From: Alphaproteobacteria bacterium
GTDB lineage: Bacteria; Pseudomonadota; Alphaproteobacteria; MPNO01; UBA830
DNA length: 64,000 nucleotides
NCBI GenBank assembly: GCA_964291215.2
Contig: OZ219791.1
Location: 256,001 to 320,000 of the forward strand
Reading direction: 5' to 3'
The notes beneath the pieces are model-generated. The model was not told the origin of the DNA, searched no databases, and was given only the letters and a program-made list of their open reading frames with translations. This document shows positions 1 to 64,000 of the stretch, one piece after another. Position 1 is the first letter of the stretch. Every line of letters starts with the position of its first letter. Both the position numbers and the translations under genes were made by a program.

Positions 1-1035
1 GCGGCCGTGTGCCGCGCGCCGCTTGCTTCGGAGCCCTGTCCGGCGGCGTTCGAGGAGGTGGAGCGGCGAGTTCGGGAGAGCGTGAACGTGCTGGGCTGCG
101 CGGTGCTGGGGTCGTGGATCGAGCGCCTCGACGACGGGGCGGGTCGAACGGGCCGGGCAGCGGCGGTTCCGTGTGGCGGCGACGCCGAAGACGATCATGA
201 GCGCGCTCGGCCCGGTGACCTACAGACGGGCGCGTTATCGCCACGGCGTGGGCAGCCCCTCGTTCGTGCCGGTGGACGAGAGCCTGGGGCTGGTGAACGA
301 CTGGCTGACGCGCCCGGCCGCCCGGCTCGGGCTGATGGTGAGCCATTGCACGGCCAGGGAAGCGGAAGAGTTCTTCTCGGAGATGGGCGCCATGACGCCG
401 TCGGCGAGCAGCTTGCAGCGGCTCGCCCGGACCATGCATGAGCGCTGGGAGGGGCTGGGGCCGCAGGCGCTGGAGAGCATCTGCAATACGCAGGACATCC
501 CGCCCGAGGCGGTCAGCGCCTCCGTGTCGCTCGACGGCGTCATGGTGGCGCTGCGCGCCGGCGAGGACGGGCGCGACGAAGCCTGCTGGCGCGAGGCCGC
601 CTGCGGCACGGTCTCCTTCCATGACGGGGAAGGTGAACGGCTCAAGACCCTCTACTTCGCCCGCATGCCGGGGAGCGACAAGCCCACGCTGAAGGCCCAA
701 CTCGCAAGCGAGGTCGCGTATATCCCCTAGGCCCGACATCGCCATAGTCGCCGTCGCCACCCCCGACAACTGGACCTTCCTGGAGAGCCTCTCGCCCGAG
801 GCGCAGGCCGTCGACTTCTGGCACAGCTGCGAGCATCTCCGCACAGCCTCCGACCACGCCGTCGATCCCCGCTGGTTCGAGACTTGCCGCCATACCCTGC
901 GACACGACTCGCACGGCAGCGCTAGGGTCATAAAGGCGCTGCACTACCTGCGCGACAAGGCAGGCGGCGACCGCGCCGCGCGCACCGCCATCGAGCGCGA
1001 ACTCGCCTTCTTCCGCAAGCACCGCAAGCGCATGC
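1..1035 (+). pseudogene. ISKra4/ISLre2-like (IS256/Mutator superfamily) transposase, frameshifted; cut by the window start and by IS21
   Basis: ORF 173..730 has GPVTYRRARY, VSLDGVMV and WREAACGTVSF; the downstream frame reads VDFWHSCEHL...RELAFFRKHRKRM and stops at the IS21 left end. Confidence 0.75.
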
Positions 1036-1191
1036 TGCAAATTCCTGGCGGATTTGACCGTGTGGTGCGTGGCCCTGAGCCTAGCCTGACCGGCTATCTG
1101 TGTCTGGCGGCCGCGCGGTCGTCGGAGGCGCCGTTTCTCTCCCGCCCCTTCCTCATCGATCACCTGATCGGATCGAGGAGGGAAGGGGTCG

Positions 1192-2753
1192 ATGAAGAGG
1201 ATCGGCATGATGAAGATCAAAAATATCCTGCGGCACCGTCACGATTTTGGGCTGCCGCGCTCGCAGATCGCCGCCGCGACCGGTGTGAGCACGGGGACGG
1301 TTTCGCATGTGCTTGTCCGGGCAGCGGCGGCGGGCCTTGCCTGGCCGTTGCCGCCCGGGCTCGACGATGAGGCGCTTCGTGCGCGGCTCTACCCGGCGCC
1401 GGACCAGGACAGCGACCGGACGCAGCCCGGCTGGGATGCAATTGTCGAGGCGCTCACCGCGCTCCGCAAGCGCCGCCGCGCCCGGCTGACGCGGCGCCAG
1501 CTCTGGGTCGAGTACCGGGACGAAGCCCTGGCGCAGGGGAGCAAGGCCTATACCTACAGCCGCTTCTGCGGACTGCTGAAGGGTCGTCTGCACAGCCGGC
1601 CCGGGCCGGCGCAGATGCGCTTCCACTACGAGCCGGGGCTTTGGGGCCTGTCGGACTTCTCGGGCAAGACGCTGGCGCTGCGCACCGGCCGCGGCGAGAA
1701 GGATGTCGAGATCTTCGTCGCCGTGCTGGCGCACTCGAACCTGACCTATGTCGAGGCGGTCCCCGACCAGGGCGTGCGCCACTGGATCATGGCGCACCGC
1801 CGCGCCTTCGAATACTTCGGCGGCGTCCCCGCCCGCTGGATCATCGACAACCTCAAGGCCGGCGTCGACAAGGCGGACCGCGAGGAGCCGCGGCTCAATC
1901 CGAGCTTTGCCGAGTTCGCCCGGCACTACGGGGTCGCGGTGCTGCCGGCGCGCTCGGGGCGGGCGACGGACAAGGGGCTCGTCGAAGCCTGCGTCGGGGC
2001 GGTCCAGTCGCGTATCCTGCTCGTGCTGCGCCGTGAGACCTTCTTCTCGCTGGAAGCGACGAACGCCGCGAGCCGGCGCGAGCTCGACTGGTTCAACCGG
2101 GCTCCCATGGCCTGCGGAGAAACCCGGCGCGCCCTGTTCGAGGCCAACGAACGGGCGCTCCTCAAGCCTCTACCCCGGACCCCTGGGAATGGGGCGAGTG
2201 GATCGAACGCAAGGTCGGGCCGAGTTGCCACGTCCGCATCGCCTACAACCACTACTCCGCGCCCGAGCGCCATATCGGGCGCAAGGTCCACGCCCGCGTT
2301 GGCGAGCGCACGGTCGAACTCTTCCTCGACAGGGGTGGCGAGCGGATCGCCGTCCACCGTCTGAAGAGCGGGCGCAACCAGTACGCCACCAGCCCCGACC
2401 ATATGCCTGACCGCCTGAACGCGGTGCGCGATATCCGCGAACCCGACTACGGCGACATCCTGCTCGCTGGCGCCCGCGCCATCGGAGCCAACGCGCTGGC
2501 CTGGGCCGAACGCTGCTTCGCCTCGCGCGACTTCCCCGAACAGGCCTTCGCCACCGTGCAGGGCATGATCCGCCTCGCCGACGACCACGGCGCCGAATGC
2601 CTCGATGCGCTCTGCGCCGAGGCCCTCGATGCGAACCGCCTCTCTTCCGGCTTCCTCAGGGACCGCCTCAGGGCCGGCGCCGAGCCGCGCCGTCCCCGGG
2701 CGGAAGCCGGCGAGACCATCCCCCGCCACGACAATCTCCGCGGCGGCTCCTAA
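1192..2753 (+). pseudogene. istA: IS21 transposase IstA (frameshift near 2180)
   Basis: N-terminal HTH; DFSGK, IIDNLKAGV and DKGLVE DDE motifs; the C-terminus (…HDNLRGGS) is in another frame (2403..2753). Confidence 0.85.
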
Positions 2754-2780
2754 CGACGGCAACGACAAGGGAACCAAGCC

Positions 2781-3542
2781 ATGACCCTCAGAAAACCCAA
2801 TATCGACCGCATGCTCCGGCTCGGCCTCACCGGCATGGTCGAAGCCCTGGAGGAACAGCGCGACATCGCCGATGTCGAGCAACTCGGCTTCGACGACCGG
2901 CTTGCCATGATGATCGAGCGCGAGGCCGGGCACCGCGACCACAAGAGCTATCTCGGCCATCTGCGCCAGGCCCAGCTGCGCATCCGCGCCGACATCCGGG
3001 ATGTCGACTGCCGCGCCGGGCGCGGCATCGCCCGCACCACGCTCACCCAGCTCGCTGCCGGCGACTGGATCCGGCAGGCGCTCAACCTGATCGTCGGCGG
3101 GGCGACCGGTTCAGGAAAGACCTTCGTGGCTTGCGCGCTCGCCCATCAGGCCTGCCGGCAGAAGCAGTCCGTCCTCTACCGCCGCGTCCCCGAACTGGTC
3201 ACCGCCCTCGTCCGCGCCTGCGACAAGGGCACCCACGCCCGGCTGATGGGCCGTCTCGCCAGGGTCGACCTGCTCATCCTCGACGACTGGGGCCTCCAGG
3301 GCTTCTCCGCCGAAGGACGACGCGACCTGCTTGAGATCGTCGAGGCCCGCCACCAGCGCAAGTCGATCCTGATCGCCTCCCAGATCCCCGTGCAGCAGTG
3401 GCCCGAGGTGATCGGCGAACCCACAATCGCCGACGCCGTCCTCGACCGCATCGTCCACAACGCCTACCGCATCGACCTCACCGGCGAGTCGCAGCGCAAG
3501 CGCAACAGGCCGCCGCCGCTCGACGGTGGGAACGACAAGTGA
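2781..3542 (+). CDS. istB: IS21 helper AAA+ ATPase IstB
   Basis: Walker A GATGSGKT, LLILDDWG, IADAVLDRIVHNAYRIDLTGES. Confidence 0.95.
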   Translation: MTLRKPNIDRMLRLGLTGMVEALEEQRDIADVEQLGFDDRLAMMIEREAGHRDHKSYLGHLRQAQLRIRADIRDVDCRAGRGIARTTLTQLAAGDWIRQALNLIVGGATGSGKTFVACALAHQACRQKQSVLYRRVPELVTALVRACDKGTHARLMGRLARVDLLILDDWGLQGFSAEGRRDLLEIVEARHQRKSILIASQIPVQQWPEVIGEPTIADAVLDRIVHNAYRIDLTGESQRKRNRPPPLDGGNDK

Positions 3543-3685
3543 GAGAGCCCGGCCTGGCGGCCGGGTCCAGGGGCGCCTGCGGCGCCACTCCCGACCGCAA
3601 CACCGGGCAAGCGCGCCGGCATGCCCTATGCAGGGGCTTGCCGGCGCGCAGAACACGCCTTTGCATGACAAACAGGGCTCGCTTA

Positions 3686-4910
3686 GGGCTTGTCACCAAA
3701 TAATCGAATCCGTGTTGTTTGCGTTGGCGTTTTTGTCTGTCTGGTGGTTTTGGTTGAGCGCTTGCCCAAGGGTCAGTCTGCTGGCTTCGGTTGTTTGGTG
3801 TTGGGGTCTTTCCGGGATGATTTGTCGGTCAGTTTGGTTGTCGGTTGATTGTCCGGCGCTGGTTGGGCGTTTATGTTCGGAGCATGGAACAGAGCATGAG
3901 GCACCGGTTTGCATTCCTTTCTCCTCATCTTGACGAGAAGGGTCGCCGGTTGCGGCGCAGTGTCTTGGGCGTGAGCGCAAGTCTCGGACGGCGTTGCGCG
4001 TTCGACGATTGGACGGGGTCTGAAGGAGCGGAACAACGTCGCCGCCGGCGCGCGGGCGGCGACGGAGCGTCAGCCGGGTTTGCTGGCGGCGCTGGTTGCG
4101 CCGGCGACGCGGGGCGACCCGGAACGGTCTCGGGTTTCGAAGAGCACCCGGCATCTTGCGAAGTGTCTTGAGGGGCAGGGTTGTTCGGCGTCGCTTGTCG
4201 GGCGGCTTCTGGGCGTATGCGCTGCAGGCGAAGACCCGCGAAGGCGGCGTGCACCGGGCAGTTCGGCCATATAAACGAGCAGGTTGCGGTGTTTCTTGCC
4301 GCCGGGGAGCCGACACCAGGAAGAAGGAACTGATCGGCGATTTCAAGAACGCCGGCCGCCAGTGGCGGCCGAAGGGCCGGCCCGAGGAAGTGAAGGTTCA
4401 TGACTTCGCGGACAAGGAACTCGGCAAGGCTGCCCCCTACGGAGACGTGGCCCACAACATCGGCTGATCAGCCATGACACGGCGGCGTTTGCGGCGGAAA
4501 GCATCCGGCGCCCAGGGCGCTACCCCGGGGCGGCGGCTGATCACCGCCGACTGCGGCGGCTCGAACGGGGCCCGGCTGCGGAAGGTCGAACTGCAGAAGC
4601 TCGCCAGGGAACTCGAGATCATGGTCTGCCGCCCGGCACCAGCAAATGGAACCGCACACCGCCTGTTCTCGTTCATCAGCCAGAACTGGCGCGCTGCGCA
4701 ACCTCGCCGCCATCGTCAGCCTGATCAGCGCAACCACCACCGAAGCCGGCCTCAAGGTCTATTGCGATGTCGACGAAAACACCTGTCCCAAGGGAATCAA
4801 GGATGCCGAGATCAAGGCCCTCGACATCAAGCGCGCAAAATTCCAAGGCGAGTGGAACTATTCACTCTTGCCAACACCCAATACAGAAGCGGTTGTTTCG
4901 TGACGAGCCC
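3686..4910 (+). mobile_element. ISAzo13-family element, degraded
   Basis: IRs GGGCTTGTCACCAAATAA / TTGTTTCGTGACGAGCCC; transposase remnants DTRKKELIGDFKNAG, VKVHDF, LITADCGGSNG, GEWNY. Confidence 0.8.
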
Positions 4911-5289
4911 TAAGGAGATTTTCGTTGTGCCGCTGCGGCGCGACGGATGCTGTCGCGCCCGCAGGCGCTGCGGTGGCGCCGCCTGCCTCGCCTGATCTCG
5001 CTCCCCGGGGTTCCGAGGTGATGCGTTCGCTGCACGACGAGCTGGCGGCGATCGAGAACTTCCGCCGCGCAGGAAGCACAAGGGAGGAGTTCGACAAGGC
5101 CCGCGGACGCCTCGAGCAGCGCTCGATACTTGCCGCTCGAGGACCTGATCAACTACCCCGGCAGATCGCCCACATGCTACCGCGAGCCGCCGGGAAAGAG
5201 CGCCAGCGGCGCAGCGAGCGGCAACGACTGCACCGGTACATCATCACCTTATATGACTAGGTTTTGTCCCCTTGATGATGAAATCATCC

Positions 5290-5560
5290 ACAGCAGTTGG
5301 GGGCGGGAAAATGTGGATAACCTCGACTGTGGGAGAGCGTCCGGTCTATGGTTGCAGAGAGATTCCGCTCCCCTGAGCGAACACGCACAGGGGAGCGGGG
5401 TGCGGGGATCAAACGATCTCCGCGGAGGTTGCCGTTTTGACCTTGGCCTTGACAGGGCCGCGAGCGAGTGTGGTCGGCCAACCTCCCTTGACGTCCCTCG
5501 CGTCCTGAATGGATGCTTGGGTTTGAACCCGTATCATCGTAAGGCGAGGAGCAAGAGACG
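5290..5560 (+). ncRNA. Putative IS110 bridge RNA (copy 1)
   Basis: Stem GGAGGTTGCCG/CGGCCAACCTCC encloses an internal loop with CGAGCGAG (reverse complement of target CTCGCTCG); ATGGATGCT (5509-5517) equals the donor right end plus core; boundaries approximate. Confidence 0.75.
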
Positions 5561-6386
5561 ATGGTCAAGATAGTAGCAGGGATTGATGTCAGCAAGGCCA
5601 GTCTGGACATCTGTGCGGCGGGCATTGTTTTGCGAACGACGCCACGAGCTGGCGGGCAAGTGGCTTCGCGGCCTCGGGGTGAGCCGGGTGGTGATGGAAG
5701 CGACAGGCCGCTATCACCGCAAGGTTCACCAGTGTCTTCATGACCGGGGCTTCGAGGTTATTCTCGTCAACCCGTTGCGGGCTTCGCCGAGGCGATGGGC
5801 CATCTGGCGAACCGCGTCGACGCGTTGATGCTGGCCAAGATCGGCTGGGCGATCTTGAGCCTGTGGCTCCTCAGGATGCCTTCCTCAAGAGCCTGGAGGA
5901 TCTCTTCGTGGCGCGTGCCGCGCTTGTCGACGCCAGGCAGGTGGCAGATGAGGTGGATGGCGAAGGCGAGACCGTCACAAGGGCCTCAGCGGCCGATCTC
6001 GATGACCGCATTGCCGGCGCGGCGATCAAAGCGGTGATCGCCGGTGATCCCGAGTAAGCCGAGAGGTATGCCATCCTGACCTCGATCCCCGGTCCGATGA
6101 CCGCCGCGGCCCTTCTTTGCTGGATGCCCGAACTCGGCAGCGTCGGCAGGCGGCAGCCTTGATCGGGGTGGCGCCGATGGCCAACGACCACGGTGCTCGG
6201 CACATCCGTGGCGGGCGCCGAAGGCCACGCGATCTCCTGTTCATGGCCGCAACCGGCACGCTTCAACGCGGACCTGGTGCGCCTCAAGACTGCCGGCAAG
6301 GCCCACAAGGTCGCGATTGTCGCCGTGATGCGCAAGCTCTGGCGAACACCTTGCTGCGACAGCAGCGTTGCCTGAAGTACCGGTGA
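5561..6386 (+). pseudogene. IS110 recombinase, multiply deleted
   Basis: MVKIVAGIDVSKASLDI, VVMEATGRYH, AHKVAIVAVMRKL. Confidence 0.85.
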
Positions 6387-6834
6387 GTGAGCGAAGGAGA
6401 CACGGCCCTGCCGAAAGCGCGATCGGGACTGTCTCGACAGTCTCCCTCTACGACACGACTTGGGGAGAATGTCTGCAGATCATCGTCGAGGTCGACATCA
6501 AGGAGATCGAACCGCCTTGGGACACCTGGAACCCGGACGGTCACGTGCCCGGGGACGGCAAGGTAGCCGCGTTCACGTGACCAATGGACGGCAACCCGCC
6601 GCCGGGACCACAAGCTTCATGTCGCCTCGCTCGCAGAGCAAACCCCACACCGCTTGTGGACAACCACAGAAAACATCACCACAGACACCCGCAAAAACCT
6701 TGCCAAGAAACATGGATGCTCGCTCGATGCGCAACACGCGTCGCCAGAGGAACTGCTGCGGCCGCGGGCCGTGGAAAACATGAACCACCGAGACCGCGTC
6801 TTCGGCGAGGACGCCTGCCTGACCCGCACCGGCC

Positions 6835-9800
6835 CTTTCAACATCCCACACTTCTACAGGCATCTCATTCCCGCCTTCTCTCGCCGAGTGCGTCGCGCAC
6901 CTGGATCGCCCGGTGCAGCCGCTCGAGACCCTGCCAGACCTTCTTCGTTCCCGGGAGCGATTGCCGCGCGGCAAGATGCGATCCGACAAGGCGTCCGAGA
7001 TCGACGACCACCGCCCTGATGTCGGGCGCCTTCCCGTCCGCCATCCTCACGACGTTGCGATGACCCTGCGCTTCCAGCAGCGTGTGGAGCAGGTCGATGT
7101 CCTCCTCCGCAAACACCTCGCTCGCCGAGGTCAAGGGACGTTCCCGCGCGAGGACGGTCAGGACATGGACGGCGAGGCACTTCTTCAGATCGTCGGCCCG
7201 CCGGCGGTCCTTGATCCAGGTCTTCGGCGTGCGGAACCAGGCTCCATCGCACCAGCGCCGGACGGTCGCCACGTGCACGGCCTCCGCTTGCGCCGGGCGC
7301 TCGGTGGTCAGCAGCGCCTCGTCGCCGTCTCGCTGGCCGCGAACATGGACACGGGCGTCGCCCTCGCGGTGCGGCGGCGCCACCTGTGCGGATCTCGAGA
7401 CGGACAACGCGCTCCTTGCGGGCGCGCCGGCGGCCGGGATCGTCAGCTCCGTCACGGGCCGCGACATGCTCCCGCAGGCACGCCTCGTTGCCGTCCGCAC
7501 GCGCTGGCTCGCGCGCACCAGCAGCGCGGCCCCGGCGTCCGCAGCTCCCGGAAGTCGCGGTCGCAGACCACCCGCGTGTCCGGGCAGGCCGCCGCGAGCT
7601 CCCGTGCCCGCCCGGCGCCGGCTGTCCTCCCCGGGCTCCTGCCGGAAGGCCGCCGTGAACAGGCCCGGGGGCCGGCCCTCCGGCGTCACCGCCAGATCGG
7701 CGAGAATGCCGACGCTCCCCTTGCCGATCCCGTCCGGGCCCTTCGTCGACCCCGGGCCGCTGCAGTCGAGTGCCGTCGTGTCCTGTATCGCAAGAGGCTC
7801 TGTCCGAAAACGCTCGACGATCGCCTCGACATGCGCCTCCGGAACGTGCTCCATGGAGATCCTCGGGTTCGACAGCAACCGGCCTTCTGCTCCGCCTTCT
7901 CGGGAAAGATGACCGGCAGGTCCTCCCCCATGTTCTCCATCCAGGCCCATGTCAACGATGCGCCGCCGCCCGTCGGCGTGCGCCCGTACTTCCGGTTCGC
8001 GTCAGTGCCGTCACAGGCGCCCGCCAGGGCGCCGAGTGGACGTCGCCCTGTCTCGTGGAGCGCCAGCCGCTCTCCAGCGCCAAGACCCCTCGCCGCGGCG
8101 CCCCCGCCCAGCCACGGTCCAGCCGGCGCAGTGGCAGCAGTAACCGCTCCGCGCCGACATGGGTACAGGCCGCCACCGGACGCACCGCGGGCCTCCCGGT
8201 CGTCGGCGACGTGCTCCGCCGCCATGCGCAGGACCCCAGCCCGCAGACCCGGACGCCGGGAAAAAACCGATGATGGCAGATCACGCGCCTGATGTTGGCG
8301 GCGCGGGCGTCGGCAGACCATCCGATCCACCTGTCCCGCGCCCGCAGCTGCCAGGTTGCGGACCCGAAGCCGATCCCGCGTGCCGTGGTGCTGCGAGCGG
8401 GCCCGGTAGCGCATCTGGCCGCCGGGGCGCCTATCCCGGCGGGTGGTGCGTCGCCATCATCGCCTCCCGGAGCCGGCGATCGTCGGTGCTGCCCACCGGC
8501 GAGACCGGGCCGAGATCCTGCAGCAGGCAGGCAAGCCCGGTACGTCATCGGACGGGACGGCGGGCACGACGGTCGGGGACGCTCCGCGGCGGCGGGAGCT
8601 CGAGACCCACGCGCTCGGCGAGCGCCGGCAGCACCTTCGCCGCCGCCGCCAGGCACGGACGACCAGGCGCGTTGCGCCAGCCGGTGCGCTCGCAAAGCTC
8701 GCGAGCCAGACCGTGGCGGCGGCGGAGCGCGCTAGCGAACCAGTCAAGTGTCCGTGAATCGAAATGGCGGAGACCGACCTGCATGCCCGCAGCATGCACG
8801 AAACCAATCACCTATATAGATCTGACACGTATCTACTCACCCCTTGTTGGGTTCTGATTGGCCATAGTGCTCGTTGATGATGTCTGCGGCTTTTCCGTCG
8901 AGGGCGATCTGGGTGGCGACGAGTGGGTTGTAGCCGAGTGCGGCCATGGAGGTGAGGTAGCTTGGCACCATGCTTTTGCGTGGAGCGGAAGCATCCGGAC
9001 ACCTTGACCTTTGCCATCCTGATCTTCTGTTCTCCGGCATTGTTGGTGAAGCTGACGTTGGGGTCGTCTGTGAAGCGCAGGTTTTCGTGTTTCACGAGAC
9101 GTTCGTGCAGGTTGTGCGCGTTTGCTATGCGTTTTCCTTTCGGCGGCGGCGGGATGTCGGGCAGTTCCCTGGCGCCCTGATGGTGCGGTAGCGCTTGCGC
9201 CCGGCGTCGTTCAGGGTCTTGGATGCGCTCTTGTTGATCTTGTGGCAGACCTCGCGGAGCAGGCTCTTCATAAGTCGCGCCCAGCGGTAGCCTCGACGAC
9301 AAAGGTCAGTTCGCACAGTAGGTGGCTGCCGCACAGCTGGTGGCTACACTGGCCCATGTACGAGGCCCAGGACGCCCTTGTAACACGGGCCGATCTCTTG
9401 CCCGCGCTTGCGGTGCGGGAACTTGCACGTCAGGGTCCCACGACATGGAGCCACTTACTGTTGATCCGAAATCCGGTCTCGTCGACATCGGGCGTCGCAG
9501 GAGGTGCGCCACGGCGGCCTCCTCCCATGACACGGGCGCATCGTGAAAGCATAGCCGAGGCCTCGGAGAGCTTGATGCCGGAGATCGCCTGCACGAACGC
9601 GACGGCACGGCGCAGGGACAGCATCTGGGCGACCAGCAGGTTGATGACGAGGGCCTGGATGCCGATGCCGTACTGCACGGGATGTTGTCGGGGAACCGGC
9701 CCTTGGTCCGGGCCTTGCACTTCGGGCATTCCTTGATCTCGGCGCGGCGCGACCTCGAACACGATGTCGTAGAGGACGCGGCGCTCCCGATCGACGGGGC

Positions 9801-10453
9801 CGTCGATGTCAGCGCCGCAGGCGTCGCAGGCCGCGACCGTCTCCTCGACGATAGTCTTGCGCAGGTTGTCGCCCATCTGCCGGTTCGGCTTCGGGCCCTT
9901 ACCGTTGCTCCCGGCACGCTCTCGTCCTTGTCCGTCTGTGACGGCGGCAGACCGGAGTTCCGGCTCGTGCGTGGTCTTCTCCAGAAGGACGACGATGAGG
10001 ATGTCGAGCAGGATGACGAAGACGCGGATCACGGCCTCTTTCGGCACCTTGCCGGCAGCGCCGCGGTCTTGGCCGCTTCGAACTCCTCGCGCGCCGCGTT
10101 GACCGTCGCCATCACCCGGCCTCGACGGTCATGATCGTCGCGAGCATCGCTTGGCGCTCGCCCGGCGGCATCTTCTGGTACTCCGCCGCCCGGCCTTGCG
10201 CTTCATCAGCACGCCGCCTCCGAGATGCGTTTCCACATACAGATCATGCGGGGGCTGGAGCCCCGGAAGCAGCTGGCACAGCCCGCTCGTCGCTTTCGAT
10301 CCAAAGTAGCCCACTGGCAGTCCCCGTCGTTCTCGATGACCACCACTAAGCGAATCGGCATGCAGTGTCAAATCTCCACGAAACCCGTTCGTTACTCTAC
10401 CCCGACATCAAGCCGGAACCAGGGGGTGAGCAGTTACTCTGACACTTTGAAAG
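6835..10453 (-). mobile_element. IS4-family (IS50/Tn5-like) element with N-terminal DUF4338/DruA-like region, degraded; contains IS66 copy A
   Basis: Ends CTTTCAA...TTGAAAG with 9-bp TSD GCACCGGCC (6826-6834, 10454-10462); remnants LAIQDTTALD, PGTKKVWQGL and GFGSATWQLRARDRWIGW. Confidence 0.85.
8829..10437 (-). mobile_element. IS66-family MTase-carrying element, degraded copy A
   Basis: IRs GTAACTGCTCACCCC / GTATCTACTCACCCC; 8-bp TSD TCTGACAC; remnants GYFGSKATSG..YVETHLGGG and FTNNAGEQKIRMAKVK. Confidence 0.9.
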
Positions 10454-10810
10454 GCACCGGCCCCGCAAACCGCGCCAGCCTCGACAACATCGCGCTCGCG
10501 GTGATCTTCGCCAACCGACGCGAGAGCCTCGCCGAAACACGGCGGCGGCTCGACCGCCGGGAAGCCGCAGCCCTTTACATCCCGAAAACAACTCGTCCAC
10601 GCGCCAATAACGCCGCCGGCGACGACCGCGGACGGCCCCGAAGCCGGAAAACCCGGCATGTTGTGAACCTCCGGGCAGCAGAAGACAGCAAAATTGAATG
10701 CGGCGTGGGAAAGGCCTGGGCCTGCGGCATCACGCGTTGCAGCGGATGCGGTGTTCGACTACAGTTCATGGCAAGATAAGGATCCTGTTCACTTGCACGG
10801 AGATTCAGTC

Positions 10811-11065
10811 ATGAAACCTGTTCTTGCGTTCGCGGCGGCCGCGCTGGTCGTCCTTTCGGCCCCGGCTGTGGCTGGTGAAGGCCTCGGCGGTTGCATGGGC
10901 TATCATCAGGTTGTGCAGTCGCCGGCCCCGGCGGTTTCGGCGGCGGCGCCGTCTGCCCCCGCAATGACGGCGGTGCCAAGCACGACGGCAGTCTCCCGGG
11001 ACGCCAAGAAAAAGCCTCCGCAGACAGCCAGCACCCGCATTGAGGTGGATCAGCACGGCAGCTGA
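10811..11065 (+). CDS. Small secreted hypothetical protein
   Basis: RBS GGAG; signal-peptide-like MKPVLAFAAAALVVLSAPAVA followed by an Ala/Pro-rich linker. Confidence 0.6.
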   Translation: MKPVLAFAAAALVVLSAPAVAGEGLGGCMGYHQVVQSPAPAVSAAAPSAPAMTAVPSTTAVSRDAKKKPPQTASTRIEVDQHGS

Positions 11066-11172
11066 ATCCTGCGACGACTCTCGCCCGCGCCGGACCGGGA
11101 CCGCTTTCGTCCCGGTCCGGCGCCAACGCGGACGACGCGCCGGTCGCAATCTGATCCAGAGGACTGCACAGG

Positions 11173-12198
11173 ATGGGTTACAGGCTTGCCATCGTCGGAG
11201 CCACGGGCAATGTCGGGCGAGAGATCCTCAGCATCCTTGCCGCGCGGGACTTTCCCGCCGATGAGGTTTACGCGCTCGCGTCGTCGAGATCCGCTGGCCA
11301 GGAGGTCCGTTTCGGGGAAGACCAGCCCCTCGAAGTCCGGGAGCTCGCCGAGTTCGATTTCGCGGGGATCGACATCGCGATGTTTTCCCCCGGAAGCCGG
11401 GTGTCGGCCGAGCACGCGCCGCGGGCGGCGGCGGCCGGTTGCATCGTCATTGACAACACGTCGCATTTCAGGATGGAACCCGACATCCCGCTGGTCGTGC
11501 CGGAGGTCAATCCCGAGGACATCGATCTCTGCAGCCGGCGCGGGATCATCGCCAATCCGAACTGCTCAACCATCCAGATGGTGGTTGCGCTCAAGCCGCT
11601 CCACGAACTCGCCCACATCAAGCGGGTCGTAGTCGCCACGTACCAGTCGACTTCGGGAGCGGGCAAGGCGGCCATGGACGAGCTGTTCGAACAGACTCGT
11701 GGAATCTATGCCAGCAAGCCCCCGCGACACAAAGCCTTTACCAAGCAGATTGCGTTCAACGTGATTCCGCACATCGACATATTCATGGATGACGGCTCCA
11801 CCAAGGAAGAGTGGAAGATGGCCGTCGAGACGAGGAAGATCCTAGATCCGGAAATCGCGGTTCATGCGACCTGCGTCCGGGTTCCGGTATTCGTCGGCCA
11901 TGGCGAGGCCGTGAGTGTCGAGTTCGAAGCCCCGGTCGGCGAGACGGAAGCGCGCGACGCGCTCCGCAATGCGCCCGGCGTGATCGTCGTCGATCATCGC
12001 GTTGATGAGGGATATGTCACGCCCGAGGAGTGCGCCGGCGAGGACGGGGTCTATGTCAGCCGCATTCGCACCGATCCGACCGTGGCCAGCGGGTTGTCCA
12101 TGTGGGTGGTCTCGGACAACCTTCGCAAGGGCGCTGCACTCAATACGGTGCAGATTGCCGAACTGCTGATCGAGAGGAAACTGGCTGCGGCGGCCTGA
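11173..12198 (+). CDS. asd: Aspartate-semialdehyde dehydrogenase
   Basis: VGATGNVG, IIANPNCSTIQ, SDNLRKGAALN. Confidence 0.97.
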   Translation: MGYRLAIVGATGNVGREILSILAARDFPADEVYALASSRSAGQEVRFGEDQPLEVRELAEFDFAGIDIAMFSPGSRVSAEHAPRAAAAGCIVIDNTSHFRMEPDIPLVVPEVNPEDIDLCSRRGIIANPNCSTIQMVVALKPLHELAHIKRVVVATYQSTSGAGKAAMDELFEQTRGIYASKPPRHKAFTKQIAFNVIPHIDIFMDDGSTKEEWKMAVETRKILDPEIAVHATCVRVPVFVGHGEAVSVEFEAPVGETEARDALRNAPGVIVVDHRVDEGYVTPEECAGEDGVYVSRIRTDPTVASGLSMWVVSDNLRKGAALNTVQIAELLIERKLAAAA

Positions 12199-12311
12199 TC
12201 GGTCCCGTGGCCGACGTTGATTGACTTGGCCCGGTCAACCGCCTACACTTTTGCCATGGTGCCGGGCAACCGGGGGCCCGCGTTGCCAATCAACACCACG
12301 GAATGCTGCCC

Positions 12312-12707
12312 ATGGCGAGTCGCGATCGTCCCCTGTCGCCACATCTGCAAGTCTACAAGCCCCAGCTGACATCCGTCCTCTCGATCATGCACCGCATGAC
12401 CGGGCTTGCCCTCGCCGCAGGCACGCTGATGCTCGTCTGGTGGCTGTTTGCCGCTGGCGCGGGCGCCGGCGCCTATGCTGCCTTTCAGGATTTCGCCGGC
12501 TCGGGGCTGGGGCGGCTGCTGCTGATGGGCTGGACATTTTCTCTCTTCTACCACCTGTGCAACGGAATCCGCCACCTGTTCTGGGACGCGGGCAGGGGCT
12601 TCGAGCTTCCCGCGGCCTACGCGAGCGGCTGGTTCGTTGTCGGCGCCTCCGTCATCCTTACCCTCGCCGCCTGGGTATGGGGCTATGCCACGATGGGTGC
12701 GCTGTGA
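12312..12707 (+). CDS. sdhC: Succinate dehydrogenase cytochrome b556 subunit
   Basis: RPLSPHLQVYKPQ, HRMTG, HLCNGIRHLFWD. Confidence 0.95.
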   Translation: MASRDRPLSPHLQVYKPQLTSVLSIMHRMTGLALAAGTLMLVWWLFAAGAGAGAYAAFQDFAGSGLGRLLLMGWTFSLFYHLCNGIRHLFWDAGRGFELPAAYASGWFVVGASVILTLAAWVWGYATMGAL

Positions 12708-13090
12708 CGGTCTCAAGACGCTCCCCCCTGGCGCGCGTGCGCGGACTTGGTCCGGCCCGGGAAGGAGTGGCCCACTGGTGGGCGCAACGCGTAACCGCGA
12801 TTGCCCTGGTGCCGCTGTTCCTGTGGTTTGTGGCGTCACTCTGCGTCATGACAGGGGCGAGCCAGCAAGAGGTGCGCGCCTGGATCGCCGATCCGGTGGT
12901 GTCGGTTCTGCTGGTACTGCTGACCGTGGCGGGGTTCCATCATGTGCAACTCGGGCTCCAGGTCGTTCTCGAAGACTATGTCCGCACCGAATGGCTGAAG
13001 ATCGCCTCGATGATCCTGACGAAATTCGCGGCCGTCGTGCTGGCGGTCATGGTCATCTTCTCGGTCGCCAGAATCGCGCTGGCCAACTAG
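12704..13090 (+). CDS. sdhD: Succinate dehydrogenase hydrophobic anchor subunit
   Basis: GTGA overlap with sdhC; HWWAQRVTA, GLQVVLEDYV. Confidence 0.93.
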   Translation: MTVSRRSPLARVRGLGPAREGVAHWWAQRVTAIALVPLFLWFVASLCVMTGASQQEVRAWIADPVVSVLLVLLTVAGFHHVQLGLQVVLEDYVRTEWLKIASMILTKFAAVVLAVMVIFSVARIALAN

Positions 13091-13105
13091 GACGCCGGGA
13101 AACCC

Positions 13106-14902
13106 ATGAATACGAACGCTTACGAGATCGTCGATCACACCTATGACGTGGTGGTTCTCGGTGCTGGCGGCGCCGGCCTCCGCGCCACCTTCGGCATGGC
13201 GATGAAGGGGTTGCGCACCGCCTGCATCACCAAGGTCTTCCCGACCCGGAGCCATACCGTGGCGGCGCAGGGCGGGATCTCGGCGGCACTCGGCAACATG
13301 AGCGAGGATGACTGGCGCTGGCACTTCTTCGACACGGTGAAGGGCGCGGACTGGCTCGGCGATCAGGATGCGATCGAGTACATGTGTCGCGAGGCGATCC
13401 CGGCGGTGCTCGAACTCGAGCATTACGGGGTGCCGTTCTCGCGCACCGAGTCCGGCAATATCTATCAGCGGCCGTTCGGCGGAATGACCACCCGCTACGG
13501 CGAAGGGCCGCCCGCGCAGCGGACGGCGGCGGCCGCCGACCGGACTGGCCACGCGATCCTGCACACGCTGTACCAGCAATCCCTCAGGAACGATGCCGAG
13601 TTCTTCGTCGAGTATTTCGGCCTCGATCTGATCATGGACGAGCACGGCGCCTGCTGCGGCGTGATGGCGTGGAACCTCGATGATGGCACTATCCATCGGT
13701 TCAGGACCAACCTGGTCGTGATCGCCACCGGCGGATACGGACGGTGCTACTTCTCATGCACCGGTGCGCACACCCAGACCGGCGACGGCAACGCCATGAT
13801 CTTGCGGGCGGGCCTGCCGTGCGAGGACATGGAATTCATCCAGTTCCACCCCACCGGAATCTATGGCGCGGGCTGCCTGATTACCGAAGGCGTTCGTGGC
13901 GAAGGCGGCTATCTGACCAACTCCGAGGGCGAGCGTTTCATGGAGCGCTACGCGCCGAGCGTGAAGGACCTGGCTTCGCGCGACGTCGTGAGCCGCGCCA
14001 TGACAATGGAAATCCGCGACGGCCGCGGCGTCGGGCCAGACAGCGATCACATCCACCTCCATATCGAGCATCTCGATCCGGCCATCATCGGCGAACGCCT
14101 GCCCGGCATATCCGAAACCGCGCGCATCTTCGCCGGCGTTGATGTGACGAGGGAGGCCATACCGGTGCTGCCGACGGTTCACTACAACATGGGCGGCGTC
14201 CCGACGACCTATCGTGGCGAGGTCGTCAAGCCGGTCAACGGCAGCGCCGAGGAGATCCAGCCGGGGCTGATGGCGATAGGCGAGGCGGCCTGTGTGTCGG
14301 TGCATGGCGCCAACCGCCTCGGATCCAATTCGCTGCTCGATCTCGTGGTCTTCGGGCGCGCCGCGGCCGAGCGCGCCGCCGAACTGATCGAGCCCGGCCA
14401 GAAGCAGCCGGAGCTGCCGAAGGGTGCCGGAGAAAGGGCGCTGGCCCGTTTCGATTCCAGGCGCCACGCGTCGGGCACCACAACGACCGCCGAGTTGCGT
14501 CTCGAGATGCAGCGGACGATGCAAGAGCACTGCGCGGTCTTCCGCACCCATGAGCTGATGACCGAGGGCCGGGAGAGGCTGTCCAGCATCTGGGCCAAGA
14601 ACGATGACCTCAAGGTCAACGACCGCTCGTTGATCTGGAATTCGGACCTCGCGGAGACGCTGGAATACGACAACCTTCTCGCCCAGTCCATGGTCAGCCT
14701 TGATTCCGCGATCAACCGGACCGAGAGCCGGGGCGGACACGCGCACGAGGACTTTCCGGACCGGGATGACGAGAACTGGATGAAGCACACCTATGTCTGG
14801 CTCGATGACGATGGCACGACCCGCATTGACTACCGGCCGGTCCATACCAACACGATGAGCAACGACGCCGAACCCGTTCCGCCGAAGGAACGGGTCTACT
14901 GA
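13106..14902 (+). CDS. sdhA: Succinate dehydrogenase flavoprotein subunit
   Basis: [27 protein letters not shown]. Confidence 0.98.
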
Positions 14903-14912
14903 GAGACAGGCG

Positions 14913-15692
14913 ATGGCCCAGTTTACACTGCCCCGAAACTCGAAGGTCCGCGAAGGAAAGACCTGGCCGGCGCCGGACGGCGCCGCACGGCCGCGGCAGT
15001 TCCGGATCTATCGATGGAATCCCGACGACGACGGACCCCCGCAGGTCGACACCTATACGATCGACCTCGACGACTGCGGGCCCATGGTGCTCGACGCGGT
15101 GATAAAGATAAAGGGCGAGATCGATTCGACGCTGACCTTTCGCCGCTCCTGCCGCGAGGGCGTGTGCGGCTCCTGCGCAATGAATATCGACGGCACCAAC
15201 ACGCTTGCCTGCACCAAGTATATCGATGAGGTAAAGGGCAACGTCAGGGTCTATCCGCTGCCGCACATGGCGGTCGTGAAAGACCTCGTCCCTGACCTCA
15301 CCGAAGCCTATACCCAGTACCGCTCAATCGAGCCCTGGCTCAAGTCCGAGACCCAGCCGCCGCCGGGCAAGGAACGGTTGCAGTCTCCCGAGGAACGCCG
15401 GAAGCTTGACGGGCTGTGGGAATGCATCCTGTGCTTCTGTTGCACCACCAGCTGTCCCAGCTACTGGTGGAACGGCGACCGGTACTTGGGACCCGCCACC
15501 CTGCTGCAGGCCAGCCGCTGGATCGAGGACTCCCGCGATGAGGCGACAGGCGACCGCCTGGACGAGCTCGAGGATCCGTTCCGCCTCTATCGCTGCCACA
15601 CCATCATGAACTGCACCAAGGCCTGTCCGAAAGGACTCAATCCGGCTGCGGCAATCAGTGGTATCAAGCAGGCGATGGTTCGCCGGCGCTAG
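14913..15692 (+). CDS. sdhB: Succinate dehydrogenase iron-sulfur subunit
   Basis: [34 protein letters not shown]. Confidence 0.98.
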
Positions 15693-15741
15693 AGCCGCTG
15701 CCGGCAGGCGAGTCTGCCCCGGCCAGCCCCCAGAGTTGCAT

Positions 15742-16860
15742 ATGTCCGCAGGCCCGTTGTCCGCCTATCGTGAGCGCCAGCGCAGGGGCCAGCTGCAGCA
15801 CGATCCGATGCAGGCCCTGGCTGCGGAAAAGCTGCAGTCTCTCTGGCACGCGCTTGTCGGATATGTCCCTGCTGACCGTACGTCGCGCTGGCGGTCACGG
15901 CTCGGTCTGGCGCGGCGCCCTGCCGAGCCGGCGCCGCAGGGCCTCTATATCTGCGGGAAGGTGGGGCGCGGCAAATCGATGCTGATGGACCTGTTCTTCG
16001 CCACCGTGGAGGGAAACCACAAGCGCCGGGTCCATTTTCATGAATTCATGCTCGAGATCCACGATGCGATGCACCGGCTGCGCAAGGGCACCGGCCAGTC
16101 GCGCGATCCGCTGCCGCGCATCGCGCGCGAAATCGCCGCCGAGACCTGGCTCCTGTGCTTCGACGAGTTTCAGGTCGACAACATTGCCGACGCCATGATC
16201 CTGGGTCGACTGTTCGAGGCGCTTTTCGACGACGGCGTGGTGGTGGTTGCGACCAGCAATATCCATCCCGACGATCTCTATCGCGACGGGCTTCAGCGAG
16301 ATCGTCTGCTTCCCTTCATCGCCGTGCTCAAGAACCGGCTGGATGTCCTCCAGCTGGATGCCCGTCAGGATTATCGCCGCAGCCGCCTTGTCGGCACGCC
16401 CACCTATCATGCGCCGATCGACGGGAACGCCGCCACGGCGCTTGATGATGCCTTCGCGGCCCTGACTGACGGCGCCGAGAGCAGACCGGCTGAACTGACG
16501 GTGCTGGGCCGGTCGCTCCGGATTCCCGCCGCCGCCCGGGGCGTCGCCCGGTTTTCCTTCGATGAACTCTGCGGGCAGCCGCTCGGATCTTCGGACTATC
16601 TGGCCATCGCCAAGGCGTATCACACTGTCATCCTGTCAGCCGTTCCGGTGCTGACGCTGCCCCAGCGTAATGCGGCCCGACGGCTGGTCACGCTGATCGA
16701 CGCGCTCTACGAGCACCGTGTGATGTTGCTGGCCTCGGCCGCCACGGCCCCCGACGCGCTGTGTCCGGACTCCCGGATCGCGCCGAATTTCGAGCGCACG
16801 GCTTCGCGGCTGATCGAGATGCAGAGCGCCGAATATATCGCCCGGAGAATTGGCGGATAA
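15742..16860 (+). CDS. zapE: AFG1/ZapE-family ATPase
   Basis: GKVGRGKSMLMD, LLCFDEFQV, FERTASRLIEMQS; usual position after sdhB. Confidence 0.93.
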   Translation: MSAGPLSAYRERQRRGQLQHDPMQALAAEKLQSLWHALVGYVPADRTSRWRSRLGLARRPAEPAPQGLYICGKVGRGKSMLMDLFFATVEGNHKRRVHFHEFMLEIHDAMHRLRKGTGQSRDPLPRIAREIAAETWLLCFDEFQVDNIADAMILGRLFEALFDDGVVVVATSNIHPDDLYRDGLQRDRLLPFIAVLKNRLDVLQLDARQDYRRSRLVGTPTYHAPIDGNAATALDDAFAALTDGAESRPAELTVLGRSLRIPAAARGVARFSFDELCGQPLGSSDYLAIAKAYHTVILSAVPVLTLPQRNAARRLVTLIDALYEHRVMLLASAATAPDALCPDSRIAPNFERTASRLIEMQSAEYIARRIGG

Positions 16861-17019
16861 CGCTCGCCCGGAATGCGTGCCTGTCCGCGCCTGCGGCCTT
16901 GCGGCCCCGTCGACCGGCGTGTTGGCGGCGGTGTGTCACGGGACGAGATCCAGCAGATGCCTCGGGAGCGGTCGAGCCGCGCCGACCGGCGTTTGCGATG
17001 ATCCCGGCCAGGGAATTCT

Positions 17020-18740
17020 CACGCTAAATTCTGTTTGTTTTTCAAGGCAGCACCTGGGTTTGGGGGGTGCGGGTTGGTGCGGGAGATTTTTTTACACCCC
17101 CGTTCCATAGTGAAGTGGGGACAGTTTTCGCTGTCTTTCCTGCACTGGAGTTGTCATGGTGCGGGGATGTCGGTTCACAAGCGCATCGCATCCTGTCCGA
17201 TTCACATCGCAGCTCTGGAAGGGTCTGTCCGAGGTTCGCGAAGCCTGAGGAGCGTCCGCTGCGCTGATGGACGACTATCTCGGGTTTCGCCGTCTGGCGG
17301 GCTGCGCCATGTTGCGTCCTTCAGGGGGCAGTGGTCTGGCCGGGGTCTTCAAGTGCCGCGACAAGTGGCTGGAAGCCGGGGCAGCAGTGGCTTGATCTTA
17401 CAACACGCGACTGCTTGCGGCGCCGGGAACGTTTCCGAACCTTGCTTCCTTCTTTCTTGCGACGCGGCGGCTGGCCGACGACCGGGCCTGCGGCCACCAG
17501 GTGGCGGAGACGTTCTGCGATCCGGCGCGTTTTGCGGGCACAAGGCGGCGGGCTGGCGTGCCAGGGGGGGGCCGCGGGCGCTGCACCGACCCCCATGGCA
17601 AGGAGGTTTTCGTTGTGCGGCGCGGCGGCTGCTGTCGCAGGCGCTGCGGTGGCGCCGCCTGCCTCCTCGCTCCCCGGGGTTCCGAGGTGATGCGTTCGCT
17701 GCACGACGAGCTGGCGGCGATCAAGGACTTCCGCCGCGCAGGAAGCACACGATGTGCTCACGTTCTCGCCGAGCTTGCGAACATGAAAGGCAGCTGCGCA
17801 GTTTGCGCGGTCGCTGTCCCGGAACGAGCTCGAGGCCATCGGCGGAACCCGAGGACGGGCTTCGCGAGCCGCCCTCCAGGGCGACCCTCCACCGGGTCGT
17901 CCGACCCCGAGGCGCTCGAGGCTGTGCTCGGCCGCGGGCTCGCCCGGGCGCTTGCCGCCGACGGCAAGCGCGGCGCCAACGGCCACCACGAGACCGTGGC
18001 CCTCACGCCTCCGGCGCATCCTTCGCGCTGTTGAACTTCGACGACGGCGAGCTGGCGGCCACCTCCTCGAGCGCACCAATGTTCGCGGCAAGGTGATCAC
18101 CCGCACGACGCCGGCGGCGCTGATCACCCGGCGCTGCGGCGCAGACCACGTCTTCCCGGTCAAGGGCACCAGAAACCTTCGACGGCATCGACCGGGAGAC
18201 GGATGGCCGCTTCAAGGAGGCAAGGCCCGCCTCGAGCAGCGCGTGCCGCTCGAAGACCTGATCAACTACCCCGGCAGATCGCTCGCATGCTGCCGCAAGC
18301 CGCTAAGAAAGAGCGCCAGCGGCGCAGCGAGCGGCAACGACTGCACCGGTACATCATCACTTCGCTCGATGCGCAACATGCGTCGCCAGAGGAACTGCTG
18401 CGGCCGCGGGCCGTGGAAAACATGAACCACCGAGACTGCGTCTTCGGCGAGGACGCCTGCCTGACCCGCAAACCGCGCCAGCCTCGACAACATCGTGCTC
18501 GCGGTGATCTTCGCCAACCGACGCGAGAGCCTCGCCGAAACACGGCGGCGGCTCGACCGCCGGAAAGCCGTCGCAGCCCTGAGCGCCAATGGCGTCCGGC
18601 CGATTCCCGGACGCCGCCCACAACCCGCCCACGAGCCGATAACGCCGCCGGCGACGACCGCGGACGACCCCGAAGCCGGAAAACCCGGCACGCCGTGAAA
18701 CCTCCGGACAGCAGAAGACAGCAAAATTGAATGCAGCGTG
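17020..18740 (+). mobile_element. ISAs1-family element with DUF4338/DruA-like 5' region, degraded
   Basis: Imperfect IRs CACGCTAAATTC / GAATGCAGCGTG; remnants FKCRDKW, AETFCDPARFAG, ADGKR, DHVFPVKG, VENMNHRDCVFGEDAC; flanks are not duplicated. Confidence 0.75.
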
Positions 18741-19094
18741 GGAAACACCTGTGATCCCGATCTTGACGATCCCACGCTGCTAATCCAGCGGCGACCGGCG
18801 AGATTTTTCGGTCTGCGTCGCGCTGCAATCGTGCCGCCAAGGCTCAATGAGACCTTCTCGGCGCGAAAAATTGCGATCAAGGGGAGATCTGCGATGACGC
18901 GAGCCCCAACGCACTCGGATTTCGCGTCTCAGAATCGGCATGGGATCACCGTGGATCCCGACAATCCGTTCTTGACCGTTATGGGATAATCGCTAGTATC
19001 GGTGCGCCCAACGGTGCGCACGATATCGCAGAATCGGCGGTATGCAGGGATCGGGGCAGGCGTTGCCTGAATGAGAGCGATTACGGAGAGCGGT

Positions 19095-19433
19095 ATGACG
19101 TATGTCGTCAACGAGGCGTGCATCAAGTGCAAGTTCATGGATTGTGTCGAGGTCTGCCCGGTAGACTGTTTCTACGAAGGCGAGAACATGCTCGTCATTC
19201 ATCCCGACGAATGCATCGATTGCGGGGTTTGTGAGCCGGAATGTCCGGTCGAGGCGATTCGCCCCGACATGGATGAGGCGTCCGAGCCGTTCATCGAACT
19301 CAACCGCAAGTTTTCCGAAACCTGGCCCAACATCACGCGCAAGGGGGATTCTCCCGCCGACGCCGACGAATGGCGGGACGTGTCCGACAAGTTCGAGCAG
19401 CACTTCAGCGAGAATCCGGGCGAGGGGTCCTGA
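19095..19433 (+). CDS. fdxA: Ferredoxin FdxA (7Fe type)
   Basis: [41 protein letters not shown]. Confidence 0.95.
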
Positions 19434-20213
19434 CCGCGACGGCCGGCTGGCCGTCGCGGCGCCATGTCTCCCTCCGGGAGACGACAGTTCCTGCGGCGCA
19501 CGCGCCGTCAGGCCAAGCCTTTCCCACGCTGTGGCTGACGTTTTGAATGACCGCAGAACGAGGCGGATATTTCCGCATTCTTGTCGGGTTTTCCGGCTGT
19601 GGCGACCCGTGGACAGCCCCGCGGCTTTCAAACAGTCATGGTTAACTCGTGCCCGCGCGGAAATGACCGTTTTGGCTGATCCTCCGGCGAAATTTCGGGT
19701 TTGATCCACTCCCGGAGCTTCCGGGTGCTCCGTTTCCAAGGGGATTCCTGCCGATTCGCAGCGACACAGGGCCCTTCCAACCGAGAATCCGGCGCAACCT
19801 GGCCCAATTTCAGCTGCGGGCGGATAACGTTTCGCGTGGCAATTCTCGCGAAGTTTTCCGAAAATCCGGCGGATTCCCGGTCTGATCGGTCAGTTCCCGC
19901 CCCAAAGCGGGATTCTTCGTCCCTTCTATATCACGATTTCGCCAATAGAATCGCGCGGTCGTGCATTTTTGGGCAGGCACTAACTCGACGTTCATGAGCA
20001 TCCATGTTTCCTGGCAAGGCTTTTGCGGGTGTCCGCGGTGATGTTTTCTGTAGTTGTCCACAGGCGGTTCGGGGTTCCGCCTTGTCGATGTCCTGCGAGC
20101 AAGGCGACATGCAGCTTGTGGTCCCGGCGGCGGGTTGCCGTCCATTGCTCATGGTCATGTGAGCGCAGCCACCTTGCCGCCCAGCGTTCCGGGGCATGAT
20201 AACGTTACCATGT

Positions 20214-20483
20214 TCAATGGAGTTCCGGGTGTCCCGTCCGTAGCCGCGAAGCGGTTCGATCCTTCTCGAGGACCTCGATGTCGGCCTCAACGATGATCTG
20301 CAGATGTTCTCCGCAAGCCGTGTCGCGCGGGGAGGCTGTCGAGACAGTCCCGACAGTGCTCCTGCAACGCACCGAGCCACCGCATCGCGCCAGCGTTGCG
20401 CACGGGAACGACGGAGCTTTCCGTGGCGGGGATTTGCGGCGTTCCCGATAACGGCGCTGCTTCTCGACAGGGGTGAGAGCCAT
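20214..20483 (-). pseudogene. Small passenger ORF inside IS110, probably degraded
   Basis: RBS AAGGAG; MALTPVEKQRRYRERRK; a homologous remnant lies at about 6390-6580 in copy 1. Confidence 0.55.
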
Positions 20484-20765
20484 GAGGTGTCTCCTTCGCT
20501 CGCTCGCAGGTCACCCGTGCCGGTGCTTCAGGCGACCAGCAGCGCTGCTGTCGCAGCAAGGTGTTCGCCAGAGCTTGCGCATCACGGCGACAATCGCGAC
20601 CTTGCTTGCCGGCGGTCTCGAGGCGTTCGAACACCAGGTTCGCGTTGAAGCGTGCCGCCGAGGTCCTTGTGACGGTCTCGCCTTCGCCATCCACCTCATC
20701 TGCCACCTGCCTGGCGTCAACAAGCGCGGCACCAGGAGTCTTCCTTTTTCCTCCGGTTTTCCTCC

Positions 20766-22031
20766 GGTACTGTAACTTGATGTCTGGAAATTTGTCTGAG
20801 GTTTGCGCTTTGAGGCGTTTCACTGGGGGCTAGCCCCCCAGTGAAACGCGGCGCCATCGTGCTATCCCATGGAGTTGTAAAACATTCATGGAGGAAGCGA
20901 ATGGACCTGCGACACACTACGACGATTGAGGCCGTTTTGGAACATCTGATCGCAAACGGAGCAACGGATCTGGGGCGGATCTTTGGTCAGCTCTTCGAGC
21001 TTGCGATGCAAATCGAGCGCGAGCAGCACTTGAAAGCGGGCCACCGGACACCGGAACGACAGGGCTATGCCAACGGCTACAAGCGGATCGACACCCCCAC
21101 TGTTACCGTTCAGGTACCAAAGACGGCCGGTCACGGGGACGATCCGTCCCCAGTCGCTTGAACGCGGCCAGCGATCTTCTCGCGCCGTGGCCGTAGCCGA
21201 GATGTACATCAAGGGTGTTTCCACGCGGCAAGATGTAATGCGCGAGTTCGAGAGCCTGTCCTCTTCTCAGGTCAGCCGGGCCACTAGGTTGCTCGATGAA
21301 GAACTCGCCGCGCAACCGGCCCCTGATGAAATACCTGATCCTGGATGCGCGCTATGAAAAAGCCCGCCATGACGGCGTTGTGCGCGATGTCGCAGTGCTC
21401 TCGGCCATCGGAATAGGGGCTGCAGGCACGTTCTGGGGCTCTCTGTGGCGCTCTCCGAGGCCGAGGTCCATTGGAGAGCCTTCCTGGAAAGCTTGCTAGC
21501 CCTGCATGGTACGACCTTCATCGTCTCGGATGCCGGGCTGAAAGCGGCACGACGCGCGGTGCTGGGCGCGGCGATGTGGCAGCGCTGCCAGTTCCACTTG
21601 GCACAAAACGCCGTGCAGCACGCACCGAACAACGACATCAGGAAACGTATTGGAAAACAGCTCGGAGCCATGCGTCCTCACTCCAAACCGCCGAGGCTGA
21701 ACTGGGCGCCCTCGTGGCCAGCTATCGCGACAAGCATCCAAACTTCGCAGACTGGCTGGAAAAGAATGCGGGGCTCGCTGTCTTCACCTTGCCCGATGCT
21801 CACCACAAGCGCATGCGAACCTCGAATGGCATCGAGCGGCCGATCCGGCAAGAGCTCAAGCGGCGCACCTCCAAAGTCAGGGTCTTTCCGAACCTCGCCT
21901 CGTTGGAGCGCCTCTCAACCGCGATCCTCATCGACGAAAAATGGGAAACCGAAACCAAGGCATACATCAAATGGGAACAGCTCGATGACTGAGAGCTTCA
22001 CGACAATTTCCAGACATCAGGTTGCGTAATC
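20766..22031 (+). mobile_element. IS256-family element, degraded
   Basis: IRs ..GTAACTTGATGTCTGGAAAT / ATTTCCAGACATCAGGTTGC..; EMYIKGVSTR, LILDARYEK, WQRCQFH, RTSNGIER, VFPN; partial TSD TCCTCC. Confidence 0.88.
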
Positions 22032-22241
22032 GATCCTCCAGGCAGTTGAGGAAGGCTTCCTGAGGAGCCACAGGCTCGAGATCGCCGAGCACCGTGCCGA
22101 TCCTGGCCAGCGCGTCGACGAGGTTGGCCAGATAGCTCAACGCCTCGGCGAAGCGCCGGGCCCGCAACGGGCAGGACAACCTCGAAGCCCCGGTCATGAA
22201 GACACCGGTGAACCCTGCGGTGATAGCGGCCTGTCGCCTCC

Positions 22242-23771
22242 GTATCTACTCACCCCTTGTTGGGTTCTGATTGGCCATAGTGCTCGTTGATGATGTCTGC
22301 GGCTTTTCCGTCGAGGGCGATATGGGTGGCGACGAGTGGGTTGTAGCCGAGTGCGGCCATGGAGGTGAGGTAGCTTGAGCCCCGGCACCATGCTTTTGCG
22401 TGGAGCGGAAGCATCCGGACACCTTGACCTTTGCCATCCTGATCTTCTGTTCTCCGGCATTGTTGGTGAAGCTGACATCAGGGTCGTCTGTGAAGCGCAG
22501 GTTTTCGTGTTTCACGAGACGTTCGTGCAGGTTGTGCGCGTTTGCTATGCGTTTTCCTTTCGTCGGCGGCGGGATGTCGGGCAGTTCCTTGGCGCCCTGA
22601 TGGTGCGGTAGCGCTTGCGCCCGGCGTCGTTCAGGGTCTTGGATGCGCTCTTGTTGACCTTGTGGCAGACCTCGCGGAGCAGGCTCTTCATCAGTCGCGC
22701 GGTAGCCTCGACGACAAAGGTCAGTTCGCGCAGCAGGTGGCTGCCGCACAACTGGTAGCTACACTGCCATGTACGAGGCCCAGGACGCCCTTGTAGCACG
22801 GGATGATGCCGATCTCTTGCCTCCCGGCCGCGCTTGCGGTGCGGGAACTTGCACGTCCCGACGACATGGAGCCACTTGCCGGCGACCCGAAATCGTCGAC
22901 ATCGGGCGTTGCAGGAGGTGCGCCACGGCAGCCTCCTCCCATGACGCATCGTGAAAGCATAGCTGAGGCCTCGGAGAGCTTGATGCCGGAGATCGCCTGC
23001 ACGAGCGCGACAGCACGGCGCAGGGACAGCATCTGGGCGACCAGCAGGTTGATGACGAGGGCCTGAATGCCGATGCCGTACTGCATGGGATGTTGTCGGG
23101 GAACCGGCCCCGGGCCTTGCACTTCGGGCATTCCTTGATCTCGGCGCGGCGCTCGACGACCTCGAACACGATGTCGTGCGGCGCTCCCGATCGACGGGGC
23201 CGACGCCGCAGGCGTCGCAGGCCGCGACCGTCTCCTCGACGATGATCTTGCGCAGGTTGTCGCCCATCTGCCGGTTCGGCTTCGGGCCGTTGCTCCCGGC
23301 ACGCTCTTGTCCGTCTGTGACGGCGGCAGACCGGAGTTCCGGCTCGTGCGTGGTCTTCTCCAGAAGGACAACGATGAGGATGTCGAGCAGGATGACGAGG
23401 ACGCGGATCACGGCCTCTTCCGCCACCTTGCCGGCCGCACCGCCGCAAACCGCCGCACACGCAGCGCCGCGGTCCGGGTCTTGGCCGCTTCGAACTCCTC
23501 GCGCGCCGCCCGTCGCCATCACCCGGCCTTGCGCTTCATCAGCGCGCCGCCTCCGAGATGCGTTTCCACATACAGATCATGCGGAGGCTGGAGCCCCGGA
23601 AGCAGCTGGCACAGCCCGCTCGTCGCCTTCGATCCAAAGTAGCCCACTGGCGGTTCCCGTCGTTCTCGATTACCACCACTAAACGAATCGGCCTGCAGTG
23701 TCAAATCTCCACGAAAACCCGTTCGTTACTCTACCCCGACATCAGGCCGGAACCAGGGGGTGAGCAGTTAC
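22242..23771 (-). mobile_element. IS66-family MTase-carrying element, degraded copy B
   Basis: Same IRs as copy A; 8-bp TSD TCGCCTCC inside the IS110 MEATG codons. Confidence 0.9.
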
Positions 23772-23909
23772 TCGCCTCCATCACCACACGGGTTACCTCG
23801 AGGCTGCGAAGCCACGTGCCCGCCAGCTCGTGGCGTCGTTCGCAAAACGACGCGCCGCCGCACAGATGTCCGGACTGGCCTTGCTGACCCTTGCTACTAC
23901 CTTGACCAT

Positions 23910-24174
23910 CGTCCCTTGCTCCTCGCCTCATGATGATACGGTTCAAACCTAGGCATCCATTCAGGACGCGAGGGACGTCAAGGGAGGTTGGCCGACCACT
24001 CTCATGAGCGGCTCTGAAAAGCCAAGGCCGAAACGGCAACCTCCGCGGAGATCGTTTGATCCCCGCACCCCGCTCCCCTGTGCGTTTTAGCACAGGGGAG
24101 CGGAATCTCTCTGCAACCATGGACCGGGTGCTCTCCCACAGTCGAGGTTGTCCACATTTTCCCGCCCCCAACCG
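23910..24174 (-). ncRNA. Putative IS110 bridge RNA (copy 2, 5'-truncated)
   Basis: Homologous to 5290-5560; its loop carries TCATGAG, the reverse complement of its own target CT-CATGA. Confidence 0.7.
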
Positions 24175-24700
24175 GGGTGAAAGTCTCGTATGGCACGGTT
24201 GCAGGCTCAGTACCATTTGTTCATCTCATGCGGCCAGTGCCGGGGTGTGGTTTGGGCTGATGTTGTCGTTGGCTGGTGCGTCGTCTGCACCGATCATGGC
24301 CGCCCACGCGCTCTCGAAGCGGCCGGATTCGAGCAGGGCGCGAAAGGTGATTGTCCGCCGACGATGCGCCAGCGCATGCCGGAGCGTTTTATGCGCTGTG
24401 TGACGAGGGTCTTGTTTGCCGCCTCGACAATTCCCGAGCCGGTTGCTTCAGTGCGTGGTAGCGCATTCGGTGGCGATGCTTGCGGAAGAAGGACAGTTCC
24501 CTGTCGACATCGGCCCGTTGGCGCCGCGGTGTCGCGAAGGTGGCGCAGCACCCGGATCACCCTGTCGATGCCGCGGGGGTCGTGACAAAATCCTGTTCTG
24601 AAACGGGCGATTGTCACGAAAACCCGTTTTCGCCGCTGCCTCGCGACCGCACAGCCGTGTTAAATCAATGACTTGGATTCGCCATACGAGAACTGCACCC
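24175..24700 (-). mobile_element. MITE-like deletion derivative of an ISKra4/ISLre2-like element
   Basis: IRs GGGTGCAGTTCTCGTATGGC / GCCATACGAGACTTTCACCC; GSGIVEAANKTLVTQRIKRSGMRW remnant; no TSD. Confidence 0.8.
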
Positions 24701-25705
24701 TGCGCGAGTGGCCGAGGCGACGGGGATGGGCACCGTTCGCGCCGGAGGAGCTTGATTCGGAGTCTTCGAGTGAGATTCCTTCAGGACGTTTGCGTCGCCC
24801 CGGCGGCGGGCGCAAGCGGGTGACGGATCCGGGTTTGTTGGCGGCGCGCGAGCTTGAACCGATGACACGCGGCGATCCGGAGAGTTTGTTGCGGTGTCAC
24901 AGTGCCGCACGGCTGGCGGACCGTCTTGCGGTCGAGGGTCAGCGAGCGCACGGTGAACCGGCTGCTCCACGATCCGGGGTACAGCCTTCAGGCCAACCGC
25001 AAGACGCTGGAAGGCCGCCAGCACCGGGATGCGCAGTTCCGACGCGCCGGGTGCGCGCGTTCCGGAGGCTGGGTCAGCCTGTGGTGACACGAAGAAGAAG
25101 GAAATCCAGTACCGCATGGCGGCCGGGCCCCAAGGGCGACCCTGAAGCCGTCAACGTGCATGACTTCCCCGATCCGGAGCTCGGATCCCCTACGGGGTCT
25201 ACGATCTCACCGCCAATGCCGGCCGGGTCAGCGTCGGGCACGACACGGCGGCGTTCGCGGTCGAGGCCGCTGGTGGCGGCAGATGGGCCAGCTGGTCTGT
25301 CCCGATGCCGGGCGCCTGCTGATCACCGCCGACGGCTCCAACAACAGCCGCAACCGGCTGTGGAAGCTGCAGCACCTCGCCGACGAACTCGGGTTGAAGG
25401 TGTCGGTGGCCCGCTTCCCGCCCGGAAAGTGGAACAAGATCGAGCACCGGATGTTCTGCCATATCACCCGGAACTGGCGCGGCCGGCCCCTCGTCAGCTA
25501 CCAGGTGATCGTCAAGCTGACCGCCGCGACCACCACCGGCCTCACCATACGCTCGCACCTCGACGAGAACAGCTATCCGCTCGGGGTCAAGGTCAGCGAC
25601 GATCAGATGGACGGCCTCGCCATCCGCATAGACCCGTTCCACGGCGAATGAAACTACACCCTCACACCACGAACATAACAATCAATTTATTTTGGCGAAA
25701 ATCTT
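24701..25705 (+). mobile_element. ISAzo13-family transposase remnant
   Basis: RRPGGGRK, GYSLQANRKT, VNVHDFPD, KWNKIEHRMFCHITRNWRGRPL. Confidence 0.8.
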
Positions 25706-26162
25706 CAAGGTCGTCCATGCCGAGGAAATACCGCCCGATCTTCTCGACGAGATGACGGGCGGGCCGGTTGCGGGGAGCGCGTTCGAGCGCCATATTGTGC
25801 GCTACATTGCCGAGCGCATGAACCTGACGCCGCCTTTGCTGGAGGCGTCGCTGCGCCGGACGAAGCCGGACCGCTGGGAGGTGCTGATGGGTACAGTCGC
25901 GCAAGCCTGGATCGAACAGGGAAGAGCTGAAGGAATCGAGAAGGGAATCGAACGGGGCCGGAGCGAGGGCCGGGAGGAAGGCCGGATAGAGGCCCTGGCA
26001 GAACTTCTTCTTCGCCAACTGGCGTTGCGCTTCGGTGATGTGCCGGGTGCGGTCCGCGAGCGGGTCCGCGGCGCGTCGGCCGCCGAACTGGAGGCCTGGG
26101 CGGAGGCGGTCCTGGTGGCCGCAACTCTTGATGAGGTGCTGAGCGCCAGGCCCGGGCGCTGA
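25706..26162 (+). pseudogene. C-terminal part of an Rpn/YhgA-like (DUF4351-type tail) protein
   Basis: MGTVAQAWIEQGRAEGIEKGIERGRSEGREEG..LLLRQLALRFG..LEAWAEAVL; 5' part replaced by ISAzo13. Confidence 0.75.
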
Positions 26163-26171
26163 GCCCGTAGC

Positions 26172-26700
26172 CTTTCAATCTGACACTATTGAGTTCATTG
26201 ATTTCTGCATATCGAGTTTCCGCATTGCTCGGTGATATTCGATGAAATTGAGGAGGATATTGTAACTCTGCCAGAGTTTCCCGGTTCCCGGCAGGGGTTG
26301 GCGTTTGCCGGGGATGAAGCCTGCCACGCGTGCGCCCTCGATGGCAAAGACTTCGATGGTCGGTTCGGGGTCGGGAGGTCCACGCGGTTTGTACTGTTTG
26401 TAGATCTTGTAGTTGTTCAGGGCCGTGATCTCGTCGCGGTGGACGATGCGGCTGGCCGGCGTGTCGGGCTTGCGAGACGCTCGACGGTCATGACGCGGCA
26501 TACGGTGATGGCGTCGAAGGCCGGACACTTCCTCAGGTCGTCGACCATCCCGAGGTCCCGCCGTGAGCGGCGAGGTCGAGTGCCGCTGCCATGGGCGCGA
26601 CTTCATGGTTGCGCAGATGCAGCTGCTGCGACGATCACGGAGCGGACCCCATCGCCCGCGCCTTCTGCCGCCGCCAGCCCCGAAGCTGATCACGTCGGAC
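26172..26700 (-). mobile_element. Divergent IS4-family transposase 3' fragment
   Basis: End CTTTCAA, as in the other IS4 elements; C-terminus ARVAGFIPGKRQPLPGTGKLWQ. Confidence 0.6.
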
Positions 26701-27235
26701 ACCGAGCCGCCGTCCCGAAGACCCTCGACGAGCCCCGCCCGCTGACACTACCTCGGATACACGCACCTGGTCGGCGCGCAGATGCGCTACGCGGTCCATG
26801 CGGCGAGCCGCTGCTTCTCGACCGCCGCATGGACCGCGCGCTGCAACACCACGCCCGTGCCCTGCGAGACCCTGGTCGAGGTCCCGCGCCGCGGCGTCTG
26901 CCGGCCGCGTCGGAACAACTAGCGGCCGCTACGACCGACATGACAGAAGCCGAAGAAGGACATCTGGCCCGCTCCGCAAGGACCGGAAGCGGACCCTCAG
27001 AACCCTGCAACCGGCACGGGATGGCGCTCAACTCCTCCTCCGCAGCGCCGGGACAAAACCGCGACCAATGCGGAAAACACGGCATCGCGCCAGTGTCCCT
27101 CACCGCGCATCCCGGCGCACGAAACCGCTCCGGGTGACGCTGGAACTCCCTGACAAAAGCCCGTCAAACGGACGAAAACAACAACACCTCACCGCACGAA
27201 CGAACGCTTACCGTGGGAAACACTTGGCCGTCAGG
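26700..27235 (+). pseudogene. DUF4338/DruA-like fragment followed by a probable IS end
   Basis: HYLGYTHLVGAQMRYAVH..CFSTAAW. Confidence 0.55.
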
Positions 27236-27397
27236 CAGGAGGTGTTGTTTTTCTGGACGTTTTCTGCTATATGATCTGTGTAAACATGCAGCATGATGCG
27301 CTGCTGCGCATTCTGCATGAGTGATTGATGCCTGCGCTACGTGAGACGCAACTCGGGCGTGTGCCGGGCTCGCAGAATGTGGAGATGAGAGGGTTCG

Positions 27398-28165
27398 ATG
27401 GCTCGTGCTAGGATGTCTTCAAGTTTGAAGAGGGTTCCGAAGTCGGACGACGACTCGGACGGTGCAGCTAAATCTTCGTCATCGCGGCGAAAGGCTGCGA
27501 GCAGGCCGAAAACCCGGACAGCAAAGAAACCGGTGCCGCCTTCGGCAAGAAAGAAAACCGTGGCGGAAAGCAAGAAGAATGCCGTGACAGACAACGGCAA
27601 GCGGCCGGCTGCTGCGGCAAAGGTCTCTGCCAAGACGGCTCCGGCCGAGAAACCGGCGGTCGCAAGGAAAACGGCCAGCAAATTGCCGTTCACAAAGGGC
27701 GACTATGTCGTCTATCCCACGCACGGCGTCGGTAAGGTTACTGGAATAAAGCGGCAGACAATCGCCGGATTCGACCTACAACTTTTTGTCATCGTCTTCG
27801 ATTCCGACAAGATGACCCTCAGGGTGCCGGTCGACAAGACCGCCGAATCGGGTCTGCGCAAGATCAGCTCCAGGGACAAGATGCGTACCGTCGTTGCGAC
27901 CCTCAAGGGCCGCGCCCGGTCCCGCAGGACGATGTGGAGCCGGCGGGCGCAGGAATACGGCACCAAGATCAACAGTGGCGATCCCGTGGCGGTCGCCGAG
28001 GTGGTGCGCGATCTCTACCGTTCGCCGAGCCAGCCGGAACAGTCCTACAGCGAACGCCAGATGTATGAGGCGGCCCTCGACCGCCTAGTGCATGAATACG
28101 CGCTGGTCCAGAAACTGGATGTGGAGACGGCGACCATCAAGATCGAGGAAATTCTCGGCGGCTGA
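27398..28165 (+). CDS. carD: CarD-family transcriptional regulator with basic N-terminal extension
   Basis: FTKGDYVVYPTHGVG, MWSRRAQEYGTKINSGD, QSYSERQMYEAAL. Confidence 0.92.
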   Translation: MARARMSSSLKRVPKSDDDSDGAAKSSSSRRKAASRPKTRTAKKPVPPSARKKTVAESKKNAVTDNGKRPAAAAKVSAKTAPAEKPAVARKTASKLPFTKGDYVVYPTHGVGKVTGIKRQTIAGFDLQLFVIVFDSDKMTLRVPVDKTAESGLRKISSRDKMRTVVATLKGRARSRRTMWSRRAQEYGTKINSGDPVAVAEVVRDLYRSPSQPEQSYSERQMYEAALDRLVHEYALVQKLDVETATIKIEEILGG

Positions 28166-28181
28166 CGCTCCTGCTCCACTG

Positions 28182-30032
28182 TCAGCCCTGGTCCCGCATT
28201 TCGTAGGCCTCGATGTCGCTGTCGCGTCCGCGGACCGGATACCGGCCGCGGAACACGAGATCGTTGCGGTCGGTCGCCAGAGCGGCGGTGTTCCCGCTGA
28301 CGAGGACCGCCGTTTCGGCCTCCGGAGCGACCTCCTTGCACAACGCTTCGAGGCGGGCGGCCACATTCACAGTATCGCCGACGACGGTGTAGTTCAGCCG
28401 GCCTTCGGGCCCGACATTGCCCACAATGGCGCGCCCGGTGTGAATGCCGATCCTCAGGCGAACGGGGTCCCGGCTGTCATCGCTCTGCCGCCTGTTGGCC
28501 TCCGTCATGCTGGCGCGGATGGATCTGGCTGTGCGCAATGCCTGATCGACGCCTGTCCCAGGATCGTCCGGTTCCCAGAACGCCATTACCGAATCGCCGA
28601 TGTACTTGTCCACGATTCCGCCCTCGGCCTCTATGCAGCGCACGAGGACCGAGAAGTGCTCATTGAGCAGGCTCGCCGTGTCTGCTGCAGACATATGTTC
28701 GGAGAGGGTGGAGAAGCCCGCGATGTCGGTAAACATCACGGTGATCGGTTTTTCCTCCGACGTCACGGCCGAGTCGTGCTCGATGAGACGCCGGACCAGA
28801 TGCCTCGGGACATAGGTCTGGAACCACCGCAGGCCGGTCGTCATCCGGTTGAACGCGCTTGCCGCCTCGTCGAGCTCGCGCAGCCGGCTGGGCCGGAGCC
28901 GGACCACGCGCTCGAATTCGAAATCGGCGATGGCGCGGGATCCCGCGGCAAGCACCCTGACGGGCGCGCTCACCCGCCGTCCGATCAGCAAGGCCGCGAT
29001 GATGCAAAAGATGATGATCACGGCGCCGGCGATGGCCGAATAGGCGATACGTCGGATTTCCGATCCGAGGCCATCGTCCGGTCCGACATATATCCCGACG
29101 GTCAGCGGCAGCTTCCCGAAATCTTCCAGCCCGCGATAGAGGAAAACGTGGCGCTCGCCGTCGATCAGGACCGTGTGTCCGCCGATCCCGCTGCCGATCT
29201 CGACCTGGAGATCCTCCCGGCTTTCCGTGTTCCAGAGCGCCGCCAGAACGGGATCGCCGACCTCGTTGACCAGTGGCAGCGGGACATCCGCGTTTCTCTT
29301 GTGCCCGCGGGCCACCATGTTCCGATGGGCGAGCACGTGAGTCCTGCGATAGAGGATGAAACGGTTGGTTCCCAAGGCCAAGTCGCTGGACCCGGCAATC
29401 GCCTCCGAGAGTTCGTTTGCGCTGACCGAAGATGCAAGAAAACCGCGAAATTTGCCGCCCCTGCGGATGGCTGTTCGCACCACAAGGAGCGTCAGCCCGA
29501 TCTCTTCCGCCCACAGGGGCCCGGTCCAGAATGGTCTCGTGGACTGTTCGCTGGCGGCTGCAATGCGGCTTGATATCCGGTTCGCGGTCTCGGGGTTGTC
29601 CAGCGCGTTCCGCATGCGGTAGGCGCCACGGCCTCGCCGGACGCGGAGGATGCGGCCGTCAGGATAGATGAACCCCATGCTGTACACCTGCTTGGTTCCA
29701 GCCATCGCGGCCAGCAGCGCATTCGCGAGTTGGTCGCTGTCTTCGACATCGACCTGACCGGAATCAATCAGTCGAATGACGTAGCTGTTGGTTTCCTCGA
29801 CCGGCTCAAGGTGTCGTTGCACAGTCGATGACAGGAACTGGATGCCGATTCGTGCATTGGCTGCGACGAGCGAAAAGGTGTTCTTCTGCGCGGTCCAGAG
29901 CGAGATTCCGAGCACGAGCAGCATGCCGCCCACGATCAGGGACCCGAAACCGAGCACCAGCGCCGTCGTGATCGAGAGGCCGATGCCCCGGCGTCTGCCG
30001 GCGGCGGGGCTCCTGGAATCGAGCGCCGCCAT
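28182..30032 (-). CDS. Membrane-bound adenylate/guanylate cyclase (Cache-HAMP-cyclase)
   Basis: Two TM segments, HAMP, MFTDIAGFS, DKYIGDSVMAFW, GDTVNVAARLE. Confidence 0.9.
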   Translation of the reverse strand: MAALDSRSPAAGRRRGIGLSITTALVLGFGSLIVGGMLLVLGISLWTAQKNTFSLVAANARIGIQFLSSTVQRHLEPVEETNSYVIRLIDSGQVDVEDSDQLANALLAAMAGTKQVYSMGFIYPDGRILRVRRGRGAYRMRNALDNPETANRISSRIAAASEQSTRPFWTGPLWAEEIGLTLLVVRTAIRRGGKFRGFLASSVSANELSEAIAGSSDLALGTNRFILYRRTHVLAHRNMVARGHKRNADVPLPLVNEVGDPVLAALWNTESREDLQVEIGSGIGGHTVLIDGERHVFLYRGLEDFGKLPLTVGIYVGPDDGLGSEIRRIAYSAIAGAVIIIFCIIAALLIGRRVSAPVRVLAAGSRAIADFEFERVVRLRPSRLRELDEAASAFNRMTTGLRWFQTYVPRHLVRRLIEHDSAVTSEEKPITVMFTDIAGFSTLSEHMSAADTASLLNEHFSVLVRCIEAEGGIVDKYIGDSVMAFWEPDDPGTGVDQALRTARSIRASMTEANRRQSDDSRDPVRLRIGIHTGRAIVGNVGPEGRLNYTVVGDTVNVAARLEALCKEVAPEAETAVLVSGNTAALATDRNDLVFRGRYPVRGRDSDIEAYEMRDQG

Positions 30033-30515
30033 CAGTCCGCGCGTCTCCGGCAACGGAATCCGTTCCGGACGCCACGACGCCGGCACGGGCCGGCCGCTTG
30101 CCGGAGAGTGGATGGTCCCGTCGTCGTCTCCGCATGCAATTCGCCAGTCGGCATGTTTCTCGCAACCCGTTTCGTTTCTGTCGTCATCCGGTCGGGTGAT
30201 CCGTCCGGCAGGGTCATCGGCTGTTGCCGTTGTCTTCGACAACCAGTTTCAGGTTCGTGCCTGTCCGCAGGCTAGCGCCGGGGCCTATTCTGTTCAGCAC
30301 GGCGAAGCGCTCGACACGGTAATCGGCGAAGGCCTGGCGGCGGGCGAGGCTCTCGATACTATCCCGATTGCCGACGGTCACAATCCGCAAACGGTACGGT
30401 TTCAGACTGGAGGCCTCGTCGGCGGTCAGGAGGCGGAAGCTGCGCAGGGCGCGGTGGAACGCTATCGTCAGGGCGCGGGTGCGGTCGGGCGGCGCCATGA
30501 AGATGAACCTGTAAA

Positions 30516-32008
30516 GTATCTACTCACCCCTAGTTGGGTTCTGATTGGCCATAGTGCTCGTTGATGATGTCTGCGGCTTTTCCGTCGAGGGCGATCTGGG
30601 TGGCGACGAGTGGGTTGTAGCCGGGTGCGGCCATGGAGGTGAGGTAGCTTGAGCCCCGGCACCATGCTTTTGCGTGGAGCGGAAGCATCCGGACACCTTG
30701 ACCTTTGCCATCCTGATCTTCTGTTCTCCGGCATTGTTGGTGAAGCTGACGTCGGGGTTGTCTATGAAGCGCAGGTTTTCGTGTTTCACGAGACGTTCGT
30801 GCAGGTTGTGCGCGTCGGACTTGCGTCCACGTTTTCCTTTCGTCGGGATGTCGGGCAGTTCCCTGGCGCCCTGATGGTGCGGTAGCGCCTGCGCCCGGCG
30901 TCGTTCAGGGTCTTGGATGCGCTGTTGTTGATCTTGTGGCAGACCTCGCGGAGCAGGCTCTTCATCAGTCGCGCCCAGCGGTAGCCTCGACGACAAAGGT
31001 CAGTTCGCGCAGCAGGTGGCTGCCGCACAGCTGGTGGCTACACTGGCCCATGTACGAGGCCCAGGACGCCCTTGTAGCACGGGCCGATCTCTTGCCCGCG
31101 CTTGCGGTGCGGGAACTTGCACGTCAGGGTCCCACGACATGAAGCCACTTACTGTTGATCCGAAATCGTCGACATCGGGCGTTGCAGGAGGTGCGCCACG
31201 GCGGCCTCCTCCCATGACGCATCGTGAAAGCATAGCCGAGGCCTCGGAGAGCTTGATGCCGGAGATCGCCTGCACGAGCGCGACAGCACAGCGCAGGGAC
31301 AGCATCTGGGCGACCAGCAGGTTGATGACGAGGGCCTGGATGCCGTACTGCACGGGATGTTGTCGGGGAACCGGCCCCGGGCCTTGCACTTCGGGCATTC
31401 CTTGATCTCGGCGCGGCGCTCGACGACCTCGAACACGATGTCGTGCGGCGCTCCCGATCGACGGGGCCGTCGGCGCCGCAGGCGTCGCAGGCCGCGACCG
31501 TCTCCTCGACGATGATCTTGCGCAGGTTGTCGCCCATCTGCTGGTTCGGCTTCGGGCCGTTGCTCCCGGCACGCTCTTGTCCGTCTGTGACGGCGGCAGA
31601 CCGGAGTTCCGGCTCGTGCGTGGTCTTCTCCAGAAGGACGACGATGATGATGTCGAGCAGGATGACGAAGACGCGAATCACGGCCTCTTCCGCCACCTTG
31701 CCGGCAGCGCCGCGGTCTTGGCCGCTTCGAACTCCTCGCGCGCCGCCCGTCGCCATCACCCGGCCTTGCGCTTCATCAGCACGCCGCCTCCGAGATGCGT
31801 TTCCACATACAGATCATGCGGGGGCTGGAGCCCCGGAAGCAGCTGGCACAGCCCGCTCGTCGCCTTTGATCCAAAGTAGCCCACTGGCGGTCCCCGTCGT
31901 TCTCGATGACCACCACTAAACGAATCGGCATGCAGTGTCAAATCTCCACGAAAACCCGTTCGTTGCTCTACCCCGACATCAAGCCGGAACCAGGGGGTGA
32001 GCAGTTAC
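30516..32008 (-). mobile_element. IS66-family MTase-carrying element, degraded copy C
   Basis: Same IRs; 8-bp TSD CCTGTAAA. Confidence 0.9.
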
Positions 32009-33180
32009 CCTGTAAATTGACTTGGTCAGGGGTTCGGTAGGCGGCAAGTCTCGCGTCGAACGCGCCGTCGCGGATTCGCAACCGTGTCGTTGCCGTCGCG
32101 GCTTCGATGCCGTTGACGCGCAGCGCTTCCAGTTGCGTGAAATACAGTCCGTTGGCCCAGAAATCCCGCAAATAGCCGGTCATGGCGCCGGTGAAGCGGC
32201 GTTGTTCCTGATCGAATAGGATGCCTTCCCTCGCGGGGCCGAAGGCTGCGACCGGGTTGGGGGAATTGAACAGGCTGAAACCCGGCGGCACGCGAAAGGC
32301 GAAACGCGCTGCCGGATGGAGAAAATCGTGGCCCCGCACGAAACCCTGTTCGCGACCATTACCAAAGACGATTCCCGAGATTTTCGAGAAATAGATATCG
32401 CGGGCGGTGATCGGGCCGCTCACATTCACGGCTCTGGCCATCCGTGTGGCGCGCCCGATCCGTTCGATCGGTGCCGGGTGGGTTGCCAGGTAGTTGAACC
32501 GGTCGACGGCATCGGGCGGAGCGCCCCGCCGCGACGAATCCCGGAGCCTGGTCAGAAAACGGCCCATGGCATCGGGATCGTACCCGACCCGCGCCAGATA
32601 CCGTATGGCCAGCCTGTCGGCCTCGTGCTCGTGTTCGCGGGAGAACGATCTCAACACCCCGGTCGTGGCGAGCTGGGCTAGGTCGTCGTAGCGGCCGTCA
32701 CCCAGGACACTCAGCCCGATCATTCCGATTGTTGCGATGACATTCCGGCCGTGGCTCCGGGCGCCGTGCCGGGCGGTGACGTGTCCGATCTCGTAGGCGA
32801 GCACGGCGGCGACCTCGGCTTCGTCGTTGGCAAGCGCCAGCAGGCCGCGAGTTAGGTAGATGTACCCCCCGGGCGCCGCGAAGGCGTTGACCGTCGGAGA
32901 GTTCAGGATGGTAAAGGTGAATTCGAGATCAGGGAGTTCCGACATGCTGGCCAGGAACCGGCTGATGCTGGCGATATACTCCTTGAGTTCCCGGGACCCG
33001 TATTCGCCGCCGAACATCTTCACGAACTTCGGGTGATTGGCCCGTCCGATGCTGGCCTCGCACTCCGATGGCATGCCGGCCGTGAAGATCCACGAGCCTG
33101 TCGCCGGATCGGTGCTGGTCCAGCCCCCCCCAGCGGAAGCGCGGGGGCTGTTGCCGCGAGGCAGAGAGCGAACGCGTATC

Positions 33181-33692
33181 GGGTGCAGTTCTCGTATGGC
33201 GAATCCAAGTCATTGATTTAACACGGTTGTGCGGTCGCGAGGCAGCAGCGAAAACGGGTTTTCGTGACAATCGCCCGTTTCAGGACAGGATTTTGTCACG
33301 ACCCCCGCGGCATCGACAGGGTGATCCGGGCGCTGCGCCACCTTCGCGACACCAACGGGCCAACATCGACAGGGAACTGTCCTTCTTCCGCAAGCATCGC
33401 CACCGCATGCGCTACCACGCGCTGAAGCAACCGGCTCGGGAATTGTCGAGGCGGCGACCCTCGTCACACAGCGCATGAAACGCTCCGGCATGCGCTGGCG
33501 CATCGTCGGCGGACAATCACCTTCCGCGCCCTGCTCGAATCCGGCCGCTTCGAGAGCGCGTGGACGGCCATGATCGGTGCAGACGACGCACCGGCCAACG
33601 ACAACATCAGCCCAAATCACACCCCGGCACTGGCCGCATGAGATGAACAAATGGTACTGAGCCTGCAACCGTGCCATACGAAACTCTCACCC
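33181..33692 (+). mobile_element. 512-bp MITE-like derivative of an ISKra4/ISLre2-like element
   Basis: IRs GGGTGCAGTTCTCGTATGGC / GCCATACGAAACTCTCACCC; 8-bp TSD CGCGTATC; near-identical to 24175-24700. Confidence 0.88.
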
Positions 33693-33841
33693 CGCGTATC
33701 CGGCAGCCTTCAAGGGTCCGCCTCCCTGTCTGTTCTCGTCTTGCCGCGCTCCGGGACGCGGATCCGGCTCCCGGTCGGCCTGTCCCACTCCCTTTTCATT
33801 CCAGATCGTTACCACCGTTTCCCAGAAAGCGAAATCTGCCG

Positions 33842-36800
33842 GTAACTGCTCACCCCCTGGTTCCGGCTTGATGTCGGGGTAGAGCAACAAACGGGTTTTC
33901 GTGGAGATTTGATACTGCAGGCCGATTCGTTTAGTGGTGGTAATCGAGAACGACGGGGACCGCCAGTGGGCTACTTTGGATCGAAGGCGACGAGCGGGCT
34001 GTGCCAGCTACTTCCGGGGCTCCAGCCCCCGCATGATCTGTATGTGGAAACGCATCTCGGAAACGGCGCGCTAATGAAGCGCAAGGCCGGGTGATGGCGA
34101 CGGTCAACGCGGCGCGCGAGGAGTTCGAAGCGGCCAAGACCGCGGCGCTGCCGGCAAGGTGGCGGAAGAGGCCGTCATCCGCGTCCTCCTGCTCGACATC
34201 ATCATCGTCGTCCTTCTGGAGAAGACCACGCACGAGCCGGAACTCCGGTCTGCCGCCGTCACAGACGGACAAGAGCGTGCCGGGAGCAACGGCAAGGGCC
34301 CGAAGCCGAACCGGCAGATGGGCGACAACCTGCCATCGTCGAGGAGACGGTCGCGGCCTGCGACGCCTGCGGCGCTGACGGCCCCGTCGATCGGGAGCGC
34401 CGCGTCCTCTATGACATCGTGTTCGAGGTCGTCGAGCGCCGCGCCGAGATCAAGGAATGCCCGAAGTGCAAGGCCCGGGGCCGGTTCCCCGACAACATCC
34501 CGTGCAGTACGGCATCGGCATCCAGGCCCTCGTTATCAACCTGCTGGTCGCCCAGATGCTATCCCTGCGCCGTCGCGCTCGTGCAGGCGATTTCCGGCAT
34601 CAAGCTCTCCGAGGCAACCTGCCTCGGCTATGCTTTCACGATGCGTCATGGGAGGAGGCCGCCGTGGCGCACCTCCTGCAACGCCCGATGTCGACGATTT
34701 CGGATCAACAGCAAGTGGCTCCATGTCGTGGGACCCTGACGTGCAAGTTCCCGCACCGCAAGCGCGGGCAAGAGATCGGCCCGTGCTACAAGGGCGTCCT
34801 GGGCCTCGTACATGGGCCAGTGTAGCCACCAGCTGTGCGGCAGCCACCTGCTGCGCGAACTGACCTTTGTCGTCGAGGCTACCGCGCGACTGATGAAGAG
34901 CCTGCTCCGCGAGGTCTGCCACAAGGTCAACAAGAGCGCATCCAAAACCCTGAACGACGCCGGGCGCAAGCGCTACCGCACCATCAGGGCGCCAGGGAAC
35001 TGCCCGACATTCCGCCGCCGACGAAAGGAAAACGCATCGCAAACGCGCACAACCTGCACGAACGTCTCGTGAAACACGAAAACCTGCGCTTCACAGACGA
35101 CCATTGCGGTAGGGAACCGGGTTGCCCCGGTCCCCCCGCACAGAACCGGACATGCGCTGTTCGCATCCGGCTCCTCCCCTGACGACAAGGCGCTGGTTTG
35201 GCCACGGGTGGCGGATGCTGGCTCAGTGGGCGGCGGCAAGGGTGTCTATGTCCCCGGTGAAGTCCTTTTGGGAGCGTCGCCGAAGGGCACGCATGAGCAG
35301 CCGTTTGCATTGGTGTATGAACCCCTGCAGGGATTGACTGCTTCCCGGGACGGCGTAGTAGCAGCCGTTGATAACTCACCACTTGGCCGTTTCGTGCCGG
35401 TTGTCGTGCCATCGCATGCGCAAGGCCCCCTTGATCCGCCGCAGGGTGCCCGTTTGCGAGACGGTTTGCGACCGACCCTGAACCTGCCTTTCCTCGTCTG
35501 TTCGCAGAAGTGCGTCATGCCGAGGAAGTCGAACGTCTTGCCCTGCTTCCGGCGGTTCGCTCTGGCAAACCGACCGAACTCGATGATTTTCCGGGTGCAG
35601 TTCAAGTGGGCCAGCCTCTCCCCAAGGTCCCGGAGAAAGCGCTGCGCATCGCCCAGATGCTGAAAGCCGCACACGAAGTCGTCCGCATAATGATCGTGTC
35701 GCCTCCAGCCATCCGCTTGCGCCAGTGGTTCTGGAACCAGTCGCACGTAGTGCAGGTAAACGTTCGCGAGGCAGGGCGATACAATCGCCCCCTGCGGTGT
35801 TCCCTTGCCAGTCGGTCCCTTCCATGACGCCGGCGTCACTTGATGATCAGCCGGATAACCCCCCGATCCGTTTCTCGAGCATCGCAATCAGATGGTCGCG
35901 GTCGAGATTGTCGAAGAACCCACGGGCGTCAACGATCCAGTTGACCTTCCGCCGTTCCACCGTGACGGCGTCGAGCGCGTGATGCGTCCCGCGCCCCGGC
36001 CGGAAACCGTAGCTGAAACCGAGGAACTCCGTTTCGTAGAGCGGCACCAGAATCACACTGCCCGCTGAAGAATCTTGTCCGAGGCAATGCCAAGCGGTCG
36101 TTGCCCTCCATCCTCCTTGGGAATGTAGACCCCGGAGGCGCTCGGTACGCACCCCTGTGCACACGGTCGTGTAGGTCAACCAGTTCCACACCTTCCGCGT
36201 ACGCTTGCCACACAACGCCCCGCCGCCGCGTCCTTCCTCAAGGAATGGAACGCGTCGTGCAGGACATCACGTGGTGGAGTAAAGACGCTCTTCCGGGTTC
36301 CTCTTCGCTACCTGCGTTCAGCCGCCTGTGACCCCCGCTTCTGCGCGCGGCGCGGGCCAATCGCATTGCCCTTCCCTCCAGCAACTCCGCAGGCTCCGGA
36401 GAACCTTTGTTCGCTGCCTTCAGCGGTACTATGGCCGAATCTGACTTCTCGTTCATCATCGGTTTACGGAATAGTTCCTTTCCTCTGCGGCCCCTCCACG
36501 ACAGAGGGGCAAGACCTCCCAGGTCCCTGCTTCGGCCATGGTTCTCGGACCCCGCGGAGCCCCCCTCACCAACGCGGCTTGCGGGGTGTTGCCTTCGGCC
36601 ACGACCTCGGCACTCCGGTTTCAAAGCATCTCGTGGCTCAATAGCCCGGCCCACGCCTGCCGCTCCCCAACGCGTCGCCTGACGCCTCACGACGCATGGT
36701 TCACGGAGAAAGTGGTGGTTAGCCTCTCTTCCTGCCGGGACTTGCACCCGGCAACATTCCACCAGTTAGCCTGGCGCACCCGACGTCAGCTTCACCAACA

Positions 36801-37019
36801 ATGCCGGAGAACGGAAGATCAGGATGGCAAAGGTCAAGGTGTCCGGATGCTTCCGCTCCACGCAAAAGCATGGTGCCGGGGCTCGAGCTACCTCACCTCC
36901 ATGGCCGCACTCGGCTACAACCCACTCGTCGCCACCCAGATCGCCTTCGACGGAAAAGCCGCAGACATCATCAACGAGCACTACGACCAATCAGAACCCA
37001 ACTAGGGGTGAGTAGATAC
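33842..37019 (+). mobile_element. IS66-family MTase-carrying element, degraded copy D, containing a group II intron
   Basis: Same IRs; 8-bp TSD ATCTGCCG. Confidence 0.9.
35103..36779 (-). mobile_element. Group II intron with degraded reverse transcriptase/maturase
   Basis: 5' GTGCG; domain V GAGCCGGATGCG..CATGTCCGGTTC; domain VI ending AAT; RT remnants SYGFRPGRGTH, GTPQGAIVSP, YADDFV, FDFLG; removal restores the IS66 sequence exactly. Confidence 0.92.
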
Positions 37020-37186
37020 ATCTGCCGGACTGCGTCCCCTGGGAGTCCTGCAGCCCGGCAGTTCAGGAACGATGCCATCATTTGCCTCAAATTTTTCCGT
37101 CGCTACTATAACATCGGCGCCCGGGTCTGTGACTGCATGCTGGAGACCGGAGCGGGCATTCCGATACAGACAGCCGAGTAAACAGG

Positions 37187-38155
37187 TTGATCCGAGACAG
37201 CCTTTTTCCACCTGTAGAGCCCCATTTGACCGGCATGCTCCGTGTCGATTCGATCCACGAAATCTACTGGGAACAGTCTGGTCGCGCGGACGGTGTGCCG
37301 GTGATGTTTCTGCATGGGGGGCCTGGCGCCGGCACGACATCGGCGCAGCGCCGTTTCTTCGATCCTGAGGCTTGGCGAATCGTCCTCTTCGACCAGCGCG
37401 GCGCAGGCCGTTCACGTCCGCGCGGCGAGCTTCAGCACAACACCACCACGCATCTTGTCGAGGACATCGAACAGCTCAGAAAGCATCTCGGGATCGACCG
37501 TTTCGTTCTCTTCGGCGGTTCGTGGGGCAGCACGCTGGCGCTATGCTACGCGGAGGCGTTCCCGGAGAACTGCCTCGGGCTCGTGCTGCGCGGGATATTC
37601 CTCGGCCGCCGGAAGGAAGTGGAATGGTTCCTTTGCGGTCTTCGCGCGGTGTTTCCGGAGGCATGGAACGAGCTGGTGTCGGTGCTGCCAGAAGGCTCGC
37701 GAGATGACGTTCTCGGAAGCTTCGGCCAGCGCCTTTTCGATCCCGATCCCGCTGTTCATCTGCCGGCCGCCCGCGCATGGAGCCGGTACGAAGGATCGTG
37801 CTCGACGCTGCTGCCGAGTCCCGAGACGCTCGCCGCGTTCGGCGAAGACGACATGGCCTATGCCCTGGCCAAGATCGAGGTGCATTACTTCGTCAACGAC
37901 AACTTCCTTGGCGAGAACGAGTTGCTTTCCAATCTCGACGCGGTGACGCATCTGCCCTGCACCATCATTCAGGGCCGTTACGACATGATTTGCCCGATGA
38001 CCTCGGCATATGAACTGCATGGCTCCTGGCCGGGTTCCGAGCTGCTCGTCGTCCCCGACGCCGGGCATTCGGCGATGGACCCCGGGATCCGGACGGTGCT
38101 GGTCCGAACCACTGAAAAATGGAAATCGGCATTCGATGTGACCGGTCCGCGCTGA
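37187..38155 (+). CDS. pip: Proline iminopeptidase
   Basis: FLHGGPG, DQRGAGRS, FGGSWGSTL, QGRYD, DAGHS. Confidence 0.93.
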   Translation: MIRDSLFPPVEPHLTGMLRVDSIHEIYWEQSGRADGVPVMFLHGGPGAGTTSAQRRFFDPEAWRIVLFDQRGAGRSRPRGELQHNTTTHLVEDIEQLRKHLGIDRFVLFGGSWGSTLALCYAEAFPENCLGLVLRGIFLGRRKEVEWFLCGLRAVFPEAWNELVSVLPEGSRDDVLGSFGQRLFDPDPAVHLPAARAWSRYEGSCSTLLPSPETLAAFGEDDMAYALAKIEVHYFVNDNFLGENELLSNLDAVTHLPCTIIQGRYDMICPMTSAYELHGSWPGSELLVVPDAGHSAMDPGIRTVLVRTTEKWKSAFDVTGPR

Positions 38156-38353
38156 TCCCGGGGAGATGTCCCGGTACATGTTCGTGCTGTCCGCGAGCTG
38201 GCGGAGCAGGCACAGGGCTTCGGCATCTTCTGGCAGGACCGGATCGGCTGCATCCAGCCCTCGTTCGGGGATTTTCGGATTCTCCGGGGCCGTGACAAGA
38301 CCGCCAGGGTTCATTGCCTCCCGATATCCGCTATAAACGGTTCATCCGTTGTC

Positions 38354-38430
38354 GGCCCCGTAGCTCAGTAGGATAGAGCGGCGGATTCCTAATCCGTAGG
38401 TCGGGGGTTCGAATCCCTCCGGGGTCGCCA
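38354..38430 (+). tRNA. tRNA-Arg(CCT)
   Basis: GGCCCCG/CGGGGTC acceptor stem, TAGCTCAG D arm, anticodon arm GCGGA-TTCCTAA-TCCGT, GGTTCGAATCC, encoded CCA. Confidence 0.96.
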
Positions 38431-38879
38431 CTCTCCGTCGCGTCATCCCGAGCTGGCGGAAGCCCTTGAGGCGGTCGCGCTCTTCGCAGAGTTCACGGTC
38501 CCGACCCTGGTGTCCCAACATGCTGCGTCGGCAACGGACCGGCTCCGGAATCAGGGTTTTCGCTGCGCCGCGGTAAGACACCTTGTCCGGTCCTGGCATA
38601 AGATGCCACCGATGCCTGCCGGATCCGTGGCTGGTTGTCAGGATGCGCTCCCGGATCCGCTGCGATCGCCATCCGTGCCGGCGATCGCGGTTCAGGAAGC
38701 CCCTTGGGTCCTCGGGGGGCGAAATGCGACAATCCCGCCGCCCGGGCGCTCGATCCGATCTTTCCCGGGAGCCGGGTTTCAGCTATTCTTCCGGGCTGAC
38801 AAAGGTGAGCTTCCGACAGACGGCATGCGCGCCGGTGCGTTGCCCGCAGGGTGTGCACCAGGACACGGAGGGCTGTTCA

Positions 38880-39359
38880 ATGGCACTTGCGACATTCGGA
38901 GCCGGCTGCTTCTGGGGCGTCGAGGCGGCCTTTCGCAAGATGGACGGGGTTACCGCGACATCGGTCGGCTACATGGGCGGGCATGTCCCCGACGTCAACT
39001 ATGGCATGGTCTGCACGGGAACGACCGGACACGCCGAGGTCGTTCAGGTCGAGTTCGATCCTGACCGGGTATCCTACGAGGACCTCTTGCAGACCTTTTG
39101 GTCGTGCCACGACCCGACCCAGGTCAACCGCCAGGGACCGGACATTGGAACGCAGTACCGTACCGTGATCTTCTGCCATGACGACGCGCAGGCAGCAGCC
39201 GCCGAGACCTCGAAACAGGCCCTTGAGGGCCACGGATATCCGATCGCGACGAAGATCGAACCGGTGTCGGATTACTGGATCGCCGAAGACTACCACCAGC
39301 AATATTTCGAGAAGCAGGGCGCGCACCACCGCTCGCGCCTGTTCGGCATGTTCAGGTGA
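38880..39359 (+). CDS. msrA: Peptide methionine sulfoxide reductase A
   Basis: [36 protein letters not shown]. Confidence 0.95.
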
Positions 39360-39686
39360 CGCCGGTCACAAGACGGTTTTTCGGCAATTTTCCGGCCCCT
39401 GACCGGGGCCGCTGGCCAGGGATCCGTCCCGCGGTCAGGCTCTGCGAGCTCCCGGCAGAGCTTGCGCCGTGGTCCTCTTCTGCCGGCTGATCAGCCGGCG
39501 GACTGCCCGCTAGCCGTGCGCTCGGTCATCCGCGCCGTCGATTCCGCCGTCTGGTGGTAGAGAGGCTCCCGCTCTTCATCCTTCCGGCGGCGTGCTGCGC
39601 CCAGGGCTCTTCTTTTGTAACTACCCAGGTACCCTGCCAAGTGTGAGAGCTTGCTGATTTTGTTCGCCGTGTCGCTGCTCTCGGCC

Positions 39687-39715
39687 TTGACTGCATAGGC
39701 GCGCGCGCCTATGGG
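39687..39715 (+). promoter_or_regulatory. Putative MTase promoter with 20-bp palindromic operator
   Basis: TTGACT (39687-39692) followed by the perfect palindrome CATAGGCGCGCGCGCCTATG (39694-39713), just upstream of RBS GGAGGAG. Confidence 0.45.
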
Positions 39716-39743
39716 TTGCCCTCTCGCATGGGAGGAGCGGCTG

Positions 39744-40403
39744 GTGGGGTATTTCGGATCGAAGGCGACGACGGGTCTGAGCCAGGCGCTGATTGCGCTG
39801 ATGCCGCCGCACTCTGTCTATATCGAGAGTCACCTGGGGGGCGGTGCGCTGATGAAGCGCAAGCCTGCTGCCGTGCGCTCGATCGGGATCGACCTCGATG
39901 AGCGGGCGCTTGAGGCCTTTGGCTGCGACTACCCGGTGGAGTTGGTGCATGGCTGCGCCCACTCCTTTCTGGCGTCGTTTGCGTTTCTGGGCCCGGAGCT
40001 GGTCTACAGCGATCCGCCCTATCTGCACGCGACCCGGCGTTCGTCGCAGCGCTACCGCTTCGAGTATGCGGAGGCCGACCACGTCGCGCTGCTTGAGCTG
40101 CTCAAGGGTCTGCCCTGCCAGGTGATGGTCTCGGGCCACCCGTCTGCGCTCTATGACGACCTGCTGTCGGGCTGGCGCCGGCTGGCGCTGCAGGTGACGA
40201 CCCAGGCCCGGGTGCGGACCGAGGTGGTGTGGTTCAACTTCGCGCCCGACCGGGTGCACTGGGCGCGCTTCGCCGGCCGGAACTTCACCGACCGCCAGCG
40301 CATCAAGCGCAAGGCGGCCAACTGGGGCCGGCTCTACGAGGCCATGCCGGCGGGCGAACGCCTGGCGGTGCTGGCCGCGATCATGGCCGTCGAGGTCCCG
40401 TGA
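39744..40403 (+). CDS. Compact Dam/D12-class N6-adenine DNA methyltransferase (open frame)
   Basis: GYFGSK (motif X), YIESHLGGG (motif I), GIDLD, YSDPPY (motif IV), VMVSG, TEVVW. Confidence 0.88.
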   Translation: MGYFGSKATTGLSQALIALMPPHSVYIESHLGGGALMKRKPAAVRSIGIDLDERALEAFGCDYPVELVHGCAHSFLASFAFLGPELVYSDPPYLHATRRSSQRYRFEYAEADHVALLELLKGLPCQVMVSGHPSALYDDLLSGWRRLALQVTTQARVRTEVVWFNFAPDRVHWARFAGRNFTDRQRIKRKAANWGRLYEAMPAGERLAVLAAIMAVEVP

Positions 40404-41877
40404 CGGTGGCGCGAGGACCTCGCCGGCCACGACGAGGCTTTTGCGTGCCTGCAGGACCTTTTCACCCCACAATGCCTGGCGATGACGGTCATCAAAGCCA
40501 TCCGGGCCAGGGGCTGCTGCGCCTGAGCGCGGCGCTGGTCAGGGAGAACGACGCGCTGGAGCGGGAGAACGCCCACTTGCGCGAGCGGATTGCCGAACTC
40601 GAGCGCAGTGCCGCGCTCGACAGCACCACCAGCTCCCGGTCGCCGGCCAGCGACGGTCTGAAGAAGAAGAGCGGACCCCAGCGCACCCGGAGCGGCACGT
40701 CCGACAGGCGGCGGCCAGCCACAAGGGAACCACTCTGGAGCGGACCGCGACGCCCGACCACGTCGTCGATCATGATCCCTGCGCCTGTGCGGGCTGCGGC
40801 GCGCCGCTGTCGGCCGCTGAGCGTCACCGAGCCCCCGTCTGCCGGCAGGTCTTCGATGTGCCGCAGCCCCTTGAGGTCACCGAGCACCGCTGCCTCTGTG
40901 CCGCCTGCGGCACCGTGACGACAGCCGTCTTCCCGAACGGCGCCCCGGTCCAGTACGGGCCGCGTATCACCGCGTGGGGGACCTACCTGCTGCACGCGCA
41001 GTTCATTCCGGAGAAGCGCGTCGCCGAAGTCATGAGCGACCTCTTCGCGGTCAGGCTCTCAACCGCCACCATCGCCGCCATGGGCAGACGCACCGCCCGG
41101 CGCTTCGAGGGCTTCCTCGACCGTGTCGGCGAGATCATCCGCACCGCGGCCCCGGTCAAACACCTCGACGAGACCGGCATCCGCATCGCCGCCCGGACCC
41201 AATGGCTCCACGTACTGTGCACCCCGTTGCTGACCATCCTGCGCATCGCCGCCGGGCGCAGCCACATCGACGAGAAGCTCAACGGCATCGTCATCCATGA
41301 CGACTACGCCACCTACTTCGCTCTCCAAGGCGTGCGCCACGGGGCCTGCAATGCCCATCACCTGCGCGAACTCCAAGCCCTGATCGAGATCGAGAACTGG
41401 GCAGCCACCACGCACCCGCTCCTCAGCCGTGCCAACAGAGCCGCCCGCTTCGCCCGCAAGAATGACCGCGACCTGCCCGCTTCACTGGTGGCCCGCATCT
41501 CCCGAGCCTGGGACCGCATCCTTGAGCAGGCCATCGCCTCTCACGAAGAGATGGCGCCCCTCCAGAGCGGAAAGCACGGACGACAAAAGCGCCGCATCGG
41601 TCACAACCTCGCCCTCCGGCTCCAGAAATACAAGGAGGGCTGCCTGCGCTTCCTCACCGACCCGAGAACCCCCTTCTCGAACAACCAGGCCGAGCGCGAC
41701 CTCCGCATGGGCAAGCTGCGCCAGAAAATCTCGGGCGGCTTCCGATCAATGCAAGGCGCCCGCGACTTCGCCAGCCTGCGTTCCGTCATCGCAACAGCCC
41801 GAAAGCAACGCTGGAATGTCCTCGAAACCCTGGCGCATCCCGATCCCATGCAGCTGATCCCGAGACTGCGCCTCTGA
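40400..41877 (+). pseudogene. IS66 transposase (TnpC type), frameshifted in the 5' part
   Basis: Coiled coil plus DSTTSSRSPASD, zinc finger, HLDETG, HDDY, CNAHHLREL, FSNNQAERDLR; start approximate. Confidence 0.88.
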
Positions 41878-42147
41878 AATCCCCCGCCGCTCGCCTCCGC
41901 GTCCGCGGCAGCAGACCGGAAGCTTCAGTCCATAACCCGTGGCTGATCGCCGGAAGCAGACCTGGGCAGTTACCTTCTTTTTTCCGGTTTCGTCCGACGA
42001 GGGGGTGTTGTATGCAGATCTGGAGGTCCATTCGGGAGCGGATTTCGTTGTCGATATGTCGGTTCCGACCTTGAGACGGTGCCACCAACTTCAAGAACGG
42101 CCACTCTGACACGGTTGTCCGCCGCCGATCGCGACAACAGAATGGTC

Positions 42148-43462
42148 CTAGTGCTGCGCCGGAGTTTCTTGCCACAAGATCGACGGCCTTTCTTACGACA
42201 GGACGTTCCTTTATCTCCTGGCGCCATTGCGTGACGTTGGAGAAGCCGTCGAGCGGTTGCCCCATGGCCTTCGCGATCAGAATCGATGGTCAGCTGGCCA
42301 TGTCGGCAATGGTGTAGTCCTCGCCGACGAGATAGGCGCGGTCGGCGAGGCGCCGTTCGAGGACGCCGATGCAGCGGTTGTATTCGTTGCCGTAACGGGT
42401 CCTCGAATAGGCCTCGTCGCCCGGCGCATAGTTGACGAAATGGCTGAACCGGTCGGCCATCGGACCGAGATTGCCGACCTGCCAGAAGAGCCGTTCGAGC
42501 GTCTCCTTGCGGCCGACGGGATCGTCGGGCAGGAAACGCCCGGCCTTGCGCGCGAGATGGAGGAGGATGACGCCCGACTCGAAGATCGGCAGCGGCTTGC
42601 TGCCGTATTCCGCCGGTAGATCGCGATCGACGATCGGTCGGCGGCAGGTGCTGCCGGCGCTCGCCGAGCGCGTGGGTCTCGAGCTTTCGCTGCCGCGGAG
42701 CGTCCCCGACCGTCGTGCCCGCCGTCCCGTCCGATGACGCTCGCCTGCCTGCTGCAGGATCTCGGCCCGGTCTCGCCGGTGGGCGGCACCGACGATCGCC
42801 GGCTCCGGGAGGCGATGATGGCGACGCACCACCCGCCGGGACGGGTGCCCCGGCGGCCAGATGCGCTACCGGGTTCACTCGCAGCACCACGGCACACGGG
42901 ATCGGCTTCGGGTCCGCAACCTGGCAGCTGCGGGCGCGGGACAAGTGGATGGTCTGCCGACGTCCGCGCCGCCAACATCAGGCGCGTGATCTGCCATCAA
43001 CGGTTTCTTCCCGGCGTCCGGGTCTGCGGGCTGGGGTCCTGCGCATGGCGGCGGAGCGCGTCGCCGACGACCGGGAGGCCCGCGGTGCGTCCGGTGGCGG
43101 CCTGTACCCATGTCGGCGTGGAGCGGTTACCGCTGCCACTGCGCCGGCTGGACCGTGGCCGGGCGGGGCAGCAAGGGGAGCGTCGGCATTCTTGCCGGTC
43201 TGGCGGTGACGCCGGAGGGCCGGCCCCCGGACCTGTTCACGATGGACGCAGCCTTCCGGCAGGAGCCCGGGGAGGACAGCCGGCGCCGGGCGGGCACGGG
43301 AGCCGGCATGCGGTTGTTGGGGCTGAGTGCAAGAAATTCGGGCATGAACTGTTCACCCTTGCCGATATTGACCGGGACCAGGCGGTAGTCGAGCCCGCAT
43401 TCCTCGAGCATGATGGCGACTTTCCAGCCGTTGGGTGTCGGCCAGTAGTAGAAGTCGATCAT
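42148..43462 (-). pseudogene. Glutathione S-transferase (YfcG/YghU-like), split by a displaced IS4 fragment
   Basis: MIDFYYWPTPNGWKV..SPNNRMPA | IVD..IFESGVIL..YTIADMA, then a premature stop. Confidence 0.85.
42637..43302 (+). mobile_element. End-less internal fragment of the IS4/DUF4338 element
   Basis: Homologous to about 7600-8650; matches the segment missing from the copy at 43581-44522. Confidence 0.85.
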
Positions 43463-45624
43463 GCGCCGTTGTCCCCGCCGGCGACCGCCGCGGTGCCGTT
43501 CTCGATCATGCAGGTGGCTTCGGTCTTCGAGAATCCGGCCTCGGCCAGGATCTCCCTGGTGTGCTCGCCGAGGTCCGGGCCTTTCAAACTGCGGGCACGC
43601 AGGTCGGTCTCCGCCATTTCGATTCACGGACACCTGACTGGTTCGCCGGCGCGTTGTGCTCCGCCGACGCCACCCGTCACGGTCTGGCTCGCGAGCTTTG
43701 CGAGCGCACCGGCTGGCGCAACGCGCCTGGTCGTCCATGCCTCTCGCGGCGGCCTGCCCGGACACGCGGGTGGTCTGCGACCGCGAGGGCGACTTCCGGG
43801 AGCTGCATGCCGTGGACGCCGGGACCGCACTGCTGGTGCGCGCGAGACAGCGCGTGCGGACGGCAACGAGGAGTGCCTGCGGGAGCATGTCGCGGCCCGT
43901 GACGGAGCTGACGGTCCCGGCGGCCCGCGCGCCCGCAAGGAGCGCGTTGTCCGTCTCGAGATCCGCACAGGTGGCGCCGCCGCACCGCGAGGGCGACGCC
44001 TGTGTCCATGTTCGCGGCCAGCGAGACGGCGACGAGGCGCTGCTGACCACCGAACGCCCGGCGCAAGCGGAGGCCGTGCACGCGGCGACCGGCTGGTACC
44101 GGACGCGCATCGAGAGCTGGTTCCGCACGCTGAAGACCCGGATCAAGGACCGCCGGCGGGCCGACGACCTGAAGAAGTGCCTCGCCGTCCATGTCCTGAC
44201 CGTCCTTGCGCGGGAGCATCCCTCGACCCCGGCGAGCGAGGTGTTTGCGGAGGAGGACATCGACCTGCTCCACACGCTGCCGGAAGCGCAGGGTCATCGC
44301 AACGTCGTGAGGATGGCGGACGGGAAGGCGCCCGACATCAGGGCGGTGGTCATCGATCTCGGACGCCTCGTCGGATCGCATCTTGCCGCGCGGCCATCGC
44401 TCCCGGGAACGAAGAAGGTCTGGCGGGGTCTCGAGCGGCGGCACTGGGCGATCCAGGTGCGCGACGCACTCGGCGAGAGAAGGCGGGAATGAGATGCCTG
44501 TACAAGTGTGGGATGTTGAAAGGGTCCGGGCCGCCCATGCGCACAGATGTCGGCGTCGTTGAAAAACGCGCGGCCGGCCGGGCCTGGCGGATGCGTCCGG
44601 CCAGCGCGTGTTCGATTTCTATGACGACGCCGTTGGCTTCCGTCTGAGGATGGGCTATCGCCTCGCGGCGTATTAGTACGGGCGCGCACGAGACATCTTC
44701 GGCTTCGAGCCGCACAAGGTACTCGTCGGTGCCCAGCGTGCGCAGCGCGTCCTGCGTCAGCTGCAGCCGTTCGTCGATGTTCTTCTGGCGCAGAGCCGGC
44801 GTGCGGAACCGCGGATCGTCGGGCCATTGCGGCCTGTTCAGCGCCCGCGCCAGCGCCGCCCATTCCCGGTCGCTCTGCACCGCGACACTGATATGGCCGT
44901 CCGCGGTCTCGTAGATCAGGTCGATGAAGCTCGCGGCCCGAGCCTGCGGAAACGGATTGTCCACGAAAGTCTGGGCAGCCATGTCGGAACCCCAGAGAAA
45001 GGCGATGATGGTATCGAGCATGGAGAGGCGGACATGCTGGCCCTCTCAGGTGCGTTCGCGTGCCAGCAAGGCGGCGGTAATCGATTGCGCGGCCGCCATT
45101 CCCGTCAGTTTGTCGGGGAGGGTCGTGCGCACCAGGCGCGGGCGTTCTCCGTCTGACCCGGCCTGGATGGTGGTCAGTCCCGAGAGGGCCTGGACCAGCG
45201 GATCGTAGACGGGCTTGGTCGCGTAGGGCCCCTCGAAACCGAATCCGCAAATCGACACGTAGATGATTCCAGACGCCGCCTCGCCGATCAGTGCTTCGCC
45301 GATGCCCATGCGCTCGGCGACGCCCGGCTGGAAATTCTGGATGAACACGTCGGCGCCAGCAGCCAGCCGCATCAACGCCGCGATGCCCTCCGGGCGCTTG
45401 AGACTGAGCACGATCGAGCGCTTGTTGCGGTTGTTGTTGAGGAAGTTTGCGGAAAACCCGTTCCACGTGTTGGTCGAGGCGCACGTGTGGTCGCCGCCGG
45501 CCGGGTTCTCGACCTTGATGACGTCCGAACCCTGATCGACCAGCAGCATCGTGGCCGATGGCCCGGAGACCATCGAGGTCACGTCGACGATCCGGACACC
45601 GTGCAGCGGTCCGTGTGCAGGCAT
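43459..45624 (-). pseudogene. CaiB/BaiF family III CoA-transferase, frameshifted and IS-interrupted
   Basis: PLHGVRIVD, DVIKVENPAGGD, NRNKRSI, YDPLVQALSG; tail LGEHTREIL lies beyond the IS. Confidence 0.88.
43581..44522 (+). mobile_element. IS4/DUF4338 element, internally deleted
   Basis: CTTTCAA...TTGAAAG ends; 9-bp TSD GGTCCGGGC; WYRTRIESWFRTLKT (YREK-like). Confidence 0.88.
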
Positions 45625-46604
45625 CACATTCTCCGTCGGTCCGCGCCGCCGTGACGGCCGGCTCGCCGGCCGGCCTCCTCGCGGAGGATGCGCGGCAGCA
45701 CACCGTAGCGCGGTGCGCCGATCATTGCCACAAGCTGCAGAAGCCCCGCTACCACGGCAATCATCCCGGCGGCGCTCAGCGAATGCGGACTGTTCCAGAG
45801 TTGCGGTCCGAACGCCGCCAGCGCGTAGCCGACAACAGCGGCGGCCGCGGCGAAGGCCGCGCTCAGCCATACCTGGCGCGAGAGCCTGTCGGTCAGCATG
45901 CGCGCGGTCGCCGGCGGGCAAACGAACATGGCGATGACGAGGATCGATCCCACCGCCTCGAATGCGGCTACCGCAGCGATGGCGGTGACGACGATCAGCG
46001 CTACCGAGATCGTGCCGACCGGAAGCCCGAGCGCAGCGGCAAGGCCGGGATCGAAAGTCGAAACGCCGAGTTCCTTGAAAAAAAGAACGACGAGGACGGC
46101 GATGAACGCCATGACGGCGGCGATGAAGACAAGCTGGCGCGGCAGTTCGCCAAGGGCGGACGGATTGACGAGATCGGCCCATTCGGTCGCTGCCAGCCAC
46201 AGGGCAGACTCGAGATTGCCGAAGAGCACATGCTCAGCGTCGAGATGCACGTTCGACGCCCCGGTCTGTTCAAGAAGCACAATTCCGACGGCGAACATGA
46301 CGGTGAACACGACACCCATCGCGGCACCCGCCTCAAGCCGTCCGATCCTGCGGATTGCTGCGATCAGCAGGGTTGTGAGCACGGCCGCGCCCATCGCGCC
46401 GAGCGTGAGCGCCGGTGCCCACATCGTCCCCGCCATGAGAAAACCGACCACTATTCCCGGCAGGACGACATGGGCGATGGCGTCGCCGAGGAGCGCTTGG
46501 CGGCGCAGGACGAGAAAATTGCCGAGAACGGCGCAGGCGATGGCAGCGCAACAGGCCAGCAACGCGGCCGGGAGGTCGATGGTCAGGAACTCCGCCTTGG
46601 TCAT
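45624..46604 (-). CDS. Mn/Zn/Fe ABC transporter permease (TroD/SitD-like)
   Basis: LVLRRQALLGDAIAHVVLPG, FDPGLA, VGSILVIAM. Confidence 0.9.
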   Translation of the reverse strand: MTKAEFLTIDLPAALLACCAAIACAVLGNFLVLRRQALLGDAIAHVVLPGIVVGFLMAGTMWAPALTLGAMGAAVLTTLLIAAIRRIGRLEAGAAMGVVFTVMFAVGIVLLEQTGASNVHLDAEHVLFGNLESALWLAATEWADLVNPSALGELPRQLVFIAAVMAFIAVLVVLFFKELGVSTFDPGLAAALGLPVGTISVALIVVTAIAAVAAFEAVGSILVIAMFVCPPATARMLTDRLSRQVWLSAAFAAAAAVVGYALAAFGPQLWNSPHSLSAAGMIAVVAGLLQLVAMIGAPRYGVLPRILREEAGRRAGRHGGADRRRM

Positions 46605-47548
46605 GTCGCCGTCCGGTCCGATCCGGGCGCGGGCGACTGCGGCGGGAGGCGGCTGCGGCGCGGAGTCCGCGCGAGAAGGCTGCGCACCGGGGAGAGAATC
46701 AGGCTGATGGCGAAGATCGCGCCAGCCGCGACGACGATCATCGATCCCGCCGGTACGTTCGGAAACACGGCCGAGGCCGTCCCCCCGATCCAGCCCGCAA
46801 GTCCGCCGAACGCGCCGGAAAGCGCGACCATGCGGCCCAACCTGTCGGTCCAGAGGTGGGCGGTGCAGGGCGGAATGATGACGAGAGCGAGGATCAGTAC
46901 CAGGCCGACGGTCCTCAGCCCGGTCACGATGACGACCAGGAGAAGGCCGAGCATGATCAAATCGATTCGCGCCACGTTCCAGCCGCTAGCGGCGGCAAAG
47001 GCCTCGTCGAACGCGACGGCGCGGAACTCCTTCAGGAGGAGCCCGACGATAGCGACAGTAGCCAGCGACGCGCAGCTGATGAACCAGGCCTCGCCGGCGC
47101 TGAGGGTTGCGGTCGAGCCGAGGAGGAAGCTGTTGAGCCCGGCCTGGCCGCCGGTCCCGAGGGCCTGGATGTGGCTGAGCAGCACGATGCCGAGACCGAA
47201 GAAGACACTGAGAACCGAGCCGATCGCGGTGTCCTCGGTGAGGCGGGTATGGTCGCGGATCCACTGGATCGCGAGGAGGCCGAGGATCCCGGTCGTGGCG
47301 GCGCCCGGGATGATGAGCGCCAGGTTCTTTCCGCTGCCGCCGAGGGCGAGACCGGCAAGGAAGCCGAGCGCGACGCCGGGGAGGGTGGCATGACTTATCG
47401 CGTCCGAAACCAGCGCCCGCCGGCGCAGGAACGGGAAGACTCCGGCGACGCCGGCGCCGATGCCGAGCGCGACGACCCCGGCCAGAACTACGGAACTGTT
47501 GTAGCCGACCGAGAAGATCAGGACCGCGAGCGTTTCGCCGGCCGGCAA
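46601..47548 (-). CDS. Mn/Zn/Fe ABC transporter permease (TroC/SitC-like)
   Basis: LRRRALVSDAISHATLPG, EDTAIG; TTG start inferred. Confidence 0.88.
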   Translation of the reverse strand: MPAGETLAVLIFSVGYNSSVVLAGVVALGIGAGVAGVFPFLRRRALVSDAISHATLPGVALGFLAGLALGGSGKNLALIIPGAATTGILGLLAIQWIRDHTRLTEDTAIGSVLSVFFGLGIVLLSHIQALGTGGQAGLNSFLLGSTATLSAGEAWFISCASLATVAIVGLLLKEFRAVAFDEAFAAASGWNVARIDLIMLGLLLVVIVTGLRTVGLVLILALVIIPPCTAHLWTDRLGRMVALSGAFGGLAGWIGGTASAVFPNVPAGSMIVVAAGAIFAISLILSPVRSLLARTPRRSRLPPQSPAPGSDRTAT

Positions 47549-47552
47549 GGTT

Positions 47553-48353
47553 TCAGATTCCGCCGACGGCCGCGCGAATTTCCGGCGCGGCGAGGCGCCC
47601 GCCATAGGCCGCCTGCAGCACGCTTTCGGTCAGCGCCTCGTCGATGTCTCCGACGGCTACCGGCCGCACGTTGAGGACGAGCGCGTGCCCGAAATACTCC
47701 CCGATTGTCTGGAGATCATGGTGAACGCAGACGACGGCGGCGCCGGCATCCCGCAGTTCGTTCATCACGTCGACGATAACCCGCTCGGTGGCGGCGTCGA
47801 TGCCCGCAAAGGGCTCGTCCATCAGATAGAGGCGGGCGTCCTGGGCAAGCGCCCGGGCAAGGAAGACGCGCTGGCGCTGGCCGCCGGAGAGCTGGCCTAT
47901 CTGGCGGCCGGCGAAGTCCGCCATGCCCATGCGGTCGAGATGTGCGCGCGCCGCCTCGCGGTGGCGCCGCCGCACCGGTCGGCACCATCCGATCCGGCGG
48001 TAGAGGCCCATGGCGACAACATCGAGCGCCGATGCGGGGAAATCCCAGTCAACGCTGCTGTGCTGCGGAACATAGGCGACATCGCCCCGCGACGGCCGCA
48101 GGTCGCGCCCGTAGACGCGGACTGTGCCGGCGAGCCGCGGAACCAGCCCGAGCACGGACCTGAGCAGCGTGGTCTTGCCGGCTCCGTTTGGCCCGATGAC
48201 CGCCGACAAGGTGCGGCCGGGCACATCGTAGTCGACGTCCCAGAGCGCCGGCGTGCCCTGGTAGGCCACGGTCAGCCCGCGGATCGAGAGCGCCGCGGGA
48301 ACAGCCGAAAGCTCCCGGACTTCGCCGCCGCCGACTGGGCGCGGCGGGTTCAT
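47553..48353 (-). CDS. Mn/Zn/Fe ABC transporter ATPase (TroB/SitB-like)
   Basis: GPNGAGKT, LSGGQRQR, MDEPFAG, VHHDL. Confidence 0.93.
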   Translation of the reverse strand: MNPPRPVGGGEVRELSAVPAALSIRGLTVAYQGTPALWDVDYDVPGRTLSAVIGPNGAGKTTLLRSVLGLVPRLAGTVRVYGRDLRPSRGDVAYVPQHSSVDWDFPASALDVVAMGLYRRIGWCRPVRRRHREAARAHLDRMGMADFAGRQIGQLSGGQRQRVFLARALAQDARLYLMDEPFAGIDAATERVIVDVMNELRDAGAAVVCVHHDLQTIGEYFGHALVLNVRPVAVGDIDEALTESVLQAAYGGRLAAPEIRAAVGGI

Positions 48354-49312
48354 GGTGCGGCCCAGCCGGCGGTCTGCCGCGAAGCAGGCCGCGCTGGCAT
48401 GACACCGCCCAGCGCGCGGACGATCGTCCGGACATTGTGATCGAACATACCGAGCCAGGTTCCCGTTTTCCGCCCGCGGGGTCCCAGGGCGTCGGAAAAC
48501 AGCGTGCCGCCGATCACGACCCGGTGCTGCCGCGCTGCTGCGCCGGCGATGAGCGCGTTGACGCTGCGCGCGGACACGCTAGTCTCGACGAACACGGCCG
48601 CGATCCGCCGGCGGGCGAGGATGTCCGCGAGTTCCTCAATGCGCCGCAGCCCGGGTTCGCTTTCCGTGCTGGCCCCCTGCACCGCGAGGACATCGATGCC
48701 GTAGGCGCGTCCGAAGTAGCCGAAGGCGTCATGCGCGGTGACCAGTGCGCGCGCGTGATCCGGGATGGAGGCCAGCGCCTCGCGGGCGCGGAGGTCGGCT
48801 TCCGACATCCGCGAGAAATACGCGTTCGCCCGGCGTCGGTAGAAGGCGGCGTTCGGCGGATCGAGCGCTGCCAGCGCGTTCACCGCCGCCCCGAGCGCGC
48901 GTTTCCAGAGCGCCGGGTTCATCCAGACATGCGGATCGTAGGCCTTTCCGCCGATCGGGATTAGGTCGCTCGGCGGCAGCGACTCGGCGATCGCAACGAC
49001 CGGTTTGCGGCGCGCAAACCGGGCCATCATATCCTCCATCTGGGCTTCCAGATGAAGGCCGTTATAGACGATCAGCCGGGCTCGGTTCAGCCGCACGATG
49101 TCCGAGCGCGTCAGCCGGTAGAGATGCGGATCAACGCCCGGCCCCATCAGCGTTTCGACCTTGGCATGGCCGCTGGCGATGCGGGCCAGGGGTTCGCCGA
49201 TCTGGCCGATCGTGGCGACCACCGTCGCCGGCATTGCCCAAGAGGCCGAAGGAGCCGCCGCCACGAAAAGCGCGACGGCGAGCGCGCCACATGTCCATCC
49301 TGCTGCTCCCAT
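48350..49312 (-). CDS. Mn/Zn/Fe ABC transporter substrate-binding protein (TroA/SitA-like)
   Basis: GVDPHLY, DPHVWM, TAHDAFGYF, LFSDALG. Confidence 0.92.
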   Translation of the reverse strand: MGAAGWTCGALAVALFVAAAPSASWAMPATVVATIGQIGEPLARIASGHAKVETLMGPGVDPHLYRLTRSDIVRLNRARLIVYNGLHLEAQMEDMMARFARRKPVVAIAESLPPSDLIPIGGKAYDPHVWMNPALWKRALGAAVNALAALDPPNAAFYRRRANAYFSRMSEADLRAREALASIPDHARALVTAHDAFGYFGRAYGIDVLAVQGASTESEPGLRRIEELADILARRRIAAVFVETSVSARSVNALIAGAAARQHRVVIGGTLFSDALGPRGRKTGTWLGMFDHNVRTIVRALGGVMPARPASRQTAGWAAP

Positions 49313-49407
49313 AGGGTCCGTCCAGCCTCGCCCAAGTCTTCGCAGCGAAGCATACGGCCCCGCGTAATCTTTGCAAGCACTAGATTATTGAATTTTAGCT
49401 AATATTC

Positions 49408-49421
49408 TTAGCATCAACTAA
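49408..49421. promoter_or_regulatory. DtxR/MntR-type operator candidate
   Basis: TTAG-CATCAA-CTAA inverted repeat in the AT-rich region upstream of the metal transporter. Confidence 0.5.
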
Positions 49422-50039
49422 CTTTTACGTGCTCGCCGCGGCCGCACGCGTGAGCGGGAAAAGCAAAAAACAGCGTAACTGCTCACCCCCTGGTTCCGGC
49501 TTGATGTCGGGGTAGAGCAACGCGGAATGGACCGGGTGCTCGTCTTGTGGGGCGGACGGCCTTGCGCGGATGGTGGCCTTCAATGTCCACCGCGTCGGCC
49601 TGCTGCTGCACGGGCAGGTCCGGCCCCAACGATGATGCGCCGCGGCGGCTCCCATCGACCTCAGCCGCGAAGCCCGCCCGGGAGCGGGAACACGTTTGCG
49701 GATTCCCGGCTGGAGGAGCCCCGATAGCGCCGCGAATGAGCAGGACTTCTGCCGGAAACCGAGGGCCGATCGAACCCGAAGTTCCGCCGGAGGGTCGGTC
49801 AAGACGATCATTCCCGCGCGGGCACGAGTTTACGGTGTCCAGTTGAAAGGCCTCGAGCGGCGTGGTGAAACCGTGACGCACGGGACGGCCGCACCGACCG
49901 GGAGCGGTTCGGTGCAGGGATCCGGGATGGGGGCGTTTCGTGGTGTCGGGCAGGCGTTCGCAGGCGCCGCTCACCCCAAGTTGGCACTTTTTGCGGCCTG
50001 GAATTTTTATCACGTTGCGCGATTTTTTTGCTCCCCACT

Positions 50040-50402
50040 TCCAGTCTGAAGTGCAACACCCCTCTGCCCCTCTCGATTCCGCCTGGGAACAGCTTCAGTT
50101 CCTTCAACATCGAGCTTATGCAACGCCTTTGTCGGCTTCAAGCCACTAATTCGTCGTCGCGCGGCATGGACCCTGCTGCACGTTGCGGCTTCGGAACGCA
50201 GATGGTCAGGGCGGTTTCACTTCAAGGTCGAACATTACCTCCGTAGGCGATCCCGGGACTTTCCGAGTGTTGAGCCGATCCTGCACCTTCTGAACATCTT
50301 CGTTGCATATCGCGCGAAAGTCCGTGCCCTTCGGGAAGTACTCCCGCACCAGGCCGTTGGTGTGCTCATTCAAGCCGCGCTCCCAAGAATGGAAAGGCGA
50401 AC
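50040..50402 (-). mobile_element. IS30-family 3' fragment
   Basis: SWERGLNEHTNGLVREYFPKGTDF; end TGTTGCACTTCAGACTGGAA. Confidence 0.75.
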
Positions 50403-51950
50403 GTATCTACTCACCCCTAGTTGGGTTCTGATTGGTCGTAGTGCTCGTTGATGATGTCTGCGGCTTTTCCGTCGAGGGCGATCTGGGTGGCGACGTGATG
50501 ATTGTAGCCGAGTGCGGCCATGGAGGTGAGGTAGCTTGAGCCCCGGCACCATGCTTTTGCGTGGAGCGGAAGCATCCGGACACCTTGACCTTTGCCATCC
50601 TGATCTTCTGTTCTCCGGCATTGTTGGTGAAGCTGACGTCGGGGTTGTCTATGAAGCGCAGGTTTTCGTGTTTCACGAGACGTTCGTGCAGGTTGTGCGC
50701 GTTTGCTATGCGTCCACGTTTTCCTTTCGTCGGGATGTCGGGCAGTTCCTTGGCGCCCTGATGGTGCGGTAGCGCTTGTGCACGGCCCGGCGTCGTTCAG
50801 GGTCTTGGATGCGCTGTTGTTGATCTTGTGGCAGACCTCGCGGAGCAGGCTCTTCATCAGTCGCGCGGTAGCCTCGACGACAAAGGTCAGTTCGCGCAGC
50901 AGGTGGCTGCCGCACAGCTGGTGGCTACACTGGCCCATGTACGAGGCCCAGGACGCCCTTGTAGCACGGGCCGATCTCTTGCCTCCCGGCCGCGCTTGCG
51001 GTGCGGGAACTTGCACGTCAGGGTCCCACGACATGAAGCCACTTACTGTTGATCCGAAATCGTCGACATCGGGCGTTGCAGGAGGTGCGCCACGGCGGCC
51101 TCCTCCCATGACGCATCGTGAAAGCATAGCTGAGGCAGGTTGCCTCGGAGAGCTTGATGCCGGAGATCGCCTGCACGAGCGCGACAGCACGGCGCAGGGA
51201 CAGCATCTGGGCGACCAGCAGGTTGATGACGAGGGCCTGGATGCCGATGCCGTACTGCACGGGATGTTGTCGGGGAACCGGCCCCGGGCCTTGCACTTCG
51301 GGCATTCCTTGATCTCGGCGCGGCGCTCGACGACCTCGAACACGATGTCGTGCGGCGCTCCCGATCGACGGGGCCGTCGATGTCAGCGCCGCAGGCGTCG
51401 CAGGCCGCGACCGTCTCCTCGACGATGGTCTTGCGCAGGTTGTCGCCCATCTGCCGGTTCGGCTTCGGGCCCTTGCTCCCGGCACGCTCTTGTCCGTCTG
51501 TGACGGCGGCAGACCGGAGTTCCGGCTCGTGCGTGGTCTTCTCCAGAAGGACGACGATGAGGATGTCGAGCAGGATGACGAAGACGCGGATCACGGCCTC
51601 TTTCGGCACCTTGCCGGCAGCGCCACGGTCTTGGCCGCTTCGAACTCCTCGCGCGCCGCGTTGACCGTCGCCATCACCCGACCTCGACGGTCATGATCGT
51701 CGCGAGCATCGCCTGGCGCTCGCCCGGCCGCATCTTCCGGTACTCCGCCGCCCGGCCTTGTGCTTCATCAGCGCGCCGCCTCCGATGGCACAGCCCGCTC
51801 GTCGCCTTCGATCCAAAGTAGCTCACTGCCGGTCCCCGTCGTTCTCGATAACCACCACTAAACGAATCGGCATGCAGTGTCAAATCTCCACGAAAACCCG
51901 TTCGTTGCTCTACCCCGACATCAAGCCGGAACCAAGGGGTGAGCAGTTAC
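50403..51950 (-). mobile_element. IS66-family MTase-carrying element, degraded copy F
   Basis: Same IRs; flanks differ (AGGCGAAC vs GTCCTGAT), so no TSD. Confidence 0.88.
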
Positions 51951-52180
51951 GTCCTGATAAACATGTTGTCTGGAGCCTTTTGTGTTGACGAGGCTTCAGA
52001 TATACCGGGTTTGGCGGCGGGATCGAGCGAATCGGCAATATTCTGGCACTACAGCGCCCACCCCGGACGCGCAATCAGAAATATAGTGGGTTCAAGAACA
52101 AGGACAACAATATATAGCATATCGAACGGAGCGGCCGCATAAATTTCCCCTTCAACTGACGCAAAAAGTGCCAACTTGGG

Positions 52181-53728
52181 TCACGCGGCCCCGGCGCGGA
52201 TATCGAGAAGGTTGCGCGCCTCGCAGGCCACGGCGATCAGGTGGACCGGGCCGTTGTGGTCGCGCCAAGTCTCCGCATAGCCCCGCTCGCGCATCTGCGC
52301 CATCGCCGCATCCAGCGCGGCGGCGCCGTCCTCCTCGCCGTCGGCCATCTTGAACCCCAGCACGAAGACCTGCCCGCCGAGACGCACCACCATGTCCGCA
52401 CGGCCGCGATGCGAGGCCTCCTCCACGCCGAGGTCCACCCCGACAGAGCGCAGGCACATGTAGAGAAGGCTCGCATACCAGGCCTCGTAGCGCGCCAGGT
52501 CGCCCCTGGCATGCCACTGGTAGGGAATGCCCGCGAGCCAGGCGCGGAGTTTCTCGCCGAAGCCCGCGAAGTCGTTCGCCTCCAGCAGCGCGCAGAGTTC
52601 CCGCCCCCTCTCCAGCGGCCCCCTTCTTGCCCAGCCAGGCGAGCAGTCCGCGGTTCAGGCTGATCCGGACCTCGAGGTTGGGATAGTCCAGCCGGTAGAG
52701 GGCGTCGAAGTCATCCTGCTCCTCCTCGGCGATGGTCAGGTAGCCGGTCTGGAAGAGCAGCGCCTCGATGTCGATGTCGCCGACATCGAACTTCGAGACC
52801 AGAGACATGTCCGCCAGCCGCCCCTCCAGTTCCATCGGGCTCACCGACTTCTCCATCAGCGTCCGGAACAGGAAGTCCGGCGATCCGGTCCCGAACCAGT
52901 AGGGGCGGAACTCGCGGCTGTCGAGCAGCAGGAGCACATCGTAGGGATTGTAGACCCGTTCCCCGCCCCGCCAGTGGTAGCCGTTGTACCAGGTGCGGAC
53001 CTTCTCGCGGTCCAGTCCTGCCAGTTCAGGGCCGAACACCCGGTCCAGATCCTCCTCGCGGTAGCCGCAGATCGTGGCAAAGCGCGGGTCGAGGCTGATG
53101 TCCTTCAGATTGTTGAGACCCGAGAACAGGCTGACCTTGGAGAACATGCTGACGCCGGTGACGAAGACGAAACGGACATGTTCGGCGCTGCCCTTGACGA
53201 TGCCGTAGAAGCCGCGCAGGTAGTCCCGGTTGGCCGTCGCAAGCTCCGGATCGTGGAGCATGTCGAGGATCGGCTTGTCGTACTCGTCCACCAGCACCAC
53301 CACCTGCCGCCCGGTGGCGCAACGCAGGTGATAGAGGACATTCTGCAAACGCTCCGGACCCGTGCTCGCGGCCGGTACCTTGTCGAGGCCGGCGCGATGT
53401 TCGATGATCGCCAACTGGTTGAGGATGTTGCGCTCGATGTCCCCGGGTTCGTTGTACTTCCCGTCGAAGCTCAGCCGCACCGCGGCGCCGACCAGTCCCA
53501 GTGGGGGTGGATGTCCAGTCCCCGGAACAGGGGTTCGTGACAGGCAAACAGCGATCCCAGCGTGTCGAGCAGCAGGCTCTTGCCGAAGCGGCGCGGACGG
53601 GACAGGAAGTAGTAGTCGCCCTGCTCGACCAGATCCCGGATGAGCGGGGTCTTGTCGACATAGTAGCTGCCGGTCTCCCGGAGGCGCCGGAAGTCCTGGA
53701 TCCCGATCGGAAGACGGCGGCGGGTCAT
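52181..53728 (-). pseudogene. AAA-ATPase-like / PD-(D/E)XK nuclease domain protein, frameshifted
   Basis: RRLPIGIQDF..YYVDKT..RPRRFGKSL, LVDEYDKP, WYNGY, QTGYLTI, GRADMVV..FKM. Confidence 0.85.
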
Positions 53729-53974
53729 CGGTCTCTCCTTTCGCGGCGCCGGCACCTGCGGCAGGGCGCGCGGAACCTTCCTTGCCGAGGCCGTCCCGGA
53801 ACAGCCGTATCGAACGCACGGCCACGCTATCCGTCTGCCTGTCCATGAGCAAGGGGCGAAGGACAGGGCCGCGACAGGGAGTGCCTGCAACCCGAAACCC
53901 CGTCAGGCCTTCAGGACTTCGGTCGACCCCGTCCGAGGGAGGAGGGGGGGAGGACGACCGGCAGGTCGCCTGCA

Positions 53975-54364
53975 GGGGTCGCTGCAGAACAGTTCCGTGC
54001 TCCGGAACGCAAAGCCGGCCAGGAACGCGTGGGCGCAGCCGTGGATCAGTTTCACCGGATAATCGCACCCGAACCCGTCCGGCGCTCCCGGTCGATCCCG
54101 ATAGAGCGCAGCGCCGGCGCCTTGTGCTTCATCAGTGCGCCGCCTCCCGGATGCGTTTCCACATACAGATCATGCGGGGGCTGGAGCCCCGAAAACAACT
54201 GGCACAGCCCGCTCGTCGCCTTCGATCCAAAGTAGCCCGCTGGCGGTCCCCGTCGTTCTCGATGACCATCACTGAACGAATCAGCCTACAGTGTCAAATC
54301 TCCACGAAAACCCGTTCGTTGCTCTACCCCGACACCAAGCCGGAACCAGGGGGTGAGCAGATAC
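53975..54364 (-). mobile_element. IS66-MTase left-end fragment with longer MTase remnant
   Basis: ALRSIGIDR..GFGCDYPVKLIHGCAHAFLAGFAF..CSDP. Confidence 0.82.
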
Positions 54365-54446
54365 TACAAAACAGCTAAAACTCCGGCCGCTGCGGTGCTA
54401 TAAGCATTCGAGGCAGGCAACACCATTCGCAAGCGGAGGCGTGGCA

Positions 54447-55925
54447 ATGTTAAGATTGGCACAGGGCAACGTGCGCGAACTGAAGAATTTCGTCGGCGGG
54501 CAGTTCGTCGCCGGCGGCCGCACCTTTGAGAACACGACGCCGGTCGACGGGACGCTGCTATCGCATGTCCACGAGGCGACGCGCGAGGTCGTCGACCGCG
54601 CGGTGGAGGCGGCCGGAGCGGCGTACCGGGAGACATGGGGCCGCATGCCGGTGGCCGCGCGCTGCGACATCCTCTATGCCGTCGCCAACGGCATCGACGC
54701 GCGGTCGGACGAGTTCATCGAGGCCGAATGCCTAGACACGGGTAAACCGCATTCGCTCGCCAGCCATGTTGACATTCCGCGCGGGGCCGCCAATTTCCGC
54801 GTCTTTGCCAACCTCGTGAAATCGGTTGGCACCGAAGCCTACCAGCAGGACACTCCCGACGGTGCCGGCGCAATCAACTATTCCGTGCGCCAGCCCCACG
54901 GCGTGGTCGCGGTCATCAGCCCGTGGAACCTTCCGCTTCTCCTTTCGACATGGAAGATCGCACCGGCGATGGCGTCGGGCAACGCGGTGGTGCTGAAACC
55001 GTCCGAGGAGACGCCGACCACGGCGACGCTCCTCGCCGAGGTCATGGCTGCAGCGGGCATGCCCGACGGGGCGTTCAACCTCGTCCATGGATTCGGGCCC
55101 GGCTCGGCAGGCGAGTTCCTCTCCACTCACCCCGGTGTCGACGCCATCACCTTCACCGGCGAGACCACCACGGGAAGCGCGATCATGCGGGCGGCCGCCG
55201 ACAGCATCAAGGCGCTTTCCTTCGAACTCGGTGGCAAGAATCCCGCTATCGTCTTCGCCGATGCTGATTTCGACGCAGCCCTTGAGGGCACCGTACGGTC
55301 GGTGTTTGCGAATTGCGGCCAAGTCTGCCTGTGCTCGGAAAGGGTCTATGTTGAGCGGCCGATCTTTGACAGGTTCGTTTCCGCGCTTGCCGAGAAGGCA
55401 GAAAGCATGAATCTCGGCCGGCCCGAGGACCCCGACACCCAGATGGGGCCGCTGATCAGCCACGAGCACCGCGACAAGGTCACCGGCTACTACGCGCTCG
55501 CGCGCGAACTCGGCGCCGGGATCGTAACCGGCGGCGGTGTGCCGAAATTCGGCGACGAACGCGACGACGGCGCCTTCGTCGAGCCGACCATCCTTGTCGG
55601 CCTGGCCGAGGATTCGCGCATCCAGAAGGAGGAGATTTTCGGCCCGGTGTGCCACATCACGCCGTTCGACAGCGAGGACGAGGCCGTCGCGATGGCCAAC
55701 GACACCGATTACGGTCTCGCCTCGACCGTGTGGACGACGAACCTCGCACGCGGGCATCGCGTCGCCCAGCAGATGGAAGCCGGCATCAACTGGGTCAACT
55801 GCTGGTTCCTGCGCGACCTGCGCACGCCGTTCGGCGGCATGGGGCTGTCCGGCATCGGGCGCGAGGGTGGCCAGCACGCGCTCAATTTCTATTCCGAGCA
55901 GAAGAACATCTGCATCAAGCTCTAG
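54447..55925 (+). CDS. dmpC: 2-hydroxymuconic (or 2-aminomuconic) semialdehyde dehydrogenase, XylG/DmpC-like
   Basis: [45 protein letters not shown]. Confidence 0.88.
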
Positions 55926-55935
55926 GAAATCAGTC

Positions 55936-56730
55936 ATGACCTCCGCCAAAGACGAGGCCGTCAAGAACGCCGCACAGCGCATCCGCAGGGCCTGGAACAC
56001 CGGCCGAACGACGCGCCCCATCCGGGATGCGTTCGATGTCGGCGACATCGACAGCGCCTACGCGATCCAGAAGACCAACACGGACATATGGATTCGCGAG
56101 GGGCGCCGCGTGATCGGCCGCAAGATCGGCCTCACCGCCAAGGCCGTGCAGGCGCAGCTCGGCGTCGACCAACCCGACTACGGCATCATCTTCGCCGACA
56201 TGGCGGTGACCGACGGCGACGAGATTCCCTCCGGGTCGGTCAGCCAGCCTCGCGCTGAGGGCGAGATTGCGCTTGTCCTTGATGACGATCTCGACGGCGA
56301 ACAGCTGACGCTGCTCGACCTGATCGATGCCACCTCCTACGCGTTGCCGGCGATCGAGGTGGTCGGCAGCAGGATCGCCAAGTGGGACATCAGCATTCTC
56401 GACACCATCGCCGACAACGCCTCGGCCGGGATGATCGTGCTCGGCACTAGGCCAACTGCGCTCGCGGACCTCGACCTGCGGCTGTGCGGCATGGTTATGG
56501 AGAACAACGGCGAGCAGGTCGCGGTAGGCGCCGGCATGGCGTGTCTCGGTAATCCGCTCAACGCGGCGCTCTGGCTTGCCCGCAAGATGGTGAATGTCGG
56601 CATGCCGCTGACGGCGGGCGACGTGATCATGACTGGGGCACTCGGACCGATGGCGCCGGTCGGCGCCGGCGACATCGTCGAGGTCAGGATTTCGGGCCTT
56701 GGCAGCGTCCGCGCCGCGTTTTCGGGATAA
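55936..56730 (+). CDS. mhpD: 2-keto-4-pentenoate hydratase
   Basis: [31 protein letters not shown]. Confidence 0.88.
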
Positions 56731-56741
56731 GGGGGCAGACG

Positions 56742-57680
56742 ATGGCAGCGAGCAGGGCCGGGGCGGCGATTGTCGGCTCCGGCAATATCGGCACCGACCT
56801 GATGATCAAGGTCATCGAGACGTCCGATGTCCTAGAAATGGCCGCGCTCGTCGGAATCGATCCTGAGTCCGACGGTCTCGCTCGAGCCCGGAAACTCGGA
56901 ATCCCGACGACCCATGACGGGCTCGAGGGGCTCGTGAAGATGCCTGAATGGAGCGATATCGCACTGATCTTCGATGCCACCTCCGCCGGCGCCCACCGCC
57001 GCAATGCCACGATCTGCGAGGAACACGACAAGATCATCATCGACCTCACGCCGGCAGCGACCGGACCCTACGTGGTCCCGGTCGTCAATGTCGACGAGCA
57101 TCTCGATGCCCCGGACATCAACATGGTTTCCTGCGGCGGCCAAGCCACGGTGCCGATCGTTCATGCGGTCAATGCCGTATCCCGGGTGCGCTATGCGGAG
57201 ATCGTGGCCTCGATCTCGTCGCGCTCCGCCGGGCCCGGCACCCGCGCCAACATCGACGAGTTCACGGAGACCACATCGCGCGGGCTCGAAGTGGTCGGCG
57301 GCGCCGAGCAGGGCAAGGCGATCATCATCCTCAACCCGGCCGAGCCGCCCTTGGTCATGCGCGACACCATCTACACCCTATCCGACGACGCCGAACCGGA
57401 CGATATCGCGAAGTCGGTGGCCGCCATCGTCGAGGACATGCAGAGCTACGTGCCGGGCTACCGCCTCAAGCAGGAGGTCCAGTTCGAGCGCTTCGGCTCC
57501 AACAATCCGCTGCACATTGCCGGGCGCGGTGATTTCCAGGGAATCAAGTCCTCCGTCTTCCTTGAGGTCGAGGGAGCGGGCCATTACCTTCCGACCTATG
57601 CCGGCAATCTGGACATCATGACCTCCGCCGCGCTGCGCACCGGCGAGCGGGTCATCGAACGCCGGCTGGCGGCGGCCTGA
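56742..57680 (+). CDS. mhpF: Acetaldehyde dehydrogenase (acylating)
   Basis: [41 protein letters not shown]. Confidence 0.95.
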
Positions 57681-57694
57681 GCCGGAGAGCGGTC

Positions 57695-58744
57695 ATGGCC
57701 ATCGACACCGAACGCCGGATATACGTCCAGGACGTGACGCTGCGCGACGGCATGCATGCGATCCGCCACCAGTACGGGCTCGATCATGTCATCGCCATAT
57801 GCCGGGCGCTCGACGAGGCCCGGGTCGATTCCGTCGAGGTCGCCCACGGCGACGGCCTGTCCGGCATGTCCTTCAATTACGGGTTCGCCAAGGAAACCGA
57901 CCTCGACTACATCGCCGCCGCCGCCGATGCCCTGGAACACGCCAAGCTGGCCACGCTGCTGCTCCCCGGGATCGGGACGGTTCACGATCTGCGCGAGGCC
58001 TACGAAGCCGGTGCGCGGTCGGTGCGCATCGCCACCCATTGCACCGAGGCCGACATCTCGAAACAGCATATCGAGTTCGCGCGCGAGCTCGACATGGACG
58101 TTGCCGGCTTCCTCATGATGGCGCACATGAATCCGCCCGAGCCGCTGTCGCGCCAGGCCAGACTGATGGAAGAGTACGGTGCGCACTGCGTCTACGTGAC
58201 CGATTCCGGCGGTGCGCTGCTGCCCCACGAGGTGGCGGAGCGTTTCCGCGCCTTCAACGATGTGCTCAGGCCCGAGACTGAGACCGGAATCCACGCCCAT
58301 CATAACCTGTCGTTCGGCGTCTCCAATTCGATCGTCGCGCTCGAGCACGGCGCCACCCGGGTCGATGCGTCACTCGCCGGGATGGGCGCCGGCGCGGGGA
58401 ACTGCCCGCTCGAGATCTTCGTCGCGGTCGCCAACCGGATGGGCGTCAATCACGACTGCGACCTGTTCCTCCTGATGGACGCGGCCGAAGAGCTGGTGCG
58501 GCCGCTGCAGGACCGTCCCGTCCGCGTCGACCGCGAAACCCTGGCGCTCGGCTATGCCGGGGTCTATTCGAGCTTCCTGCGCCATGCCGAGACCGCGTCG
58601 CAGACCTACGGCCTCGATACCCGTGAGATTCTCATGGAGCTGGGGCGGCGGCGCATGGTCGGGGGGCAGGAGGACATGATCGTCGATGTCGCGCTCGACA
58701 TCGTCAAGGAACACGAAGCCGGCGCCGCTCAGGGTGACGGCTGA
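57695..58744 (+). CDS. dmpG: 4-hydroxy-2-oxovalerate aldolase (DmpG type)
   Basis: [38 protein letters not shown]. Confidence 0.95.
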
Positions 58745-58771
58745 GCAGGTATCGGGGCAACGGAGTTCGCC

Positions 58772-59539
58772 ATGGCAGACTGGGCAATGATCGCACAAAA
58801 GCTGGACGACGCGGCCTGCGCGGCGCGCGCGATCCAGCAGTTTTCCGACAAGATCGAGTATTCGCTGGAGGATGCTTACAGAGTACAGCACCTGGTGGTC
58901 GGACAGCGGATCCTGCGCGGCGAGAAGCGCTGCGGCATGAAGATGGGCTTTACCAGCCGCGCCAAGATGGCGCAGATGGGCATCAACGACATGTGCTGGG
59001 GCCGCCTCACCGACGGCATGATCGTCGAGGACGGGGATTCGCTGTCCCTGTCGCGCTACGTTCATCCGCGCGTTGAGCCCGAGATCGCGTTTCTGCTCAA
59101 AAGAGAGCTCCGCTTTCCCTGTACGGCTGCCGAAGCGCTAGCCGCGGTCGACGGGGTAGCGCCGGCGATGGAGATCATCGATTCCCGCTACCGGAACTTC
59201 CGGTTCTCGCTCGAGGATGTGGTCGCGGACAACGCTTCGTCGTCGGGGTTCGTTGTCGGGCCCTGGCATTCACCCGAACGGGATCTCGACAATCTCGGCA
59301 TGGTGCTCGAATTTGATTTCAGGCCGGTGCAGATCGGTTCCTCCGCGGCCATTCTCGGCCACCCGGTGCGGTCGCTGGTAGCTGCCGCGCGGCTCGCCTG
59401 CGAAGCCGGTGAAGTCCTCGAGGCGGGCTGGATCATCATGGCTGGCGGCGCGACGGCGGCGGAAGCGCTGGGCGCCGGCATTCACGTGCGCAACAGCGTG
59501 CAGTTCCTGGGCACGGTAAGTTTCTCGGTCGCGGAGTAG
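58772..59539 (+). CDS. dmpH: 4-oxalocrotonate decarboxylase
   Basis: KMGFTSRAKMAQMG, HPRVEPEIAF, DVVADNASSSG. Confidence 0.88.
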   Translation: MADWAMIAQKLDDAACAARAIQQFSDKIEYSLEDAYRVQHLVVGQRILRGEKRCGMKMGFTSRAKMAQMGINDMCWGRLTDGMIVEDGDSLSLSRYVHPRVEPEIAFLLKRELRFPCTAAEALAAVDGVAPAMEIIDSRYRNFRFSLEDVVADNASSSGFVVGPWHSPERDLDNLGMVLEFDFRPVQIGSSAAILGHPVRSLVAAARLACEAGEVLEAGWIIMAGGATAAEALGAGIHVRNSVQFLGTVSFSVAE

Positions 59540-59636
59540 CCGGGGCGCACGGGACGGGAATTGCGCGACAGGGCCGCATGGCTTTGCCGGGGAACGAGCG
59601 CGAACCGCCGCGATCCGCTGCAAGGGGAGACCCCGA

Positions 59637-60473
59637 ATGGTCGAAACACTTGATCGCTTGGCAAGTCGTGAACAGGTTCGCACCTTTCACGAAGACGGAG
59701 CTGTCCGTGTCCGCAATGTGATCGACGGGCACTGGCTCGATGTTCTGGAAAGAGCATTTGACGAGGCGGTAGCGGCGCCGGGCGTGTTCTCCAAGACCTA
59801 CGGGCCCGAGGGGAGCCCCAGATACTTCACCGATCACCGCCTGTTCAACCGTTTCGAAAGGTTCCGCAGGTTCCTCTTCGACGGTCCGCTTCCGCAGCTT
59901 GCCGCGGAAATTCTGGGCGCGTCGCGCCTCGATCTCTATGACGAGCACCTGCTGATCAAGGAGCCCGGATCGCCGACGCCCACCTACTGGCATCACGACA
60001 TGCCGTACTTTTCCATCGACGGCTATGATCTTGCGAGCATCTGGTTCTCCCTCGACCCGGTTCGCGAGGAAACGGGCGCACTGCGTTTTGCCAAGGGCTC
60101 GCACAAATGGGGCAAGCTCTTTCAGCCGGTCAAGATCGGCCTGAACGAGCCGGTGACCAGTTTCGACAGGGACAATCTTGTGGCGGCCGTTCCGGATATC
60201 GACGGAGACCCCGAACGCTATCCGACGGTGATGCTGGAAACGGAGCCCGGGGATGTCATCGTGTTTCACGGGCTTGCGCTGCACTCCTCGGGCCCGAACA
60301 CGCGAACCGATGTCAGCAGGCGCGCCCTCTCCTATCGTTTCGCCGGCGACGACATACGCTGGAAGAACCGGTCGGAAAAGCCTCTCATATTCGAGCGCGG
60401 CCTGAACGATGGCGACCCGCTGAGCCTCATTGGCGACGAGTGCCCGCAGGTGTGGCCTGCCCATTGCTCATAA
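59637..60473 (+). CDS. Phytanoyl-CoA dioxygenase (PhyH) family Fe/2OG enzyme
   Basis: WHHDMPY (HxD), KGSHKW, PGDVIVFHGLALH..N..RRA. Confidence 0.88.
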   Translation: MVETLDRLASREQVRTFHEDGAVRVRNVIDGHWLDVLERAFDEAVAAPGVFSKTYGPEGSPRYFTDHRLFNRFERFRRFLFDGPLPQLAAEILGASRLDLYDEHLLIKEPGSPTPTYWHHDMPYFSIDGYDLASIWFSLDPVREETGALRFAKGSHKWGKLFQPVKIGLNEPVTSFDRDNLVAAVPDIDGDPERYPTVMLETEPGDVIVFHGLALHSSGPNTRTDVSRRALSYRFAGDDIRWKNRSEKPLIFERGLNDGDPLSLIGDECPQVWPAHCS

Positions 60474-60480
60474 ACGCCGT

Positions 60481-61915
60481 CTAGCCCGAAGTTCCCGCCG
60501 ATTTCAGCAGAAAAATCACGGCAACTGCTTGATTGTGTTGACAAAATAAGGCGATGATGATGTGAAAATTTTCCCATGTAATGATGAGATTTTCCCTTGA
60601 CACAACGAGCTTTAATCCCCATATACGTTGCCATGTACGTAGACATCGTCCCCAACCGCAACTCGCCGTCCTCCTGCGCGAAGGATGGCGCGAAAACGGC
60701 AAGGTCAGAAAGCGCACCAATCTTTCCTCCTGGCCCATGGAAAAGGTCGAGACCCTGCGGCGCCTCTTGAAGAACGAACCCCTCGTCGGTCATGCCTTCG
60801 ACATCGTCCGCTCCCTTCCCCATATCGCCGCAGTGCTGGGAACCCTGAAGAAGCTGGACAGGCTGATCGATCCGAAGCCCTCGCACGATCAGGTCCTGGC
60901 CATGATCGTGGCACGCATCCTCGAGCCGGCCTCGAAGCTGGCCAGGGGGCTGGCCACAGCGGTCTCCACCCTGGCCTCGATGCGGAGATGGACGAGGATG
61001 CCCTCTACGGCTCCTGGAGCGTCAGGAGAGGATCCCCTGGCGGCGCCTCGAAGAGGGCTGCCTGGTGCTCCTGACTTCAGTGTGGATGGAGGGGTGTCCC
61101 CTGGCCAAACGGGGTCATTCCCGGGATGGCAAGAAGGGCAAGCTGCAGTCGGCCTTCTGTGCGATCGGGACGGCTGTCGGTGGAAGTGTTCCCCGGCAAC
61201 ACGGCGGACCCCGTGCGTCACAGATCACCACGCTGCAGGAGCGCTTCTCCTTGGCGAAGGTGGTGGGCGACCGGGGGACCGAGGCCCGCGAGGAGGTGAA
61301 GCCCGCAGGCCAGCGCCTTGAGGGGCATCCGCGCCCTTGTGGAGGCCGGCGATGTCGAGATGTCGCTCTTCGACGAGAGAGACCTGGTGGAGATCACCAG
61401 CGATGCGTATCCCGGCGAACGCCTCTGCCGCAACCCCCTGCTGGACCGGGCCCGCAAGCGCCAGGAACTGCTCGAGGCCACCGAGGTCCTGCCTGAACCG
61501 ATCGCAGCAGCGACACGGCGCGACAAGCGCCGGGAAGATCGGGGAGAGGGTCGGCAAGGTCATCGGCAAGTACAAGATGGCGAAGCACTTCACGTGGTCC
61601 ATCGACGACGACGGTGTCTTCACCTATGGGCGCGATGAGGCTGCCGCCGAGGCCAGGCTCCTCTACGTGATCCGCCTGCCGCAGAGCGAGCTCGACGGCA
61701 CGGTGCGCGCCTACAAGCGGTTGAGTTCGGTGGAACGGGCCTTCCGCAGCCTCAAGACCGTGGATCTGAAGGTCCGTCCCGTCTACCACCGCCCCGGACC
61801 CACGTCTTCCTGTGCATGCTCGCCTATTACGTTGAATGGCACATGCGCCAGAAACTGAAGCCCATGCTGTTCGACGACGAGGATGCCGAAGGCGGTCTTC
61901 CGTCGTGGCGCCGGC
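60481..61915 (+). mobile_element. IS1634-family element, degraded and truncated
   Basis: MYVDIVPNRNS, LLREGWRENGKVRKRT, GHSRDGK, YKRLSSVERAFRSLKT..VRPVYH. Confidence 0.8.
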
Positions 61916-62301
61916 AGGGATCACTGCAGACCAGTTCCGTGCCCCGGAACGCAAAGCCGGCCAGGAACGCGTGGATACAGCCGTGGATCAGTTTCACCGG
62001 ATAGTCGCACCCGAACCCGTCCAGCGCTCCCGGTCGATCCCGATCGAGCGCCGGCGCCTTGCGCTTCACCAGCGCGCCGCCTCCGAGATGCGTTTCCACA
62101 TACAGATCATGCGGGGGCTGGAGCCCCGGAAGCAGCTGGCACAGCCCGCTCGTCGCCTTCGATCCAAAGTAGCCCACTGGCGGTCCCCGTCGTTCTCGAT
62201 GACCGTCACTGAACGAATCGGGCTGCAATGTCAAATCTCCACGAAAGCCCGTTCGTTGCTCTACCCCGACATCAAGCCGGAACCAGGGGGTGAGCAGTTA
62301 C
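61916..62301 (-). mobile_element. IS66-MTase left-end fragment
   Basis: GTAACTGCTCACCCC end; GYFGSK..ETHLGGG..CDYPVKLIHGC..CSDP. Confidence 0.82.
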
Positions 62302-62369
62302 CCCGAAACTTCACATGGAACGGCAAGGGGACTGTCGATCCGGATCGCGATCCCAGATTAATCCAGGTT

Positions 62370-62609
62370 CGAGAACAACACCGGCGAGTAGAAAATCCGG
62401 ATGGCAAAGGTCAAGATCAAAGTGTCCGGATGCTTCCGAATCCCGCTCCACGCCGAGGCCTGGCGCCGAATCTCAATCTATCTCACCTCCATGGCCGCAC
62501 TCGGCTACAGCCCACTCGTCGCCATCCAGATCGCACTCGCCGGAAACGCCGGCGACATGATCAAAATGCACAACACAAAACCCGCCTCTAAAGAGGGATG
62601 AGCAGATAC
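62370..62609 (+). mobile_element. IS66 right-end fragment (related variant)
   Basis: KIRMAKVKIKVSGCFR..YLTSMAALGY; end GATGAGCAGATAC. Confidence 0.75.
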
Positions 62610-63010
62610 AGGGAGAGAAAACACCGGGCCCGATCACGGTCGAGCCTGTTTCTTCCGTGTTCCGGGTGCCTCATTCATCTGAAACGTGTCGTTCTCGAAA
62701 GACCGGACGGAACATCGCGTTTCCGGCGATCCCGTCCTGCCTGAATTCCGGCACGCATCGCAGCCAGCGAGGGATGCAAACGCTTCGCCTTGTCGCGCCA
62801 GCAGGGCGCAGTGCGATCGCCGGCAGAAAAAGCCGGACGGGGCTCTTTGCCGGCGCCGTCCCCGTTGCAGCGGAACGACCTTCCCGTGTTCAGTCGACCC
62901 GACGCGACGAACCCGTATTTCCGAAGCTCGCCCTGCCGCAGGATGTGTCCTGACAGCATGCAGTCCCCTGTCCACCGGCATGGTCCGAAGATGAGAGCAG
63001 AAATTCGGTC

Positions 63011-64000
63011 CTAACGGCGTAGCATGGCGGCGAGGAAGATGGTGCTGATTACCGAACAGCCGAGCATGACCGCAGCCATCGGCAGCGGCGTTCCGTCATG
63101 GAACAGGCCCACGCACAGTCCGGCGGCCGCTCCGCAGCCGTAGCGGAAGGCACCGACCGCGGCCGAGGCGGTTCCGGCGAGGTGCGGGAAATACTCAAGC
63201 GCGCCGGCGGCGGCGTTGGCGTTGATCATGTTGAGCGGCAACGTAAAGATCATGATCCCGGCGATTGCGCCCCAGACTCCGAAGATGCCGGATGCGATAA
63301 GCCCGAACGCCGCTACGGTCCCGGCCAGCAGCAGCAGCGTGCTGGCCACCATCATCCGGTAGACGCCGGCGGTCTCGACATAGCGGGCGTTGAGCCAGCC
63401 GCCTGCCATGACGCCGGCGACATTGATCATGAAGACATAGCCCATCTCCTGGGGCTCCAGACCGTAATATTCGATGAAGACGAACGGGGCTCCAGAAAGA
63501 AAGGCAAACAGGGCGCCAAAGGTGACGCCGCCCGAAAGGATGTAGCCGAGCGCACGGCGATGCGAGAGAACGACGGCATATCCGCGGAGCAGCGACACGA
63601 TGCCCGGCGATCCGCGCCGATCCGCCGGCAGCGTTTCCTGGATGCGGAAAACGGTGATCAAAAGCGCCGCCAGCCCGATTGCGGCGAGAACCCAGAACAC
63701 GGCCCGCCAGCCCACCCAGATCAGGATGTAACCGCCTGCAAACGGCGCGACCATCGGGGCGAACAGGATCGCGATGAGCATTATCGACATGATTCGCGCC
63801 ATTGCCGTGCTCTCGTAGAGATCGCGGACGATGGCACGCGAGAGAACGGTGCCGGCGCCGCCGCCGACGGCCTGGAGGAAACGGAACAGGATCAGCGACG
63901 AGATGTCGGTGCTGAGCGCGCAGAGCACCGTCGCGGCAATGAACAGCACGACGCCCGACAGCAGCACCGGCTTGCGTCCGAAACGGTCGGACAACGGCCC
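63011..64000 (-). CDS. Bcr/CflA-family MFS efflux transporter (5' end outside window)
   Basis: SDRFGRKPVL, FRFLQAVGG, RAIVRDLY, AGTASA. Confidence 0.9.
   Translation of the reverse strand, partial: GPLSDRFGRKPVLLSGVVLFIAATVLCALSTDISSLILFRFLQAVGGGAGTVLSRAIVRDLYESTAMARIMSIMLIAILFAPMVAPFAGGYILIWVGWRAVFWVLAAIGLAALLITVFRIQETLPADRRGSPGIVSLLRGYAVVLSHRRALGYILSGGVTFGALFAFLSGAPFVFIEYYGLEPQEMGYVFMINVAGVMAGGWLNARYVETAGVYRMMVASTLLLLAGTVAAFGLIASGIFGVWGAIAGIMIFTLPLNMINANAAAGALEYFPHLAGTASAAVGAFRYGCGAAAGLCVGLFHDGTPLPMAAVMLGCSVISTIFLAAMLRR

Follow-up and report, generated by a model that had tools for sequence, protein, structure and literature searches.

The bridge-RNA mechanism has been known since 2024. 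In IS621, the element's circular form creates a promoter, and the transcribed RNA bridges target and donor DNA and can act in trans (PMC11208160, PMC11208158); natural covariation between guides and targets was described over 5,511 pairs, with right guides of 4–7 nt (PMC11208160), and the concept of a handshake base, a donor-loop base pairing with target position 7, comes from PMC11208158. Half-match recombination by IS621 has also been described (10.64898/2026.08.31.748434). For the IS1111 group, natural redirection was described between ISEc11 and ISXne4, whose transposases are 72% identical, each IS or group of close relatives was described as having one site, and IS4321/IS5075, cited in the same paper, target the Tn21 inverted repeats (PMC11187229). 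The comparison with IS621 and ISCro4/IS622 draws on PMC11208160, PMC11208158 and 10.1101/2025.05.14.653916.

The window analysed here, a stretch of 64,000 nt from a contig of an alphaproteobacterium, holds two copies of an IS110 element that has the sequence-testable features of this group and, by analogy, probably works like IS621. As in the accounts of IS621 and ISCro4/IS622, there is a CT core without any other duplication, an RNA (predicted here) encoded in the left end with a 5' hairpin followed by a target loop and then a donor loop, left guides that read as the top strand, right guides in reverse complement, a discontiguous right donor guide, a handshake base and a junction promoter (both putative here), and a recombinase with DEDD and serine residues. 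The two systems differ in several respects: relatedness to IS621 at the protein level is only about 30–40% (HMMER alignment); the covarying target here is about 5+CT+5, compared with 7+CT+2 given for IS621; the targets here are other IS elements, while those given for IS621 are REP sequences; and many guide programs are found in one genome here, in copies that are all pseudogenes and known from sequence alone. As described for ISEc11/ISXne4 and IS4321/IS5075, re-aiming appears to proceed by changes in guide segments and other mobile elements serve as targets. In contrast to ISEc11/ISXne4 as described, one family of 86–99% DNA identity carries nine programs in one genome, and in contrast to the IS1111 group, whose guide RNA lies downstream, all guides here lie upstream of the gene. 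We read the genome as holding about 65 broken copies of an IS621-type IS110 element, in at least nine guide versions each fitting a different site, which was re-aimed stepwise while active, and we give this reading a probability of roughly 0.8. It is built on the element ends, the CT core, four guide segments, covariation, empty alleles, target hosts and the decay of the recombinase.

Copy 1 occupies positions 5250–6718 of the window with CT cores on both sides (5248–5249 and 6719–6720), and its parts and target sites, with an empty allele elsewhere in the window, are as follows.

5242–5247, plus strand: left target CATCAC, inside an ISAs1-family transposase remnant (from the ISAs1 assignment and empty alleles)
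5248–5249, plus strand: CT core at the left junction of copy 1
5250–5560, plus strand: non-coding left end of copy 1, in which the predicted bridge RNA is encoded
5252–5257, plus strand: -10-like half TATGAC of the predicted circle-junction promoter
5362–5423, plus strand: 5' hairpins of the predicted bridge RNA
5424–5486, plus strand: target-binding loop with closing stem and inner hairpin
5437–5443, plus strand: left target guide TTGAC-CT, matching its own left target ATCAC at 3/5 bases
5462–5468, plus strand: right target guide, 7 nt with the core, reverse complement of CT-CGCTC
5509–5517, plus strand: left donor guide ATGGATG-CT, equal to the element's right end plus core
5536–5544, plus strand: right donor guide; GTAAG at 5539–5543 pairs with CT-TAT with one G-T, and the putative handshake base is G5544
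5561–6375, plus strand: IS110 recombinase pseudogene with many short deletions, 3' limit approximate
6376–6718, plus strand: right end with the left donor ATGGATG; -35-like TTGCCA at 6700–6705
6719–6725, plus strand: CT core and right target CGCTC of copy 1
18352–18371, plus strand: empty allele of the copy 1 target in another ISAs1 copy, with TT replacing the CT core (1 match, 0 in 100 shuffles)

The preliminary description had placed copy 1 at CATCAC-CT-CGCTCG, and this was borne out: the right end ...ACATGGATG is followed by CT at 6719–6720 and by the right target CGCTCG. Empty alleles of the site are present in the genome, 18 of them perfect, and also in contigs from public runs (joints to 6719), which confirms the ends of copy 1 and a duplication limited to the CT core. 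The left end is 311 nt long, non-coding and upstream of the recombinase gene. Its proposed right guide, CGAGCGAG, was recovered at 5461–5468, but the eighth matching base is not a general feature; likewise, the proposed left guide TGACCT is present at 5438–5443, but as an imperfect allele (TTGAC matches ATCAC at 3/5 positions), the cognate allele TTCAC-CT being carried by the copy at G000:C2:3343630, which is 98.8% identical to copy 1. Two further proposals were confirmed, namely a donor-loop guide matching the element's own right end plus core (ATGGATGCT at 5509–5517) and the circle-junction spacing TTGCCA-N17-TATGAC, since 6700–6705 and 5252–5257 would sit 17 nt apart in a circle. The right donor guide (5536–5543) and the putative handshake base were missing from that description and are identified here. 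The pseudogene retains a PF01548 match at 5643–5789 (E 1.1e-4, below the cut-off). One candidate 10/12 pair of sub-terminal inverted repeats (5254–5265/6694–6705) was found among 26 short pairs, unevenly placed.

The predicted bridge RNA has two stem-loops with internal loops after the 5' hairpin, a feature supported by conservation of pairing. In the two-loop structure, defined on 22 sequences and compared with slid and shuffled controls, 92.0% of cells are paired versus 85.6 in shuffles (0/500) and 31–60% when slid, and 48 double changes are seen versus 16.3 in shuffles; the number of pairs with double changes exceeds shuffles only marginally (11 vs 8.6, 30/500). Taken by themselves, the two loops have weak folding z-scores (-0.55 to -2.1), and the longer left end folds well (z -4.6) because of the 5' hairpins. 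An Rfam scan of 5200–6800 gave no match at E<=1. The enclosing stem, initially taken as conserved, is indeed present, but in a shortened, derived form: six more bases of the 5' arm are kept in 1 of 64 genomic bridge RNAs (L011), and the relatives and a run X3 contig keep them too. In 32 of 58 copies the opposite arm shows a second loss, of 5 nt, which makes the stem perfect again. Contigs of runs X1 and X3 corresponding to window 5431–5468 have a long-stem bridge RNA together with guide alleles absent from the genome assembly (linkage from equal depth).

Both donor guides match the element's own ends. The left one, ATGGATGC(T), behaves as if invariant, and the right one tracks left-end variants, with ACAAG in 4/4 CT-TGT copies versus 3/36 others. 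The putative handshake base is A in all 6/6 cases where T precedes the core in the target and G in 71/76 cases where C does, a pattern amounting to only about three independent switches. Consensus-like -35 and -10 hexamers at a fixed 17-nt offset were found in 47/47 relatives, the offset being set by the slicing of the sequences, and most genomic copies have a weak -10 (TATGAC). A promoter scan of the linear locus returned none, and the -10-like half was not picked up.

Copy 2 lies on the minus strand and is interrupted by an IS66-like (about 22243–23771) and an IS256-like element (about 20770–22035).

19997–24172, minus strand: copy 2, which has lost 46 nt of its left end and is split by two other elements
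24025–24031, minus strand: left target guide TCGGC-CT of copy 2, whose own left flank is lost
24001–24007, minus strand: right target guide of copy 2, reverse complement of CT-CATGA

Its right side agrees with the earlier account, in which a right flank CT-CATGA faced TCATGAG at 24007–24001: the core is at 19998–19997 and the right flank is CATGA. The extent to 24174 had to be revised, as homology begins at 24172, equivalent to copy-1 position 5296; copy 2 is missing the initial 46 nt along with the left core and left target. Both halves of the copy 2 guide fit the site of the copy at G000:C2:2909520 (9/10).

We then searched the whole genome (G000; 6.15 Mb in 2 contigs) for copies of the family by BLAST and obtained 66 left-end, 71 right-end and 64 bridge-RNA matches; one interrupted copy was counted twice among the left-end matches, and the family size is about 65 copies. 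The 58 copies under 2 kb share 86–99% DNA identity (median 94%) and comprise subfamily A (33 copies, each sharing 95% identity or more with copy 1), subfamily B (18 copies) and seven older copies, the older subfamilies being 86–94% identical. Nearly fixed differences separate subfamily A from B at 49 sites, and their diagnostic bases are almost unmixed. No intact cognate recombinase was found in this genome: all recombinase genes are decayed, and none of the 58 copies keeps all four catalytic-region motifs. The copies carry 20–47 short deletions each (median 39) against the pooled alignment, counts that are upper bounds because real insertions inflate that alignment. When pooled, the copies can be read in one frame over residues 1–307 of the protein of a relative, L002. 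Judged from these sequences, the family looks dead in this assembly. Pure assembly error was ruled out as the source of the deletions, which are also seen in contigs from three public runs of one study, where guide alleles recur as well. Two long open frames of about 430 aa with strong PF01548 matches (C1:480856-481293 and C1:884303-884740) were considered as the cognate recombinase and rejected, since the L002 protein gave no match to them; they are taken as another IS110-family subfamily. No circle-junction sequence was found in the assembly, and no joint from right end to left end among the joints listed for public-run contigs, both results being uninformative for rare circles.

Correspondence between loop sequence and flanks in other copies, which the preliminary description had set as its test, was found genome-wide and in relatives (p<1e-4). 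The right side could be compared in 60 of the 66 left-end matches, those with both a right guide and a right flank (6 lacked the bridge RNA or the right end), and the left side in the 41 that had a left guide and whose left junction was intact (the other 25 were left out), with permutation of guides among copies as the null. The right 5 nt match the own flank perfectly in 38/60 copies (null mean 14.3), the left 4 nt in 25/41 (null 7.9) and the left 5 nt in 18/41 (null 6.2), all with p<1e-4, although the copies are related and these counts overstate the independent events. Among unique guide–flank pairs, mean matches were 3.95 vs 2.97 on the right (n=19; 7/19 perfect, p=0.002) and 3.55 vs 2.66 on the left (n=20, significant); perfect left matches among unique pairs were not significant (3/20 vs 0.9, p=0.056). 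Guide columns are also the variable part of the element, with variability of 0.27–0.39 compared with about 0.05 in the rest. A match at the sixth base past the core is seen in 43% of the 60 genomic copies and in 16% of 51 relatives, so that, from the proposed right guide of 7–8 nt including the core, the 7-nt version stands and the 8-nt version does not.

A perfect match to the own right flank is lacking in 22 of 60 copies. Among 37 copies with both flanks, 16 score under 9/10, and 11 of those 16 fit the guide of another copy at 9/10 or better. In a further comparison, 14 target classes were built from empty alleles or own flanks, with classes 10 and 11 merged and the class of copy 2 omitted as it has no left flank. 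For eleven of the 14, at least one of the 18 guide pairs in the genome fits at 9/10 or better, compared with 0.24% of 20,000 random CT sites, and the remaining three reach only 7–8/10. These comparisons support both the interpretation as a bridge RNA and guide–target covariation.

We further explored relatives in other genomes. L002 encodes an intact recombinase of 315 aa with both IS110 domains, which passes the Pfam cut-offs for PF01548 and PF02371 and that of NCBIfam NF033542; it matches the IS621 structure 8WT6 with E 4e-27, and its residues D9/E51/D93/D96/S233 are aligned to the five catalytic residues. With this recombinase as query, 79 loci were fetched and the target loop was parsed in 56. 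The right 5 nt are perfect in 34/51 and the left 5 nt in 23/50, counts lowered by five loci that are one base off register. For unique pairs, mean matches were 3.95 vs 2.04 on the right and 3.56 vs 2.09 on the left (p<1e-4). Beyond five bases matching is low (16% for the sixth right base, 14% and 38% for left positions 6 and 7), and the covarying target is therefore about 5+CT+5. Of the seven related genomes in which two or more copies were parsed, six hold more than one guide pair, five of them with two to five pairs by parsing and the sixth with four by eye. In the record set CBDCSZ, one left guide is combined with three different right guides, and one right guide likewise with three left ones. 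Genomes with several guides are common in the clade, which lowers the uniqueness of the window and strengthens the generality of the finding. A DNA search of 40 relatives returned only one match, a distant one.

The right flanks of the genomic copies fall into 16 classes, 11 of which have empty alleles reading left target-CT-right target; in these, insertion took place around the CT core without further target duplication. In a genome with a repeat content of 28%, 64 of 68 right ends adjoin DNA present at least three times. The hosts are IS1634-like elements (classes 0 and 13), ISNCY (class 1), two ISAs1 families (class 3; classes 6 and 8), DruA-like repeats (classes 10 and 11) and the end of an IS630-like element (class 12), assignments that rest mostly on matches below curated cut-offs, the hosts being broken too. 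BLAST against plasmids named no host for 2 of 3 queries, and domain and family searches gave no family name for the hosts of classes 2 and 14. In classes 3 and 8 the site falls on corresponding codons (Y-x-[IM]-T-S) in two ISAs1 families (E 2e-4). One copy, L110 (G000:C1:2111547-2112916), is inserted in the catalytic-glutamate region of another IS110-family gene (PF01548 match); its flank is single-copy, and the site fits its own guide at 10/10. The guide-matching allele is carried by 14/14 occupied versus 5/14 empty IS1634-like hosts and by 20/21 occupied versus 9/23 empty ISAs1 hosts (both significant), and the same contrast was not significant in 6 of 8 host families. Many perfect 11-mers in single-copy DNA are unoccupied, and the concentration in other IS elements is therefore likely to reflect selection against insertions in genes.

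Two observations concern the hosts themselves. In the IS630-like host of class 12 (e.g. L106), 41 of 48 empty copies have no guide-matching site, mostly via a 6-nt deletion; this loss could be chance under the general deletion load, or an escape from targeting. L102, L104 and L105 are multicopy repeats that combine a DruA-like domain (PF14236) with an ISAs1 transposase, and several guide programs target different places in elements of this type.

Counting the guide of copy 2, occupied cognate sites exist for at least nine guide programs and lie mainly in ISAs1, IS1634, ISNCY, IS630 and DruA-like repeats. Five of these programs and copy 1 lie inside subfamily A and form a one-substitution network, with the chain TCGAC/CGGAC - TCGAC/CGGTC - TTGAC/CGGTC - TTGAC/CGATC and the side chain TTGAC/CGGTC - TTGAC/CGCTC - TTCAC/CGCTC. 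As these programs are linked by single substitutions, stepwise re-aiming is likely. The guide of copy 1 is the link in the side chain; it may represent a genuine intermediate, or recombination between two alleles may have produced it. The natural reprogramming within one genome that was first proposed is upheld as far as guide–target covariation goes, and its extension to all re-aiming inside this lineage is what we infer with differing strength: it is likely for subfamily A, and older subfamilies may have arrived separately.

It is conceivable, though we would not bet on it, that guides chose the sites but that only about ten insertions were founders, copy number having grown by amplification as passengers of host elements and by gene conversion, which also shuffled the guides. 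Most copies have one of a few flanks, several join left and right flanks of different classes, and all are broken yet have deletions in common. Host divergence speaks both ways: among ISNCY hosts the occupied ones diverge less from one another than from the empty ones (0.018 vs 0.061), but this is not the case for IS1634-like (0.041 vs 0.038) or ISAs1 hosts (0.047 vs 0.050). Subfamily B moreover occurs in four different site classes, and the diagnostic bases of A and B are scarcely mixed, both of which count against this reading. Less probable, and in our view unlikely, is that the guide versions evolved elsewhere and came in as separate invasions of related elements that this genome collected. 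Such an origin would fit pairwise identities down to 86% with distinct clades in the tree, the 49 nearly fixed sites between A and B, and the spread of related elements with other guides over several genomes. It is at odds with subfamily A, where five programs and copy 1 are at least 95% identical and one or two substitutions apart and the cognate sites lie in this genome's own repeats, and with the absence of a close relative of the element from 39 of 40 sampled relatives in the DNA search. That the matches are chance, linkage or assembly chimeras is highly improbable: repeats make up 28% of the genome, mis-joined repeats could explain some guide–flank mismatches, and no public-run contig examined spans a whole copy, but complementarity cannot arise from linkage, p<1e-4 was reached in two independent sets (genome copies and relatives), and contigs from three public runs, all of one study, show guide alleles and deletions again.

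Under the preferred reading of stepwise re-aiming, and by extension from IS621, excision to a circle would join TTG(C/A)CA and TAT(G)A(C/T) into a promoter, the bridge RNA would bind the DEDD/serine recombinase, and about 5+CT+5 target bases would be read, with the left guide on the bottom strand and the right guide on the top strand. Single changes of guide bases and the exchange of left and right guide halves between copies would open new sites, and insertions would survive mainly within other mobile elements. The guide–flank mismatches in a third of the copies probably stem from later inter-copy recombination, RNA acting in trans or half-match insertion, their flanks fitting the guide of another copy. 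Half-match recombination as described for IS621 is a possible route to copies that match half of a guide, and inter-copy recombination explains the same pattern.

More tentatively, the family could be regarded as a parasite of transposons that moved by a mutational walk of its guides, each step changing a single base, and by half swaps, left and right guide halves being exchanged across the conserved inner hairpin. The walk TTGAC/CGGTC -> TTGAC/CGCTC -> TTCAC/CGCTC would start in one family of ISAs1 and end at the homologous Thr-Ser codons in a second, the intermediate being kept by copy 1. The shortened stem, together with the second, stem-restoring deletion, would leave the bridge RNA functional, and decayed copies might have guided in trans.

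Both the mechanism and natural re-aiming have been published, and what appears to be new is the scale within one genome. Many guide programs in one genome were not reported in the literature listings searched, and Supplementary Data 2 of PMC11208160, in which targets are binned by guide, may hold comparable cases. The copies provide a natural series of at least nine guide–target pairs whose scaffolds are nearly identical, and which includes intermediates as well as empty alleles and mismatched sites, by which the routes of point mutation and half swapping become directly testable. We know of no acquisition step by which bridge-RNA elements gain new targets, unlike CRISPR. In IS-rich genomes, it does not hold that each IS has a single site. 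The clade also has a naturally long right guide, a property reported to raise specificity in IS621.

Apart from its guides, the genome shows a lineage-specific excess of 5–7 nt deletions throughout (e.g. window 1100–3600, 5250–6720 and 20800–23750), which is possibly more unusual than the guide finding. Six other repeat families have 8–27 indels per kb with a peak at 5–7 nt, and over 190 kb of single-copy DNA this genome lacks 26 such segments versus 3 lacking in genome G001. Few gaps are seen in the IS110 copies within five related genomes. Subfamilies A and B have recurring deletions in common though the 49 diagnostic bases stay unmixed, and microhomology of at least 2 nt accompanies 162 of 281 recurrent deletion events versus about 20% expected. 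No single sequence motif accounts for the deletion sites. NucS and Ku were considered as the cause and discarded, as neither was found in this genome; MutS is present. Slippage loops too large for mismatch repair, or short-patch conversion biased towards deletion, are possible explanations.

Near copy 1 the window holds an IS21-like pair (rve and IstB) and ISAzo13-family remnants (1192–3542, 4474–4995 and 25160–25651). The genes between the IS clusters (11173–16860, 19071–19433 and 27398–30242), which we take to be asd, sdhCDAB and genes for a ZapE-like ATPase, a ferredoxin, a CarD-like regulator and an adenylate cyclase, are intact housekeeping genes as judged from their translations.
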